A stretch of DNA of 64,000 bases, taken from the sequence record NZ_CP019224.1. One strand, written 5' to 3'. The notes beneath the pieces were generated by a model. The model saw only the letters and a list, made by a program, of their open reading frames with translations, was not told the origin of the DNA and did not search any database. Origin of the DNA: a plasmid. The translations under genes and the position numbers were made by a program. This document shows, piece by piece, positions 1 through 64,000 of the stretch; the first letter of the stretch is position 1, and the number at the start of each line of letters is the position of its first letter.

Positions 1-10
1 CGATATCCCG

Positions 11-703
11 ATGCCAGGAATGCCGCCACCGCAGCGGCATAACCTTCCGGTGAGCCGGGCCACGTCGACGCCGGCGCGCGCCCACGACAGCCCTGCTGGC
101 GGGTCCAACCATGCGCGCCAACCCCAGACGGCATGGCAGCCGCGCACCGCTGCCGAGCAGTGGTGGCACTACAGCCGCGGTTGCGCGGCAGCGCTGCGGG
201 CCGGGCGCGCGCCAACTCCGGTCCAGGTGTACGGGCCGGTTCTGGAACCGGGAGAACAGGCGTTGCTGAGCGCCGAGATCGACTACAGCCGCTTTTGTGG
301 CGGCGACGGCCGATACTCACCGCTGCCGCTGATGGTCGCGGGCCGCCCAGCGGTCATGTTCGGCGCGTTGGCTGTTCAAGGGGTGGTGAATCATCGGCGT
401 AAGGTGGCCGCGGCCCAGCGCGCCGCGGCTCAGTGGCGGTTTCACCAAACCTGCCCGGTCATTGTGACGACCGACCGCCTGATCTGCACCACCGCGGCGC
501 ACGGCATGGTCAGTTTCTGGTTCGGAGCGTGCACGGAGTTCTACCCGGATTTGCAGCAGTGGACGTTGACGTTGGGCTTTGACTCGACTTACCCGGTGCG
601 GTTCAGCGGCGCGGCGGCCCCGGCGCTGAGCCTGTGGAGCGCCTACGGCGTCTTGGGCGATGGCTGGGTCGGCGATCCGCGCTTGGCGCTTCTGGTCAGT
701 TGA
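11..703 (+). CDS. hypothetical protein (possibly truncated at window edge)
   Basis: 230-aa ORF from ATG at 11. No recognisable motifs. GC-rich codon usage consistent with neighbours. The true start may lie upstream of the window. Confidence 0.3.
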   Translation: MPGMPPPQRHNLPVSRATSTPARAHDSPAGGSNHARQPQTAWQPRTAAEQWWHYSRGCAAALRAGRAPTPVQVYGPVLEPGEQALLSAEIDYSRFCGGDGRYSPLPLMVAGRPAVMFGALAVQGVVNHRRKVAAAQRAAAQWRFHQTCPVIVTTDRLICTTAAHGMVSFWFGACTEFYPDLQQWTLTLGFDSTYPVRFSGAAAPALSLWSAYGVLGDGWVGDPRLALLVS

Positions 704-710
704 TTAAGGG

Positions 711-1415
711 GTGGTGATGCCGAAATCTAAAGGGCGCAAAAAGAAGTCGTCGACTCGCCGACCAGTGAACGCTTTTGGCAGCACCTATTGGGACCGGCTG
801 CTTACGAAATGGGCGCAGTCCCGCCTCGTCGGCACTGCTGAGGAAGTCGCCTTGGGCGGCGCGTTGGTGCTCTGGGCGGGCGGCGGTAACCCTGCTCGCT
901 CGTGGGCCGGAATGCGGCAATGCTGGCCAGCCTGCTACTTCATCGGCGAGGCGTTATCGGCGCTGGGTGGCTTCAAGCCCGTCATCGTGCCCGTTTCAGT
1001 CGAAGTCAGGAAAAACGGCGCGGTCGTGGAAACAATCGGTTCACCCACACCAGAACACCGCGGACAGTACTGGACCGGTCATGTCGCACTTCACATTCCA
1101 GAAATGGCGGCTATTTTGGACCCGACAATCGGGCAAGGCAGATTCGCAACGTCGGACCACCTGCGGGTCCCGGTGCTCATCCAAGATCCGCAGTTAACGA
1201 ATCAACTGCCGCCCTCGGCACAATTTCAGGTGAACCGGGACCCGCAAACAACGCTGATCTACACCACGACCGCCGGAGCAGGCGAGCCGTTCGAAACGCA
1301 CCCGGCCTATCCCCAACAGCGTGCGTCCGTGGACGCAGCGGTCGCACGAGTACACGGGACGGTGGAAGCTGCGGTCGAGGAATGGCGAGCGATACAAGCC
1401 GGCGCCGGCCGATGA
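711..1415 (+). CDS. hypothetical protein
   Basis: 234-aa ORF, 8 bp after the preceding stop. Purine-rich stretch (AAGGGGTGGTG) just upstream of the ATG. Lys/Arg-rich N-terminus. No recognised domain. Confidence 0.4.
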   Translation: MVMPKSKGRKKKSSTRRPVNAFGSTYWDRLLTKWAQSRLVGTAEEVALGGALVLWAGGGNPARSWAGMRQCWPACYFIGEALSALGGFKPVIVPVSVEVRKNGAVVETIGSPTPEHRGQYWTGHVALHIPEMAAILDPTIGQGRFATSDHLRVPVLIQDPQLTNQLPPSAQFQVNRDPQTTLIYTTTAGAGEPFETHPAYPQQRASVDAAVARVHGTVEAAVEEWRAIQAGAGR

Positions 1416-1529
1416 AGCTCATTGAAATACTGCGTCTTCAACCGCTGCTCCGTCGTCACTAACCCGGGGTAGATGCGCTCTACGCAGAACCTGGCTCACT
1501 TCCGTGCGTGATGCGCGTATGTTGGCGAT

Positions 1530-2609
1530 ATGGAGCTGTGGACCGTCGACCAAGCAGCGCGGCACTGGAGCGTGACCCCTGGGCGGGCGCGCAGCATCTT
1601 GTCCAACCGCGGCATCCACCGCATTACTGGATATCCCGCTGCAGATGTTCGCGCAGTGCGCCGCCGCCAGGGCGCGCGCACGGACCTGGCAGCACCTACC
1701 CAGGCTCTTACCCTGTCGGACGCTGCCCAGGGAATCCGGGACGTCGCGGACGACCGCACCCGGCTGCGGATCTTCTTCGAATTCACCCGCGGCGCCGACG
1801 AATCGGGGCCAGCCGCCCTGTCTTTGATCAACGACGACCCGCCTTTGACCGGCGACCCGCGCCATGACGCGTTACTGGCGGCGATCGCCGAACACCTCGC
1901 CGGCAGTTACGGGCTGCCGGGACCGCTGTGGAGCATCACAACTGAGCGCTTCCTGAACACCCCGTGGTGGATTTCCCCTCTGCCGTCTGCGCGCACCCGC
2001 GCGATGTTGTGGACCCCGGCCTCATTTCGTCGCCGCGGGATCTACCTGGACCGTTACGACCTCACCCACGATGGAGCGAGCAAAATGCCTGAGCCTCTAT
2101 TCGATCAGACCGAGCTGCGGCGCGCCTTCATCTCCTTGGCGCAGAAGCTGGAACGTCGCCGTATTGTCGGGCATGTCCACGTGGTCGGCGGCGCCGCGAT
2201 GATCTTGGCCTACGACGAAACCCGCACCGCAACACGCGATATCGACGCTCTGTTTTCTCCTGACGGACCCATGCTCGCTGCGATCCGCGAAGTCGCTGCC
2301 GAACAGCGATGGCCCTCTAGCTGGCTGAACAATCAGGCCGCAAGCTACGTCTCGCGAACTCCCGGGCAGGGGAGCGTCGTCTTCGACCATCCCTACCTGC
2401 AAGTCGCCGCGACACCACCGCAGCATCTGTTGGCGATGAAAGTCCTGGCCGCTCGGGCCGTCAGGGACGGCGATGACGTGCAATTCCTGCTCGGCCACCT
2501 CGATATCACGTCTCGCGCCGAGGTCTGGGCGATCGTCGAACGGTACTTCCCAAATACAGAGATACCAACGCGCTCAAAAGAACTCATCAACGATCTCCTC
2601 CAACATTGA
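1530..2609 (+). CDS. fused HTH-domain / Pol-beta-type nucleotidyltransferase protein (toxin-antitoxin-like)
   Basis: 359-aa ORF. The N-terminus carries a helix-turn-helix-like segment (WTVDQAARHWSVTPGRARSIL). The C-terminal ~175 aa carries an NTase signature (VHVVGG, then ~14 aa, then RDIDALF) followed by a helical region (LLAMKVLAARAVRDGDDVQFLL), typical of minimal nucleotidyltransferase toxin modules. Confidence 0.5.
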   Translation: MELWTVDQAARHWSVTPGRARSILSNRGIHRITGYPAADVRAVRRRQGARTDLAAPTQALTLSDAAQGIRDVADDRTRLRIFFEFTRGADESGPAALSLINDDPPLTGDPRHDALLAAIAEHLAGSYGLPGPLWSITTERFLNTPWWISPLPSARTRAMLWTPASFRRRGIYLDRYDLTHDGASKMPEPLFDQTELRRAFISLAQKLERRRIVGHVHVVGGAAMILAYDETRTATRDIDALFSPDGPMLAAIREVAAEQRWPSSWLNNQAASYVSRTPGQGSVVFDHPYLQVAATPPQHLLAMKVLAARAVRDGDDVQFLLGHLDITSRAEVWAIVERYFPNTEIPTRSKELINDLLQH

Positions 2610-2709
2610 ACACTGGTGAGCAGCGATCCCACCACGTGTCACAACATGGCTCTAAGGTCTCTGGGATAGCGACCGTGCGGTCTCGCGGCAGGCGCGAGCG
2701 GAGAACGAG

Positions 2710-3390
2710 GTGCAGGCTGTGATTGAGCTTTCCGATCAGCAACTAGAAGTGTTTTTCCAAGGATGGACCATGCAATTCGCACTTGGGAGATGGTCAGGAT
2801 CAGTGCACTTCAGCGAGCGAGAACGGGCTGTCATGGGTTTAGCTGCATGTTATTTCGCAGCCCGTTGTCCGCAGATTCGAATGCTGAACGCCGGGTTGTG
2901 CTTCGCGGCGTGCAAGGTTGTCCGGGTCATCGCGCGTGAAGAAGGAATACGGACCGAACCGCTGACGGTGACGGTGGAAGCCTCACACGAGGGCCACGAA
3001 CTCTCGTTAGGGAGCCGACAGCCACGACTAAAGCGGCACGCATTGGCGCAGGGAACATTGCAGACGTGGTCGGGTCACGAAATCATTCACTTTCCCGATC
3101 ACGGAGCCGTTTTCGACCCGACTATTACGCAACTATCGACATGGGAGGCCACGGTGCTACCCGCAGTAGCAAAAGCCCCGGCGATACTGCGGGAAGGCGA
3201 CCGCATTCCGGCTGTGCTGGAACCTCTTTCGATCAACGCGACTTATACCGTTCAGCGGGCAAACTTCGACTACATGAGGATGTCTTCTTGGCCTGATATC
3301 GAGCAGATGGCCAACGATGGCGGCAAGATCGTGGGACCGGCAGCAGACCAGCTGGTGGCGACTATGCATAGCGGTTCATCGTCGTCATAG
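2710..3390 (+). CDS. hypothetical protein
   Basis: 226-aa ORF, same strand, 100 bp downstream of the NTase gene. No recognised motifs. Confidence 0.4.
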   Translation: MQAVIELSDQQLEVFFQGWTMQFALGRWSGSVHFSERERAVMGLAACYFAARCPQIRMLNAGLCFAACKVVRVIAREEGIRTEPLTVTVEASHEGHELSLGSRQPRLKRHALAQGTLQTWSGHEIIHFPDHGAVFDPTITQLSTWEATVLPAVAKAPAILREGDRIPAVLEPLSINATYTVQRANFDYMRMSSWPDIEQMANDGGKIVGPAADQLVATMHSGSSSS

Positions 3391-3803
3391 TTCGAGCTCA
3401 CCCGTCCCTCAAGGCGTCCGCAAACCGCGCAAGCAGTCGTAGCATGCGGCGCTGGGCGAATCCGTGCTGGTTAGGCGATGTGTAGCCGCGACACCGGCGG
3501 TAAGATGCGGTTTATGTCAGCAGGCAAGTTCACGATGGATGTGGCGGAAACAGAGGCAGGCTTGTCTGCCGCGGACGCCGCTACCGCTCAGCAGCCCAGC
3601 GGCGACCTTCCAGGCCTGTGCGTCGGTGGCTACATGACGTCCTTGATCGGGGCGGCCATTGGGGGACGTGCGATAGGTGAAGCCCAAGCAGTCGGCCGTG
3701 CGGCGGCGAACACCGCAAGTCGAGAGTTCAGCATCGCGACAGTTCAAACCACTGAAGCGGGCAACTCAAGCATTCTCACGACGTAACGACAGGGGAGCGG
3801 CGC

Positions 3804-4448
3804 ATGAGTTCATCACCTTGGTCGAGGACAGGGTCACCATCGGTGACGCTGCCGCCACCTCCAGCGCCTACACCTAGGCCTGGCGCGACCCCGCCGCCGA
3901 CAGCAGTTCCGTTCCCAACAGGATTCCCGCAGAAGAGAACACGTCGTCGGGTTTGGCCCTGGGCCGCGCTCGGACTGCTATTCGCGATCGTGATCTCGGC
4001 TGCCACGGGATCGATAGTGACGCTCGCGGTAGCGCACAACGATGCCCGCTCCACCGACGGGCCGTCCGCTGCACCATCAGCATCAACGTCTGCGCCGCCC
4101 GCTCCGCAAGTCAGCGCGGCCGACGCGACGGCGACGAAAACTCATTTGTGTCAAGTTTTCGATACATCGGTTCAAGGTCAGCAAGGACAAGGCGGCCTCA
4201 GAGTAAATGGGACCGTCAATATCCCCGTCATGCTGCGCACAGTTAATAGTGCATTGGCGGTGCAAACAGCGCTCGTTCCGGCATTGCCTGCCGACGTCGC
4301 CTCAGCCGCACGGAACTACATTCAGACCACGCTCGAGGCCACGACGGCGGCGATGGGGAATACCCCAACTCCTGAAGTGAATCGCCTTAACGACATATCG
4401 AACGATGCGATCAATGCGCTTGTCGGTGTGTGCGGGCTGCCGAGGTAA
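3804..4448 (+). CDS. proline-rich single-pass membrane protein
   Basis: 214-aa ORF. Pro-rich N-terminus (PPPPAPTPRPGATPPPTAVP), basic stretch (KRTRRR), then a hydrophobic helix (WPWAALGLLFAIVISAATGSIVTLAV), then an Ala/Ser/Thr-rich extracytoplasmic part. Confidence 0.45.
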   Translation: MSSSPWSRTGSPSVTLPPPPAPTPRPGATPPPTAVPFPTGFPQKRTRRRVWPWAALGLLFAIVISAATGSIVTLAVAHNDARSTDGPSAAPSASTSAPPAPQVSAADATATKTHLCQVFDTSVQGQQGQGGLRVNGTVNIPVMLRTVNSALAVQTALVPALPADVASAARNYIQTTLEATTAAMGNTPTPEVNRLNDISNDAINALVGVCGLPR

Positions 4449-4457
4449 CCCGTTCGG

Positions 4458-6782
4458 ATGGCGGAGTTAACAAGTACGGGCGGGGACGAGTTTCCCGCGT
4501 GGTGGTCAGAACGCAATAACAAGCAGGCGGCGCGCCTGCTCAAGGCGGTCAACCGGGGGCCAGTGGGTAAAATTCAGCCGCCGTCACTACCGCATGTCGG
4601 CAGTGATCATCCGCGGCCGCAGGGAGCCTTCGTCCGGTTTCTGTTCCAACCGTATGTGTGGCCGGAAGACTCTGAGACCGCCATGAACGCCGGCGCCGAC
4701 AAGTTTGCTGATGACTTCAAACTGCACGATGACAGCGCGACGACAATCCGCCAGGCGGCGAACGGCGTCTTCGACGGCGGGTCATGGGTGGGCGAGAGCG
4801 CGGACGCTGCTCGCGCGGCCCACTTTGAAGCGGCGTCGATCAAGGATTTCCAGGCGGAGATCGCGCGCGTTGCCTCCGGTTTGATCAGGCGCGGCGCCGA
4901 CGATGTGGCGAGCACCAAGAAGCACATGTTCGAGCAGAACACGCAGGCGCATCAAGAGGCCGAGGCCTTCCTAAAAAGCGGCTCGGGGCAGTCGCTGGCG
5001 CAGGTAGCGGTGATTCTCGGTGTGCACCGAACGACGATCCAGGCCTATTCGACTGAGTTGCAGGGCTACGCCACCCAATACACCGTTCAGTTCACCAACC
5101 ACTTTAAAGAGGGCGGCCCCGGCGGCCCAAAATTCAAACAAGCTGGCAATGGTACAGACAATAAGGACCCGTCGACTGACGGTCCAGGGACGCCAGATCT
5201 GGGTCCCCCGAGACAGCCCGGGGGTGGGCGAGTTCATGCCTCATCAGACGGTCCCAACGACGGTGCAGCACCTCCTGCACCAGGCGGATCGGGACGCGTA
5301 CACGCGCCCTCGTCGGATGCTCCGTTTGGATCACCGCGTCATAACCCGTTGACGTCGTTGATGGGTAGTGGGTTGCCGAGTTTGCCGAGTATGCCTGGCG
5401 GGGGATCGGGTGGTGGGCTTCCTATGGGCCCGTTGCAGGGGTTGATGGGTAGTTTTGGCGGTCTGCCGGGCGGTATGGCCCCGCCCACGGGGCTGGGTGC
5501 GCCTGGGCTGCAGGGCTCGCCGATGCCGTCCTTGGGGATGGACTTCGGGCGAGGTTTAGCGGCGGGCGCGGCGGCGGCAGGGGGTGTTCCGCCGGTGACG
5601 TCGGCGCCGATGACGTCGTTGGCGGCGCCGATCGAGTCGGCTCCGACGTCGGCTGCGCCAGCGGTGGCTCCTGTGTCTACTGCGCCGGCGGCGGCCGCTT
5701 CCGCCCCTGCACCGGCACCGGCGGCGGGTATGCCGGCAGGAGGCATGACTTCGTACGGTTCCGTTCTTCCTCCGCAGGGCCCGCCGCCGGCCGCTCCGTC
5801 GGCGGGCGGCTCGACGCCTGCCGCCCCATCAATACCGGCTGAGCCCGGAGGTGGGTCGCCCGGGCCTGGGACCGGGTTGATGCCGGTGGCGGGTCGGCGT
5901 GATGTGGTGACGGTGCGCAAGGATGACGCATATTCGGATTTGGAAACGGCCAAGGGCCTTGTCGCCGAACTCGCTGGGGCGGCGAAAGTAACTGATCCTG
6001 GATTGGATTGGGCTGTGGCCGTTGGCCGTAACGCCTCGGGCATGCCGACGTACTGGGTTGCCACGAACGACGGCGCGACCTACATCCCGCCAGTGGTGTT
6101 CCTGCGCAAGACGATGCCCATCGCCGGTGGCCACGATGCAGATTTTGACGCGCGCTGGTTCGGCTGGGTCAACCCGGCCGATAAAGCGGTGCGGGCGGCC
6201 CGGGAGTTCGGGGACACGGTGAGTGCGGTGGCCACGTCGTGGGCGCTGCCCTCTGAGTTTTTGAGGGAGCACCCGGCGCCGGAAGTGGCCACTGGCGTGA
6301 AACCCTCTGACGTGGCGGATAATGCGGCGGCGGAATTGTTGGCGTCGCGGGCCCATCGGCTGCAGACCGTGGACGCCGCCTTATATGCGGATCTGATGGG
6401 GGCCGATGAGTCGGTGGTGCGTGACTACTGCCGAGAGTTGATCCGCCAGTTGGCATTTGGTATTCCGGGTGAGGCGTTGTCGCCGGTTGCGCAGTCCGTG
6501 GCGCACTCACTCGTCGCTGAGCGCTGGCCCACAGTCCAGGAGTGGGCGCTGCTCGGCGAGGAACACGAAGACGCTTTGGTTCAGATGGCGTGCCAGCGAC
6601 CGGGACTGGACGGAATAGAAAACCCTGACCAGACGGTCAGCTACACACGAGAATTCATCCGGTGCCGCCAGATAGAGGCTCTCTTGTGCTGGGACCGTTA
6701 TGGGGGCGACCTACTCAACGTAGTGTATGCAGCATGGGTGGCCGGTATACGGGCGCCATTGAAGGAACCGGCACTGCGGTGA
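4458..6782 (+). CDS. ESX secretion-associated protein (EspK/EspB-like; N-terminal WxG helical domain, Gly/Pro-rich linker, C-terminal globular domain)
   Basis: 774-aa ORF. WxG motif in the N-terminal helical region (DGGSWVGESADAARAAHFEAA). A ~300-aa low-complexity G/P/A/S region (GGSGGGLPMGPLQGLMGSFGGLPGGMAPPTGLGAPG...). The ordered C-terminal ~280 aa resembles the ESX-1 Esp protein architecture. Starts 10 bp after the preceding stop. Confidence 0.55.
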   Translation: MAELTSTGGDEFPAWWSERNNKQAARLLKAVNRGPVGKIQPPSLPHVGSDHPRPQGAFVRFLFQPYVWPEDSETAMNAGADKFADDFKLHDDSATTIRQAANGVFDGGSWVGESADAARAAHFEAASIKDFQAEIARVASGLIRRGADDVASTKKHMFEQNTQAHQEAEAFLKSGSGQSLAQVAVILGVHRTTIQAYSTELQGYATQYTVQFTNHFKEGGPGGPKFKQAGNGTDNKDPSTDGPGTPDLGPPRQPGGGRVHASSDGPNDGAAPPAPGGSGRVHAPSSDAPFGSPRHNPLTSLMGSGLPSLPSMPGGGSGGGLPMGPLQGLMGSFGGLPGGMAPPTGLGAPGLQGSPMPSLGMDFGRGLAAGAAAAGGVPPVTSAPMTSLAAPIESAPTSAAPAVAPVSTAPAAAASAPAPAPAAGMPAGGMTSYGSVLPPQGPPPAAPSAGGSTPAAPSIPAEPGGGSPGPGTGLMPVAGRRDVVTVRKDDAYSDLETAKGLVAELAGAAKVTDPGLDWAVAVGRNASGMPTYWVATNDGATYIPPVVFLRKTMPIAGGHDADFDARWFGWVNPADKAVRAAREFGDTVSAVATSWALPSEFLREHPAPEVATGVKPSDVADNAAAELLASRAHRLQTVDAALYADLMGADESVVRDYCRELIRQLAFGIPGEALSPVAQSVAHSLVAERWPTVQEWALLGEEHEDALVQMACQRPGLDGIENPDQTVSYTREFIRCRQIEALLCWDRYGGDLLNVVYAAWVAGIRAPLKEPALR

Positions 6783-7501
6783 ACGAAAGCTATTCCGCAG
6801 CAGCGGATTTAGCGGACACCATAACCATGTTGATGACGGAGCCGCGGCCTTTGCCGCGGCAGTTGAAGCGGCTAAAGAAACGTAGCGAGTGGCCGATCGA
6901 TGAAGCGCTGCTAGTTTTCGAAGCGGCGGTGGAGTATGTCGCTATCCGCAATAACTATGACGCCGTGGCCGATTGGAAGAGGCGTCAGGCAAAGCTCAAC
7001 GGTTGGTTAGGGGTTCTTCAACGTGAGCCGGCACCGATGTCCGATGAGCAATTTGCTGCCAGCATAGTCGCGTGCGGGAGAGTGGACCCGACCGAGCTGG
7101 AAGCAGTTCTGGTCGGTACTAGGCACACGGCGGCCTTGTTGGACGACATTGCCGAGGTGATAGCCGAGCACCAGCGCGAGCACGAAGAAACTGAGCGGAT
7201 GAACCGGGCGGTGGCGCGTGGGCGCGAGCGGGTGAGGATGATCATGAAGCGGTGCGTGGAGCGTCGCGCAGAAATCAGCGCGGCTACAGAAGAACGCCTA
7301 CAACAAATTTCGCCGGAAGATGCCGCCTCCCAGAAGTTAGCTATTGAGGCCGCTTATCCGGATCTGATCGTGCTGAGCGAGACAGCGTGTGAACAGATCA
7401 ACGCGCAGACGCGCCGCGTGTTGGACGCGCATCGACGCACGGCAGCGATGCCGATTTGGCAGTTCTGGGAGATGGCCTACAAAGACCTAATCGAGGATTG
7501 A
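6779..7501 (+). CDS. hypothetical protein
   Basis: The ORF track gives 6662..7501, which would overlap the preceding gene by 120 bp. A GTG at 6779 overlapping the upstream stop (GTGA) gives a coupled 240-aa product. The protein is charged and helical. The start is uncertain. Confidence 0.4.
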   Translation: MNESYSAAADLADTITMLMTEPRPLPRQLKRLKKRSEWPIDEALLVFEAAVEYVAIRNNYDAVADWKRRQAKLNGWLGVLQREPAPMSDEQFAASIVACGRVDPTELEAVLVGTRHTAALLDDIAEVIAEHQREHEETERMNRAVARGRERVRMIMKRCVERRAEISAATEERLQQISPEDAASQKLAIEAAYPDLIVLSETACEQINAQTRRVLDAHRRTAAMPIWQFWEMAYKDLIED

Positions 7502-7556
7502 ATACCGAGATCGTAGCCGTGATCGCCGCCTTTGGTGGACATCGTGGCCGTGGGGG

Positions 7557-7821
7557 CAGTGGTGCTAGGAGGGACCGTTAGGGCGTTGGCCAGTAGCCGA
7601 CAACGCCGTTGAATTCGAGGTCAGTTTGGGTGAAGTCGTTGCCGAGTGGCGTAGGCCATGGTGTCGCCGTAGTTGACGGCTGCGGGGTGGCGTCCCTTCC
7701 CGTAGTGGAGGTAGGCGCTGTGGGCGTCGATCGCGTGTTCGAGGGTGAAGGGTTCGGGCGCGTGCGCGCGCGCGTCTTCCCGGCGGTATGACCGTTGCCG
7801 TTGAGTGTGTTTGAGTTGCAC
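7557..7821 (-). pseudogene. vapC: vapC (PIN-domain toxin) remnant, 3' portion only
   Basis: Nucleotides 7557-7760 align at roughly 85% identity, with an internal deletion, to the 3' half of the intact vapC at 11803-12000. The translated fragment [36 protein letters not shown] matches the VapC C-terminus. The 5' part is replaced by the IS607-family element. Confidence 0.55.
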
Positions 7822-9474
7822 TCATGCGGCGTCCCCTTGCGGGGTTGGGGTTTTGGCCTCTCCGCGTCCGGCCCCGCGTGGGCGGGGTCTTACGGATGCT
7901 CCGCCGGCACCGGTTGATCCGGTGTCCGCGCCATGGCCTGTACCAACCGATTCGGTTGGCCCGGGTACCGATGGGGCCGTGGTCCCGACTGGACCACAAC
8001 TGGCGTAATCCGGCCAGTCACGGAGATTCAAAGCAGCATTTCTATCGCGGTCGACCATTTCACCTGTCTGCGGGCAGATGAGGTGCTTGTCGATCCGGCC
8101 CTTACCGACCAGGCGGCATGGGGTGCCGTTGGGGTGGGTGCAGCGGTGGTGGAGCTGGCTTGATGGGAACCAGCGATCCGCCACGATCAGGGTGCTGCCG
8201 TGCCGAGTGGTCTTGTAGGCCAGCATCGGCGCGACCAATCCCATTGCGGCATCAGAAACAGACCGGCGAAACGCCCGCCGGCCCATACTGCGTTTCATCG
8301 CGGCCACATCGAGATCTTCGATCACGACCTGGCCGTAGGTGCCCGCCAACTGCGTGGTGAGTTGGTGGGCTGCTTCCCGCCGCAGATGCACGCACCGACG
8401 ATCCAATCGGGTCAGCTTGGCTTTCGCTGCCCGATGACCGTGCGATCCGGGGATACGGCGGGAAAGTTCACGACCAGCCCTGCGGCGGGCGGCAAGTGTC
8501 GCCTTGAGCGGGGCCGGATTCTTATACTCGACAACGGTTTCGACGCCGGTGGCGGGGTCGATCGTGGCGACGGTGGCCAGCGTGCGCACCCCCAGATCCA
8601 CCCCGGCGCGCACCGTGGGCTGAGTCGGCGTTCTTCCCGCGCTCGGGGTGCGCAGCGCATAGCCGACCGACACGAACAACCGGCCCCACCGCTGGGACAG
8701 GGTCATGTTCAGGATGCGGGCGCGCCCCGATGCGAGATGACGTTGCACGCGGCGGGTGTTCTCCTTGGACCGCAGCGCGCTGATGACCGGGACCGTGATG
8801 CTATGGCGGTCATCCTCTACCCGCATGGTGCCGGTGGTGAACCGGACCCGGCCGGGATCGCGTCGCGCCGTGGCGAACCGCGGGAAACCCACCCGCCGAC
8901 CCTGGCGTCTCCCGTTCTTGCTGGCGCTCCAGTTGCTCAGTGCCTGGGCCAGATCGGCCAACCCTGCCGAGTAACACTCCTTGCTGTTAGTGGCCCACCA
9001 CGGCGCCACCTCGTGCTTAGCGAGATTCCACGCTTTGCGTAGCGCGCCGAGGTCCCAGCCCAACGACTCATGTTCCGGATCAGCCGATTTCGCGTCGAGG
9101 TCGGCCTTCACCCGACCCAGACCCCAGTTGAACGCCTTGCGGCGAGCACCGAAATGCGACCGCACCAACGCCGCCCGCTCGGGCTCCGCTGGCCATTCCA
9201 CCTCGAACTTCGCCGCGGTCACCAGCCAACCAGAGGCCACTTCCGCACCCAGCGAACCGTTGACCGCATAACCGGCGGCGTCCCCGTCGTAGAGCTTGAA
9301 CAAGACAGACACCGATTCCACCACCGCACGGTGCGACTCGAAATCCGCGCCCACATCGACATAACGTGACAATGTTTGGCTGCCATCGGGTTTCGGTTTC
9401 CCCGGCAACTGCACACCACCGGTCAGCCCGGCCACCTTCGCCGCCTGACCACAGGTGCGCATCCCGACGATCAT
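7822..9474 (-). CDS. tnpB: IS607-family TnpB (OrfB, RNA-guided nuclease-type accessory protein)
   Basis: Long minus-strand ORF (track 7822..9561). C-terminal zinc-ribbon signature (CTHPNGTPCRLVGKGRIDKHLICPQTGEMVDRDRNAALNL) and a RuvC-like region typical of IS605/IS607 OrfB/TnpB. The start is placed at the ATG overlapping the tnpA stop (9474). The upstream extension is rejected. Confidence 0.75.
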   Translation of the reverse strand: MIVGMRTCGQAAKVAGLTGGVQLPGKPKPDGSQTLSRYVDVGADFESHRAVVESVSVLFKLYDGDAAGYAVNGSLGAEVASGWLVTAAKFEVEWPAEPERAALVRSHFGARRKAFNWGLGRVKADLDAKSADPEHESLGWDLGALRKAWNLAKHEVAPWWATNSKECYSAGLADLAQALSNWSASKNGRRQGRRVGFPRFATARRDPGRVRFTTGTMRVEDDRHSITVPVISALRSKENTRRVQRHLASGRARILNMTLSQRWGRLFVSVGYALRTPSAGRTPTQPTVRAGVDLGVRTLATVATIDPATGVETVVEYKNPAPLKATLAARRRAGRELSRRIPGSHGHRAAKAKLTRLDRRCVHLRREAAHQLTTQLAGTYGQVVIEDLDVAAMKRSMGRRAFRRSVSDAAMGLVAPMLAYKTTRHGSTLIVADRWFPSSQLHHRCTHPNGTPCRLVGKGRIDKHLICPQTGEMVDRDRNAALNLRDWPDYASCGPVGTTAPSVPGPTESVGTGHGADTGSTGAGGASVRPRPRGAGRGEAKTPTPQGDAA

Positions 9475-10055
9475 CACGCAGCCCCTGGCTCCCGCTTGGT
9501 GGCCGTCACCGCACGCATCGCCCGATTCCGCGCACCACGACGGCCGTAGAGCCGCGCACACATACTGGTCAGGACCTCGATCATGTCGCGCACCAGATCA
9601 TCGGTGGTCTCACCCGGATCAGCGACCACGATCCGGCGGCCCTGCGCCGACAACGCCGCTTCCAGGTGTTCCACCCCGAAACGCGCCAGCCGATCCCGAT
9701 GCTCCACAACGATCACCCTCGCATCGGGGTCCGACAAGATGCGGCGCAGCTTGGGCCGCTTCCCATTCAGCCCGGAACCGACCTCGCACACCACCTGGCC
9801 CACCTCAAGATCACGCTCCGTGGCCCACGCGGTCACCCGCGCCACCTGACGGTCCAGATCCGAGCGCTGATCATGGCTGGACACCCGCGCATACACCACC
9901 ACCGTCGCCGCCGCACCCGATACCGAGGCTGCCGCCTTGACCAGAATCAGCCGCCCAACCCGCTCCGCGGGCACCGGCAACGTCCCCTCCCGAAACCACC
10001 GATAAGCGGTATGCCGGTTCACACCAACCGATTCCGCCCAATCCGCCAGATTCAC
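9474..10055 (-). CDS. tnpA: IS607-family TnpA serine recombinase (MerR-like HTH + resolvase catalytic domain)
   Basis: 193-aa ORF. The N-terminus MNLADWAESVGVNRHTAYRWFREGTLP is a MerR-type HTH. The downstream YARVSSHDQRSDLDRQ is the serine-recombinase active-site region. Overlaps the tnpB start, the usual IS607 arrangement. Confidence 0.8.
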   Translation of the reverse strand: MNLADWAESVGVNRHTAYRWFREGTLPVPAERVGRLILVKAAASVSGAAATVVVYARVSSHDQRSDLDRQVARVTAWATERDLEVGQVVCEVGSGLNGKRPKLRRILSDPDARVIVVEHRDRLARFGVEHLEAALSAQGRRIVVADPGETTDDLVRDMIEVLTSMCARLYGRRGARNRAMRAVTATKREPGAA

Positions 10056-10129
10056 AACACCAATTAGAAGACACTAACGCACACTTAAATGCACTCACTG
10101 CGCAACAGCTCGCAACCCCGCCCACGGGG

Positions 10130-11563
10130 CAGGGACTGTCGCAGTAAGGGTGTAAACGGCCTGATCGGCCCCGGTGTGTCGGGGCCGGAAAGGTCGCATG
10201 ATGACCGAAACTGTCGTGGCTGTGGAGCCATCGCAGAATCTCGATGTTGAGGCCGCTGCGGCGGCCATTGAAGTCCCGGATAGCCGTGAGGTCGACGAGC
10301 TCGAGGTCGCCCGGGAGCTGGTACGCCAGGCCCGCGAGGCCGGCGTGGCGCTGACCGGCCCGGGCGGCCTGCTCAAGGCGATGACCAAGACGGTCATCGA
10401 GACCGCCCTGGACGAGGAATTATCCGAGCACCTGGGCTATGACCGCCACGATCCGGCCGGGTACGGCTCGGGCAACTCCCGCAACGGAACCAGGGCCAAG
10501 ACCGTGCTCACCGATGCGTGCGGGCAGATCGAGATCGACGTCCCGCGCGACCGCGCCGGCAGCTTCGAACCCGAGATCGTCAAGAAGCGTCAACGCCGCT
10601 TGACCGATGTCGATGAGGTGGTGTTGTCGCTGTATGCCCGCGGGCTGACCACCGGTGAGATCAGCGCCCATTTCGCCCACATCTACGGCGCGGCAGTCTC
10701 CAAGGACACGATCAGTCGGATCACCGACCGCGTGGTCGAGGAGATGACCGCCTGGCACACCCGCCCGCTGGAACGCGTGTACGCCGCGGTGTTCATCGAC
10801 GCCCTGCACGTCAAGATCCGCGACGGCCAGGTCGGCCCCAGGCCCATCTACGCCGCGATCGGGGTGGACCTGGCCGGGCATCGTGACGTGCTGGGCATGT
10901 GGGCCGGCGAGGGCGATGGCGAGTCGGCCAAATACTGGCTGGCGGTGCTCACCGAGCTGAAGAACCGCGGGGTGGCCGACATCTTCTTCCTGGTCTGCGA
11001 TGGGCTCAAAGGCTTACCGCAATCGGTGGGCGCGGTGTTCCCCGACACTGTGGTCCAGACGTGTGTCATCCATTTGATCCGTGGGACGTTCCGCTATGCC
11101 GGGCGCCAGCACCGCGACGCCATTGCCAAGGCGTTGCGGCCGATCTATACCGCGGTCAACGCTGAGGCTGCAGCGGCAGCGCTGGACGCGTTCGAGGCCG
11201 AGTGGGGTAATCGCTATCCGGCAGCAATTCGATTGTGGCGCAACGCGTGGAGTGAGTTCATTCCGTTCCTGGACTACGACACTGAGATAAGGAAGGTGAT
11301 CTGTTCGACCAATGCTATTGAATCGTTGAACGCCCGCTACCGCCGCGCCGTCCGGGCCCGCGGTCATTTTCCGACCGAGCAGGCAGCGCTGAAGTGCCTA
11401 TACTTGGTCACCCGGTCGCTGGACCCGACCGGGACCGGACAGAAGCGATGGACCATGCGCTGGAAACCAGCCCTGAACGCCTTCGCGATCACCTTCGCCG
11501 ACCGCATGCCCGGCAGCGAAACCACTTAACCGAAGATGCCGCTTACACCGTTAATCTGACGGA
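10130..11563 (+). mobile_element. IS256-family insertion sequence with imperfect ~30-bp terminal inverted repeats and a 9-bp target-site duplication
   Basis: Left end ...CTGTCGCAGTAAGGGTGTAAACGGC. The reverse complement of the right end is ...CCGTCAGATTAACGGTGTAAGCGGC. The 9-bp direct repeat CCCACGGGG flanks both ends (10121-10129 and 11564-11572). Length about 1434 bp. Confidence 0.75.
10174..11529 (+). CDS. IS256-family (mutator-type) transposase
   Basis: 451-aa ORF. Its conserved blocks (GPGGLLKAMTKTVIETALDEELSEHLGY, YARGLTTGEISAHFAHIYG, VFIDALHVKIRDGQ, FLVCDGLKGL) are classic for IS256/IS1081-type transposases. Confidence 0.85.
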   Translation: MCRGRKGRMMTETVVAVEPSQNLDVEAAAAAIEVPDSREVDELEVARELVRQAREAGVALTGPGGLLKAMTKTVIETALDEELSEHLGYDRHDPAGYGSGNSRNGTRAKTVLTDACGQIEIDVPRDRAGSFEPEIVKKRQRRLTDVDEVVLSLYARGLTTGEISAHFAHIYGAAVSKDTISRITDRVVEEMTAWHTRPLERVYAAVFIDALHVKIRDGQVGPRPIYAAIGVDLAGHRDVLGMWAGEGDGESAKYWLAVLTELKNRGVADIFFLVCDGLKGLPQSVGAVFPDTVVQTCVIHLIRGTFRYAGRQHRDAIAKALRPIYTAVNAEAAAAALDAFEAEWGNRYPAAIRLWRNAWSEFIPFLDYDTEIRKVICSTNAIESLNARYRRAVRARGHFPTEQAALKCLYLVTRSLDPTGTGQKRWTMRWKPALNAFAITFADRMPGSETT

Positions 11564-11713
11564 CCCACGGGGCTGGGTGCGCCGGGTTGCAGGGCTCACC
11601 GATGCCATCGCTGGGGATGGACTTCGGGCGAGGTTTAGCGGCGGGTGCTGCGGCGGCAGCGGGTGTTCCGCCGGTGACATCGGCGCCGATGACGTCGTTG
11701 GCGAGATCCAAAT
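11564..11713 (+). pseudogene. fragment (about 150 bp) of an EspK-like gene paralog, disrupted by IS256
   Basis: Nucleotides 11564-11713 align at roughly 92% identity to 5501-5641 inside the 774-aa Esp-like gene (Gly/Pro-rich region). A further 14 bp of the same homology (CCCCGCCCACGGGG) sits on the other side of the IS256 at 10116-10129. Confidence 0.55.
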
Positions 11714-11810
11714 AGAGACTCAACGAGTCTTGCTGTTACACAGGCGAACTGCCGAGGTTTCGACTCGCGAGCTGTACGAACACGCGGGGCAGATGAATTA
11801 GTTGGGACCG

Positions 11811-12233
11811 TTAGGGCGCTGGCCAGTAGCCGATGACGCCGTTGAATTCGAGGTCGGTTTGGGTGAAGTCGTTGCCGATGGCGATGAGGGGTTCGTGTGC
11901 GAGTTTGGCGGTGGCGTAGGCCATGGTGTCGCCGTAGTTGAGGGCGGCGGGGTGGCGGCCTTTTCCGTAGTGGAGGTAGGCGCGGTGGGCGGCGATCGCG
12001 TGTTCGAGGGTGAAGGGCTGGAAGCCGAGGTTGATTTCGGATCGTAGGCGGTCGAAGACGGTGCGCGCGGTCGCGCCGTGTCGGTTGGTGAGAACGATGA
12101 GGCATTCGGCTGCGTTGGCCGTGGACATGACGGGGCTGGGATCGGCGGCGATGGCGGCCGCGATCTGTTCGGTGTAGGGGTCCTCGCCCTGGATGAGGGC
12201 GACGATCGCGGAAGAGTCGATGATCAGGATCAA
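11811..12233 (-). CDS. vapC: VapC PIN-domain ribonuclease toxin
   Basis: 140-aa [22 protein letters not shown] is the PIN-domain N-terminus with a conserved Asp. The C-terminus [15 protein letters not shown] carries conserved acidic residues. The start overlaps the vapB stop (ATGA). Confidence 0.8.
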
Positions 12234-12493
12234 ACTCCCGTTGCTGTGTCGTATCCGAGGGCTTGTTCGCGTTCGGTTTTGGTGATTGGGGATCGGTCGT
12301 CCAGTAGTGGCCAGATCTCGGTTTTGAGGACGTCGAGCAGTTCTGCGGAGCGGTTTGCGGTGCGGGATTGGGTGACTTCGATCTGGGCTCGCAGGGCGTA
12401 GCGGATGGCGTCGATGCGGCTGGGGAGGTGGAGGCGCGCGGCGAGCTCGTCTGCGAAGCGGATGACCTCTTCGTCTTTCACGTTGAAAGCCAT
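12230..12493 (-). CDS. vapB: VapB antitoxin
   Basis: 87-aa product from an internal ATG ([25 protein letters not shown]...) within the longer 293-aa track ORF. Its size and position, immediately upstream of and overlapping vapC, fit a VapB antitoxin. The long upstream extension is rejected. Confidence 0.65.
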
Positions 12494-12594
12494 GGGTACA
12501 TGGTACCCCGTGGACGGTGTCCGGTACTTCGCGGGTGATCGCTTTGCCGGCGTGGGTGTGGCCCGGCTGGGTAGTGCCGGGTTAATTTTGTGGG

Positions 12595-13569
12595 GTGAGT
12601 GTTGCGGCGTTTGTGGCTGGGGTTGATCGGTTGCTGAGCCGTGCGCATGAGTTGTTTCCGGCCGGGGGTGCGGGCGGGGCACTGCCGAGCTCGGGTGATG
12701 TTGCGGTGCCGGGCTCTCCGGAGGGTGGCAGTGGTTTGCGGGCCGGGGTGGTACGCGCGGCCGGTTCTTATCAGCAGGCTCGCAGTGGGGCGGCGGGCCT
12801 GGATGGGGAGCTGGCGCAAAGCGCCGAGGAAGGCGCGCAGATCGGGGCCCAGGGCCGGGAGGCGTCGGGGTTGATTCGCGATCAGGCCCGTACCAGCGCG
12901 GCCGCGCTGTTGCCGATGGCTCGCACGCCAGCGGGTGCGCACCTGCTGATGGCGACGATGGATCAACATTTGGCGGCGATGCAGGACCAGCTGCAGACCA
13001 CCAAAACCCAGTACCAGGCCATCTCGGCGGGATTGCGCCAAACCGCCGCCGGCTATCACACCTTGACTGACGGCGCGAAGGACTCACCGCCGGCGGCGCC
13101 GCTGGACTCATCGGATAAGTGGAAGCCAGGCGACAAGCATCATGAGCCTTACGGGGCTGGCGTGGGCGGGATGGGTCCGCCGAACTATCCCCATTCGCCG
13201 CCGTGGGTGGACATTTACGACAGGACGAAAGATCCGGATCAGGTTCCGCACTATTTCGTCAGATCTGACGAGATTCCCGGCTACCAGGTCCTTCCGCCGG
13301 GGCGCTATGGTCCCGCGACGGTTTACGACGAGCACGGCAACCCTGATCCTTATGTCCAGTTGGGCCCGAATTCTGGTGTGTGGGTGCCGCAGTCGGCTTT
13401 CCCGGGGGCGAAGGTCTATCCGCCGGGTGGGGGTGAGTTGCCGCCGTATGGGTGGAGTGAGTATGTGCCGGGCTCGGGGATTTTCTTGTGGCACGGGGAT
13501 TTGATGCCGGAGCCGTATAAGCCGTATGGCCCGTCCGGGCCGCCGACGATTCCGCAGGGCGGCCGCTAA
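12595..13569 (+). CDS. modular protein, paralog 1: shared N-terminal helical domain + Pro/Tyr/Gly-rich C-terminal domain of unknown function
   Basis: GTG start ([16 protein letters not shown]...). The N-terminal ~180 aa are homologous to the N-termini of the next two genes. The C-terminal 150 aa are unique ([45 protein letters not shown]...). Confidence 0.55.
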
Positions 13570-13587
13570 ACCGGCCCGAACTGGCGG

Positions 13588-14207
13588 TGCGTGGCTGTGG
13601 CCGGGGGGATTTGCTCGGGTTAATTTTGGTGGGTGAGTGTTGCGGCGTTCGTGGCTGGGGTTGATCGGCTGCTGAGTCGCGGTCATGAGTTGTTCCCGGC
13701 CGGGGGGCCGGGTGGTGGGCAGGTGTTCGCCGCTGGGGGTCGGGTGCCGGTGCCGGAGGCCCCGGATGGCCACAGCGGTTTGACGGGTGGGGCTCGGGCC
13801 GCCGGTGGGGCGTATCAGCAGGCGCAGGCCGGTGCGGATGGTCTTGACGGGGACTCGGGGCAGGCGGTAGCCCAAGGTGGTGAGGTTGGTGCGCAGGGCC
13901 GCGCCGGGTCGGGGTTGATTCGGGATCAGGCCCGCGCGGTGGGTGCTGCGACCGCGGGGATGGGTCGTTCGCCGGCGGGCGCGAAGTTGATCATGGCGGC
14001 CATGGATGATCATTTGGCCGCGATGCAGCGTCAGTTGGATCAGACCACGGCCGAAAACCGGCTGTTGGCGATGCGGATGCGTCAGCTGGCGGCGGGCTAT
14101 CGCGGTCTGGGTGCAGGTGGGATGGGCGGCGGTATGCCCCTGTCCGGGCTGGGCGGCTTGATGTCGGGCGGCGGCGGTGGCGGCGGCCTGAGCGGGTTAA
14201 GCGGCTT
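13588..14207. repeat. ~620-bp direct repeat, copy A (near-identical to 14777-15401)
   Basis: The upstream leader plus the first ~575 bp of paralog 2 are almost base-for-base identical to the corresponding region of paralog 3. Only a few substitutions are visible (for example ggccacagcggtt versus ggcgacagcggtt). Confidence 0.8.
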
Positions 14208-14736
14208 GGGGAGCGTGCCTGGAGGGTGGAGCCGTTTGGTGGGATCGGTCCGCGGGGGCCGGGGGCCGCGGAGCGAGGAAGCGGCGCCGCGCGGCGATGT
14301 GGGGACTGCGCTGGGCGGGTTGACGCAGGATTCGTCTCCGCGTGAAGTGGCTGCAGCGATCATCCATGAGGCTCGCCGGCGCGGCTACTCGCCGCACCAG
14401 ACGATCGCGATCTTGTCTACGGCGATGCAAGAAAGCGGGTTGCGTCCTCGGGCTGTGAGTCCGAATGGGTTGTGGAGAAGCATTTTCCAGCAAGACTCGG
14501 GTTATCCGGGCCGCAATAATCCCAACACGGCGATTTCGGGATTTTTCGATCGGCTGGCCCACCATGGCGGTCCGTCGTCACCGGACATTTGGAAGTCGAT
14601 CTTCTGGTTACAGCAGCGCCCGGGCGATTCGTCGGCTGAGGCGGCAGTGGCGCACGGACGTAGGGGCTATTTGAACGAGATCCAGAGTCAGTTGCCCAGG
14701 GCGACGGCGTTGTATCGCAGCATCGCCGGAGTTTGA
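13633..14736 (+). CDS. modular protein, paralog 2: shared N-terminal domain + SLT-like lytic transglycosylase C-terminal domain
   Basis: GTG start. N-terminal 190 aa nearly identical to paralog 3. A Gly-rich linker (GGGGGGGLSGLSGL). The C-terminal region AIIHEARRRGYSPHQTIAILSTAMQESGLRPRAVSPNGLWRSIFQQ matches the SLT catalytic E-S motif with the downstream AVSP.G block. Confidence 0.6.
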   Translation: MSVAAFVAGVDRLLSRGHELFPAGGPGGGQVFAAGGRVPVPEAPDGHSGLTGGARAAGGAYQQAQAGADGLDGDSGQAVAQGGEVGAQGRAGSGLIRDQARAVGAATAGMGRSPAGAKLIMAAMDDHLAAMQRQLDQTTAENRLLAMRMRQLAAGYRGLGAGGMGGGMPLSGLGGLMSGGGGGGGLSGLSGLGSVPGGWSRLVGSVRGGRGPRSEEAAPRGDVGTALGGLTQDSSPREVAAAIIHEARRRGYSPHQTIAILSTAMQESGLRPRAVSPNGLWRSIFQQDSGYPGRNNPNTAISGFFDRLAHHGGPSSPDIWKSIFWLQQRPGDSSAEAAVAHGRRGYLNEIQSQLPRATALYRSIAGV

Positions 14737-14776
14737 CCACCACCACCACAACGATGTACGAGGATGCTGCGAATTT

Positions 14777-15401
14777 TGCGTGGCTGTGGCCGGGGGGATT
14801 TGCTCGGGTTAATTTTGGTGGGTGAGTGTTGCGGCGTTCGTGGCTGGGGTTGATCGGCTGCTGAGTCGCGGTCATGAGTTGTTCCCGGCCGGGGGGCCGG
14901 GTGGTGGGCAGGTGTTCGCCGCTGGGGGTCGGGTGCCGGTGCCGGAGGCCCCGGATGGCGACAGCGGTTTGACGGGTGGGGCTCGGGCCGCCGGTGGGGC
15001 GTATCAGCAGGCGCAGGCCGGTGCGGATGGTCTTGACGGGGACTCGGGGCAGGCGGTGGCCCAAGGTGGTGAGGTTGGTGCGCAGGGCCGCGCCGGGTCG
15101 GGGTTGATTCGGGATCAGGCCCGCGCGGTGGGTGCTGCGACCGCGGGGATGGGTCGTTCGCCGGCGGGGGCGAAGTTGATTATGGCGGCCATGGATGATC
15201 ATTTGGCCGCGATGCAGCGTCAGTTGGATCAGACCACGGCCGAAAACCGGCTGTTGGCGATGCGGATGCGTCAGCTGGCGGCGGGCTATCGCGGTCTGGG
15301 TGCAGGTGGGATGGGCGGCGGTATGCCCCTGTCCGGGCTGGGCGGCTTGATGTCGGGCGGCGGCGGTGGCGGCGGCCTGAGCGGGTTGAGCGGCTTGGCG
15401 T
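14777..15401. repeat. ~620-bp direct repeat, copy B (near-identical to 13588-14207)
   Basis: See copy A. Identity ends after ...GAGCGGCTTGG, where the C-terminal modules diverge. Confidence 0.8.
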
Positions 15402-15862
15402 CGGGGATACCGGCGTCACTGATGGGCAGCCTGAGTCGCGGCGGCGGTGAGAACGGGGGGCCGGGTGAGCAGTCGGGCGCTTCGCTTCTGGGCGGCGGTG
15501 GCAGTGGGACGGCGCTGCGGGCGGTGCAGTTCGCCGAGACCAAGTTGGGTGATCCGTACGTGTGGGGCGCGACAGGGCCGCGCCAATACGACTGCTCCGG
15601 GTTGGTGATGGACGCCTACCGGCACGCGGGGGTTCAGTTGCCGCGCATGACCTACGACATGATTCACAAAGGTATGACGGTGGATCGCGCTGAGGTGCGG
15701 GCCGGTGATCTGGTGTTTTCCAATTTCTCGAGCAGAGGGCCGGAGCATGTGCAGATGGCGGTGTCCTCGACGAAGGTCATTGAGGCGCCCACCCCGGGGG
15801 GCCACGTCCAGTATTCGGGCTTCCCGCGTGGGCATGTTGTCGTGAAAAGAATTGTCGGATAA
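14822..15862 (+). CDS. modular protein, paralog 3: shared N-terminal domain + NlpC/P60 (C40) peptidoglycan endopeptidase C-terminal domain
   Basis: GTG start. The C-terminus LGDPYVWGATGPRQYDCSGLVMDAYRHAGVQLPRMTYDM...GDLVFSNFS...GPEHVQMAV is a canonical NlpC/P60 domain. It has the catalytic Cys (DCSGL) and downstream His. Ends 17 bp before eccB. Confidence 0.7.
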   Translation: MSVAAFVAGVDRLLSRGHELFPAGGPGGGQVFAAGGRVPVPEAPDGDSGLTGGARAAGGAYQQAQAGADGLDGDSGQAVAQGGEVGAQGRAGSGLIRDQARAVGAATAGMGRSPAGAKLIMAAMDDHLAAMQRQLDQTTAENRLLAMRMRQLAAGYRGLGAGGMGGGMPLSGLGGLMSGGGGGGGLSGLSGLASGIPASLMGSLSRGGGENGGPGEQSGASLLGGGGSGTALRAVQFAETKLGDPYVWGATGPRQYDCSGLVMDAYRHAGVQLPRMTYDMIHKGMTVDRAEVRAGDLVFSNFSSRGPEHVQMAVSSTKVIEAPTPGGHVQYSGFPRGHVVVKRIVG

Positions 15863-15879
15863 CGATTTAACGGTGGGTA

Positions 15880-17421
15880 TTGACGGTGGTTGAGCCGGGA
15901 GTGGATAAGGACGACGAGTCGCGCTGGCGCGGGCGCGGTCTGGGGCTTTCGACGCGGGTACAGGTGTCGGGGCACATGTTTTTCGCCCGTCGCGCGGTGG
16001 CGGCGATGACTCGGCGGCGGGTGCGGATGGAGGCCGAGCCGGGCCGGCGCCAGTCGATGGCGATGTTGGCGGGTGTGACGCTGACCGCTGTGCTGTGTCT
16101 GGGGGCGTTGTTCTGGTCGTTTGTGCGCCCGGCCGGTTCGGCGGGGCAGGCGCGGATTGTGGCCGATCAGGATTCGGGGGCGCTGTATGTGCGGGTGGGC
16201 GAGAAGCTGTATCCGGCGTTGAATTTGTCCTCGGCGCGGTTGATCGCCGGGGAGGCGGCCAGCCCGGTTCGGGTGCGCCGCAGCGAGATTGACGCAGCGC
16301 CGCGCGGGCCGCTGGTCGGTATTGCCGGCGCCCCGCAGGATATGGTGGCGACGTCGCCGGGTCGCTCGTCGTGGTTGGTGTGTGATGAGATCACCAAGGC
16401 GTTCGGGGCGGCTGCGCCTGAGCCGGTGACGGTGACCGTCATCGACGGCCAGCCCGAGCTGGGTCCACGCCGCCACGTGCTGGGCCCTGATGATGCGATG
16501 GTGCGCCGCTATGGGGATGCGGTGTGGTTGATCCGCGATGGGCGGCGCTCGTTGATCAATCAGGGTGCTCGGGCGGTGCTGTTGGCGTTGGGGCTGGGCG
16601 AGGATGCGGTGTTGGGGTCGCGCCCGATGAGCCGGGCCTTATTCGATGCGATCCCGGTGGGCCCGGAGTTGTCGGTGCCGGTGATCCCGAATGCGGGCTC
16701 GCCGGCACGGTTCGCGGGGGCGCCGGGCCCGGTGGGGACGGTGGTATCGACTCCGCAGGTGGGTGGGCAGACCGCGTATTCGGTGGTGCTCACCGATGGC
16801 GTGCAGCCGGTGTCGCCGGTGGTGGCTCAGGTGCTGCAAAATGCCGGGCCGGCCGGTGCGGTGATCCCGGTGGTGGCTGGCCCGGTGTTGGCGAAGTTGC
16901 CGGTGGTGCAAACCCTGGACTTGTCGGCGTTCCCGGCTACCCCGCCGCGGGTGATCGATAGCCAGGTCAACGCCGCGGCGTGCTGGCACTGGGAGAAGGT
17001 GAGCGGTGAGGCGCTGGCTAGCACGTCGGTCATCGCCGGCCCGAGCATCCCGGTGGCCGAGGGCCAAGTGGACAAAGTGGTGGACTTGGTGAAAGCCCCG
17101 GGGCCACAGATGCAGGCCGACCGCGTGTATCTGGGCCCTGAGTACGCCAATTACGTGGTGTCCACCGGTAATTCGCCGTCAGCGGCCACGGTGGAGTCGT
17201 TGTGGTGGATATCCGAATCAGGGGTGCGGTTCGGGGTGCCGCGCCAGGAGGACACGATGAACGCTTTGGGTTTGAAGAAGCATTCCCCGAGCCCGGCGCC
17301 GTGGCTGGCGCTGCGGCTGCTGGCCGCCGGGCCGGCATTGTCGCGCTCTGATGCGCTGGTGCGTCACAACACGCTGCCTGTCGATGCCAACCCGGCCGAA
17401 CTGGAGGTCCCGAAGTCATGA
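15880..17421 (+). CDS. eccB: EccB, type VII secretion (ESX) core membrane component
   Basis: 513-aa ORF. The N-terminal GLSTRVQVSGHMFFARR matches the conserved EccB motif (GL.T..QVSG..F..RR). This is followed by a single TM helix (MLAGVTLTAVLCLGALFW) and a large extracytoplasmic domain ending ...HNTLPVDANP. Confidence 0.85.
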   Translation: MTVVEPGVDKDDESRWRGRGLGLSTRVQVSGHMFFARRAVAAMTRRRVRMEAEPGRRQSMAMLAGVTLTAVLCLGALFWSFVRPAGSAGQARIVADQDSGALYVRVGEKLYPALNLSSARLIAGEAASPVRVRRSEIDAAPRGPLVGIAGAPQDMVATSPGRSSWLVCDEITKAFGAAAPEPVTVTVIDGQPELGPRRHVLGPDDAMVRRYGDAVWLIRDGRRSLINQGARAVLLALGLGEDAVLGSRPMSRALFDAIPVGPELSVPVIPNAGSPARFAGAPGPVGTVVSTPQVGGQTAYSVVLTDGVQPVSPVVAQVLQNAGPAGAVIPVVAGPVLAKLPVVQTLDLSAFPATPPRVIDSQVNAAACWHWEKVSGEALASTSVIAGPSIPVAEGQVDKVVDLVKAPGPQMQADRVYLGPEYANYVVSTGNSPSAATVESLWWISESGVRFGVPRQEDTMNALGLKKHSPSPAPWLALRLLAAGPALSRSDALVRHNTLPVDANPAELEVPKS

Positions 17422-20400
17422 AGATTGGGTTCGCGCGCAAGCAAACTGCGCAGGCGCCGCCGTTTAAGCCTGAAACCCTTGACCTGCCGACTCCACTGAA
17501 AGTGCCGCCGCCACAAAGCAAACCGCTGTGGTCGGTGGCGTTGATCATCGGCCTGCTTGCGCTGTTCGGCGGAATGATGTGGATCAGCTTCGCCAGTGGT
17601 GCGCGCTCGTTTACCGGCGCGGGGTCATTTTTCCCGCTCCTGATGGTGGGCGGGCTGGTTGCGATGCTGTTCGGTGGCCGCGGCGGGTCGCAGGAGATGT
17701 CGCGCTCGAAGCTCGACGCGCTGCGGGCCCGGTTTTGCATGGTCATGGACGAGCTGCGAGGAACCACCTCAGAGTTGGCGGACCGGCTCGATCAGAATCA
17801 CCGCTGGTATCACCCCGCACCGGGCACCCTGGAAGCGGCCGTGGGCAGTATGCGGATGTGGGAGCGCAAGCCCAACGGGTCTGATACATGGTTCGGGGTG
17901 GCCCGGGTCGGGGTGGGCATGACGGATCTGATGGAATCCAATGCCGCCGTGTTCAACGAGCCGCAGGACGCGCCGACCGATATCGAGCTCGAACCGGTGA
18001 CCGGCAAGGTCCTCCAAGAGTTCATGCAATACCAGACGGTGGCCTACGGCACGCCGAAACTGGTGTCGCTGATGGTGGAGCCCGGCTATGAGCTACGCGG
18101 CCCGCGTGAGCGGGTGCTGGGCCTGATGCGCGCGATCCTGTGCGAATTGGTGTTTTTCCACGGCCCCGATCATCTGCGGCTGGTGGTGGTGACTTCTGAT
18201 GCGGCCGAGTGGGATTGGGTGAAGTGGCTACCACACGCCGGTGATCCGAAGCTCATTGACGGTGCGGGCCCGGTGCGCATGGTCTATGGGTCGGTCGCTG
18301 AGTTCCTTGACGCGCAAACTGAGGCAATGTCGCTGTCCACCCGCGGGGACTTCCGCTCGCGCCTGGGCGCGTCGAAGGACCCTATTGAGCCGTTGCCGCA
18401 CACGGTGGTCGTGTGCGACACCGAAGCGGGATGGGAGCGTCTCGGAAGCTCCGAAGGCGTCGCTGGGTTGACATTTTTCGACGTGCGCGGCCTAGGCCGC
18501 GTTCCGGCGTGCCGCGACGCGCGCCGGCGAGTGTTGTACATCGGTGAGAACGCTGTCATCTCGGCGGTGCCGCGCGACCCGATGACATGGGATCCGCAGG
18601 GGAACGATCCCCAGTTTTTCGCCTACGCCGATCAGATGAGCCGCGATGAGGCCGAGACGTTCGCCGAGCGCATGGCGCGCTTCCGGCTCGCCGAGGCCTA
18701 TGAGGCGATCGAAGTTGATTCCGGCAAGCAGGTGATGGCCCGAGACATCCTGTCGTACTACGGGATTGAGGACGCCGCCAATATTGATTTCGACAAGTTG
18801 TGGGGCCCGCGTAGTGACATCAACTCCCTGCAGCGGTTGAAGGTGCCACTGGGTAACCGGATGGACAACAATGAGCTGTTTTTCGTCGACATCAAGGAGG
18901 ACTCGGAAGGGGGCCAGGGCCCGCACGGGGTGATGGCCGGCACGACTGGCTCGGGCAAGACGACGATGCTGCGCGCCTTCATTGAGTCTCTGATGTTGGG
19001 GCACCCGCCGCAAAACCTGCAGTTCATGTTGGCCGACCTCAAGGGTGGCTCGGGTGTTCGGCCCTTTGCCGGGGTGCCTCACGTTTCGCAGATCATCACC
19101 GACCTCGAAGAGGACCAGGGTTTGATGACCCGTTTCATCGACGCGCTGGATGGCGAGATCGCGCGGCGCAAAGCCTTATGCGATGTGCCTGGCGCTGATG
19201 ATGTGGGGGTATACAACAAGATCCGTGCCGATCAGCTCGCAGCGGGGGCTGCTGAGGTGTTGCCGCCGCTGCCGGTACTGGTGGTGGTCATTGACGAGTT
19301 CGCCGAACTGTTTAAGTTGATGGGTCAAGAGATTCAGGACTCGTTGTATCAGATCGCCCGCCAAGGCCGCGCGTATTGGATTCATCTGCTGATGGCCAGC
19401 CAGCAGATCGAAACTCGCGCTGAGAAGCTGCTAGAAAACGTGGGGTACCGGATGGCCCTGCAGACCAATACGACACAGTCAGCCACGGCGATCGGTGTGC
19501 CGAATGCGGTGAACCTCAAGGGTTCTGGGCAGTGCTATTTCTTGCAGGGCAGCCCCGCGAACGGCACGCTGACGAAATTTCAGGGCGAGTTCTTGTGGCG
19601 TGAGTACCGCAAGCCTGGCACGGAGGACCTCGACGACGCGCCGCAAGTGAGCGCGGCGTCAGTGAGTTATTTTGCGCCGCAACTGTTCTCCACGGACTTC
19701 ACACCGTTGCCGCCGCCTGATGAGCTCGACGAGTCGCCAGCTGTGGATGGGGAAGTGGCTGATGTCGACGAGGTGACCGACGCGGGCGATAGCGAGGACG
19801 CCGAGGAGCGCAATGCGTTGATGCGCCCACAGGTGGGGCGCATCATCATCGACCAGCTGCGCCGGATTGACTTTGAGCCTTACCGGTTGTGGAAGCCGCC
19901 GCTGGATGCGCCGTGGAGCATCGAGAAACTGGTGAACACCTATCTGGGGCGGCCCTGGGACAGCGACTATGCGCGCACCCCGAACCTGGTGTTCCCTGTG
20001 GGGCTGGTGGACCGGCCATTCAAGCATGACCAGCATCCGCTGACCATTGACGTGTCGGGCCCGGGCGGCAATGTGGTGATCGTGGGTGCTCAGGGCTCGG
20101 GCAAAACGACTGCGCTGCAAGACCTGATCTGCGCGGCGGCCATGACGCACACCCCTGAGCAGGTGCAGTTTTACTGCCTGGCGTTTTCGTCGGCGGCCCT
20201 CAGTAGTGTGTCGGGGCTACCGCATGTGGGTGGTGTGTCGATGTCGCTTGATAGTGACGGTGTGCGCCGCACCGTGGCGGAGATCGCGGCGTTGCTCGCC
20301 TCGCGCAAGCGCAGCTTCGAGGCGACCGGCGTGATGTCGATGGAGGTGTTTCGCCGCCGCAAGGCTGGGCGTGAGCCCGGGGCTGTGCCTGAGGACGGTT

Positions 20401-21644
20401 ACGGCGATGTGTTCTTGGTGATCGACAACTATGCGGCGATGGTTAGCGAATATGAGGCGCTCGTCGAAGACAAGGTGAACAGGATCATCAAAGAGGGGCC
20501 CACGTTCGGGATTCACGTGGTCGCCGCGGTGACCAAGAACACCGATCTGCAGGTGACGGTGCGGGGTAACTTCGGGTCTCGGGTGGAGCTTCGTCTGGCC
20601 GACTTCAACGAAGCGACGCTGGTGGCTAAGGCGAGACTGGCCACGGCTGTGCCGGCGCGGCCAGGGCGCGGCATGATTGGGCAAAATTACGAACGCACCG
20701 GCGTAGACCCCGTGGGGTTGCACACGTTGATGGCGCGCCCGGCGCTGGAGTCCACCGCCGCGGAGGTGTTCGATTCACGCAGTGTCGCCGAGGCTGTCAG
20801 CCGCCAGGCCGGTAGGTTCAATCCTGCACGTAAGGTGCGCAGGCTGCCAGGGCGGGTTTCGCCGGCCGAGCTGGCGGCGACAGCCGCCACCGATGATCGC
20901 ACCCCCACGTCGATCGTGTGGGCGCTCGACGAGACCGAACGGCCGGTGTTTTTGGCCAGTCAGCATCTGATCATCGCCGGGCAACCCAAGTGTGGGCGCA
21001 CGACGGCGTGTGCAACATTGATGCGCGAGATTCGCAGGGTTTACGCCCCGGGCGCTGACGGCGCTACGGGGCCGGGGCTGGAAGAAACGGCCGACCGCCC
21101 CGCGGCCCAGGTGTGGCTCATTGATCCGCGCCGCCAGCTACTCAACGTGCTGGATAAGTCCTACGTGCAGCGTTTCGCCTCGACGCCGGACTCGGTCAAA
21201 GCGCGCATGGGCGAGCTGGCCGCGGTCCTTGCGCCGCGGCTGCCCAGCGACGATTTATCGGTCGATGACATCGGCCGGCGCCACTGGCAGGGTCCGGAAA
21301 TCTTTTTGATCATCGACGATTCTGAGCGGTTGCCGGTCGGCTTCGACTCACCTCTGGGGGTGATCGAACGGTTCGTGCAGGCCGGCGACGACGTCGGGTT
21401 GCACATCATCTACACCCGCCAGTTCGCGGCGTTCATGGCGGGCCTGGGGGCCGACCCCGTGTTCAGGATGCTCAAGCAGGCCAGGGAGCCGGAGCTGATC
21501 ATGGATTCCGACCCCGATCAAGGATTCGTGAAGGGCAAATGGAAAGGCCATTGGATGCCCAAGGGCCGCGGATTCTTGCTGAATACCGCCGAATCGGGCG
21601 AATCGGGAATTTATGTCCAAGTCGCTGACGCCGGCCTCGGATAG
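17418..21644 (+). CDS. eccC: EccC, fused FtsK/SpoIIIE-family ATPase of ESX system
   Basis: 1408-aa ORF. The ATGA overlaps the eccB stop. N-terminal TM helices. Three P-loop NTPase domains: GTTGSGKTT, GAQGSGKTT and the degenerate GQPKCGRTT. Walker B-like VVIDEFAEL and LVIDNYAAM. Confidence 0.9.
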   Translation: MKIGFARKQTAQAPPFKPETLDLPTPLKVPPPQSKPLWSVALIIGLLALFGGMMWISFASGARSFTGAGSFFPLLMVGGLVAMLFGGRGGSQEMSRSKLDALRARFCMVMDELRGTTSELADRLDQNHRWYHPAPGTLEAAVGSMRMWERKPNGSDTWFGVARVGVGMTDLMESNAAVFNEPQDAPTDIELEPVTGKVLQEFMQYQTVAYGTPKLVSLMVEPGYELRGPRERVLGLMRAILCELVFFHGPDHLRLVVVTSDAAEWDWVKWLPHAGDPKLIDGAGPVRMVYGSVAEFLDAQTEAMSLSTRGDFRSRLGASKDPIEPLPHTVVVCDTEAGWERLGSSEGVAGLTFFDVRGLGRVPACRDARRRVLYIGENAVISAVPRDPMTWDPQGNDPQFFAYADQMSRDEAETFAERMARFRLAEAYEAIEVDSGKQVMARDILSYYGIEDAANIDFDKLWGPRSDINSLQRLKVPLGNRMDNNELFFVDIKEDSEGGQGPHGVMAGTTGSGKTTMLRAFIESLMLGHPPQNLQFMLADLKGGSGVRPFAGVPHVSQIITDLEEDQGLMTRFIDALDGEIARRKALCDVPGADDVGVYNKIRADQLAAGAAEVLPPLPVLVVVIDEFAELFKLMGQEIQDSLYQIARQGRAYWIHLLMASQQIETRAEKLLENVGYRMALQTNTTQSATAIGVPNAVNLKGSGQCYFLQGSPANGTLTKFQGEFLWREYRKPGTEDLDDAPQVSAASVSYFAPQLFSTDFTPLPPPDELDESPAVDGEVADVDEVTDAGDSEDAEERNALMRPQVGRIIIDQLRRIDFEPYRLWKPPLDAPWSIEKLVNTYLGRPWDSDYARTPNLVFPVGLVDRPFKHDQHPLTIDVSGPGGNVVIVGAQGSGKTTALQDLICAAAMTHTPEQVQFYCLAFSSAALSSVSGLPHVGGVSMSLDSDGVRRTVAEIAALLASRKRSFEATGVMSMEVFRRRKAGREPGAVPEDGYGDVFLVIDNYAAMVSEYEALVEDKVNRIIKEGPTFGIHVVAAVTKNTDLQVTVRGNFGSRVELRLADFNEATLVAKARLATAVPARPGRGMIGQNYERTGVDPVGLHTLMARPALESTAAEVFDSRSVAEAVSRQAGRFNPARKVRRLPGRVSPAELAATAATDDRTPTSIVWALDETERPVFLASQHLIIAGQPKCGRTTACATLMREIRRVYAPGADGATGPGLEETADRPAAQVWLIDPRRQLLNVLDKSYVQRFASTPDSVKARMGELAAVLAPRLPSDDLSVDDIGRRHWQGPEIFLIIDDSERLPVGFDSPLGVIERFVQAGDDVGLHIIYTRQFAAFMAGLGADPVFRMLKQAREPELIMDSDPDQGFVKGKWKGHWMPKGRGFLLNTAESGESGIYVQVADAGLG

Positions 21645-21737
21645 ATCTGCGATGGGCCGCGCGTAAGCCCGCGGGCGTCGATACACTTTTGTCATCAGAC
21701 CGGTCAATGTCCGGTCGGCTCTTTACGGGAGGGTTCC

Positions 21738-22034
21738 ATGTTTGTCGAGGCATTACCTGCGGGCATTGATGCATCCGCGTCCGGGTTGGCCGGGATCGGG
21801 GCGGCGGTAGCGGCGGGCAACGCCGCAGGAGCCGCACCCACACTGGGCGTGGTGCCGCCGGCGCCAGAGCCGGCGTCGGTTCTGTTGGCCGCGGCGTTCG
21901 GCACCCATGCCGGCGTGTATCAGGCCACCCAAGCCATCGGGGAGGTCGTCCACCAGATGTTCGTCTCGACCATGGGCATCAGCTCGGCCGACTACGCCGC
22001 CACCGAGGTCCTCAACACCGCTGCGATGGTCTAG
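21738..22034 (+). CDS. PE family protein (ESX-associated PE)
   Basis: 98-aa Ala/Gly-rich helical protein (...GLAGIGAAVAAGNAAGAAPTLGVVPPA...FGTHAGVYQATQAIGEVVHQMFVSTMGISSADYAATE). Its size and position immediately before a PPE gene are typical. A purine-rich stretch (GGGAGGG) lies upstream of the ATG. Confidence 0.75.
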   Translation: MFVEALPAGIDASASGLAGIGAAVAAGNAAGAAPTLGVVPPAPEPASVLLAAAFGTHAGVYQATQAIGEVVHQMFVSTMGISSADYAATEVLNTAAMV

Positions 22035-22063
22035 GTCTAGCCCGCGGGTTAGCGCCCACAGCC

Positions 22064-23218
22064 ATGGATTACGAGCTGCCACCTGAGATCAACTCGGGCC
22101 GCATGTATGCCGGCCTGGGTTCAGCGTCTCTGATGGAATCAGCCGCCGCATGGCAGGCACTGGCCGCGCAGCTCGGGTCCGCAGGAGCGGCGTTTGGGGC
22201 GGTGATCGAAGCGCTGACCAGCACGGCGTGGGCGGGGCCCTCGTCGATGTCGATGGCGCTGTCGGCAGCCCCGTACGTGGTGTGGATGATCGAGACGGCC
22301 GCGCAATGCCAGGAAGCCGCCGCGGCCGCGGCGGCGGCCGCGGCGGCGTTCGAGGCTGCCCGGGCCGGGGTGGTGCCCCCACCGGTGATCGCCGAGAACC
22401 GGGCGCAGCTGGCGGCCCTGGTGTCGACGAACTTCATGGGGTTCAACACTCCGGCGATCATGGCCAACGAGGCTCACTACGGTCAGATGTGGTCCCAAGA
22501 CACCGCGACGATGTACGACTTCGCCGGGAATGCCTCGGGGATCACCGGCGCGCTGGTCCCGTTCGTGCCGCCAGCGCCCAACTCGGACCCGATCGGGTTG
22601 GCCGCGCAAGCGGCCGCGTTGGGCCAGTCGGGCGGCACCGCCGCCGGGCAGCAGCCGTTCAATTTCGCCAGCAGCGCGGGAAGCATGCCGGCGGGTTTGG
22701 ACGGCGAATCCATGTTGTCGATGGGCCCGCAGCTGGTGAGCACGATTCCCCAAGCGCTGCAAGGGCTCTCGTCACCGCTGAGCCAGGGGTTGGGGGGCAG
22801 CGGTCTGGGCCAATTCAATTCGCTGCTGAGCCCGTTTATGAGTTTTATGAATCCGGGCATGTTCGGTGGGGGCACTGCGTCGACCTTGACCAGTGCGACC
22901 GGGCCCGGACTTGCGGGGATGGGCGGGGCAGCCTCGGAGGTGGAGGCCGTGGCGGGCCGCGCGGGATCGCTGGGCGGGTTGTCGGTGCCGGCAACCTGGA
23001 CGGCCGGCGCCAGCGGGGAGTCGGCTAGTACGGCGCGGGCGGTCGCACCGGTGGCCGCCTCGGGCGGGGGCACGTCGATGGGGGCTGCACCGGCCACCAC
23101 CGGGGGCTCCGGCATGTATGGGGGCACGCCGATGGCCGCGGGTATGCACGGGCGCGGCACGGACAGCGACGGCTCACCTCGCTATGGAAAACCCGTCAAA
23201 GTGCTACGCCGACGTTAG
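22064..23218 (+). CDS. PPE family protein
   Basis: 384 aa. The N-terminus MDYELPPEINSGRMYAGLGSASL carries the PPE motif at positions 6-8. WxG-like AWAGPSS. A Gly/Ala/Ser-rich C-terminus. Confidence 0.85.
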   Translation: MDYELPPEINSGRMYAGLGSASLMESAAAWQALAAQLGSAGAAFGAVIEALTSTAWAGPSSMSMALSAAPYVVWMIETAAQCQEAAAAAAAAAAAFEAARAGVVPPPVIAENRAQLAALVSTNFMGFNTPAIMANEAHYGQMWSQDTATMYDFAGNASGITGALVPFVPPAPNSDPIGLAAQAAALGQSGGTAAGQQPFNFASSAGSMPAGLDGESMLSMGPQLVSTIPQALQGLSSPLSQGLGGSGLGQFNSLLSPFMSFMNPGMFGGGTASTLTSATGPGLAGMGGAASEVEAVAGRAGSLGGLSVPATWTAGASGESASTARAVAPVAASGGGTSMGAAPATTGGSGMYGGTPMAAGMHGRGTDSDGSPRYGKPVKVLRRR

Positions 23219-23331
23219 CGCCGAATTGGTGACATCATGTGCACGGAAAAATTCGTTCAAATAGCTTGCGCCGGCCGTTGCCCGGCGTTAGATCGGGCCA
23301 ATAGACTGGCAACACAGCAACGCTGAAATAA

Positions 23332-23658
<327 letters not shown>

Positions 23659-23702
23659 CCGCCAGGTCCCTACCCACTTTTACGCCAAGGAGACGTACAA
23701 CC

Positions 23703-23987
23703 ATGTCGATCAACTATCAGTTCGGCGACGTCGACGCCCACGGCGCCCTGATCCGCGCCCAGGCCGCTTCCCTGGAAGCCGAGCACCAAGCGATCGTGCG
23801 CGATGTGCTCGCGGCCGGGGATTTTTGGGGTGGCGCCGGGTCGGTCGCCTGCCAGGAGTTCATCACCCAGTTGGGCCGCAACTTCCAGGTGATCTACGAG
23901 CAGGCCAACGCTCACGGACAGAAGGTGCAGACCGCCGGAAGCAACATGAACAGCACCGACAGCGCCGTCGGATCTTCGTGGGCCTAG
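23703..23987 (+). CDS. esxN: WXG100 protein, EsxA/ESAT-6 subfamily (EsxN-like)
   Basis: 94 aa. MSINYQFGDVDAHGALIRAQAASLEAEHQAIVRDVLAAGDFWGGAGSVACQEFITQLGRNFQVIYEQANAHGQKVQTAG. WxG motif. Strong resemblance to the ESX-5 EsxN/Mtb9.9 family as I recall it. Confidence 0.9.
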   Translation: MSINYQFGDVDAHGALIRAQAASLEAEHQAIVRDVLAAGDFWGGAGSVACQEFITQLGRNFQVIYEQANAHGQKVQTAGSNMNSTDSAVGSSWA

Positions 23988-24065
23988 CCCGCACTGTTCC
24001 AGCCAACGACGTGGCGGCACCGGATTCGGTGCCGCCACGTCAGCGTTTGAGCAAGGAAACCTGCT

Positions 24066-24986
24066 ATGACGAGCGCCGAAATTCCGGCCACCCCGACTTC
24101 TGACATCACCGTCAACCTCGAGGGACTGTGGCTGCTGCAAGCCATGCTGGGCATTCCCCAGCTCGCCCCCGAACTGCGCGGACGCCCCTACGGACAACCA
24201 CGAAACACCGACTGGCTCACCGCGCACCCGGGTTTGGCGGTGCTGGTCGACCAAGGCATCGCCGATGAGGATGCGATGGTGCGTGCTGATATCGCCGCGC
24301 GCATGAAGGTGCTGGCCGCGCCCGACGTTGAAGTCATCTTGCTGGTCTGCCGCGGGGCGATGAACGTGGTGACACCGGTGGTGATGGATGATCCCACTAC
24401 CTGGCGCGCGATCCCCGATGAGCAGCTGCGCGTTGTGCTGGCCCGCCGCGACGGCCGGTGGGCCTCTGCGGTGCGCGCCGGGTCCTACGTCACCATTGAC
24501 GACTGTCCGGGCACCGACCAGGAATGGGTGCAACGCCTAGTCTTTGAAGCTCTGGACTCGGTGCACTGGGTGGAGCCGGCGCGGATCAGCGCGGTCAACG
24601 TGCCGCTGGATGACATGCGTACCGCGATCACGTTGCACGCCAAGGCGGGCTCGGCAGCAGCGAAAATGGCTGCGCTGCGCGCACTGGGGCTGCGCGGGGG
24701 TGCGCTGGCTGAGCTGGGCGCGGCGTTAGAAGATCCCCAAGCTGAGGCGTTGGTTTATGCGCGCGCCCATGTGGATGCCGACACGGTGTGGAGCGAAACG
24801 GTGCTCAACCTGCGCGACACTGCCTCGGGGCGGGTGGCGCTGTACCGACTGAACCCGCCCGCGGGCAGCCAGCAGGAGTGGCTGGCCATCGCCCCGGCGG
24901 GTCCTGCCCAGCTGCATCACGCGCTGACGACGGTCTTCGACAGTGTCGGTGTGCGCGCCTGGGACAGTCATGAACGAATGGCCTGA
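24066..24986 (+). CDS. espG: EspG, PE/PPE-specific ESX chaperone
   Basis: 306-aa ORF directly downstream of the esx pair, as in ESX-5 and ESX-2. About 300 aa, with no TM segment and no P-loop; size, composition and position fit EspG. Confidence 0.7.
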   Translation: MTSAEIPATPTSDITVNLEGLWLLQAMLGIPQLAPELRGRPYGQPRNTDWLTAHPGLAVLVDQGIADEDAMVRADIAARMKVLAAPDVEVILLVCRGAMNVVTPVVMDDPTTWRAIPDEQLRVVLARRDGRWASAVRAGSYVTIDDCPGTDQEWVQRLVFEALDSVHWVEPARISAVNVPLDDMRTAITLHAKAGSAAAKMAALRALGLRGGALAELGAALEDPQAEALVYARAHVDADTVWSETVLNLRDTASGRVALYRLNPPAGSQQEWLAIAPAGPAQLHHALTTVFDSVGVRAWDSHERMA

Positions 24987-25106
24987 CAAAAAGCGGTACC
25001 GCCGTGCCAGCAAAGTGTTCTCGATGAATACCGAGCGGGCGTGGTATAGCGAGAATTCTGCCTTTAGGATCGGACATAGTAACCGCCAGCCATATGGGGA
25101 CTAGGA

Positions 25107-26579
25107 ATGACTGACAATTCGGACTTCATGTCGCGTTATCTGCCGCCGGAAAACAGCGAGCAACAGCGCGAGCATCCGGCGCCTGCCGAGGATGCCACCG
25201 AGGAGGTGTCGTTGGCTGATGTGCGGGTGCCCGAGCCGGGTGCGCCGCCGCCACCTCACATGCCGCCGGTGGGTGGCTACGAGTTCGGGCCACCGCCAGC
25301 CGAGGGGAACCGCCACGAGGCGTGGCCCGCGGCGCCGGGGGGCACTGAAGGTGCTCATGCTCAGGCCGAACCGGCACCACCGCCGCCGCCGGGTGCGGGG
25401 CCCTCGTTCGGGCCGCCGCCGCCGGGCGGGCATCCCCATGCTGTGCCGCGGCCCCCGGCGCCTCGGGCACCGGACGCGGAGCCGTCAGTTGGGCGCGGCC
25501 CGGGAGGGCAGGCGCCCGACCCGATCCCGCCGCGCCCGCAGTTCGATCAGCGCAACCCGCCGCCGCCGCCGCGGTGGTCACCCCCGCGTGTGGACCCTAA
25601 GCAACGGTGGGCGCCGCGGCCAGACCTTCGCACTCCCAGCTCGGCACCGACCCGGCATGTCCAGGTCGAGGAGGTCGTGAAACGGCGCCGCGAACCGGCG
25701 AAAATGGGGTGGCGCAAGGCGGTTCACGCCTGCACAGGTGGGCTGGTCAATCTGGGTGCGGGTGCTCATGAGCGTCAACTGATCGACTGGAAGTCTCGTG
25801 TGGCTTCCAACATTCCCGGCACGTATCAGATCGCGGCGATTTCGATCAAAGGCGGCGTCGGCAAGACGCGGGTGACTGCCGGTGTGGGCACCGTGTTCGC
25901 CTTTGAGCGTGGGCAGCCGGTCTTGGCGATCGACGCCGACACCACCTACGGGGGCCTGGGTCGCTTCGTTGATCGCGAGGCGCTGAACTCGATTGGCGAT
26001 CTGCTTGCGGCCAAGGAGGTGGTTGTCGACTATCCCAAGGCTCGTCACTACACCGGGAAGAACCCCCAGGGCCTAGAAGTGTTGCCGGGCAACCAGAATG
26101 TGGCCAACCCGATGGACCTGGACAAGGACGTGTTCTACGACACCGCTGAGCTGACGCGGCGCTTTTACCAACTGACACTGGTGGATTGCGGCGCCGAAGT
26201 CGAGACCGAATTTTTCAAAACAGTGTTGTCGAACACCGACGCGTTGATGATCATCGGCAGCTGCAACGCCGAGGGCGGACTGGCGATCGAGACCACGGTG
26301 GAGTGGCTGGCCGCACGCAACGGTCACGAACTGCTCAAGCGCTCGGTGATTGTGCTCAACGACATCCATGACTGCGCGTCCAAGGCGTTTATCTCCCATA
26401 TCACCGAGACGCTGGGGCCGCGGGTGCGTTCGGTGAAGACGATCCCATGGGATGCGCATTTGCGCGACGCGGATACGCTCGATTTTCCGGCCTTGCACAA
26501 GCGCACTCGGTTGGCGTTTTTGGAGCTGGCGGCCGAGCTGGCCGAAGGGTTCCCGACCGCGGGGGCGCTGAGCGCGTGA
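25107..26579 (+). CDS. EspI-like protein (Pro-rich N-terminal region + ParA/MinD-type P-loop ATPase domain)
   Basis: 490 aa. The N-terminal 200 aa are extremely Pro-rich. The C-terminus has a deviant Walker A, ISIKGGVGKT, and a Walker B-like LAIDADTTYGG. The same architecture and position (between esx/espG and eccD) as EspI (ESX-1) and Rv3888c (ESX-2). Confidence 0.7.
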   Translation: MTDNSDFMSRYLPPENSEQQREHPAPAEDATEEVSLADVRVPEPGAPPPPHMPPVGGYEFGPPPAEGNRHEAWPAAPGGTEGAHAQAEPAPPPPPGAGPSFGPPPPGGHPHAVPRPPAPRAPDAEPSVGRGPGGQAPDPIPPRPQFDQRNPPPPPRWSPPRVDPKQRWAPRPDLRTPSSAPTRHVQVEEVVKRRREPAKMGWRKAVHACTGGLVNLGAGAHERQLIDWKSRVASNIPGTYQIAAISIKGGVGKTRVTAGVGTVFAFERGQPVLAIDADTTYGGLGRFVDREALNSIGDLLAAKEVVVDYPKARHYTGKNPQGLEVLPGNQNVANPMDLDKDVFYDTAELTRRFYQLTLVDCGAEVETEFFKTVLSNTDALMIIGSCNAEGGLAIETTVEWLAARNGHELLKRSVIVLNDIHDCASKAFISHITETLGPRVRSVKTIPWDAHLRDADTLDFPALHKRTRLAFLELAAELAEGFPTAGALSA

Positions 26580-28090
26580 CCCTCGAGCGGCAGCACGACA
26601 ACCCTGTCACGGCGGCGGCTGCGCCGGCCCTGCCTGATCGGGTGTTGGTGGCGGTCATCGCGGGGGCCACCAAGATCGGGGTGGTGTTGGATGCCACCGC
26701 CTCAGTGTCAGTGCAGTTGGCGGCGCTGGTGGATCTGGTCAACACTCGACTCGGTGAACTGGGGGAGCCGGCGTTGACGGCAGGCCCGCGGGGCCGCTGG
26801 ACACTGTGCTGGGTCGATGGCAGCCCCCTGAAGCCAGGCCTGTCTTTGGCCGCCCAAGGGGTCAGCGACGGCACCCGGTTGTGGCTGCGGTTCGCCGCCG
26901 ACACCGAGGCCCGGATCAACGTCGTCGAACACGTCACCTCGGCGGTGGCCGCTGAGCTGAGCAGACGCTGGCCTGCTGTCACGCCGGTGTGGGCGGCGCG
27001 CGTCGGCGCGGGCATGGTGGTGGCCGGCGTGCTGGCCGCCACGGCCCTGCTGGGGCGTTGGCGTTACGGGCATCTGGGCTGGGCGCCGGCCATCTATTGT
27101 GGCGGGCTGGCGGCGCTGCTGCTGGCGGCGGCGGCGATCATCTTGGCGCGCCAAGCCAGTCGGCTGGCGCGCGGCGTCGGTGACACGCTGTTGTTGACCG
27201 GATGCCTCCCGTTGGCGGTGGGGGCTGCTGCTGCGGTACCGGGGCCGATGGGTGCCCCGCACGCCGCGTTGGGATTGGCGAGCGCGTTGGTCGCCGCGGT
27301 GCTGGTAGTGCGGTTCACCGGCCGCCATATCGCGTTGGGCACGACGGTGATCGTCACTGCGGCAGTCGGTGTTGTGGTGGGTTCGGTGCGTATGGTGCTG
27401 GTGACCTCGGCGCCGATCCTGTTGGCGGTCGTGCTGCTGGTGTCGCTGATCGGGATGCATGTGTCGCCCACCGTGGCGCGCTGGGTGGCCGGGATTCGGC
27501 TGCCGGTCTTCCCTTCAGCGTCGGGCCAGTGGATTTTTGAGGCGCGTCCGGATTTGCCGGCTGATCATGCGGTGGCCAGCGGTCAGGTGGCCACGTTCGC
27601 CGGGCCTGAGTCGGTGCGTGAGGTGACGGTGGCCACCGACCGGGCCCACTCCTATCTGACCGGGTTGCTGGTTGCGACAACAGGTTTGGTGGTGGTGTGC
27701 AGCGTCGGGTTGTGCGATCCGCATGCGCCGCGACGCTGGCTGCCGCTGGTGTTGGCGGGGCTGGTGGCGGTCGCGGTGCTGCTGCGCGGCCGTTCGTTCA
27801 CCGATCGCTGGCAGGCGACGATCTTCGCGCTGGCCGCCGTGGCATTGGTGATCGGGGTGGCCGGGCGCTATGTGTTGGGGTTGTGGACGATGCCGGCATT
27901 GCTGGCGGGGGTATCGGCGATGGTGGCCGTCCCGGTGGCTGGCTTGGTGGCCGGTGTGGTGGTGCCCAACCGCTTCTACACTCCGACGTTCCGCAAGATC
28001 GTCGAGTGGGTCGAATATGTCTGCCTGACAGGCATTTTCCCGTTGGCGTTTTGGCTGATGGGTGTGCTGGCCGCGATCCGGTACCGATAG
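26576..28090 (+). CDS. eccD: EccD, ESX membrane channel component
   Basis: A GTG start overlaps the upstream stop (GTGA). The first ~100 aa are a ubiquitin-like soluble N-terminal domain. These are followed by about 11 predicted hydrophobic helices (long Ala/Val/Leu/Gly runs), the EccD topology. Confidence 0.8.
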   Translation: MTLERQHDNPVTAAAAPALPDRVLVAVIAGATKIGVVLDATASVSVQLAALVDLVNTRLGELGEPALTAGPRGRWTLCWVDGSPLKPGLSLAAQGVSDGTRLWLRFAADTEARINVVEHVTSAVAAELSRRWPAVTPVWAARVGAGMVVAGVLAATALLGRWRYGHLGWAPAIYCGGLAALLLAAAAIILARQASRLARGVGDTLLLTGCLPLAVGAAAAVPGPMGAPHAALGLASALVAAVLVVRFTGRHIALGTTVIVTAAVGVVVGSVRMVLVTSAPILLAVVLLVSLIGMHVSPTVARWVAGIRLPVFPSASGQWIFEARPDLPADHAVASGQVATFAGPESVREVTVATDRAHSYLTGLLVATTGLVVVCSVGLCDPHAPRRWLPLVLAGLVAVAVLLRGRSFTDRWQATIFALAAVALVIGVAGRYVLGLWTMPALLAGVSAMVAVPVAGLVAGVVVPNRFYTPTFRKIVEWVEYVCLTGIFPLAFWLMGVLAAIRYR

Positions 28091-28106
28091 CGGGGGTGGT
28101 TGTTCG

Positions 28107-29807
28107 GTGAGTCGTGCACAAAAGGCCTGTGCGGCGGTATCGGCTGTCGCCGTGGTGGGGTTGACCGGGTTGTGGGGCGCCCCGGCTGCGGGGGCGGTGG
28201 AGCCCCCGCAGATTGATGTGGGCGCAACTCCGCCCGATGGGCCGCCGGGTCCGGATCAACCGATGCGCCAGGGCGCGTTTTGCCCGAAGGTGGGCACGCT
28301 GCCGGGTACGGACTATCGGGTGCAGCCGCATTACATGGACATGCTGGATTTGGCTGAGGCGTGGCGGTTTGGGCGCGGGGCGGGGCAGAAGGTGGCTGTG
28401 ATCGACACCGGCGTCACCCCGCATCCGCGGCTGACCGACCTTGTCGGTGGCGGCGACTATGTGATGCCCGGCGATGGCTTGTCCGACTGTGATGCTCACG
28501 GGATGATCGTGGCCTCACTGATCGCGGCCCAGCCCGCCGATGGCAAGACGCCGCTGCCCCCGCCGCGCCAGGCCCGCCGTCCTGAGACAGTGCCCACCAC
28601 CGAGGCGCCGCCGCCCCCGCCGCCACCGCAGACCGTGACGGTGCAGCTGCCGCCCCCGCCTCCGCCTCCACCCCCAGACGGGGCGAGCTGGCATCCTCGC
28701 GCGACTCCCACGGTGGTGGTGCCCGCCGGTCACCCGAAACTATCCCCGCAGAGTCCCGCGCCTGGTCCTGATGATCCGGTGCCACCCGCGCCGCCTGGCC
28801 CGCCGGAGCCCCCGCCGCCGCCGGCGCCGGCTGCGGACGGGTTTTCTGGTGTGGCCCCTGATGTGCAGGTCATCTCCATCCGGCAAAGCTCAAAAGCGTT
28901 CTCTCCCAAGGACGCTTTCGCAGGCAACCAAGACCCGGCGACCCGGCGCAAGGCGGGCGATATCCGCACGATGGCTCGTGCGATCGTGCATGCGGCCAAC
29001 ATGGGTGCCACGGTGATCAACATTTCGGAGGTGTCGTGTATGAGCGCGACCGACATGATTGATCAGCGCGACTTGGGCGCGGCGATTCACTACGCGGCCG
29101 TGGACCGCAACGCGGTGATCGTGGCCGCGGCCGGCAATGTCGGCAACGAAAGCGCTGCCATGGGCAACGACTGTAAACAGAATCCGATCTATAACCCGTT
29201 GAATCCCAACGATCCTCGCGATTGGGCGGGAGTGACCACGGTCGTTACTCCGGCGTGGTTTTCCGACTATGTGCTCACCGTCGGCGAGGTGGATGCCACC
29301 GGCGCTCCGCTGGACGGCAGCGTGGCCGGACCCTGGGTGTCGATCGCGGCGCCAGGCACTGACATCGAAAGCCTCTCACCGCGCGATGACGGGCTGATGA
29401 ACGCGGTCGAGGGCAGCAAGAACACGCTGGTGCCGCAGTCGGGCACCTCGTTTTCGGCGGCGATCGTATCCGGCGTGGCCGCCCTGGTGCGCGCGAAGTA
29501 TCCGCAGCTGACCGCCCATCAGGTGATCAACCGGCTGCTCTCAACCGCCCGGGCACCGGCGCGCGGGGTGGATAACCAGGTCGGGCACGGCATCGTCGAC
29601 CCGGTAGCCGCCCTGACCTATGACCTGCCCCCCGGTGAACCTGTTGGGCCGCAACACCTGGCGGCACCCCTTGTGCTGGCCCCGCCCAAGGTGGGCCGCG
29701 ACATGACCCCCGTGTGGGTAGCCGCCGCTGGTGTGGGCGGACTGGCGCTGGTGTGTTCGCTGGTGCTGGGCTCAGCAGCGCTGATGCGGCGACGAGGAGC
29801 GCGGTGA
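28107..29807 (+). CDS. mycP: Mycosin (MycP), subtilisin-like serine protease of ESX system
   Basis: Catalytic triad blocks VAVIDTGV (Asp), DCDAHGMIVASLIAA (His) and SGTSFSAAIVSG (Ser). N-terminal signal peptide. C-terminal TM anchor (WVAAAGVGGLALVCSLVLGSAALMRRRG). Contains a ~100-aa Pro-rich insert. Confidence 0.85.
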   Translation: MSRAQKACAAVSAVAVVGLTGLWGAPAAGAVEPPQIDVGATPPDGPPGPDQPMRQGAFCPKVGTLPGTDYRVQPHYMDMLDLAEAWRFGRGAGQKVAVIDTGVTPHPRLTDLVGGGDYVMPGDGLSDCDAHGMIVASLIAAQPADGKTPLPPPRQARRPETVPTTEAPPPPPPPQTVTVQLPPPPPPPPPDGASWHPRATPTVVVPAGHPKLSPQSPAPGPDDPVPPAPPGPPEPPPPPAPAADGFSGVAPDVQVISIRQSSKAFSPKDAFAGNQDPATRRKAGDIRTMARAIVHAANMGATVINISEVSCMSATDMIDQRDLGAAIHYAAVDRNAVIVAAAGNVGNESAAMGNDCKQNPIYNPLNPNDPRDWAGVTTVVTPAWFSDYVLTVGEVDATGAPLDGSVAGPWVSIAAPGTDIESLSPRDDGLMNAVEGSKNTLVPQSGTSFSAAIVSGVAALVRAKYPQLTAHQVINRLLSTARAPARGVDNQVGHGIVDPVAALTYDLPPGEPVGPQHLAAPLVLAPPKVGRDMTPVWVAAAGVGGLALVCSLVLGSAALMRRRGAR

Positions 29808-31399
29808 TGAGGACGACCTTTCCGTTAAGCGTGGCGGCCGGCTGGCCGCGCCTGGTGGCGCTGTTCGTCGTCGACGTCGCATTAGTGGCCACCGGGGCGG
29901 CCGTGGCGGGCCGCCCGGGCTGGTGGGCCGGCGCCGCGCTCGCCCTTGTGGTGTCGCTGCTGGCGTTGCTGCGTTGGCGCGGTGCAGCACTGTTGACGCT
30001 GGCGTGGCGATCGGTGAGCAAACGGCACGTAGCTGATCTGCCGGGCGGTGAGCTGGCCGACTACGAGCGCCACTTCGGCTCAGGGCGGGTCGGAATCCGT
30101 GCTGTGGGGCCACATTTGGTAGCGGTGGTGGCCGTCGATGGGCCACCACACAGTCCCTCGGCGCTCGATTATTCCCGGGTCGAGTCGATGACGAAGCTGC
30201 CGCTTGAGGCGGTGGCCGCCGGGCTGGAGCAGTTCGATGTCACCTTAGAAGGCATCGACATCGTCAGCGCGGGGGTGCGCCGGGCATCCAAAAGCCACCA
30301 CCCGTATGCCCCGGTGTATTCAGGGGCGGTGGGTGATCATCCCGCGGTCGGGCAGCGCCGCACCTGGCTGGTCGTGCGCCTGGACGCGCTGGCCAGTGCG
30401 CGGGCGATCGTGTGGCGCGAGTCGGTGGCGGCCACGATGAGCGCGGCCGCCGAATGGCTGGCCGCAGAACTGACCAGCCTGCGTATCCCGGCGCGGGTGT
30501 TGACCGCGGCCCAGATCCGCTCGGCCGATGAGGCGCTGCTGGCCGGGATCGACCCGAACGGATTGACGCCAGGGTGGAGCCGGCTGCGTCACGCCGGCGG
30601 TTACGTGCAGACCTATTGGATGTCGCCACGCGACATTTCGAGCACCACGATTGACCGGCTGTGGGCGCCGGAGACCGCTGCCACGGTGGTGTCGATCCAG
30701 GTGCGCCGCGCCGATACCGGCGCTACGGCCGTGGGGGTGATGGTGCGCTATCACAGCGGCGGGCCGCTGGCTGAGCCGCCGCTGACCGGGCTGAACCCGT
30801 TTGTGGGTCGTCATGACGCCGGGCTGCGGGCCGGGCTGTTGAGCGCGGGCAATGGCGGGCTGGCGGTGCCGGCGCGCGAACTGGCGGCCAACGAAAAGGT
30901 GGCGGTACCGATCGGCGCGACGGGCATCATCGTTGGCACGCTTCCCAGCGGTCACCCGCTGCTGGTCGACCTCAGTGATCCGACCGAGCTGGCCACCGTG
31001 ACAATCTGCGGCGAGTTCGCCTTGCTGGTGCAGGTGTCGTTGCGTGCGGCCGCAACCGGGTACCAGGTGCTGGTCTGCACGCAGCGGCCCGGGCGGTGGC
31101 GCCAGGTCATTGCGGCCGGGTTGCAGGTGATCGACACCGCCGGGCTGGTCGAGCAGTTGCCGGCCTCGCAGTACCCGTATGTGATCGTCTACGACGAGGT
31201 GGCGGGCTCGGTGCCCGCGGGGGCGGCCGTCACGGTGCGCACCGTGGACAAACGGTCGGCCAGCGGCGCTGACATCCATATCGAACAGGAAGGCCCGGGT
31301 GCGGCGGTGATCCGCACGTGGGCGTTTCAGCATCGGCTCCGGATCAACCTCGATTATGAGCGCCGCTTGCTCGAGGGCGGCCCCCGGCGGGCCGCCTAA
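29807..31399 (+). CDS. eccE: EccE, ESX membrane component
   Basis: 530 aa. The ATG overlaps the mycP stop (TGATGA). Two N-terminal TM helices (LVALFVVDVALVATGAAVAG and WWAGAALALVVSLLALL). The position after mycP and before eccA is the EccE position in ESX-2/5-type loci. Confidence 0.7.
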   Translation: MRTTFPLSVAAGWPRLVALFVVDVALVATGAAVAGRPGWWAGAALALVVSLLALLRWRGAALLTLAWRSVSKRHVADLPGGELADYERHFGSGRVGIRAVGPHLVAVVAVDGPPHSPSALDYSRVESMTKLPLEAVAAGLEQFDVTLEGIDIVSAGVRRASKSHHPYAPVYSGAVGDHPAVGQRRTWLVVRLDALASARAIVWRESVAATMSAAAEWLAAELTSLRIPARVLTAAQIRSADEALLAGIDPNGLTPGWSRLRHAGGYVQTYWMSPRDISSTTIDRLWAPETAATVVSIQVRRADTGATAVGVMVRYHSGGPLAEPPLTGLNPFVGRHDAGLRAGLLSAGNGGLAVPARELAANEKVAVPIGATGIIVGTLPSGHPLLVDLSDPTELATVTICGEFALLVQVSLRAAATGYQVLVCTQRPGRWRQVIAAGLQVIDTAGLVEQLPASQYPYVIVYDEVAGSVPAGAAVTVRTVDKRSASGADIHIEQEGPGAAVIRTWAFQHRLRINLDYERRLLEGGPRRAA

Positions 31400-31421
31400 C
31401 CGGTTAGATTCGTAGCTGATC

Positions 31422-33254
31422 ATGACAGGTATTGAGGCAGAATCCCCGGCTCGCAGCGCCTTTCGCCGCGGCCTGTTGGCATCGGGCATCGGCGTGGACG
31501 GTCTGGTGCCCAGCCATAACCGGCAGGTGGCCGCCGACATGTTCCGCACGGTCACCCAGGCCGACCCGGGCGTATGTGACGGCTGGATGGGCCGGGTGCT
31601 CGCCGGTGAAGACAGCGTGGAAGTACTGGCCGGAGGCTGGGCAGCCGCAGAAACCTTCGGCCGGGAGATCCGCCGGCTAGGGGTGCTGGGCGCAGACTTT
31701 CGCCCGCTGGTGTTCGACGGCCTGTTTTTGCAGTTGCCGATCGGCTCAGTGGATGCCCTGCGTTGCGCATACGCGACCGTGTTGATCCGGGAAGCCAACT
31801 ACAGCCAAGCCCACGAGCTGCTGAGCTCGGCGACCAAGCCGACCGATCCGTTTGACGCCGACATGCACACCTACGCCTGCGGGCTGTTGCATTTCCGCAC
31901 CCAACGCTGGAGCGATGTGTTGGGCCTGTTCCCGATCGACAAACGTTGGTATCGGCCCGAATACGAATGCGCGGCCACCGCGATGGCCACCACAGCGCTA
32001 GCGTCGCTGGGGGTATTCGAGGATGCGTTTCGCCGCGGCGACAAAGCTGCCCGCGATGACCGCGTACCACCGGCGGCCACGGTGATCCTCTACACCCAAG
32101 CGATGTGTCTTCGTCACTTGGGCCGCGAGGACGAGGCCGCCCAACTGCTGCGCCGCGTCTATTCCCGCGACCCGAAATTCGCCCCCGCCCGTGAAGCGAT
32201 GGACGACCCGAGCCGGCGCCTGGTGCTCACCGACCCAGAAACCATCGAGGCCCGCACCGACCCGTGGGACCCCGCGAGCGCCCCGAGCCGACTAGAGGCC
32301 GAAACGGCCCGCGACGCCGAAAAGGCCTCGCAGTATCTGGCCGAGGGGCAAGCCGAGCTGGACGCCATGCTGGGCATGGAGACGGCCAAACGAGAAATCA
32401 AACGCATCCGCTCGACCACGAAGGTCAACCTGGCCCGCACCAAGGTCGGGTTGCGGGTGCCGGTCACCTCTCGACACACCCTGCTGCTGGGCCCGCCCGG
32501 AACCGGAAAGACCTCTGTGGCACGGGCTTTCACCAAGCAGCTGTGCGGGCTGAAGGTGCTGCGCAAACCGCTGGTGGTGGAGACCAGCCGCGCCAAACTG
32601 CTGGGCCGCTACATGGCTGATGCGGAAAAGAACACCGAAGAGATGCTCGAAGAAGCCCTCGGTGGGGCGGTGTTCTTCGACGAGATGCACACCCTGCATG
32701 AACGCGGCTACTCCACCGGCGACCCCTACGGCAACGCGATCATCAACACACTGCTGCTGTATATGGAGAATCACCGCGACGAACTGGTGGTGTTCGGGGC
32801 AGGCTACGCCAAAGCCACCGAGCGAATGCTAGAGGTGAATCAAGGTCTGCGACGACGGTTTTCGACCGTGATCGAGTTCCACAGCTACACCCCGCCAGAG
32901 TTGATCGAACTGACCAAGCTGATGGCGGCTGAAGATGAGGACGTGACCACCGATGAGGCCGTTGAAGTCCTGCGCCCAGACTTCGAGAAGTTCTATGCCG
33001 ATGAAAGTCTCACCGCTGAAGGCGATTTGATCCGCGGCATAGACGTATTGGGCAACGCCGGGTTTGTGCGCAACGTGGTGGAAAAGGCCCGCGATCACCG
33101 CAACGACCGCCTGGATACCACCGAGCTTGATGAGCTGCTGGCCAGCGACGACGTCGAAGTCACCGACGCGCAGCTGCAGCGCCTGCGGGAGCTCACCCGC
33201 GAAGACTTGGCCGAAGGACTGCGGGCGGCGGTCTCCGAAAAGCGTTCAGAATAG
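31422..33254 (+). CDS. eccA: EccA, cytosolic CbbX/CfqX-family AAA+ ATPase with N-terminal TPR-like domain
   Basis: 610 aa. Walker A LLLGPPGTGKTSVARAF. Walker B VFFDEMH. A helical repeat N-terminal half. Last gene of the ESX operon. Confidence 0.85.
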   Translation: MTGIEAESPARSAFRRGLLASGIGVDGLVPSHNRQVAADMFRTVTQADPGVCDGWMGRVLAGEDSVEVLAGGWAAAETFGREIRRLGVLGADFRPLVFDGLFLQLPIGSVDALRCAYATVLIREANYSQAHELLSSATKPTDPFDADMHTYACGLLHFRTQRWSDVLGLFPIDKRWYRPEYECAATAMATTALASLGVFEDAFRRGDKAARDDRVPPAATVILYTQAMCLRHLGREDEAAQLLRRVYSRDPKFAPAREAMDDPSRRLVLTDPETIEARTDPWDPASAPSRLEAETARDAEKASQYLAEGQAELDAMLGMETAKREIKRIRSTTKVNLARTKVGLRVPVTSRHTLLLGPPGTGKTSVARAFTKQLCGLKVLRKPLVVETSRAKLLGRYMADAEKNTEEMLEEALGGAVFFDEMHTLHERGYSTGDPYGNAIINTLLLYMENHRDELVVFGAGYAKATERMLEVNQGLRRRFSTVIEFHSYTPPELIELTKLMAAEDEDVTTDEAVEVLRPDFEKFYADESLTAEGDLIRGIDVLGNAGFVRNVVEKARDHRNDRLDTTELDELLASDDVEVTDAQLQRLRELTREDLAEGLRAAVSEKRSE

Positions 33255-33260
33255 GCAAGT

Positions 33261-33588
33261 TATGAACGATTCAGACCAGATGATGGCGCTGTTCGTGGCG
33301 ATCCTCGTGATGATCGGGCTGCTTTACCTGCTTTGCCGCCTTATCTATGTCATCGTCGACGAGGCATGGGTAGCCAAGAATGCACGCGAGCAACAGCGCG
33401 TACAAGAAATCCGCTCAGCTCAACAGCGCAGCGACCTGCTGGCCGAGCTGCGCGAATTCGGCCTGAGCGAAGAAGACCTTGATCTGCCTCACGAAGAGAT
33501 CGCTGCCAGGGTCACCTACGCCGCCGGGCTGCACCGCCAAGCCGCCGAAGGACTCGGGCGGGCGGGCAGGGTCGCTGCGGCCAGTTGA
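33261..33588 (+). CDS. small single-TM membrane protein
   Basis: 108 aa from ATG 33261, 7 bp after the eccA stop. Hydrophobic helix MMALFVAILVMIGLLYLLCRLIYVIV, then a charged helical tail. Confidence 0.4.
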
Positions 33589-33661
33589 TCCACATCAACC
33601 CAGGGCAGCAGTGCTCGTCTGCTCGTTGCGCTACGGTGAAACGGCTTTACACTCCACCGAT

Positions 33662-33883
33662 ATGGACTATGTGGAGCAAGCTGGAATGATTCTGTATGCG
33701 CTTAAGAAGATTCTCCAGGAGCGCCAAAAACTACGGGGTGTGAGCTCCCCGACCGAGGATGAGTGGCGGGCGATCAACGGGGCGATCGCGGCCACCGGAT
33801 TCAAGGTCGACGAGCCGTGGTCGTCGGCGGGTATGGGCGAGTGGCAAGCCACGCTCGAGCACGCGCTCACCGCCTCATACTAG
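33662..33883 (+). CDS. small hypothetical protein
   Basis: 73-aa ORF from internal ATG (MDYVEQAGMILYALKKILQERQK...). No motifs. Low support. Confidence 0.3.
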   Translation: MDYVEQAGMILYALKKILQERQKLRGVSSPTEDEWRAINGAIAATGFKVDEPWSSAGMGEWQATLEHALTASY

Positions 33884-33916
33884 ATCGGCTGCGCCACAAG
33901 CGCTTTCGGTCTCTCG

Positions 33917-35986
33917 TCAATGTGTGGGACGGCCCTTGACAGGGGTGCTGTCCTCGTCGACGTCGACTCTGTCGGGCTGTGGGCGCGTACTGGGGCGCTG
34001 CGGCTGGTGTGGCGGAGAGGCTGGGTTGGCGCGCTGGTGCGTGGGGCGCTCGGGGCTGCCGCCCCGGCCGGGGGCTGGGGTTGGCGCTGGTTGGGCGCCG
34101 GCAGGCGCGGCGGGACCACCTTGGGGCGAAGAGTTGGGGGCGCCGGCCGGGGGGTTGGGTTGCTGTGCGCCAGTAGAGCTGTGGTCGCGGTGGCGGCGCT
34201 GAGCGACGTGACCGGCGACGGCGGCCGCAGCGACGGCTTCGGGTGCCACGACGGCGGTGGCGGCCTCACCGGCCATCATGGCACCATCGGCGGCGGCCGC
34301 AGTCCCGCCGGCGGTGGAGGAGGCCGCCACGTCAGCGGCGGGGGCCTGTGGTGCTGGGGTTTGTTGAGAGGCGCGCCCGGGTGAGGGTGGGCGTCCGCCG
34401 GGGGGGCGGCCGTTGACTGGGGGGCCGGTGAGGGGCTGGTCGGGCTCGTCGGGGGTATCGGAGGAGTCGTCGTCGGGTTTTTTGGCCCATGGTGCGCGCG
34501 AGTTGAGGTCTTTGGCTCGGTCGTAGGCGTCTTGTCCGCGTTGGTATCCTTCGCGGCCGCGGTGGACGAGTTCACTGATGGTGTGGGTGAAATCTTGGCG
34601 GGTGTGATCGCCGAGTTCGCGTTTGAGCCACCAGAACACGCCGATGGCGACGGCGGAGATGATGGCGATCATGAATAGCCGCGCGAGTGGGTGGGTCATG
34701 CCGACCTGGTCGGCGTAGCCGCCGCGGGCGCCCATTTTGAGCACGATCATGGCCGCGATGGAGATGTAGGTGGTGTAGGCGAATACCAGGGCGGCGTGTT
34801 TGAAGAACATGGTGATGCGCCGCGCGGCGCGCCGGCGCGGGTGGCCGTGGATCATGGCGGGTGCGGCGGCCACGATGGACATCAGGGCGTTGACGAAGGC
34901 CGCGCAGCATACCATGACGTAGCTGTAGGTGACGTAGCAGACGAAGAACGCGAAGACTGCGCCCAGGAGGCCGTAGCAGGCGCCCAGGGCGAGGTTGGCG
35001 CCGCTGAGGTGTTGGGCGAAGGACAGGGCTTGGGGTGCGCCGCAGGAGGCCATGGCGTGGGCGGGTGCTGCGAGGTCGCCGGCGTTGGGTGGGGTGAGCA
35101 TGGCGGCGGTGTAGGCGCCACCGCAGGTGCCGATGTTATCGACGGTGGTGCCGAAGTTCATCAGCTGTAACGGCATTCGCAAGGTGGTGTCGGCGATGAG
35201 GCCGGTGAGGTGTTGGAGCTGGGCCTGGCCGCCGCCGCTAGTGATGGTGCCGTTGGCGAAGGCTGCTTGGGAGATGCTGAAGCCGAGGTTGCGTCCTTGG
35301 GTCAGTAGCCCGTTTTCGCTGTAGAGGTCGGACAGCGGGTCGCGGGTGAGCACGATGCCCAGGATGCCAACGGCGATGGTGGACACCATGATTCCGGCGC
35401 CGAAGCCTTTGCGACCATGCCACAGGATGTGGAAGGCGCCGACTGAGACACCGAGCAGTAGGCAGATGGGGAAGACCCACAGGTCGGCAAGGATCACCCG
35501 GATTGTCTCGAAGACCGGCCGAAACCAGGTGGCCAGCCACACCAGCCACGTGTTGGACATGGCGAACCGCAGCAGCCACAGCGACATGGCGATCATGAAG
35601 ATGTAGATGCCGGCTTGGGCTTGCAGCAGTTCGATCACGCCTTCATGGGTCATGCCGGTGGTGACGGCGTTGGCCAGCCAGCGGGCCCAGCTCGACGGGT
35701 CCCAGCTGAGGCCAGGTCCTGCTTTGGTGATGGCTTCGGTGGTGCTGACCACGGACAGGTAGTAGTTGCCCACGGGGACGCCGTGGCTGTCGGTGACCCC
35801 GGTCCAGTTCAGTGCACCGGCCAGGGTGGAGGCGGCCGCGGGCGGGGCGGCTCCGATCGCGGCGGCGGCCAGGGTGTGGGTGATGAACCAGAAGGTGGTG
35901 ACGCGCCGCAGGCGTGGGCGGGTGGCCATCTGGTAGCCGAGGTATTCGGCGGCGCGCTGGCCGAATGTTGTTGGCGGGGTGGTCAT
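33917..35986 (-). CDS. large polytopic membrane protein, candidate VirB6/TrbL-like mating-channel component
   Basis: 689 aa. At least 8 hydrophobic helices across the first 450 aa. A long Pro/Ala/Gln-rich hydrophilic C-terminal tail. The ATGA start overlaps the stop of the downstream VirB4-like fragment. The position within the conjugation gene block supports the call. Confidence 0.5.
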   Translation of the reverse strand: MTTPPTTFGQRAAEYLGYQMATRPRLRRVTTFWFITHTLAAAAIGAAPPAAASTLAGALNWTGVTDSHGVPVGNYYLSVVSTTEAITKAGPGLSWDPSSWARWLANAVTTGMTHEGVIELLQAQAGIYIFMIAMSLWLLRFAMSNTWLVWLATWFRPVFETIRVILADLWVFPICLLLGVSVGAFHILWHGRKGFGAGIMVSTIAVGILGIVLTRDPLSDLYSENGLLTQGRNLGFSISQAAFANGTITSGGGQAQLQHLTGLIADTTLRMPLQLMNFGTTVDNIGTCGGAYTAAMLTPPNAGDLAAPAHAMASCGAPQALSFAQHLSGANLALGACYGLLGAVFAFFVCYVTYSYVMVCCAAFVNALMSIVAAAPAMIHGHPRRRAARRITMFFKHAALVFAYTTYISIAAMIVLKMGARGGYADQVGMTHPLARLFMIAIISAVAIGVFWWLKRELGDHTRQDFTHTISELVHRGREGYQRGQDAYDRAKDLNSRAPWAKKPDDDSSDTPDEPDQPLTGPPVNGRPPGGRPPSPGRASQQTPAPQAPAADVAASSTAGGTAAAADGAMMAGEAATAVVAPEAVAAAAVAGHVAQRRHRDHSSTGAQQPNPPAGAPNSSPQGGPAAPAGAQPAPTPAPGRGGSPERPTHQRANPASPPHQPQRPSTRPQPDRVDVDEDSTPVKGRPTH

Positions 35987-37422
35987 GCCGCGCGCCCGGG
36001 GGTGGTGTCGTAGGCGTCGTGCACGGCGGCGTCGGGTTCGGTGGCTACCCAGATGGGCGATTTGCGGCGGAACTCGTCGACGAAGAATCCGTAGCCTTGC
36101 CGCGCGCCGCGGTTGGGGCCGGCGGCGGAGTCAACCTCGTCGAAGGCGGTGGGGTCGCGCATCTCATCCGGGGAGGGCTGAGCGAGGAAGAATTCTTCGA
36201 TGTCGGGGTAGTCGTCGAGGCGGATGCCGACTTTGGCGGCGACTTGGCGTGCCAGGTCTTCGTTTTCAAACGGCATGATCAGTTGCTGGGTGATGAACTC
36301 ATCACCCATGAGCGCGAGGTCTTTGATGGGATTTTGGGTGATGATCAACAACCCTGTGTAGTGCTTGCGAGCTTGGCGGCTGATCAGGTGTGCGTCGTCG
36401 GCGCCGGCGCGGGAGTTGAGCAGGGCGGAGGCTTCTTCGAGGACGATGAGCCCAAACCGGGTGGGATCGGCGAAAAATGTCACTCTGGCTAGTCTCACGA
36501 GCATGCCGTAGATGGCCACGGAGGCACGTTTGCGGTCGGAGAGCTGTTCGTAGAGGTGCGGGGTGTTCATCTCTTTGGCGGTGGGCAGGTCGAGGCTGCC
36601 GGTGAGCCAGATCGTGACGTCGAGTCTGGCCAGGTCGGGCACGGGCAGCGTGTCGTCGAAGATGGCTCGGGTGAAGGCGTGGCTGGCCCACGATTGCAGG
36701 GCGGCAAGGATGGGGGCGAGGTCGTCGGCGAGTCTGACGACTTGCGGGGCGCGATTGTCGGGCCCAGTCGAGGGGGCCTGGATGTGGCTGATGTATTTCA
36801 TGAGCGCTGCGGTGCTGGTGATGTCGAGCGCGGCAGCGACGTCGGCCTGCAGGATGGCGCGTAGGCGGCGCACTCCAACGCTGCGCGCATCCAGGCTCAT
36901 CATGGGAACCATGTAGTCCAGCCAGTAGCCGCCGGCGACGTCGGCGGGGAAGACACGCAGCGGGTCGCAGCTGAACTGGTTGCCGGCCATGTCGATGACG
37001 GCTTTGTTGTCGACATCGGCGAGGGCTTTTTCCCACTCGGTGCCGGGGTCGACGATGAATGCTTGTGCGCCGCGTTGGATTTCGCCGCGGGTGATGCGTT
37101 TGGCGGCATAGGATTTGCCGTAGCCCAGCGCGCCGCTGCACACCAGGCAGGGGTTGCGGTTGCGACGCGCGGCGGCGGGCAGGTCGAGCAGCACGGCGCT
37201 GTTGAGGGCGTTGTTTCTGTTGAATCCCAGTAGGATTCCGGTGCTGTTGCCGACCATGGATGAGGTGAACGGCACGAAGCGTGACCACTTTTTGGTGGTG
37301 GTGGGTTGGGTGAATTGGTCGATGGTGGTTTTGTGGGCGGGGGCGGCGGGGTTGAAGGCTGCCCAGAGTTTGGTTTGGGCGCCGCGGTAGTGGCGGATGG
37401 CGATTTGGCCAGATTGGGTGAG
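35983..37422 (-). pseudogene. VirB4/TrbE-like conjugation ATPase, C-terminal portion (disrupted by IS3-family insertion)
   Basis: The track ORF 35983..37275 (430 aa) carries Walker A CSGALGYGKSY and Walker B GLIVLEEA. The frame is open upstream with no stop from 37275 to the IS boundary at 37422 (a further 48 codons beginning TQSGQIAIRHYRG). It is contiguous with the N-terminal fragment at 38985..40544 once the IS is removed. Confidence 0.7.
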
Positions 37423-37486
37423 TGACGTGTGTTTGAGTTAATGAGCCATTCGCGGTTGGAAATACCCAGCCAGGTCCGCGGCGTGC

Positions 37487-38600
37487 TCATCGGTTTGCTC
37501 CTGTGGTTGTGTCTCGACGGTATGCGATGCGGTTCTCGCGTGCCTGGGCGAGTCCGTCGCGGCGATTCTGGCGTATCGCGTCACCTCGTCCTTCGTGTTC
37601 GTCGTGGGGAGTCACATAGCCGATTCCGGCATGCAACCTGATGGTGTTGTATTCCGAGCGCACCCGGTCGAGTTCGGCGTCGAGCTCACCGGGATCGCGG
37701 ATGTGTTCCAGGTGCGGCCACTCGCCCTTCACGTGGCCGAACAGGGTCTCGATCCACGCCTGATCCTGGGGGGTGTGCGGGCGGCCGAACTGCTGGGCGA
37801 TCGCGACCCCGGCGAGGAACTCGCGGGTGGAGTGGCTGCGCATCTGTGGGCCGTTGTCGCTGATCGCGAGCAGCAGCGGTCGCTGCCCGTCGCCGATGGC
37901 GGCCTCGACGGTGTCGCGGTCCCCGGAGTCGAGCGCGGCGACCAGCGCCGCGGTGGCGCGGGCGTCGGCGGCCTCCCACAGGCCCTCGGTCTGCAGCGCT
38001 TCGATGAAGGCGACCTCGACCTGGGACGAGGTCTCCTCGGCCGAGACGACGGTGGCGATCCACTTGCGGCTGACGATGTCGAGGATCGCGATCGCGGCCC
38101 GTTTCGCGCGGGTGAAATGGGTGAAGTCGTAGCCCCACACCCGGTTCGGTTTCCACTCCAGCCAGTCCGGCCACGGTGTGCGCGGGATCGGCTCGCGCAG
38201 CGGATTGCCTTGCAGCGCAAGACCTTCCTCAGCCAACACCTTGCGCACCGTGGATTCGGACACCCACACCCGATGCAGGTATGAGCCGCGGTGGGCCAGC
38301 TTGCGGTGGGAGCGGTCGACCTCGCCCCACTCGGCGTGCAACGCCACGATCGCGGCCCGTTCGCACGGCAACAGCCCATGCAGCGGATGCCCACCGGGCG
38401 GCAGGTCCTCGAGCCGGTCAGCGGCGCGGCGCTCGGCCCACCGGGCCGCGCGCAGGTCGTCGACTCCCAGCGACAGGCAGGCGCGTCGGGCCGGCCAGCC
38501 CGCCTCCACGGCATGGTCGATCAAGTCGAGCAGGCCGGCCTTCACGTCAGCGTGCACCCGCGCCGGGACCGGGCCGGTCGTCAGCCCCAAGCGAGTTTTC
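37487..38600 (-). CDS. IS3-family transposase OrfB (DDE integrase core; expressed as OrfAB by frameshift)
   Basis: C-terminal ~370 aa of the 530-aa track ORF. DDE motif blocks NRVWGYDFTHF, LLLAISDNGPQMRS and IETLFGHVKGEW. The 5' extent and frameshift site are approximate. Confidence 0.75.
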
Positions 38601-38913
38601 CCTCGTGCAGGTGCAGGGCCACCGCCTGCTCGGTCACCGTCGCCCGCAGCCGCTCGCATTCGGCCCGGGCCTCCTCCAGCTCGACCTGCTCGGGCGACTT
38701 GCCAGGACGACCGGGACGCGCCGACAACGCCGCCAACGCGCCCTGCTTGGCGGTACGGCAGATGGTGGTCACCGTTGAACGGTCCACCTGCCACCGCTCG
38801 GCGGCCTCGCGTTGCGTGGCCTGCCCCGTCAGCACCGCCACGAACATCTCGTACTTCTGACTCGGCGCCAACAGCCGCCGCTTGCGTGATCCCACGGTCG
38901 AATTCGACTTCAT
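38581..38913 (-). CDS. IS3-family transposase OrfA (HTH DNA-binding subunit)
   Basis: 110 aa. Motif LTGQATQREAAERWQVDRSTVTTICR is an IS3 OrfA-type HTH. A leucine-zipper-like C-terminus. Upstream of, and in a different frame from, orfB, as expected for a programmed -1 frameshift. Confidence 0.75.
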   Translation of the reverse strand: MKSNSTVGSRKRRLLAPSQKYEMFVAVLTGQATQREAAERWQVDRSTVTTICRTAKQGALAALSARPGRPGKSPEQVELEEARAECERLRATVTEQAVALHLHEGKLAWG

Positions 38914-38984
38914 GACCAGCCTCCAAACGTGTCCGACACGCCCCCGGATGGCTGGGTATTTCCGATCGGGTTTGGCTCATTAAG

Positions 38985-48745: not shown

Positions 48746-48966
48746 CTCACGGAAGTTTCCGTGGCTGGGCGGCCTCGCCGCGGCCATCACCGTAGCGGTG
48801 CTGCTGATCGCGGTGGCCATCCACGGCACGCTGCAGGTGATCGACGACGTTGCCAACCAGGTCACAGACGCAAGTTACCAGCCCTAACGTTGCCCTCATC
48901 GCCGCGGCCAACTTCGCAATGGCCAGGGCGACAACAATAATCACGACCAAAGATCGGGAATCACCA

Positions 48967-49533
48967 ATGGCTGATACGCCGCACTTCCTCGACTCCATTG
49001 ACGTCGACCCAGCAGACCCAAACAGCAACGATCCCTGGGGGACGGACCCGGAACCGCGCTACGCACGCTTCGAGGCCGACGACGCTGCGGTACGCAAGGA
49101 CGCAGCGATAGATTTCGCCCTCGACGAGGCGCATAGCAATGCCCGATGGTCGCGCATTTACTCCGACTGCGCGCGTAGTGAAGCCAACCGGGCCACGATC
49201 TACCGTGACACCGCCGAGACCTGGGCCGCCTGCTCGGATATCGATGCCGACAGAGCAAGTGTGAGCGCCGGCAGTGCCTGGTTAGCTGCGGAGACGGCTA
49301 ACCTAAGTGCTGAAATCGCCGGCAGTGCAGCGCGATCGGCCACCGCGGATCGCCGCCTGGCGTTTAGCCTGACCATGTTCGTGCTAGGGCTCATTCTTGG
49401 CGTCATGCTCGCTGTCCTGATCTATCTGTGGGTGATCGCGATTGCCCACGATGCAGCGCCTGGAACGCCAGGGCTACTACCGCACCACGGTGCCACACCG
49501 ACTGCAGACCAGCAGTTCAAGCTCGCATCGTGA
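48967..49533 (+). CDS. hypothetical protein with C-terminal TM helix
   Basis: 188 aa from an internal ATG (MADTPHFLDSIDVDPADPN...). C-terminal hydrophobic helix FSLTMFVLGLILGVMLAVLIYLWVIAI. Confidence 0.4.
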   Translation: MADTPHFLDSIDVDPADPNSNDPWGTDPEPRYARFEADDAAVRKDAAIDFALDEAHSNARWSRIYSDCARSEANRATIYRDTAETWAACSDIDADRASVSAGSAWLAAETANLSAEIAGSAARSATADRRLAFSLTMFVLGLILGVMLAVLIYLWVIAIAHDAAPGTPGLLPHHGATPTADQQFKLAS

Positions 49534-49560
49534 TCTGACAAGCGCGAAAGGCGTTCGCGA

Positions 49561-49887
49561 ATGAACCCATCACCGCTGCCGGCGACACCCACTGAGGCGC
49601 CACCACATCTCTGCCACGCTCGCGGCTGCGACACTGAGATTGAACCGCGGTTATTCATGTGTCCGGCCCATTGGGCTCAAGTACCACCTGTGCTTCGTGA
49701 GTCGATCAAGTCGACCTATCGGCCAGGCCAGGAACTCGACAAACAGCCCAGTGAGCAGTACCTGGCATTCGCGGCCGCCGCGATCGCCGAGGTAGCGCAC
49801 AAAGAAGAACGGCAGCGGCAGCGAGGCCGCCGCGCACCTTCCAAACCGGTGCAGCTGGCCCTGTTCGACGTCGCACCCAGACGATGA
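49561..49887 (+). CDS. small Cys/His-containing protein (possible zinc-binding)
   Basis: 108 aa. CHARGCDTEIEPRLFMCPAHW gives a C-H-C...C-H spacing suggestive of a zinc ribbon. Basic C-terminus. Confidence 0.35.
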   Translation: MNPSPLPATPTEAPPHLCHARGCDTEIEPRLFMCPAHWAQVPPVLRESIKSTYRPGQELDKQPSEQYLAFAAAAIAEVAHKEERQRQRGRRAPSKPVQLALFDVAPRR

Positions 49888-49929
49888 AAATTATTTTTGA
49901 AGATTGCAGCGCAAGGAGATTAGGGCAGG

Positions 49930-50256
49930 ATGCGCGAAGGCGATGGCGACCCGCCACGGTATTTCGTGGCGCTGAGCTCGGGAACCGGGTACCTCACTGA
50001 CCATACCGGTCTTGTCGAGACGCTTCAGCGACAGAGCGAGTTTGATTGGTACGTGGCCGAAGACGTGCCCATGGTCCCCACTATATGGATAAGCGTGGGC
50101 GACAGTGAGTTTCGGCAGCTCCGGATGACACGGAGACACGTCGGCGGCTCCCGAACCTGCATCGAAGAGCAATGGACGCTAATCGACACACGTACCGGGC
50201 AAGTGGTTGAACGGCTCACCACTTCCTACGCCGAACCCGAGCCGGGGTGGGCCTAG
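49930..50256 (+). CDS. hypothetical protein
   Basis: 108-aa ORF, no motifs. Confidence 0.35.
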   Translation: MREGDGDPPRYFVALSSGTGYLTDHTGLVETLQRQSEFDWYVAEDVPMVPTIWISVGDSEFRQLRMTRRHVGGSRTCIEEQWTLIDTRTGQVVERLTTSYAEPEPGWA

Positions 50257-50355
50257 GAGCAGCACCGCTTGGCGATTCTGAACTAGTTGGTGGTTACGAC
50301 ATGTCCTATGCCGCTGAGAGAATGCCGCAAAGATAAGAATCGAACTGGGGTGGCG

Positions 50356-50877
50356 ATGAGCATTGAAGATGACACGTTGGGGCCGGCCGATGTCACGTTC
50401 AGTGACGGTCAAACGGAGCGGTACGCGGCCGTTGAGCTACTCAATGATGGGGTTCTCAAAACCACGCAGCGCGCCGCGTTCGAGCACCCGGAGTTCGGTA
50501 CCGGAATCGGCGAAACACAGGTGCGTTACCACGCGCCACACACGTGGCGCTATGTAGAGCTCGTGGCCATCGAGAACGGCACCTTGTGGGTCAGCGACGC
50601 CGACTGGGAGAGCGAAGAAGCCGCCAAATGGGAACAGCTCGCAGGGTGCGTCTCGGTCGAAAACGCGTACCAGGTGATCGCCGACTATTTGCTAAAGCAC
50701 TACGCCAAGTACTACGGAGCGCACGCCCTGGAGAGTGCCCGGACGACCTTCAACCTTGAGCCCAATGAATCACGGGCGTCAAAAGAGGTCAGGAACGATG
50801 AGGGCGAGCCCCGGCGGCTGGCCTTCCGCTGGGCAAGCACCCCGAGGGCGACGGGGCCTTTTAGCCCTTTTATGTGA
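50356..50877 (+). CDS. hypothetical protein
   Basis: 173 aa from an internal ATG (MSIEDDTLGPADVTFSDGQTERYAAVELL...). Acidic. No motifs. Confidence 0.35.
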   Translation: MSIEDDTLGPADVTFSDGQTERYAAVELLNDGVLKTTQRAAFEHPEFGTGIGETQVRYHAPHTWRYVELVAIENGTLWVSDADWESEEAAKWEQLAGCVSVENAYQVIADYLLKHYAKYYGAHALESARTTFNLEPNESRASKEVRNDEGEPRRLAFRWASTPRATGPFSPFM

Positions 50878-50920
50878 AAGACGGGGGCGCACCAAATTGG
50901 GCTGAGCGTCGCGCACGGCC

Positions 50921-51532
50921 GTGGTGTCTCGGTATGGTTTTCCCATGTCGTTGCTTGCGACGTCGCCGATGATTTCGGATGTCTGGGTGGCTCAACGGCT
51001 GCCTGACTTGCCACCGGCCCGTGAGTTTCTGATGTCAGCCGGGTTCGGCGGGGCTGCGGCCCTGCTGGCAGCCCTCGTGTTGGCCGCCGTCGCACTGTTT
51101 GCGGTCGGGCGGGCCACCAAGCGCTACCAGCAAATTCGTGATGCCGAACGCGACAATGCGACAGTCCAGCAGTGCTGGCAGCGGCTGGTGTGGATAGTGG
51201 AAACCGCCGGTGTAGAACCGGCCGACAACCAACGCGCCACCGTGGGATTGGGGCCAGAATTAGCTCTCGAACTGCTGCGGGGTTTGTTGCGCGACGCTGA
51301 GGATCTGCGCGCCGACACCCTCGCCGAGGCGGTCACGGTCTATCTGAACGAATTCTCGCGGCTCTTGGCCCACCAGGGCAGCGTGCCCTCAGAACCGTCC
51401 GCTACAGCCCCGGCCGACCAGCGGCCACGAGGAAATCAGCCCGCGGCCGAACCGGCACAGACTAATGGCGCACCGCCCGAGACCCCCAGCAAAGTGGCGG
51501 TCGCCAGCGATCGCCGCCGTCAGCGCCGATGA
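50921..51532 (+). CDS. membrane-anchored hypothetical protein
   Basis: 203 aa. A hydrophobic helix (AGFGGAAALLAALVLAAVALFAV) near the N-terminus. A Pro/Ala-rich C-terminus. Confidence 0.4.
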   Translation: MVSRYGFPMSLLATSPMISDVWVAQRLPDLPPAREFLMSAGFGGAAALLAALVLAAVALFAVGRATKRYQQIRDAERDNATVQQCWQRLVWIVETAGVEPADNQRATVGLGPELALELLRGLLRDAEDLRADTLAEAVTVYLNEFSRLLAHQGSVPSEPSATAPADQRPRGNQPAAEPAQTNGAPPETPSKVAVASDRRRQRR

Positions 51533-52896
51533 CACACCTGCGGCAGCACATCGAGGAACTCGACGTCGATCGCTGGGCGCCGATCACCAAACGGGCCGCC
51601 ACCGCCGCGGTCGATGCTGCGCAGCGGCACGGCAAAGCCTCGCCTGCAGAGGTAGCCGCGGCGGCCGCGATGAGTGAATCTGAGCTCATCGAGCACCGCA
51701 ACCGCGAAGGCCCAGCACCGCAACATCTTTCACCGGTGATGCGGCTTGTCGAGGCCGATCATCGTCGCGCGGTAGCCGAGCATCAGACGCGCCAGGCCCA
51801 GCAGCTCCAACGCGACGCGGAAGCGGCCGCACAGATAGCTCGCAGCGAGGCCGCGGAGTCCGCCCGGGCGGCCGCCGAGGCCCGCGAACAGGCGCGCAGA
51901 GCAGACACCGCGGCCGCGAGTAAGGCCGCCCAACACGCCGCCGAACTTCGCAGCGCCCAACAGACTTTGGACGAGCTGCGCGCCGAGCTCGAACAGGTAC
52001 GCGCCGACGCCGCCACCGAGCAGACCACGGCCGCCGAGCAGCTGCGCGCCGCCAATGAGCGGGCCGAAGAACGAGCTGCAGAGCGCCGCGAGGAACGCGC
52101 AGCCGCTCAGCAAGCCCTCGAAGAGGTCCGAGCCGAGCTCGAAAGGGTACGCGCCGACGCCGGCGCCGAAGTAGCAGCCGCCCAGGAGCAGGCGCGTGCC
52201 GCACAGGAACGCGCCGAACAACGCAGCGCCGAGCGGGCCGCCGAGCGCGGTGCAGCGCACCAAGCCCTAGAAGAGTTGCGCGGCGAGCTCGAAGAGGTCC
52301 GCGCTCGCTCGGCGGCCGAGGTCGCGGCCGTGCAGGGCCGCGCCGATGGCGAGGTTGCCACGGTGCGCGCTGCACTGGCACGGGCCCGGGCAGAAGCTGA
52401 CGACGCTGTGACGGCTCTACATGCGGCTCAAGCAGAGGCCGCGCAGGCACGCGCAGAAGCCGAGCAGGCCCGCCTGGCCGGCGCGGGCGCCCCGGATCTG
52501 CTCAGTGTTCCTATTCCCGCCCCGGAAGTGCGGGCGCATACCGGCCCGATCGAAGACGCGCTCTCGGCGGTCGCTGCCCTTGACCAGGTACTGGAAGCCG
52601 GCATGATCAGCGACGGTCAGCCGGTCGACGGTGAGGCTGTCCGCGCCCTGGTGGCGACGGTGCAGCGGCAAGCCGCCGATCTGTCTGAGCAGTTACACGC
52701 CTTGTCGGCCCGGTACAGCGATGGTTGGCAAGCCCACGCCGCGCACACCTACGTGGGCGCGGCTACCCAGGCATACGGCGGCCTGCTGGCCCGAATCGCC
52801 TCGGCGACACAGCGGCTGGGCCAGCAAGATCCGACCGGTGACGCGGTGGCTGAGGTGGTGACGGCGATGCTCGACGCTCATCCTTGGCGGCGTTGA
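51529..52896 (+). CDS. coiled-coil protein with internal tandem repeats
   Basis: 455 aa. The ATGA overlaps the previous stop. The central region consists of about three imperfect ~45-aa repeats (QQALEEVRAELERVRADAGAEVAAAQEQARAAQERAEQRSAER...). Extremely Ala/Glu/Arg-rich. Confidence 0.5.
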   Translation: MTHLRQHIEELDVDRWAPITKRAATAAVDAAQRHGKASPAEVAAAAAMSESELIEHRNREGPAPQHLSPVMRLVEADHRRAVAEHQTRQAQQLQRDAEAAAQIARSEAAESARAAAEAREQARRADTAAASKAAQHAAELRSAQQTLDELRAELEQVRADAATEQTTAAEQLRAANERAEERAAERREERAAAQQALEEVRAELERVRADAGAEVAAAQEQARAAQERAEQRSAERAAERGAAHQALEELRGELEEVRARSAAEVAAVQGRADGEVATVRAALARARAEADDAVTALHAAQAEAAQARAEAEQARLAGAGAPDLLSVPIPAPEVRAHTGPIEDALSAVAALDQVLEAGMISDGQPVDGEAVRALVATVQRQAADLSEQLHALSARYSDGWQAHAAHTYVGAATQAYGGLLARIASATQRLGQQDPTGDAVAEVVTAMLDAHPWRR

Positions 52897-52936
52897 GACC
52901 GACCGGACGCCAGATGGCGAATTTCGCCACCAAAAC

Positions 52937-53230
52937 CTACACGGGTGGGACGGCACGCAGCAGCTGATCTAGATGCGGTGCGGCGACGCTGTGCTGGTAG
53001 GCGCTAAGGCAGTCAGTGAGTTCAGCTTTGAGGTCGGCGGGCAAGGGCACGGCGTGCTGCACTAGCGCGCGCAAGACAGTGGTAATGGCGCGGTAGGAGT
53101 CACCTGCACCGAGCACGGCGTAAAGCTGGGCACTTTCGGCGGCGGAAAGAGACGGGCTGGTGACGTCGACCAGCTTCCACGCCAAATCGGCTTCGGCCCA
53201 GGTGTCCACATGGTTATTGTCGCGGGACAT
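52937..53230 (-). CDS. small hypothetical protein
   Basis: 97-aa ORF, downstream of and on the same strand as the relaxase. No motifs. Confidence 0.3.
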   Translation of the reverse strand: MSRDNNHVDTWAEADLAWKLVDVTSPSLSAAESAQLYAVLGAGDSYRAITTVLRALVQHAVPLPADLKAELTDCLSAYQHSVAAPHLDQLLRAVPPV

Positions 53231-53313
53231 CGATGAAAGCGCTGCCCGACGCGAGACGGTGGTCTGGGCCCGTGCCGGGAAAAATTACACTGCTGCACCC
53301 ACACGGTGGGCGG

Positions 53314-56300
53314 TTAGAGTTCGAGGCCGTTGCCGCGGTCTTGGTCGCGGCCGCGTGCGCGGTCGCGGGCAGCGATGGCATCCAATCGTGCTGTGCTGGT
53401 GGCGATGTCGGCCAGCTGGCCGAGAACCTGGTCGCGTTGGCGCAACAGTTGCTCGGCGCGGCTGCGCTCGGTGCTGGGCGTGTTGGTGGCGGCCACGTGG
53501 TGGGCGGCGCGGTCGATGGCGGTGCGGGTCTGGCGATACTCGGGGTCGGGGACGCCGAGTTGCTGGGCGTGCGGCAGGTCGTTGGCCAAGACGGTGAGCA
53601 GCGTGTGGTCGGGTTGCTGTTCGCCGGGGGTGGCGATGAGCAGGAGTTTGGTGTTGGTGGCGGCGGCGCTGTGGGCGAGCCAGCGCAGCTGATCGGCGGT
53701 GAGGGCATGGTCGTCGTCGACGATGAGCAGGCTGCCCAGCGGTAAGGTGCGGTGCTTGCTGGTGACATCGTCGCGGTAGGCGTCGATGGTGGTGGTCGCG
53801 TCGGCGTAGGTGCGCTCGGCGGACTCGGTGTCGGTCACTGCGATGGCGGGCTTGTTGTGGTGGTGGGCGGTGGCGGCCAGGGCGGCCAGTGCGGCGGTTT
53901 TGTCGGCGCCCGGGTGCACGTGGAGCAGTTGGACGCTGTGGATGTTGGTGGTGATGGCGGTGACTGCGCGACGGTGCTTATCGTCGAGGGCTTCAAGGGC
54001 TGCCGGCGGGGGGCTGTACATCGCGGCGGGGCTGGCCGCGCTGGCGGCGGCAAGGAAGTCGACTTCGGCGTGGAGTTGGTCTAGGTCGGCGCCCAGATCG
54101 TAGGTGTGGGCGGGGGTTTGGGCCAGGGCACGGGCCGCGGCGGCTTCGGCGCGGGCGAGTTGGTCGTCGAGGGCGCGGGCCTGGCGGCGGGCGGCATTGA
54201 GGGTTTCGGTGTCGGCGCGCAGTGCGTAGGCGCGCCGGTCGTGCAGGTGTTGTTCGGTGACGATGCCGGCCGCGCCGCCGACGGTGGCGATGAGTTCGGC
54301 GCGGGCCTCATCGAGGCGGGCGCGGGCGGTGCGCACGGCGGTGTCGACCCGCTCGGTTTGTGCGCTGGCTTGGTTGTGGTGCTGCTGGTAGCGGTCGGCG
54401 GCGTCGTGTTCGCCGCGTTCGGTGGCCGCGGTGATCGCGGCCTCGAGCTGGGTGAGGAGTTGGCGGTGTAGCTCGGCGGTGTCTTCGGCGTGCACCCAGC
54501 GGGTGTGCGCGGCGGCTAGGGCCTGCTGGTAGGGGCGTTGGTCGACGAGCTGTTGGTGCAGTTGGGTGAGCTCGGCGGCGGCTGCGCGTTCGGCGGGCCC
54601 GCCGCCGCCGGTGAGGATGGCGTCGGCGAGCTGTTGTGCGTGCTGGTGGGCGGCGTCACGGTGGGCCCGCAGGCCGGGGATGTCGATGTCGTCGACGCGG
54701 GCGGGTGTGGCGGGCCGGGTGGTGGGCAGGTCGGCGATGTCGAGGCCGGCGAGGTCGTCTTCGACAAAGCCGTAGGGGTAGTCGTAGGGGTCGGGCGGGG
54801 GCTCGTGCAGATCGGCCTCGCTGATGAGGTGCTCGTTGAGGTCGAATTGTTGTTGGCCGGTGGGTGTTTCGGCTTGTTCGGCGGGGTGGGGGACGTCGGA
54901 GTCGATGGTGGCGGCGTGGTGGGCGAGCAGCTCGACGCGGTAGGTGAGCAGGCGGGCGTACTCGTCGGGGCGGATGGTTTGGGTGGCCGAGATGTCGTGG
55001 AGGTGTTCGGCGGCCGCGGCGAGCAGATCGTGCGGGGGCCAATCGGCGGCGGTGACCGCGGCGACCAGCCCGGGCCAGGCGGGATCGGTGATGACGGCCT
55101 CGGCGATGCGGGTACCTAGGAAGTGGTGCAAGTCGGCGGTCCAGGCGGGCCGCAGCTTGGTGTCGGTGCCTTCCAGTGAGGGGGGTGCCAGCGTACCGGC
55201 CAGTCGCCACCACAGGGCCGCGGCGGGCATTTCGGCGGGCAGGGGCCCATGTTGGGCCACGGCGTCGTGCAGCAGGGCGGCGACGTCGGCGCCGGCGCGG
55301 GCGGCGCCGTCAAGGTGGGTGGCCAGCCGCGGCCAGAACGGGTCGTCGGCGATGTGGGGGTCGAGGGTGGCGGTGAGTTGGCGCCAGCGGGTGGTGTCGG
55401 CGCCGGCGCGGGTGAGGGCGTCGTCGAGGCGGGTGTGGATGGCTTGTTGGACGATGGCTGAGCGGGTGGCGTTTTGGTGGGGTCCGGTGATGCGGGTGTC
55501 GGCTGGGTCGACGTTGTGGGCGGCGCGGAAGACGGCGATTTCGGCGAGCAGGTTGCGGTGGTCGTCGAGCAGGGGGCGCGCCCATGCCGGTGCGGTGGCG
55601 GCATCCCAGCCGCGGGCGGTGGTGCGAATGTTTTCGGCGAGTTCGCCGACGAGTTGAGCGCGTTGCTGCAGGCAGGTCGCCCACGTTGGATCGGCGGCCA
55701 GGACGTCGGGGATGGCGGGTAGCCAGCGCAGCGGGCCGAGGTCTGCGGCGGTGTTGCCGATGGGGGCGGGCAGGCGCCAGTCGAGTACGGCGGCGGGGTC
55801 GTGCGCGTCGCCGAGCTGGGTGGCCGCGGCGTCGTGTAGGGCGGCGATGGGGTCGTGTCCTTCGATGGCCAGCAGGGCGAGGTGGCGGCGCAGGACGGGC
55901 CATGCTTGGGCTTCGGTCACCTGGTGGGGAAGCGCGGCGGCGGTGGTGTCGATGCGGGCCATGACGGCAGGGCCGGCGTGGTGTTCGGCGCCGGCGGTCA
56001 GGGCGTCGGTGTACATGTCGGCGACGCGGTGCAGCCGGTTGAAGGGGTCGATGTGGGCGGCGGCGGCGCTGTGGGCCGATAGTTGGGCTCCGTCGCGGGC
56101 CAGGATCGCGGAAAGAATGTCGACGGCGGTGGGGGGGTGGGTGGCTTTGGGCGCCAGGATGCGGTGCGGGTCGGCTTCGGCGGTGGAACCGTAGCAGTGG
56201 TTTTCGGTGCGGCCGCGGGTTAAGGCCACGTAGAGCTGTTGGCGGGTGAGGCGGTCGGAAAGGACGGTGTGGCAGGTGCCTTCGATGTCGCGGCGCCCGG

Positions 56301-59205
56301 CGGTCATACCTTGGGCGGCGTTGATGGTGCTGGCGTAGCCCAAGGTGGTGTGGGTGCCCACATAGCGGGCGGGCAGTCGGACCGGGGTGGCTCGCCCACG
56401 CAACGGAACAACGGTCAGCGAGCCGTCTTCGTGGACGGTGCGGATGATCCAGCGGTGCCCGTTTTTGACCCATTTGCCGCGTTGTGCGGTGCGCAGCCAG
56501 CGGGCGTTTTTGCGGGTGGCGATCCAGTCGCCGGCTGAGGCGGTCAGTCCGTCGGCCAGGGTGACGGTCGTGGCGTCTGCGGGGCTGGTGGGTTGGCTGG
56601 TTGTCTGGGCTAAGCGGTCGAGGCGGGCGCGTTCGTTGAGTTCGGCGACGAGCTCGTTGGTGGGGGCTAACAGGATCGAGTCGCGGCCGGCGGCGATGTC
56701 GGCCGACCAGGCTCGGTAGGCCATGTCGGCGGCGGTGGCATCGGCGCCGACATGGACGCGGTGGTGATCGATGTAGAAGCCGATGCCGGCGGGGTCGCCG
56801 GCGCGGATGGCCAGGCTGGCGGCGGCTTCGGCTTGCCCGGTCTCGGGGTGAGTGAAGCGCACGACGGTGCTCAGAGTGACGGTCTCGTAGCGATCGGCGA
56901 GGTCACGCAGGATGCCGCCGGCGGAGATGGAAGCCAGCTGCTGGTCATCACCGATGAGGCGCACACTGGCCCCGCGTGCCAGGGCGTGGGCGATCACGAT
57001 GTCGAGATCCAACGTGGAGGCCATACCGGCCTCGTCGATGATCAGCAGGGTGTCAGAGTCGATGGCGGTGAACCATTTTCGGGCCGGATCATCGGCGGGT
57101 GCGGGTTCGCCGGCGCGGGTTTCGGTGAGCTGGACGAGTTTGGCGATGGTGTCGGTGGGAGCGTTGAGGTCGGTGTTGAGAACTTCGGCCGCACCGGCGG
57201 TGGGGGCCAGCCCGATCACGTTGCCGCCGGCGTTGCGCCAGGCGCCCGCCAGTGCGGCCATCGCGGTGGTTTTCCCGGTGCCGGCCGGGGCTAGGGCGAG
57301 CTGGACGCGGGCCCCCGAAGACGCCATTTCGCGTACCAGCGCCACCTGGCCGGCGTTGAGCTCGACGTCTTGGTTGGCTTGGTATTCCAGCAGCGCCAAC
57401 CCGATGCTGGTGTCATCGACGGTGCGGCCATCGCGCAGCCCGGCGGCCGCCAAAATCCGCCGCTCCGCCGACAAGATGTCCGCGCTGCTATACACCGTGG
57501 TGTCGTGGCGGGTGTAGACGCTGGAACCGTCGCGGCGGCGCAGGGCGGCGGGCTCGTTTTTCTCCGCGTCAGCATCGGTGGTCAAGGCGACACTGTGCTC
57601 GCTTAAAGCGCTCGCCACGAGCCGGTTGACCAGTTCGGGGCCGCCGGGGTGGTTGGCGTAGCGCAGCTCGCGTTGGGCTTCGGCGCGGACGTGGTTGATC
57701 GTCCAGGTGGCCCGGGATTCTGAGACGGTGGCGATGATGGCGGCGGCGTGCTCGTGGACCCATTTGTCGGTGATCTCGACCCGTTGGGACACCGCCTGAT
57801 TCGTGACGTCGGCGACCATGGCGGTCAGGGCGCGCTGGCTGCCCAACACCTCGACGGCCTGCACCCGCCACACGTGGCGCTGTTCACCCAGCGAGCGCGG
57901 TTCGTGCTTGGCTTGGCGGGTTTCCAAGGTGGCCCGTTGAGACAACGCGAGCATCTCGACGACGGTGGGTTCACGGCCATGGTCGACCTGGAATTGCTTG
58001 GCCAGCTCACCGACACGATGGTCAATGGCCGCGCTTCGCGAGGAGAATTTCTCGATCAAAGCTGTAGCCATGCCGACGATTTCGCGCACCGGGCGTTTGC
58101 CGCGTTTGGCGGGGGTTTCGGCGAAACGCACACCGAGCTTTGCGATGAGCAGCGCTTCGATGCGGGTGTTGTAAAACTCTGATGCGGCGACGGTGGCGTG
58201 GTGCAGTGGGGTGCCGTCTAAGGCCAGCCAGCGCGGCACCCCATCGGGGCCAATGACTTGTACCTTGTTGCTGACCGCGGCGTGGGTGTGCAGGTTGGGA
58301 TCTCCGGCGCGCGAGTCGCGGTGATCGAAGGCCGCCACGATCAATCCGGTGCTGTTGACTTGGGCTACGCCGTGGGCCCCCATGCGCGCAAAGGCTGCTT
58401 GGTCTTCGAGAAATTCCAGGGTTTCGGCCACGGCCTGGCGGTGGCATTCCTCGATCCCTTGGGCGATCGGTGTCGGCGCGATCGCCCACAGCGCCGAGAC
58501 GGATTTGACCGGGGTGAAGGTGAGGTCATAGCCGGCCACCGCGGTGGTGGCCGCGCGGGAATTGCTGGCGATAAACCCCGACAGTTCTCGTTCATCAGCC
58601 GGTGGGCGAGAGTAGGTTTCGGTGAACATTTCACGCGCGAGTGCGGTGCGGATGCGGGCCTTAATGTCGGCGGCGAGGCTGGCGTGCTCCTCGTTGCCCA
58701 CGGTGGTGTTGTAGTCGCGGTAGGCCTGGCGCAGCCGGGTCATGAACTGGTTTTTGGTGTTGTTGGTAGCGAACGGGCGGCCTAGCCGCACGGCGGCGAT
58801 CTTGCCCGCCTGGGCGAGGCCAAATCCGGTGAGATGGTGGGTGATTCGGTCGGCGTTGGGGTGGAGTCCTTCACCGAAAAGGGCTTTCATTTGGTCTTCG
58901 CTGACTTGCGATCCGTGCGGCACCGACCACAGTTGCGCGACCAAGGGGTCTGCGGGGTCGCGGGAGACGGGCTGGCCGAGTGCGGCCAGCCCGCGGCCCA
59001 TCCAGGTGCCCGGAGATTCGCCTTTGGCGCTGTAGTACTCGCCCAGGCTGGGACGGCCCCGGTCGGTGGCATCCGAGGCGGCGACTTGGCGAATCAGATA
59101 CATGTAGCCATCGCCAGCGGTCAACTTGTGTAAGCCCATCACCGCCGCATCACCACCAATCCACCGTGACATGTGCTTGAGTGTTACGCGACGCCCGCGC
59201 GACAC
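53314..59205 (-). CDS. MobF-family conjugative relaxase/helicase (TrwC/TraA-like) with long C-terminal extension
   Basis: 1963 aa. The N-terminal relaxase domain has the histidine triad region DPNLHTHAAVSNKV. A RecD-like helicase P-loop LAPAGTGKTT at about aa 640, with Walker B LLIIDEAGM. A UvrD-C-like region. The C-terminal ~900 aa are Ala/Leu-rich with a second, degenerate P-loop-like pair (HPGADKTAAL; LLIVDDDHAL). Confidence 0.9.
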   Translation of the reverse strand: MSRGRRVTLKHMSRWIGGDAAVMGLHKLTAGDGYMYLIRQVAASDATDRGRPSLGEYYSAKGESPGTWMGRGLAALGQPVSRDPADPLVAQLWSVPHGSQVSEDQMKALFGEGLHPNADRITHHLTGFGLAQAGKIAAVRLGRPFATNNTKNQFMTRLRQAYRDYNTTVGNEEHASLAADIKARIRTALAREMFTETYSRPPADERELSGFIASNSRAATTAVAGYDLTFTPVKSVSALWAIAPTPIAQGIEECHRQAVAETLEFLEDQAAFARMGAHGVAQVNSTGLIVAAFDHRDSRAGDPNLHTHAAVSNKVQVIGPDGVPRWLALDGTPLHHATVAASEFYNTRIEALLIAKLGVRFAETPAKRGKRPVREIVGMATALIEKFSSRSAAIDHRVGELAKQFQVDHGREPTVVEMLALSQRATLETRQAKHEPRSLGEQRHVWRVQAVEVLGSQRALTAMVADVTNQAVSQRVEITDKWVHEHAAAIIATVSESRATWTINHVRAEAQRELRYANHPGGPELVNRLVASALSEHSVALTTDADAEKNEPAALRRRDGSSVYTRHDTTVYSSADILSAERRILAAAGLRDGRTVDDTSIGLALLEYQANQDVELNAGQVALVREMASSGARVQLALAPAGTGKTTAMAALAGAWRNAGGNVIGLAPTAGAAEVLNTDLNAPTDTIAKLVQLTETRAGEPAPADDPARKWFTAIDSDTLLIIDEAGMASTLDLDIVIAHALARGASVRLIGDDQQLASISAGGILRDLADRYETVTLSTVVRFTHPETGQAEAAASLAIRAGDPAGIGFYIDHHRVHVGADATAADMAYRAWSADIAAGRDSILLAPTNELVAELNERARLDRLAQTTSQPTSPADATTVTLADGLTASAGDWIATRKNARWLRTAQRGKWVKNGHRWIIRTVHEDGSLTVVPLRGRATPVRLPARYVGTHTTLGYASTINAAQGMTAGRRDIEGTCHTVLSDRLTRQQLYVALTRGRTENHCYGSTAEADPHRILAPKATHPPTAVDILSAILARDGAQLSAHSAAAAHIDPFNRLHRVADMYTDALTAGAEHHAGPAVMARIDTTAAALPHQVTEAQAWPVLRRHLALLAIEGHDPIAALHDAAATQLGDAHDPAAVLDWRLPAPIGNTAADLGPLRWLPAIPDVLAADPTWATCLQQRAQLVGELAENIRTTARGWDAATAPAWARPLLDDHRNLLAEIAVFRAAHNVDPADTRITGPHQNATRSAIVQQAIHTRLDDALTRAGADTTRWRQLTATLDPHIADDPFWPRLATHLDGAARAGADVAALLHDAVAQHGPLPAEMPAAALWWRLAGTLAPPSLEGTDTKLRPAWTADLHHFLGTRIAEAVITDPAWPGLVAAVTAADWPPHDLLAAAAEHLHDISATQTIRPDEYARLLTYRVELLAHHAATIDSDVPHPAEQAETPTGQQQFDLNEHLISEADLHEPPPDPYDYPYGFVEDDLAGLDIADLPTTRPATPARVDDIDIPGLRAHRDAAHQHAQQLADAILTGGGGPAERAAAAELTQLHQQLVDQRPYQQALAAAHTRWVHAEDTAELHRQLLTQLEAAITAATERGEHDAADRYQQHHNQASAQTERVDTAVRTARARLDEARAELIATVGGAAGIVTEQHLHDRRAYALRADTETLNAARRQARALDDQLARAEAAAARALAQTPAHTYDLGADLDQLHAEVDFLAAASAASPAAMYSPPPAALEALDDKHRRAVTAITTNIHSVQLLHVHPGADKTAALAALAATAHHHNKPAIAVTDTESAERTYADATTTIDAYRDDVTSKHRTLPLGSLLIVDDDHALTADQLRWLAHSAAATNTKLLLIATPGEQQPDHTLLTVLANDLPHAQQLGVPDPEYRQTRTAIDRAAHHVAATNTPSTERSRAEQLLRQRDQVLGQLADIATSTARLDAIAARDRARGRDQDRGNGLEL

Positions 59206-59426
59206 GAATATCGCGTTCGTTAGGCCACCTAACTAGCGTCCGTTACCAAACCGTGACCTGAGTGCAAGAGGTGTGATGTGCTGGAGGCGGGTGAAGTTAG
59301 GGTACCCTAAGTGGCGGTGGGATGGTGTGGCGAGGGGTCGGGTCCGGGCATAGCAGGTGGTGGCGGTGGTGAGATTTTTGGGTTCGGGTGCGGCGTAAGG
59401 GTTTTGCGGGCTTTACGGTGTGAGAC
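59206..59426. promoter_or_regulatory. divergent intergenic region; candidate oriT / promoters for relaxase and HTH gene
   Basis: A 221-bp non-coding gap between divergently oriented genes immediately 5' of the relaxase. MobF oriT sites usually lie here. No nic consensus is confidently recognised by eye. Confidence 0.3.
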
Positions 59427-59906
59427 ATGGGAAACAAGGCGGTGAGCAAGCAAGCCCGGCGCGCGGCGCGGGAAGCGGCAACAGCGGCGCAAGACGAAGT
59501 GATCCGACGCACGAAGGCCAACGTCGAGGACTTAGCGACGTTCTTCGATGCGCGCGACCGCGCCGAAGCGGTCGATGCGTGGCTGGCCGAGCGCCAGCAG
59601 GCGCTGGCGCAGCAGGCCGCACAGCGGCGCGCCAACCAACGGGTCAAGGCAGGCGCGGCGCTGCGCGCGATGCGTGACCGCGGGGAAACGCTACGTGAGA
59701 TCGGCCGCATGGCCGGGCTCAGCGAAAAAGCGGTGCGCGACTTGATTCGTGAAACCGAATCCAGCGAGCAGGCCGCGGAACCGGTAGCGGGCGCGGTTAC
59801 ACCGGCGCCGGCGGTCACACCAGAACGCGTGGGCGGCAAAGGCGATGACGCACAGAGCCCACCAGCGGATGCGTTGACAGCGGAGCCGATACCGGCGCAC
59901 GCGTAG
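59427..59906 (+). CDS. HTH-containing protein (possible relaxosome accessory/regulator)
   Basis: 159 aa. ETLREIGRMAGLSEKAVRDLIRE resembles a sigma-70 region-4/LuxR-type HTH. Transcribed divergently from the relaxase. Confidence 0.45.
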   Translation: MGNKAVSKQARRAAREAATAAQDEVIRRTKANVEDLATFFDARDRAEAVDAWLAERQQALAQQAAQRRANQRVKAGAALRAMRDRGETLREIGRMAGLSEKAVRDLIRETESSEQAAEPVAGAVTPAPAVTPERVGGKGDDAQSPPADALTAEPIPAHA

Positions 59907-59994
59907 CCGGGCCTCGCAAGGTTGTCAGTGCCGGCGGGGATGATGACGGCGACGGGCGGCGCAGGGCCGCAAGGGAACCGAAAGCATCGGGAGT

Positions 59995-60519
59995 ATGGGG
60001 GTTTCGGAACCGCTACGGCTGGTGGTGGATCGGCGCGTGCACGCCGAGGAGTTAGGTCGGTTCGAAAACAACGTCGTTCGGGGCCCGGGCGCCGACGATT
60101 GCGCGATCTGGTGTTCGGCGATCGGCGGGGACGGGTACGGACGGTTTTGGGTGTACCGCGGTGGTGCGCGGATGATGGTGCGGGCCAACCGGTATGCGCT
60201 GGCCGCCTCGCTGGAGGGGAAGGCGTTAGAGCCGTGGGTGCGCGCCCTGCACGGCTGTGACAATCCGGTGTGCGTGCGAGCGAGTCTGCCCGACGAACTC
60301 GGCTTGCTGCATGTCATCGGCGGCTCGCAGCGCGACAACATGCAGATGATGGCGCGGGCGCGCCGCGGCGGGGGCCGGGTGCTGGTGCGCCGGGGCGATC
60401 ACGGAGTCATGGCGCGGCGAGCGCGCGCGGTGGCGCTGCGCGATGCGGTGCGCCACGGATGGGATGCCGAAGCCGTCGAGGCAGCGCTGCTGGGCTCTAC
60501 CGACCCGACACTATGGTGA
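59995..60519 (+). CDS. HNH endonuclease family protein
   Basis: 174 aa. CAIWCSAIGGDGYGR...RANRYALAASL...ALHGCDNPVCV contains the Cys pair, Asn and HxCDNxxC elements of HNH nucleases. Confidence 0.5.
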   Translation: MGVSEPLRLVVDRRVHAEELGRFENNVVRGPGADDCAIWCSAIGGDGYGRFWVYRGGARMMVRANRYALAASLEGKALEPWVRALHGCDNPVCVRASLPDELGLLHVIGGSQRDNMQMMARARRGGGRVLVRRGDHGVMARRARAVALRDAVRHGWDAEAVEAALLGSTDPTLW

Positions 60520-60796
60520 GCGGCCGGGCACCAACGGATTTGGCCGTGGCAGCCGGTGGCGTGGCCGTCGAAACCCAGATCGCGGCCCGAGGCCTAGAAA
60601 GAGCGCCGGGGGGGCGCGGGGATGGGCGCGTAGTCGAAGCGCGGCAGCGAGGCGGCGCGGCGCGGCGAGCCGGCGAGTGCCGGCGAGGATCGCGGACAAG
60701 ACTCGAGGCCCCCCGGGTCGGGCTGAGCACGTCCGGCGGCGGGAATCGTGGCGGCGGTGGCGAACAGGTGGCGACGTGCGGCAAGCAACCGTGATG

Positions 60797-60858
60797 CGGG
60801 AAGAAAAAAGGGGGCCCGGCCAACCCCTCGTGGTGGGAGAGGGCTGGCCGGGCCCGGG
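60797..60858 (-). terminator. intrinsic terminator-like hairpin + T-tract (minus strand)
   Basis: On the minus strand: GGGCCCGGCCAG, then a loop, then TTGGCCGGGCCC, followed by CCCCCTTTTTTCTTCC. Lies immediately 3' of the DUF932-like gene. Confidence 0.55.
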
Positions 60859-60875
60859 TAGACCACCGGGGGCAG

Positions 60876-61923
60876 CTAGAGGGTCTGAAGCATCCGGAAC
60901 GCTTGAGCTTTCAGCGATTGTCCGCTGGCCGCGGTGGTGATGTTGCGCAACGCGCGCGCGGCGCTGGCGTCGGTGGCGGTTTTGGCGCCGCGGACTGGAA
61001 CGACGTGGTCCAGGTATTCGGTGACCGCGTTGTAGGCGGCCCAGCGGGTGCCGGCGATGGGCGCGATGGTCTCAGAGGACGTCCACAGTTTCACGATGCT
61101 GTTGGCGCGTTCACGACGGTGGCGGCGCGTGGCGGTAGTGCCCGCCGAGTCGACCTCGAGCAGCGTGTTGGCGAAGCTGCGCATCTCCTCGGTGTCCATC
61201 GGGGCGGCATAGAGCGCAGCTGCCTCGGCTTCGAATGCCTCGATGTAACGCCAACTGAGCTTGAGGGCGTTGCGGGCCTCGGCGATGGAGGCTCGCGCGC
61301 CGCCGGTGTGGCGGATGGAGAAGCTGGACTTGGCCGACCGGATCGCCGCGCTTTGGGTGTTCGCGCAGACAATGCGGATGGGCGACAGGAGGAAACGGAA
61401 GGCTGCACTGCCATCGTGAGAATTTAAGGCCGCGAGGTAGAAGTCAGTGCGGTCTTTGCTGCCGTCCTTACCGTCGAAGACCATGCTGCTGGGCAGCTTC
61501 ATGGTGACGAAGGTTTCCCGCCCGCCGCGCAGCGCGCCGGCGGTCTCGAAGTGGGCGCCTCCGCTTTGGTCCACGAGGGCGTCGAGCAGGTCGCAGGAGG
61601 CCTCGTTTTGGAGGGGCTCGTACTTGCTGCCAACGACCCCGAGGACGTCGAGGCGACCGTTGATCGGGTTGGTGCGCACGGTCGCATAGAAGTCGGGCAC
61701 CACCAGAGGCGCCGGCGTGGTGACGCCGGTGTCGTCGATGACGGGTTCCTGGGGAACCTGCAGCGGCATTTTGCGGACGTTCCAGCCGGCCATGTGCGCG
61801 GCTTCCAGTGCCTCGCGGGCGGTCATGGTGTGGCCAACGGTTTGACCGAGGCGGTGCCAGTGGTCGCTGCGGGAGTTAGCGAAGGAGACGTGCCCGTTGG
61901 TGGTGTCGAGTTCGTGTGCCATG
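60876..61923 (-). CDS. DUF932-like phage/plasmid-related protein
   Basis: 349 aa from the ATG (MAHELDTTNGHVSFANSRSDHWHRLGQ...). The size and the conserved block LLSPIRIVCANTQ match the DUF932 family common on plasmids near transfer genes. Confidence 0.55.
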
Positions 61924-61954
61924 AGAGATGTTCCTTTCCGGGAAACTGTGTTTT

Positions 61955-62340
61955 GTTCGCGCCGGTCAGCGCTGGGGTGCGGGTAAGCGGGTGAGGGTGG
62001 ACGCTCAACCCCGAAGAGTCCCGGGCCGGGAGCTCGCCGGGTTTTCGGCCCGGGCTCGCCGGCGCGCAGCGCCTTCGGGCGAGCTTCCGTAGGGCCGAAA
62101 ACAGTCACTCGGCACGGCGATGCCCGGCCCGGGCGTGGGTTGAGGGGGCGGGCCCCCGCCCGATTACCATGAGCACCCCGCTGACAGGCAAATGAGGTGA
62201 GGGGCTACGGGTTTGGTGGCCACCGCGAGGTGGCCAGTCCGGTCGCGCGGGGCGCGCCGGCCACCGCGGGGAACCGGAAGAAAAAGGGGGGCCCGGCCAA
62301 CCCCTCACGATCGGAGAGGCGGCCGGGCCCGGGCGCCGGT
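61955..62340 (-). repeat. ~380-bp repeated intergenic element, copy 1 (terminator + structured leader)
   Basis: Aligns along its length, at high identity (no percentage computed), to 63345-63725. Contains a terminator hairpin/T-tract (62275-62333) and a long imperfect hairpin (CGGGTTTTCGGCCCGGGCTCGCC...GGCGAGC...GGGCCGAAAACAG). Confidence 0.7.
62275..62333 (-). terminator. intrinsic terminator-like hairpin + T-tract (minus strand)
   Basis: GGGCCCGGCC...GGCCGGGCCCCCCTTTTTCTTCC on the minus strand, immediately 3' of the 62340..62876 gene. Confidence 0.55.
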
Positions 62341-62876
62341 CAAGTCCATAACAGGCTGGGGACTTTCGTCCAGGTGTGGCCAGGGTGGGTGTCGGTGAGG
62401 TAGATGCGGTCTCGTGTCCAGCGGCCGGGCCTGCCGTATCCGTGGGCGGTCAAGACGGGCAGCATGTTTCGGGGCTGCTCGTAGTCGTCGAGGGGCAGGG
62501 CGCTTTTGTCAAAGTACTCGCGGCGGTCGGCGTTGCACACGTAGATGTGGGCAGCGGGGCGCGAGGACGGCCGGGGGGTGTTGGCTGTGATGCCGGCAGC
62601 GTGGTCGATGAGGCCTTCGAACCGGACGAACTGGTGGGGTTGGATAGCCCAGTACAGATTGGTGTCCTGTCCTGGCTCGGCGGGGGCGTAGTCACCGGCC
62701 CACACCAGCCGCGATCCCCCGTCGAGGGCGAGCAGTGTTTCGACGGCGGCGAGGAAGGGTGTGCCTTCGCGGGTCTGGACGCCCAGGCGTTCACTGATCC
62801 CGTAGTCCGCGGGGTGAACTGCGCGGGTGATGCGGCCGGCCTGGTCGAGAAATGTCGCGATGTAGTACTCGCCCAT
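62340..62876 (-). CDS. hypothetical protein
   Basis: 178 aa from an internal ATG preceded by AGGAGAA (MGEYYIATFLDQAGRITRAVHPADYG...). No motifs. Confidence 0.45.
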   Translation of the reverse strand: MGEYYIATFLDQAGRITRAVHPADYGISERLGVQTREGTPFLAAVETLLALDGGSRLVWAGDYAPAEPGQDTNLYWAIQPHQFVRFEGLIDHAAGITANTPRPSSRPAAHIYVCNADRREYFDKSALPLDDYEQPRNMLPVLTAHGYGRPGRWTRDRIYLTDTHPGHTWTKVPSLLWT

Positions 62877-62972
62877 GGGTGAATTCTCCTTCGTGTGACT
62901 GAGGTTGGTAGGTGAGAGGCGGTGGTGGTTGGACAGGGTGCAAAGTCGGGCCTGCCCAACCACCACCGGTGG

Positions 62973-63317
62973 CTAGTGATAGAGGGCGCCGTGGAGCCGC
63001 TCGGCGGTGAGCAGCTCCCAGCCGCTGGAGGCGCACGCCCAGGCGGTCTCGCCGATGACCACGACGTCGCCGACGCTGAGGCTGCGGTGACCGGCGAGCC
63101 GGTACTTGAGGGCCCATGGCTGGTCGGGCTCATCGATGTTGAGCTGCTCAAAGACGAGTTCCAGACAAGCCTTGATCTGCTCGGTGCTGGGTGGGCACGC
63201 CACGGTCAGCGTGAATCCCGCGGCAGCGGCAAGCTGCGCGGGTGCGAGCTCTCCGAAGCCGTGGAACTGATGGGCGCCTTCGTTGAGGTACACGGTGGTG
63301 ATGAGGTCGTAGGACAT
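62973..63317 (-). CDS. hypothetical protein
   Basis: 114 aa. The ATG is preceded by GGAGAAA. No motifs. Confidence 0.45.
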   Translation of the reverse strand: MSYDLITTVYLNEGAHQFHGFGELAPAQLAAAAGFTLTVACPPSTEQIKACLELVFEQLNIDEPDQPWALKYRLAGHRSLSVGDVVVIGETAWACASSGWELLTAERLHGALYH

Positions 63318-63344
63318 GCGATTTCTCCGTTCTGTGCGGTGCTG

Positions 63345-63725
63345 GGCGCGCCGGTCAGCGCTGGGGGAGTGGGCTAACCGGGTGAGGGTGGGCGTGCAAC
63401 CCCGAAGAGACCGACCCGGTTACTCGCCGGGTTTTCGGCCCGGGCTCGCCCGGCGCGAAGCGCCATCGGGCGAGCTGCCGTAGGGCCGAAAACAGTCACT
63501 CGGCACGGCGATCACCGGGTCGGGCGTGGGTTGCGCGGTCGGGCCCCCGCCCGGTTAGACTGCGACCCTTGCTGACGGCAAACAAGGTGAGGGGCTACGG
63601 ATTTGGTGGCCACCGCTGAGGTGGCCAGTCCGGTCGCGCGGGGCGCGCCGGGACCTCAGCGGGCCGGAAGAAAAAGGGGGGCCCGGCCCACCCCTCACGA
63701 TCGGAGAAGTGGCCGGGCCCGGGAC
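63345..63725 (-). repeat. ~380-bp repeated intergenic element, copy 2
   Basis: See copy 1. Includes a terminator at 63665-63723, 3' of a partial gene that runs off the window end. Confidence 0.7.
63665..63723 (-). terminator. intrinsic terminator-like hairpin + T-tract (minus strand)
   Basis: GGGCCCGGCCAC...GGGCCGGGCCCCCCTTTTTCTTCC on the minus strand. Confidence 0.5.
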
Positions 63726-63734
63726 ATGTTGGGG

Positions 63735-64000
63735 TTATTCGGGGTTGGTGGCGTCGACGATGGCGCTGCGGATCTGTTCGGGGGGCATGCCTGAGCGCAG
63801 TGCGGTCAGCAGCATCAGCGCCAGCCGCGGCGGCGGGGTCTTGGTGGCTTCGGCTTCGTCGAGTGCGGTGCGCGCCGCGATGGCCGCGCGCACGCTGTCC
63901 TCGAGCAGGCAGTAGCAGGCGGCGGCGATCGTGAGCGCTTCGGCGCGGGGCTGGCCGCGCAGGCGCCGGCCGATGTGAGTCCACAGTTGCGCGCCGGCCT
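63735..64000 (-). CDS. partial CDS (3' end only; continues beyond window)
   Basis: The minus-strand frame is open from the window edge to a stop at 63735-63737 (...LALMLLTALRSGMPPEQIRSAIVDATNPE). There is no in-window start, so it is absent from the ORF track. Confidence 0.3.
   Translation of the reverse strand, partial: AGAQLWTHIGRRLRGQPRAEALTIAAACYCLLEDSVRAAIAARTALDEAEATKTPPPRLALMLLTALRSGMPPEQIRSAIVDATNPE

Follow-up and report, generated by a model that had tools for sequence, protein, structure and literature searches.

No conjugation systems other than plasmids of the pRAW type are known to depend on both type VII secretion system (T7SS) and T4SS-like genes; these plasmids lack VirB1 (PMC4173767). 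In the study of pRAW transfer, in which only eccC and virB4 were tested, EccC-P1 and the VirB4-like gene were both found to be required, the genes at the start of ESX-P1 were pointed out and proposed to replace the missing VirB1, and a role in adhesion was considered for ESX-P1 substrates (Ummels et al. 2014, PMC4173767). Dumas et al. (2016) reported an NLP/p60 gene in most ESX-P loci and drew a parallel to conjugative wall hydrolases. Genes of the type described below and the idea of a VirB1 substitute are thus already in the literature, and the earlier note on this DNA erred in regarding the architecture as undescribed; what is added here concerns domain logic rather than the existence of the genes, namely an apparent identity with DUF4226, a wider polymorphic family and concerted evolution.

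Three further groups of proteins offer points of comparison. Conjugative elements may encode hydrolases beside the transfer machine, as with CwlT (ICEBs1 of B. subtilis), PrgK, TcpG and VirB1, in which a muramidase or lytic transglycosylase is associated with an NlpC/P60- or CHAP-type peptidase. In RipC and RipA of mycobacteria, PcsB and EnvC, a peptidoglycan hydrolase domain comes after an N-domain that forms a coiled-coil hairpin; these proteins are exported by Sec/Tat with signal peptides and controlled by FtsEX in division. The LXG toxins found in Firmicutes, like the WXG-PT cassettes that M. abscessus prophages carry (PMC8092301), have a conserved helical N-domain and a linker in front of a variable C-terminal module; there is no Sec signal, and the genes are linked to a T7SS.

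The window analysed here, a stretch of 64,000 nucleotides of record NZ_CP019224.1, comes from a pRAW-like Mycobacterium conjugative plasmid and contains a full ESX-P locus, a VirB4-like ATPase, a coupling protein and a TrwC relaxase, which bears out the claim that the replicon also carries a T4SS-like conjugation system. Three genes lie at the 5' end of its type VII operon. Their open reading frames, each starting with GTG, were confirmed on the plus strand, and the same three CDSs are present in the RefSeq annotation of a plasmid 95% identical. The features of the region are as follows.

4458–6782, plus strand: EspK-like protein of 774 aa; a WxG lies in its N-terminal region, the middle is rich in Pro/Ala/Gly, and a C-terminal domain follows.
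11811–12516, minus strand: toxin–antitoxin pair VapC (11811–12233) and VapB (12229–12516), between the upstream block and gene 1.
12559–12594, plus strand: conserved element 5' of gene 1, consisting of a hairpin and then GGGTTAATTTTGTGGG immediately before the GTG start.
12595–13569, plus strand: gene 1, 324 aa; N-domain variant A at aa 1–158 (12595–13068), a short linker and a P/Y-rich "PY module" at aa ~176–324 (13120–13566).
13588–14209, plus strand: direct repeat copy 1, 622 bp; in gene 2 it takes in the 5' element, the N-domain and the greater part of the Gly-rich linker.
13633–14736, plus strand: gene 2, 367 aa; N-domain variant B at aa 1–161 (13633–14115), a disordered Gly-rich linker at aa 162–235 and a lysozyme-like domain at aa 236–365 (14338–14727).
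14425–14439, plus strand: motif MQESG of gene 2 with the putative catalytic Glu267.
14777–15398, plus strand: direct repeat copy 2, 622 bp, spanning the 5' element, the N-domain and the linker of gene 3.
14822–15862, plus strand: gene 3, 346 aa; N-domain variant B at aa 1–161 (14822–15304), a Gly-rich linker and an NlpC/P60 domain at aa 243–332 (15548–15817) with C258, H309 and E321.
15880–17421, plus strand: eccB of the plasmid ESX-P1 (PF05108, E 2e-143; TIGR03919).
17418–21644, plus strand: eccC, the T7SS ATPase, following eccB; its pRAW orthologue is needed for conjugation (transposon mutant and complementation, Ummels 2014).

The trio was correctly placed by the earlier note in the ESX orientation 17 bp upstream of eccB, which starts 17 nt past the stop of gene 3. 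The nearest described counterpart is pRAW of M. marinum, which also carries ESX-P1, and where mmarE11p_00580 and mmarE11p_00590, direct orthologues of genes 1 and 3 with about 76% DNA identity, occupy the same place before eccB, while the lysozyme-like middle gene is absent. Both pRAW genes were named "NLP/P60" (Ummels 2014, PMC4173767), although this domain is found only in the second, the first having just the N-domain in common with it; that description covers neither the shared domain with its DUF4226 identity nor module swapping. We hold, with moderate confidence, that the trio is an accessory set of wall-remodelling enzymes belonging to the ESX-P1 secretion and conjugation apparatus of the plasmid.

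The N-domains of the three proteins are alike far above what chance would give: those of genes 2 and 3 differ by a single residue over aa 1 to ~192, and that of gene 1 shares about 59% identity with them over 158 aa. The common domain noticed before is therefore real, but its conserved part covers about 160 aa rather than 180–190 aa, and the Gly-rich linker is confined to genes 2 and 3. Profile comparisons indicate that the domain is a divergent member of Pfam DUF4226 (PF10774), a family of actinobacterial proteins without assigned function. A PF10774 search returned no match to the three window proteins even at E up to 1, and the model was matched by 4 of 74 family members; a stand-alone relative (P0125) scored above the cutoff, with 30.2 bits versus 23.5. 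Alignment with hhalign of the N-domain profile to DUF4226-annotated proteins and stand-alone relatives gave a probability of 99.8% (E 1e-27, 154 columns), the target set being partly retrieved with the same profile, which makes the comparison partly circular. The helical hairpin, the S-P-A-G turn and the terminal G-Y are common to Pfam DUF4226 and the N-domain, and DUF4226 proteins also carry PY cargo; the window proteins differ in falling under the model threshold, in an extra conserved N-terminal helix and in belonging to an ESX-P1-restricted subfamily.

In the AF2 model, helices 49–106 and 114–161 form a long hairpin with pLDDT above 90, preceded by a short helix and followed by a disordered Gly linker and the enzyme domain. 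T7SS cargo proteins have the same layout of hairpin, linker and C-terminal module, and three attributes of T7SS substrates are found in the trio: an N-terminal helix-turn-helix hairpin, genetic linkage to an ESX locus and no Sec/Tat signal. The latter agrees with what had been noted before; a TM segment or a twin-arginine motif was likewise not detected in any of the three proteins. Since the enzymatic parts of the gene 2 and gene 3 products nevertheless act outside the membrane, these absences support the wall-remodelling reading. The proposed kinship of the N-domain with LXG/WXG trafficking domains stands as regards the predicted helical hairpin and fails as regards sequence. The turn reads P-x-x-x-S-P-A-G and contains no WxG or LxG motif. 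Tyr156 is conserved, and the Tyr at the end of helix 2 is retained in 69 of 73 sequences; a D or E at +4, as YxxxD/E would require, follows in just two of these 69. No profile similarity to EspC-like domains was detected, and structure comparison returned no specific neighbour, the matches being generic coiled-coil and BAR-type bundles. The N-domain is thus similar neither in sequence nor in fold to the recognised WXG100/LXG/EspC/PE-type substrates, and its failure to show their sequence hallmarks counts against export through ESX.

The same properties could be explained if the N-domain were a coiled-coil regulatory or docking domain, comparable to the hairpins of RipC, PcsB and EnvC that couple the hydrolase to FtsEX with auto-inhibition, and if export relied on the T4SS-like system or on an unrecognised signal. 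A long helical hairpin and a flexible linker before an NlpC/P60 domain, structural neighbours among generic bundles and the missing canonical T7SS motifs would all suit such a domain, as would the catalytic domain of gene 3, which is closest to those of RipC, RipA and RipB, and the T4SS-like genes of N-domain plasmids where these were checked. We nonetheless regard this explanation as unlikely, given that RipC, PcsB and EnvC have signal peptides and the trio proteins none, that the PY module of gene 1 is also carried by EspC-like T7SS-type domains, and that the N-domain follows a single EccB clade exactly. The N-domains of RipC, RipA, PcsB and EnvC are not similar in sequence to that of the trio, the NCBIfam RipC match being confined to the catalytic part. 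Targeting and docking are, moreover, not mutually exclusive.

The C-terminal modules of genes 2 and 3 are cell-wall hydrolase modules with conserved catalytic residues, as had been proposed for two of the three proteins. That of gene 3 is, as expected, a canonical NlpC/P60 domain (PF00877, 71.4 bits versus a cutoff of 23, E 7e-20) with NCBIfam matches to the RipC/RipA/RipB-type catalytic domain, and its Cys–His–Glu triad (C258, H309, E321) is intact and conserved in the alignment of NlpC/P60-type orthologues. A lysozyme-like fold and a conserved Glu on the first helices place the module of gene 2 in the lysozyme-like superfamily. It had been described as an SLT-like lytic transglycosylase but is not a canonical SLT: there was no match to PF01464 (SLT/GH23), and Phage_lysozyme2 scored 15.3 bits, under its cutoff of 28.2. 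The P/Y-rich module of gene 1 is a beta module with a weak internal repeat, and no relative was found in Pfam, NCBIfam, PDB sequences or PDB folds, so that the earlier description of a module without assigned function is upheld. The PY module is also fused to EspC-like PF10824 domains ("type VII secretion target", with a YxxxD motif) and to DUF4226 domains; the three types of N-domain are therefore interchangeable carriers of one cargo.

A survey of related plasmids, as suggested in the earlier note, revealed N-domains joined to other modules, with two folds alternating in each of the enzyme slots. Slot 2 holds either a Phage_lysozyme2-like module or a canonical SLT (PF01464), and a glycan-cutting fold is therefore kept throughout. 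In slot 3, NlpC/P60 alternates with a homologue of PDB 9flh (E 1.5e-14); that chain, which is uncharacterised, is listed as a "LysM domain-containing protein". From the H..D / HxH pattern and a His-to-Ala variant entry, the 9flh-type module seems to be a peptidase; if so, function in slot 3 appears to be conserved while folds change.

One to three N-domain genes were located directly 5' of eccB and in the same orientation in 14 fetched loci. Among 72,556 plasmids of PLSDB, the N-domain was present in 18 records, exactly those with an EccB at least 59% identical to that of the window (18/18 co-occurrence with the ESX-P1 clade), and absent from the other 68 EccB plasmids. The claimed linkage of the trio to an ESX operon on a conjugative plasmid is thus tight and specific. 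The ESX-P1 plasmids with the N-domain are pRAW-like, and T4SS-like genes are also there where checked (this window and pRAW); since such plasmids carry both T7SS and T4SS-like genes, co-distribution does not separate the two machines. An EspK-like gene lies 5' of the N-domain genes in 16 fetched loci, with homologues carrying PF27215 (EspK_C); the EspK-like protein of the window, which gave no match in local Pfam, NCBIfam or PDB searches, is a possible adaptor candidate.

Genes 2 and 3 are preceded by the same 5' element as gene 1, and the two copies of the 622-bp direct repeat differ by 5 mismatches, with sharp boundaries. The N-domains of genes 2 and 3 are 99–100% identical inside a plasmid (five plasmids) but 65–83% identical across plasmids, which points to concerted evolution. 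The sequence TAATTT, located 6 nt before the GTG of gene 1, might serve as a -10 box, in which case the mRNA would be leaderless.

Identity of the two N-domains within a plasmid would be expected if both fit one assembly partner, and one could imagine that the trio proteins serve the mating junction chiefly as structural or adhesive components, with hairpins forming a filament or tip complex, C-terminal modules, especially PY, binding wall or surface polymers of the partner, and catalysis being secondary. Consistent with this are the adhesion role considered for ESX-P1 substrates by Ummels et al. (PMC4173767), the weak repeat of the PY module, such as is seen in some binding modules, and the presence of gene 1 in most loci that show the stretch 5' of eccB, despite its lack of a catalytic signature. 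However, conservation of the catalytic residues in genes 2 and 3 is strict, and one M. gordonae locus (L024) includes a hydrolase gene while lacking a PY gene; we consider a mainly structural role very improbable.

The N-domain also heads a wider polymorphic family, in which 195 cluster representatives bear at least 12 kinds of C-terminal module, including two glycan-cutting folds, NlpC/P60, the 9flh-type module, an alpha/beta hydrolase, glycine-zipper tails and the PY module. Certain distant members sit far from any ESX locus, which weighs against the wall-remodelling reading, and one distant member (P0052) is followed by a small ORF overlapping by 4 nt, an immunity-gene-like candidate. This diversity revives the second proposal of the earlier note, a cassette of interchangeable effectors, in which the N-domain would direct delivery and the peptidoglycan-degrading modules would damage a competitor or recipient rather than act on the donor wall. 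Peptidoglycan hydrolases are common antibacterial cargo, some family members end in glycine-zipper-like hydrophobic tails followed by the overlapping immunity-like ORF, and WXG-headed toxins exported by ESX occur in mycobacterial prophages (Dedrick 2021, PMC8092301). The proposal thus has some force for the wider family; for the trio it is the weaker reading and seems to us rather unlikely. The gaps of 63, 85 and 17 nt beside the trio genes hold no immunity-sized ORF or indeed any ORF, and no cognate immunity gene or small Esx-like partner gene adjoins the trio. Its position at the head of the conjugation operon is fixed, the N-domain was not found in phage records, and the pairing of glycan- and peptide-cutting activities survives fold swaps, which freely diversifying toxins would not predict. 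Unlike LXG and WXG-PT cargo, with which they share no WxG/LxG motif or detectable homology, the trio proteins appear to include a fixed hydrolase pair.

Wall remodelling, the first proposal of the earlier note, fits the comparative data better than a toxin function because slot 2 always holds a glycan-cutting fold, slot 3 holds NlpC/P60 or the presumed peptidase, and no immunity-sized ORF is present; the part of that proposal concerning export through ESX-P1 is what we infer, together with the enzymatic specificities and the role in conjugation. The ESX-P1-specific variant of DUF4226 would substitute for a signal peptide, targeting or docking the protein to ESX-P1 and thereby giving its C-terminal module access to the periplasm and peptidoglycan. 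At that site the lysozyme-like domain of gene 2 (Glu267) would cut glycan strands and the NlpC/P60 domain of gene 3 (Cys258–His309–Glu321) stem peptides, together opening a local gap in the wall for assembly of the combined T7SS/T4SS-like mating channel, while the beta-rich product of gene 1 is probably a co-substrate, partner or wall-binding component. The predicted pair of activities is the one that CwlT of ICEBs1 carries on one polypeptide. As in CwlT, PrgK, TcpG and VirB1, domains of glycan- and peptide-cleaving types are encoded with transfer genes; unlike in those systems, the activities are split over genes, each protein starts with a helical head instead of a membrane anchor or signal peptide, and the machine includes a type VII system.

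A bolder version, which we put forward only tentatively, is that the DUF4226-type hairpin represents an unrecognised class of ESX export domain without WxG and YxxxD/E, heading polymorphic substrates and sharing cargo with EspC-like heads. In ESX-P1, the head of gene 1 (variant A) might associate with those of genes 2 and 3 (variant B), the latter held identical by gene conversion, perhaps with involvement of the EspK-like protein, and the trio might comprise the first wall hydrolases exported by a mycobacterial T7SS.

As far as we know, the way in which type VII machines of mycobacteria and the substrates of these machines pass through peptidoglycan is unresolved, and we know of no characterised dedicated ESX-associated wall hydrolase. 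Chromosomally encoded proteins with DUF4226 are also present near ESX-2 in pathogenic mycobacteria. The pRAW system is tractable, with high-frequency transfer in M. marinum and available eccC mutants. If the trio proteins are indeed wall-cutting substrates of ESX-P1, they would explain how the channel is installed and would define a new targeting domain.

The gene content of the window and its identity to other plasmids mark the replicon as a pRAW-like conjugative plasmid: identity is 95–97% with the Mycobacterium plasmids p20KCMC460_01 and pMyong1-type plasmids, and about 77–79% with M. marinum pRAW. Besides eccB and eccC, the window carries the ESX genes PE/PPE, EspG, EccD, MycP, EccE and EccA, a ParA-like gene, and the T4SS-like conjugation system described in the earlier note, represented by a VirB4-like AAA_10 ATPase, a VirD4/TraG-type coupling protein and a TrwC relaxase (1963 aa). 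The note had also described three consecutive genes with a common N-terminal domain (N-domain), located 17 bp upstream of eccB in the orientation of the ESX operon; this observation is real and statistically secure, and the genes are arranged as follows.

12595-13569, + strand, gene 1, ORF of 324 aa with a GTG start
13633-14736, + strand, gene 2, ORF of 367 aa with a GTG start
14822-15862, + strand, gene 3, ORF of 346 aa with a GTG start
15880-17421, + strand, eccB, 17 nt 3' of gene 3 (PF05108, E 2e-143; TIGR03919)
17418-21644, + strand, eccC, directly after eccB

The products of genes 1, 2 and 3 are labelled in RefSeq as hypothetical, hypothetical and C40 peptidase, respectively. The conserved backbone is broken up by insertion sequences at 7822-9561 (- strand), 10174-11529 (+ strand) and 37487-39079 (- strand); an rve-integrase IS adjoins the VirB4-like gene at 35983-37275, and the stretch separating the EspK-like block from VapBC holds a transposase-like ORF, resembling the IS256 type by eye, and an adjoining large ORF.

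Through residue ~192 the products of genes 2 and 3 differ by a single residue, and the N-domain of gene 1 is about 59% identical to both over 158 residues. No Pfam model matched the N-domain in the three proteins of the window. A profile search with the N-domain against 1.84 billion cluster representatives (cut-off E up to 1e-3) retrieved only 195 proteins, nearly all with the domain at the N-terminus, comprising stand-alone proteins of ~160 aa and proteins of 260–426 aa with C-terminal extensions. Since protein-database hits were mostly metagenome fragments, truncated or frameshifted, the family survey was based on this exhaustive representative search and on plasmid and genome loci. One stand-alone relative passed the threshold of DUF4226 (PF10774), which was matched by 4 of 74 family members, and hhalign of the N-domain against a set including DUF4226-annotated plasmid proteins yielded a probability of 99.8% (E 1e-27). 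On the basis of these matches, we assign the N-domain to DUF4226 as a divergent, ESX-P1-specific form that has an extra helix at its N-terminus, ESX-P1 being the type VII secretion (T7SS) clade of this plasmid; the earlier view that the architecture lies outside described families is thus not upheld.

In the AlphaFold2 model of the gene 2 product (mean pLDDT 81, above 90 in the N-domain), a short helix (aa 3–19) is followed by a long hairpin (aa 49–106 and 114–161), a disordered Gly-rich linker (aa 170–221) and a compact, helical C-domain. The N-domain retains a P-x-x-x-S-P-A-G turn and, in 69 of 73 sequences, a Tyr ending helix 2. The suggested likeness to WXG/LXG domains found no support in sequence or fold, and the N-domain was rejected as a cryptic EspC/WXG relative, hhalign against EspC-like domains being negative. 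Of 69 sequences, only 2 have the acidic residue of the T7SS YxxxD/E motif. PDB sequence searches with the N-domain profile and the C-modules of genes 1 and 2 returned nothing meaningful (designed coiled coils and Fab chains, E >0.01), and genes 1 and 2, the DUF4226 relatives and the EspC-type relatives had no match in NCBIfam. The DUF4226-type head would act as a targeting or docking module; a rival reading is that the N-domain is an FtsEX-style regulatory coiled coil.

Gene 3 proved to be an NlpC/P60 protein, as proposed (PF00877, 71.4 bits), closest to the catalytic domains of RipC/RipA/RipB, and its catalytic residues Cys258, His309 and Glu321 are conserved in NlpC/P60-type orthologues. A survey of related plasmids for the N-domain joined to other C-modules, as the earlier note had advised, revealed module replacement at the positions of both gene 2 and gene 3 (slots 2 and 3). 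Slot 2 contains a Phage_lysozyme2-like module in this plasmid and in the fetched loci L004–L006, and a canonical SLT module in L027 (PF01464) and L002 (by RefSeq annotation); the module of this plasmid shares only 32–36% identity with its slot-2 counterparts in L007 and L025. Slot 3 is occupied by NlpC/P60 in most plasmids, and in three loci this domain is replaced by an unrelated module of ~125 aa, found in the following genes adjoining eccB.

L024 3023-4111, gene with the alternative slot-3 module
L025 14569-15651, gene with the alternative slot-3 module
L027 11812-12885, gene with the alternative slot-3 module

Homology (E 1.5e-14) links this module to PDB 9flh/9fln, a 'LysM domain-containing protein' for which a His-to-Ala variant entry exists, and the module carries the motifs WHPxGxAIDV (H..D) and NHxDHVHIA (HxH). 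It was matched by no Pfam model and probably represents an undescribed wall-hydrolase family. If it is a peptidase, the swaps in the two slots would mean that the pairing of a glycan-cutter with a peptide-cutter has been preserved despite changes of fold.

Such conserved enzyme pairing, together with the absence of immunity genes accompanying the trio, weakens the alternative that the three proteins are antibacterial effectors. WXG-headed polymorphic toxins with immunity genes are known from M. abscessus prophages (Dedrick 2021, PMC8092301), but they differ from the trio in head domain, in genomic context and in the presence of immunity genes. The toxin reading may still apply to distant members of the N-domain family. 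Elsewhere in this family, the domain is joined to an alpha/beta-hydrolase (PF06259), to other modules of lysozyme-like or Cys-rich type, to an unknown module of ~240 aa and to hydrophobic tails resembling glycine zippers. The glycine-zipper members P0052 and P0046 (loci L045 8001-9136 and L043 8001-9473) occur in chromosomal-looking contexts distant from ESX genes, with small ORFs behind them; an 88-aa ORF among these overlaps the stop codon by 4 nt, an arrangement resembling a toxin-immunity pair. An origin of the trio as a phage lysin cassette was rejected because the N-domain was absent from the phage records searched.

The Pro/Tyr-rich C-module of gene 1 (PY module) is also found behind DUF4226 domains and behind EspC-like PF10824 domains, the latter under the source name "type VII secretion target"; these PF10824 heads have a canonical YxxxD motif, e.g., ATYTDED. 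Proteins with PF10824 heads, YxxxD and variable tails are present on plasmids or islands (L040 1-126, L040 10001-10828 and L042 10001-10834), and among these tails are the PY module and a single calpain-type Peptidase_C2. This parallel set suggests a second polymorphic family having cargo in common with the DUF4226-headed one.

The near-identity of the heads of genes 2 and 3 extends to the DNA level as a direct repeat with 5 mismatches and sharp edges, reaching from 45 nt 5' of the start codon into the Gly-rich linker.

13588-14209, + strand, first copy of the 622-bp direct repeat
14777-15398, + strand, second copy of the 622-bp direct repeat

In each of five plasmids (this one, L002, L004, L007 and L025), genes 2 and 3 have N-domains 99–100% identical to each other, against only 65–83% identity between plasmids, while the N-domain of gene 1 stays 53–70% identical to them. 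The heads of both enzyme genes evolve in concert, and the converted tract, with abrupt boundaries, takes in the linker and a conserved 5' element of ~45 nt present before each GTG.

12559-12594, + strand, 5' element of gene 1
13588-13632, + strand, 5' element of gene 2
14777-14821, + strand, 5' element of gene 3

In this element, a GC-rich hairpin precedes GGGTTAATTTTG(G)TGGG; the hairpin and T-run also score as terminator-like, and a sigma-70 consensus scan of the region detected no promoter. The sequence TAATTT lies 6 nt 5' of the start codon, the distance at which mycobacteria would be expected to have the -10 box of a leaderless mRNA; from this spacing only, leaderless mRNAs may be envisaged for the trio genes.

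Synteny and co-distribution link the family to one ESX clade. In 14 fetched plasmid/contig loci, eccB is directly preceded by one to three N-domain genes. Loci that show the region further upstream encode, in this order, a ~214-aa protein, a ~770-aa protein, optionally VapBC, the N-domain proteins, EccB and EccC. Co-occurrence with ESX, a point raised by the earlier note, was borne out: tblastn detected the N-domain in 18 of 72,556 plasmids, exactly the 18 with an EccB at least 59% identical to that of the window. The 68 remaining EccB-bearing plasmids, from other ESX-P clades, gave no N-domain by tblastn, and two plasmids inspected from such clades had no such genes 5' of eccB. This linkage fits ESX-P1 and the co-resident T4SS-like genes alike and cannot separate them. 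Another conserved neighbour and a related chromosomal block are listed below.

4458-6782, + strand, 774-aa EspK-like protein, 5' of the N-domain genes in 16 fetched loci
L035 4156-11071, integrated block in the M. brumae chromosome with HTH, WhiB, small genes, an EspK_C-like gene and an N-domain-lysozyme gene

The 774-aa protein has a WxG motif in its N-terminal region (SWVGESADAARAAH), is rich in Pro/Ala/Gly over a long middle part and ends in a C-terminal domain of ~290 aa. It had no match in local Pfam, NCBIfam or PDB; its M. brumae and M. xenopi homologues carry PF27215 EspK_C, and one plasmid's annotation names it a WXG100 family T7SS target. A possible role is that of an EspK-like adaptor serving the proteins with hairpin heads. 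The M. brumae block, with transposases on its flanks and no ecc genes after it, looks like the degraded remnant of a plasmid of the ESX-P1 type.

In their description of pRAW, Ummels et al. 2014 (PMC4173767) mutated only eccC-P1 and the virB4-like gene, both essential for transfer, and published the corresponding gene pair as 'NLP/P60 family', suggesting that the pair might stand in for the absent VirB1 and connect the two secretion systems. The NlpC/P60 domain is present in the second gene of the pair only; the first (L003 6049-7023) is a gene 1 orthologue with the PY module, has only the N-domain in common with the second, and presumably owed its label to this shared domain. Dumas et al. 2016 (PMC4779608) reported that most ESX-P systems, and also an ESX-2 synteny block, have an NLP/p60 gene, citing the CwlT precedent. 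Beyond these two papers, literature searches found no functional study of the N-domain/DUF4226 or the trio genes.

The architecture, the catalytic residues, the synteny, the co-distribution and the replacement of modules are direct observations; we infer export via ESX-P1, the enzymatic specificities and a role in transfer. A caution against over-confidence is that the N-domain has none of the sequence hallmarks by which T7SS substrates are known. As a further alternative, the trio may have a structural or adhesive role. The best-supported reading is that the three proteins serve the ESX-P1 conjugation apparatus as accessory proteins in wall remodelling, in which genes 2 and 3 would complement each other by cleaving glycan and peptide. 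This idea, put forward in the earlier note, is reasonable but not new, since it was proposed in 2014. What is new is that the shared head is a divergent DUF4226 defining a small polymorphic family restricted to ESX-P1, that cargo modules are swapped within slots and across head types, and that the two enzyme heads undergo concerted evolution.

What the first reader, a model, noticed from the sequence alone, without database searches (positions are those of the whole stretch)
61955..63725. Repeated ~380-bp intergenic module (terminator + long structured leader) preceding consecutive minus-strand genes
Two copies in direct orientation (61955-62340 and 63345-63725) align over their full length at high identity (my by-eye estimate, roughly nine in ten positions). 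A third partial copy, terminator only, is at 60797-60858. Each copy begins, in transcription order, with a GC-rich hairpin plus a C/T tract (a terminator for the upstream gene). It then continues with about 300 nt containing a long imperfect hairpin (GGGTTTTCGGCCCGGGCTCGCC / GGCGAGC...GGGCCGAAAACAG) before the next start codon. Reuse of the same long leader in front of different genes suggests a shared cis-regulatory RNA element. Options include a riboswitch-like or attenuator structure, a processing site or a small RNA. Alternatively it is a miniature repeat element that has spread between these genes.
Basis: seen in the sequence. Interest (0 to 1): 0.65.

Follow-up and report, generated by a model that had tools for sequence, protein, structure and literature searches.

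The report
Candidate single-stranded-DNA promoters, mycobacterial plasmid
The repeated 380-bp spacer between these plasmid genes is most likely a terminator followed by a hairpin promoter that works only while the plasmid is single-stranded, just after conjugative entry; such promoters are so far described mainly in E. coli-type plasmids, and I found no report of them in mycobacteria.

Summary
Copies at 61958-62333 and 63347-63723 are 86.9% identical, and the terminator part recurs at 60800-60858.

The window is a pRAW-like mycobacterial conjugative plasmid with ESX genes and a MobF relaxase. The module is a family: 74 copies in nine plasmids and 136 more in Mycobacteriaceae contigs. All lie in one co-directional block of small genes that points at mobF. 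Each hairpin base lies about 36 nt before an ATG.

Each module is an intrinsic terminator, two small hairpins, and a 220-nt imperfect hairpin supported by covariation.

The decisive feature is strand-specific. On the template strand, the 3' arm reads TTGAcc-N19-YANNNT. A(-11) and T(-7) are invariant and the middle bases vary freely. The sense-strand arm keeps TTGAcc but has no -10. Wobble pairs favour the template strand, 185 against 12.

A second, unrelated hairpin class before the ParB and nrdH operons has the same geometry. The F plasmid leading region has the same layout of ParB and DUF932 genes pointing at oriT.

Best reading (about 0.68): Frpo-like single-stranded-DNA promoters of a leading region. 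This is a new variant in a new phylum, not an RNA leader or a mobile repeat. No experiment or oriT mapping supports it yet.

The parts
53314..59205 (-). MobF-family relaxase gene (1963 aa). Context only: it marks the presumed lagging side of oriT.
   Evidence: ORF list. Homologous plasmids annotate it as mobF.
60800..60858 (-). Intrinsic terminator after the DUF932 gene. This is the 'partial third copy': T tract 60800-60809, stem-loop 60810-60858.
60876..61922 (-). Cargo gene of unit A: DUF932 protein (348 aa).
   Evidence: Pfam PF06067, E 1e-59. A DUF932 gene also sits next to oriT in the F leading region.
61923..61978 (-). Predicted short 5'UTR of unit A, with a Shine-Dalgarno-like motif. 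Predicted start about 61972-61978.
   Evidence: Inferred from the position of the -10 and the arm pairing. An SD-like motif precedes 101 of the 108 copies that have a downstream ORF. Not mapped experimentally.
61965..62185 (+). Long imperfect hairpin A. The proposed folding strand is the + strand, which is the template strand of the genes.
   Evidence: Folds. Covariation on 45 family members. Strand asymmetry.
62140..62145 (+). -35-like hexamer TTGAGG on the 3' arm of hairpin A, base-paired to 62003-62008.
   Evidence: Column frequencies T1.00 T0.95 G0.99 A0.84.
62165..62170 (+). -10-like hexamer TACCAT on the 3' arm of hairpin A, 19 nt after the -35. The last two bases are unpaired in the predicted fold.
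   Evidence: A(-11) and T(-7) are invariant in 38 sequence clusters.
62196..62210 (+). Conserved G-rich box GGTGAGGGGCTACGG just 3' of the hairpin base on the template strand. Function unexplained.
62217..62260 (.). Two small GC hairpins (62217-62236 and 62239-62260) between the terminator and the long hairpin.
   Evidence: Their sequences differ between plasmids while the stems are kept.
62277..62333 (-). Intrinsic terminator of unit B. It forms the 5' part of module A.
62340..62876 (-). Second cargo gene of unit B (178 aa, unknown function, phrog_3156).
62973..63317 (-). First cargo gene of unit B (114 aa, unknown function, phrog_34641).
63354..63576 (+). Long imperfect hairpin B (template strand). 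-35 TTGCGC at 63531-63536, -10 TAGACT at 63556-63561, predicted start about 63361-63368.
63586..63651 (.). G-box (63586-63600) and two small hairpins (63607-63627, 63630-63651) of module B.
63667..63723 (-). Intrinsic terminator of the next unit upstream, which carries the DUF4192 gene.
63735..64000 (-). 3' end of a DUF4192 gene, the cargo of the next unit. It runs off the window.
   Evidence: Pfam PF13830, E 5e-10.

Best explanation
**What it is.** Each module is the junction of two expression units in the leading region of a pRAW-like mycobacterial conjugative plasmid. Its first part is the intrinsic terminator of the upstream unit. Its main part is a hairpin of about 220 nt that acts as a single-stranded-DNA promoter of the Frpo/ssi kind.

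**How it would work.**
1. The relaxase-led T strand enters a recipient. This strand is the window + strand, the template strand of these genes.
2. The strand folds back on itself.
3. The 3' arm then supplies a non-template strand reading TTGAcc-N19-YANNNT, opposite the 5' arm, which serves as template.
4. The -35 is fully base-paired. The -10 is partly mismatched, so T(-7) is never Watson-Crick paired.
5. Host RNA polymerase with the principal sigma factor binds this pseudo-duplex and transcribes from the loop side towards the stem base.
6. It runs on along the single strand through a 5'UTR of about 50 nt with a Shine-Dalgarno site, and into the cargo gene or genes, until the next terminator.
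7. Once the complementary strand is made, the non-template strand at that place is the other arm. That arm has the -35 but no -10, so sense transcription stops.

The result is a burst of establishment-gene expression before the plasmid becomes double-stranded.

**Shown.**
- The repeat, the hairpin and its covariation.
- The strand-specific -35/-10 pattern.
- The co-orientation of copies and the fixed distance to start codons.
- A second class of hairpin with the same geometry.

**Inferred.**
- Which strand is transferred.
- That the block enters first.
- Recognition by polymerase.
- The transcription start site.
For: 1. **Family and placement.** There are 74 copies in nine MOBF mycobacterial plasmids, all on the strand of mobF. 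All lie inside the co-directional small-gene block that ends at mobF. A further 136 copies in 42 Mycobacteriaceae/Actinomycetota contigs are co-oriented within each contig.

2. **Link to gene starts.** In 108 of 109 anchored copies an ORF of at least 50 codons starts 19-42 nt (mode 36) after the hairpin base. 101 of these have an SD-like motif.

3. **Promoter signature on the template strand only.** In a cluster-weighted alignment the 3' arm reads T1.00 T0.95 G0.99 A0.84 c c, then 19 nt, then Y A1.00 N N C0.87 T1.00. Fourteen different hexamers were seen, all YANNNT. The sense arm keeps TTGAcc but has no invariant A or T 17-19 nt downstream.

4. **The hairpin is selected.** 88.3% of cells are paired against 76.6% in shuffles (0 of 500 as high). 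31 of 46 pairs show changes on both sides, against 21.0 +/- 1.8 in shuffles. The covariation score is 0.320 against 0.145. Slid controls give 36-48% paired. The variable -35 positions and the first base of the -10 covary with the opposite arm (A:T to G:C in 22 and 12 sequences).

5. **The folding strand is the template strand.**
   - G.T against A.C at the consensus pairs is 185:12.
   - A strand-neutral arm-against-arm alignment gives 487:93 over all copies and 233:52 over 38 cluster representatives. Composition alone predicts at most about 2:1.
   - The template-strand fold is the more stable in 134 of 134 copies.
   - The proven Frpo1 and Frpo2 of F show the same sign under the same script, 10-11 against 3-4.

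6. **A second, unrelated class.** Eighteen copies sit before the ParB-N, nrdH and DUF932 operons of the same blocks. Their template 3' arm reads TTGCRC-N16-CAnAAT. In the one fold inspected position by position (pMSPYR101, upstream of ParB), A(-11) is unpaired. The sense arm reads CCAAAT.

7. **Layout parallels F.** In F, ParB-family and DUF932 genes are co-directional and point at oriT and the tra genes. Two roughly 89% identical Frpo copies sit before operons there. pESBL has six such promoters before six leading-region operons (PMC12672017). Relaxases typically lie on the lagging side of oriT (PMC11541004).

8. **Isolation of units.** Terminators isolate each unit, so each needs its own promoter.
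Against: - No experimental data exist: no start-site mapping, no expression timing, no in vitro transcription.
- oriT and the nicked strand are not mapped in any of these plasmids (PMC4173767). Inverted repeats upstream of mobF do not tell which strand is cut.
- Part of the strand asymmetry comes from composition. The template strand is G+T-rich across the whole block. Control segments already favour it by 7.6 kcal/mol, against 13.2 for the hairpins.
- The T strand of F is not G-rich, so the skew cannot be used to identify the T strand.
- The 19-nt spacer is long for a duplex promoter.
- About half of the copies have C rather than T at -12.
- I could not find the -35 and -10 boxes of Frpo itself by pattern search. 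The box-level comparison with the prototype is therefore untested.
- The cargo genes have no demonstrated anti-defence role.
Confidence: 0.68

Rival explanations
1. Structured 5' leader RNA. A promoter upstream of the hairpin makes an mRNA whose leader of about 290 nt folds into the long hairpin. That hairpin acts as a riboswitch, attenuator, processing site or stabiliser.
For: - The sense strand folds very stably as RNA: -233.6 kcal/mol, z -7.0.
- The element always precedes an SD and an ATG.
- A uniformly conserved box lies just upstream of the hairpin.
Against: - No Rfam family matches, even at E up to 10.
- At the conserved pairs the sense strand has 185 A.C mismatches and 12 G.U. This is the opposite of what a selected RNA helix shows.
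- The upstream box is evenly conserved and lacks a -10 pattern.
- The sense arm has no -10.
- The invariant A and T on the opposite strand would be left unexplained.
Confidence: 0.08
2. An ordinary duplex promoter on the + strand that fires antisense, away from the downstream gene. It would make a small RNA or interfere with the upstream gene. The hairpin would be incidental.
For: TTGAcc-N19-YANNNT on the + strand could work in duplex DNA. This may happen in addition to the main model.
Against: - The -35 positions and the first -10 base covary with the opposite arm, so pairing itself is selected.
- The + strand ORF downstream (62213-62398, 63603-63794) is not kept in frame between the two copies.
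- Two unrelated hairpin classes share the same promoter-in-arm geometry.
- The hairpin base keeps a fixed distance to the downstream ATG.
Confidence: 0.08
3. Priming signals only (ssi/sso type). RNA polymerase or a plasmid primase makes primers on the entering strand for complementary-strand synthesis, with no role in gene expression.
For: - Frpo was first described as a promoter for primer RNA (PMC7690428).
- A toprim protein with a faint DnaG-like match is encoded in the block.
Against: - Ten to seventeen copies, each set a fixed distance before an SD and ATG and bracketed by terminators, is the anatomy of expression units.
- Priming is more likely a by-product than the sole function.
Confidence: 0.07
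4. Duplex promoter-operator modules held off by a plasmid repressor and briefly de-repressed after transfer, as in Bacillus plasmid p576 with Reg576.
For: - The conserved box GGTGAGGGGCTAC has a similar copy inside the 5' arm and could be an operator.
- HTH regulators are annotated in some blocks.
- The p576 precedent is documented (PMC6294495).
Against: - There is no sense-strand -10 to repress.
- This model does not explain the long covarying hairpin or its strand asymmetry.
Confidence: 0.05
5. A miniature mobile repeat (MITE or REP-like), or attC-like recombination sites of a cassette array.
For: - The element is repeated and hairpin-forming, and sits between small co-oriented genes.
- The GTTGACC/GGTCAAC cores loosely resemble attC R boxes.
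- Tyrosine recombinase genes lie near the block in two plasmids.
Against: - All copies have one orientation and lie in one block at a fixed distance to start codons.
- No terminal inverted repeats or target duplications were noticed in the alignments. No dedicated search was run.
- The recombinases are Xer-like and score 31-45 bits against an integron-integrase cut-off of 265.
- The TTGAC boxes lie mid-stem, not at the stem base as attC cores do.
Confidence: 0.03

Closest known systems
Frpo1/Frpo2 of plasmid F and ssi1-3 of ColIb-P9/pESBL (class 1 single-stranded-DNA promoters)
   Same: - Long imperfect hairpins (about 220-330 nt) on the template strand of leading-region genes.
- Present as several 87-92% identical copies, each before an operon.
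- Co-directional with the transfer genes.
- Said to reconstitute -35 and -10 boxes and to be off in duplex form (PMC9849209, PMC12672017).
- The same excess of G.T on the T strand in my analysis.
- Neighbouring ParB-family and DUF932 genes.
   Different: - No sequence similarity: blastn best E 0.21, nhmmer finds nothing.
- Different phylum, and a mycobacterial-style -10 (YANNNT) with a 19-nt spacer.
- Up to 13 class-A copies in a single stretch examined, with two to four class-B copies in other plasmids, against 2-6 ssDNA promoters in F and pESBL.
- Each copy is fused to a terminator.
- No experimental evidence exists here.
- I could not locate the Frpo boxes, so the exact box geometry was not compared.
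Class 2 and class 3 ssDNA promoters of pESBL/F (before klcA, ardA and M.EcoGIX)
   Same: They show that unrelated hairpin sequences can serve the same role within one leading region. Here this is mirrored by class A (the window) and class B (before ParB and nrdH).
   Different: Those classes have start sites mapped by 5'-RACE in transconjugants. The mycobacterial classes are predictions only.
Single-strand origins (sso) of rolling-circle plasmids
   Same: Folded single-stranded DNA is recognised by host RNA polymerase. They are orientation-dependent and inactive in duplex form (PMC7690428).
   Different: An sso makes a short primer for lagging-strand synthesis and is present once per plasmid. 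The elements here are in arrays and each is coupled to an SD, an ATG and a terminator.
Reg576-controlled establishment promoters of Bacillus plasmid p576
   Same: Repeated conserved upstream regions before several establishment genes of a Gram-positive conjugative plasmid, giving transient expression after transfer (PMC6294495).
   Different: Those are normal duplex promoters with repressor operators and no long hairpin. Here the sense duplex lacks a -10.

Membership tests
Frpo/ssi-type single-stranded-DNA promoters | Lies in the leading (first-transferred) region of a relaxase-mobilised element. | tested here: inconclusive
   All copies lie in the co-directional block that abuts and points at mobF. 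The layout matches the F leading region. However, oriT and nic are unmapped.
Frpo/ssi-type single-stranded-DNA promoters | The strand that folds is the template strand of the downstream genes. | tested here: met
   G.T against A.C is 185:12 at the consensus pairs and 233:52 in cluster representatives, against at most about 2:1 expected from composition. The -10 is on that strand only. Caveat: part of the energy difference is compositional.
Frpo/ssi-type single-stranded-DNA promoters | A long stem-loop that presents -35 and -10 boxes in pseudo-duplex form, oriented towards the gene. | tested here: met
   TTGAcc is paired. YANNNT lies 19 nt downstream on the 3' arm, reading from loop to base. 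The hairpin is supported by covariation.
Frpo/ssi-type single-stranded-DNA promoters | No promoter in the sense direction once the DNA is duplex. | tested here: met
   At sequence level only. The sense arm and the upstream spacer have no conserved -10, and the sigma-70 scan finds none. Activity was not testable.
Frpo/ssi-type single-stranded-DNA promoters | Sequence homology to known Frpo/ssi elements. | tested here: not met
   blastn best E 0.21; nhmmer finds no hit. It is therefore at most a new class, not a member of class 1.
Frpo/ssi-type single-stranded-DNA promoters | Early, transient transcription in transconjugants that depends on the element. | not testable with these tools
   Needs mating experiments.
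Rfam cis-regulatory RNAs (riboswitch, leader, attenuator) | Match to a curated covariance model. | tested here: not met
   No match at gathering thresholds in the whole window. Only chance-level hits outside the module at E up to 10.
Integron attC cassette array | An integron integrase, and attC sites with R boxes at the stem base. | tested here: not met
   The nearby recombinases are Xer-like and score 31-45 bits against a cut-off of 265. The TTGAC cores are mid-stem.
MITE/REP-type dispersed repeats | Dispersed copies in either orientation, unrelated to gene starts. | tested here: not met
   All 210 copies are co-oriented within each replicon or contig and lie in one block at a fixed distance to the ATG.

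The most novel reading that the evidence does not exclude
The same hexamers act as a strand-state switch. When the entering T strand is folded, they drive sense mRNA for up to about a dozen establishment units. Once the plasmid is duplex, the identical -35 and -10 face the other way and drive antisense transcription into the upstream unit, which actively silences the block.

This would be a new class, or two classes, of single-stranded-DNA promoters read by actinobacterial SigA-type polymerase. It would also define the leading region, the transferred strand and a catalogue of candidate establishment or anti-defence genes (DUF932, DUF4192, DUF3560, ParB-N and others) for ESX/T4SS-dependent mycobacterial conjugation.
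Probability: 0.2. Interest if true: 0.85.

Novelty: new variant of a known kind. Interest (0 to 1): 0.72.

Why it matters
Single-stranded-DNA promoters explain how conjugative plasmids express anti-defence and establishment genes in the first minutes after entry. They have been demonstrated only in enterobacterial IncF and IncI plasmids.

If this reading is right, several things follow.
- It extends the mechanism to Actinomycetota and to a polymerase with a different promoter grammar.
- It gives a clean sequence-level explanation of why such promoters are on in single-stranded DNA and off in duplex DNA: the -10 is written on one arm only.
- It gives indirect sequence-level support for single-strand transfer of pRAW-type plasmids, which need both type IV and type VII secretion, and it predicts which strand and which end enters first.
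- It marks roughly 15-25 small genes of unknown function per plasmid as the first genes expressed in a new mycobacterial host. These are obvious candidates for anti-restriction, anti-CRISPR or SOS control in pathogens such as M. avium, M. intracellulare and M. marinum.
- It offers a search rule for such promoters without homology: a long template-strand hairpin whose 3' arm carries a consensus -10 that the other arm lacks.

Tried and rejected
- **Rfam.** Gathering thresholds on the whole window and E up to 10 on 60500-64000 gave nothing relevant.
- **Simple sigma-70 scan.** It found no promoter in the modules, because it allows only 16-18 nt spacers. It also found none in F Frpo.
- **Frpo boxes.** My regex and hexamer-mismatch searches for the -35 and -10 of Frpo failed. 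No supplementary text was held for the pESBL paper. The box-level comparison with the prototype therefore remains open.
- **First RNAalifold attempt.** A run on a 72-sequence MAFFT alignment gave almost no structure because of gappy columns. I replaced it with arm-against-arm alignments and a 45-sequence alignment made with the tools.
- **GC/AT skew as a marker of the T strand.** Rejected, because the T strand of F is not G-rich.
- **Energy difference between strands.** Kept only with its control: baseline -7.6 against -13.2 kcal/mol for the hairpins.
- **Genome-wide pattern scan.** 77 of the 119 loci were chance hits, which I removed with nhmmer. The taxonomic range is therefore a lower bound.
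- **The + strand ORF over the small hairpins and terminator.** Rejected as coding, because the frame is not conserved between the two copies.
- **Integron-like cassettes.** Rejected.
- **oriT prediction from inverted repeats upstream of mobF.** Inconclusive.
- **Cargo protein searches.** Pfam and PHROGs gave only DUF or unknown-function families.
Full report
**1. The observation**

The two copies exist as described.
- blastn aligns 61958-62333 with 63347-63723 at 86.9% identity over 382 columns. MAFFT and the repeat finder agree.
- The first 60 nt or so recur at 60796-60858 at 84-87% identity.
- Nothing else in the first 60.7 kb of the window resembles the module.
- No Rfam family matches.

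Read in the direction of the minus-strand genes, each copy has four parts:
- a GC-rich stem-loop followed by a T tract, scored as a terminator at all three places;
- two small GC hairpins;
- a conserved box;
- a long imperfect hairpin of about 221 nt, at 61965-62185 and 63354-63576.

The folds are much more stable than dinucleotide shuffles (z -5.5 as DNA, -7.0 as RNA).

**2. Context**

The window is a mycobacterial conjugative plasmid of the pRAW/pMAH135/pMyong1 kind. No near-identical record is present in the plasmid collection; the best matches are 82-89% identical over parts of the query.

The genes around the finding are as follows.

| Coordinates | Strand | Product |
|---|---|---|
| 53314-59205 | - | MobF relaxase, 1963 aa |
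| 59427-59906 | + | HTH protein |
| 59995-60519 | + | HNH-like protein |
| 60876-61922 | - | DUF932 protein |
| 62340-62876 | - | unknown function |
| 62973-63317 | - | unknown function |
| 63735 onward | - | DUF4192 protein, 3' end |

A module precedes the DUF932 gene. Another precedes the pair 62973-63317 and 62340-76. The 'terminator-only' copy is simply the terminator after the last gene of the array.

**3. The module is a family with strict placement**

- A blastn search found 168 places in 30 mycobacterial plasmids.
- I fetched nine plasmids. nhmmer then found 74 copies, 5-13 per plasmid.
- Every copy is on the strand of mobF. Every copy lies inside a co-directional block of small genes of roughly 10-26 kb: ParB-N, nrdH, toprim, DUF3560, DUF4192, DUF932, DUF3846 and many hypotheticals. 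The block ends at mobF.
- A truncated scan of one genome per species, filtered with the HMM, added 136 copies in 42 contigs. All are Mycobacterium, Mycolicibacterium, Mycobacteriaceae or unnamed Actinomycetota, and all are co-oriented within each contig.
- In 108 of 109 anchored copies an ORF of at least 50 codons starts 19-42 nt (mode 36) after the hairpin base. 101 of these have an SD-like motif.

This rules out a randomly inserting repeat.

**4. The promoter signature**

Call the sense-strand arms L (5') and R (3'). Their complements on the template strand are L' and R'.

Read on the template strand from the loop to the base, L' is GGGTTGAcc, then 19 nt, then YANNNT.
- In a cluster-weighted alignment (38 clusters) the columns are T1.00 T0.95 G0.99 A0.84, then Y (T0.53/C0.47), A1.00, N, N, C0.87, T1.00.
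- Fourteen hexamers were seen, among them TACCAT, TAGACT, TAGGCT, TACGCT, CACACT, CATACT and CAGGCT. All keep A(-11) and T(-7) while the middle positions vary. This is the conservation pattern of a mycobacterial-type -10. That the mycobacterial consensus is TANNNT is my own background knowledge.
- The R arm would be the non-template strand in duplex DNA. It keeps TTGAcc because it pairs with L, but it has no invariant A or T 17-19 nt downstream. It reads TGACCG, TACCCG, TAGCCC or TCCCCC.
- The spacer between the terminator and the hairpin contains only an evenly conserved box, with no -10 pattern.

So a consensus promoter that points at the gene exists only when the template strand pairs with itself. 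In the predicted folds the -35 is fully paired and the -10 is partly mismatched. In the window the elements are TTGAGG at 62140-62145 with TACCAT at 62165-62170, and TTGCGC at 63531-63536 with TAGACT at 63556-63561.

**5. The hairpin is under selection, and on which strand**

On a 45-sequence template-strand alignment (under 85% identity):
- RNAalifold finds 31 pairs, 21 of them with compensatory changes.
- With the lower stem added (46 pairs), 88.3% of cells pair against 76.6% in shuffles (0 of 500 as high).
- 31 pairs show changes on both sides, against 21.0 +/- 1.8 in shuffles.
- The covariation score is 0.320 against 0.145. Sliding the partners drops pairing to 36-48%.
- The variable positions of the -35 and the first base of the -10 covary with the opposite arm.

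Evidence for the strand:
- At these pairs there are 185 G.T and 12 A.C on the template strand. The sense strand, and hence any RNA, would carry 185 mismatches and 12 wobbles.
- A strand-neutral arm-against-arm alignment gives 487:93 over all copies and 233:52 over cluster representatives. Base composition predicts at most 1.8-2.3:1.
- The template-strand fold is the more stable in 134 of 134 copies. Control segments of the same blocks already favour that strand by 7.6 kcal/mol, against 13.2 for the hairpins, so only part of this difference is specific.
- The experimentally proven Frpo1 and Frpo2 of F, run through the same script, show the same sign: 10-11 against 3-4.

**6. A second class**

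The long intergenic regions before the ParB-N, nrdH and, in fast growers, DUF932 operons at the far end of the same blocks have no similarity to the window module. They form another long template-strand hairpin.
- Its 3' arm reads TTGCRC-N16-CAnAAT. There are 18 copies in 8 plasmids, and 16 fit this pattern.
- The -35 is paired. A(-11) is unpaired in the one fold inspected in detail (pMSPYR101, upstream of ParB).
- The sense arm reads CCAAAT.
- The template strand is the more stable in 18 of 18 copies.

Two unrelated sequences with the same unusual geometry in the same block are hard to explain except by function.

**7. Comparison with what is known**

- Frpo is a sequence of about 328 nt in the F leading region. 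Its single-stranded form makes a stem-loop that presents -35 and -10 boxes to RNA polymerase.
- Frpo1 and Frpo2 are near-identical copies before two operons. They are needed for early expression in transconjugants and are switched off by complementary-strand synthesis (PMC9849209; PMC7690428).
- pESBL has six such promoters of three sequence classes before six leading-region operons, with mapped start sites (PMC12672017).
- Leading-region genes use the T strand as template, and relaxases usually lie on the lagging side of oriT (PMC11541004).
- The annotated F leading region contains a ParB-family gene and a DUF932 gene. Both are co-directional and point at oriT, and the DUF932 gene is close to oriT. 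The mycobacterial blocks have the same arrangement relative to mobF.
- The large leading-region survey does not mention mycobacteria or Actinobacteria.
- The pRAW paper describes no repeats, hairpins, leading region or oriT.
- A full-text search for single-stranded DNA promoters in Mycobacterium found only three papers, none of which has it as its subject; I did not read them.
- The module has no sequence similarity to Frpo.

**8. Mechanism proposed**

The + strand of the window is the transferred strand. It enters 5' first from an oriT between the block and mobF, so the block is the leading region.

Each hairpin folds on the entering strand. The host polymerase binds the pseudo-duplex and uses the 3' arm as non-template strand and the 5' arm as template. 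It transcribes out of the stem base, through a 5'UTR of about 50 nt, and into one or two cargo genes. It stops at the next terminator.

Complementary-strand synthesis then replaces the 3' arm with the -10-less R arm, and sense transcription stops.

- Shown: the anatomy, the conservation, the covariation, the strand bias and the placement.
- Inferred: the identity of the T strand, the order of entry, recognition by polymerase and the start site.

**9. Rivals**

- *RNA leader.* The wobble bias is on the wrong strand, there is no sense promoter, and there is no Rfam family.
- *Plain antisense duplex promoter.* This does not explain the selected pairing of the boxes with the other arm, the second class, or the fixed distance to the ATG. 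It may nevertheless operate in addition, which gives the 'switch' reading.
- *Priming signals only.* The units look like expression cassettes, though priming may well be a by-product.
- *Repressor-controlled duplex promoters.* There is no sense -10, and the conserved G-box remains unexplained.
- *MITE or attC.* Orientation and placement argue against it, and the recombinases are Xer-like, far below the integron-integrase cut-off.

**10. Limits**

- No experiment supports the model, and oriT and nic are unmapped.
- Base composition contributes to the strand asymmetry.
- GC skew cannot be used to name the T strand, because the T strand of F is not G-rich.
- I could not find the boxes of Frpo itself by pattern search.
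- The cargo genes have no known function.

**Verdict**

The best explanation, at about 0.68, is an array of Frpo-like single-stranded-DNA promoters, each fused to the preceding terminator, in the leading region of a mycobacterial conjugative plasmid. It is a new variant of a known kind.

Noticed in passing
L001 12614-13174 and 14822-15508; L003 466-908 and 2550-3147; L005 13112-13773 and 15454-16176 (outside the window): A second, unrelated class of long template-strand hairpin lies before the ParB-N, nrdH and DUF932 operons of the same blocks. Its 3' arm carries TTGCRC-N16-CAnAAT. There are 18 copies in 8 plasmids.
   Followed up: partly
window 62196-62210 and 63586-63600; similar motif at 61990-62000 and 63381-63391: The conserved G-rich box GGTGAGGGGCTACGG lies on the template strand just 3' of the hairpin base. 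A related GGTGAGGGTGG lies inside the 5' arm. The box is evenly conserved and not -10-like. It could be a protein site, an alternative pairing partner for the GCCCCC spacer, or a G-quadruplex former. It remains unexplained.
   Followed up: partly
window 12000-44000 and 53000-64000: The + strand is G- and T-rich (GC skew +0.17 to +0.23, AT skew -0.09 to -0.23) whatever the gene orientation. Regions 1-12000 and 44000-53000 are unskewed. The T strand of the F plasmid does not show this, so the cause is unknown.
   Followed up: partly
L003 10551-11756, 14669-15874, 20699-21904 (pMSPYR101): Three identical IS110-family copies, all on the opposite strand, sit in the short gaps between two genes of one unit inside the block. 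The related plasmid in L007 has 69-125 nt gaps at these places. This suggests a specific target sequence.
   Followed up: no
window 59206-59426 and homologous regions upstream of mobF (L001, L003-L007, L009): Inverted repeats lie upstream of the relaxase gene. Slow growers have GTTAGG..CCTAAC. Fast growers have GGCACAAGTTTGTGCC, duplicated in pELW1-1. These are candidate oriT hairpins, but the nic site and strand could not be assigned.
   Followed up: partly
window 59427-59906 (+) and 59995-60519 (+): Two genes on the opposite strand lie between the block and the relaxase: a weak HTH/sigma-70 region 4-like protein and an HNH-endonuclease-like protein. Slow-grower relatives keep this pair. Fast-grower plasmids lack it.
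   Followed up: no
window 62213-62398 and 63603-63794 (+): Arginine-rich ORFs with TTG starts run over the small hairpins and the terminator on the + strand. The reading frame is not conserved between the two copies, so they are probably spurious.
   Followed up: yes
L108 (Mycobacterium interjectum ATCC 51457T scaffold of 4.99 Mb, around 1.02-1.03 Mb): Six module copies lie inside a chromosome-sized scaffold. This could be an integrated copy of such a plasmid block or a scaffolding artefact.
   Followed up: no
L001 16063-17355 (pMyong1) and homologues annotated as 'telomere-binding protein' or toprim: A block gene has a faint DnaG-type zinc-finger/primase match (E 3e-5). This would fit a leading-region primase.
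   Followed up: no
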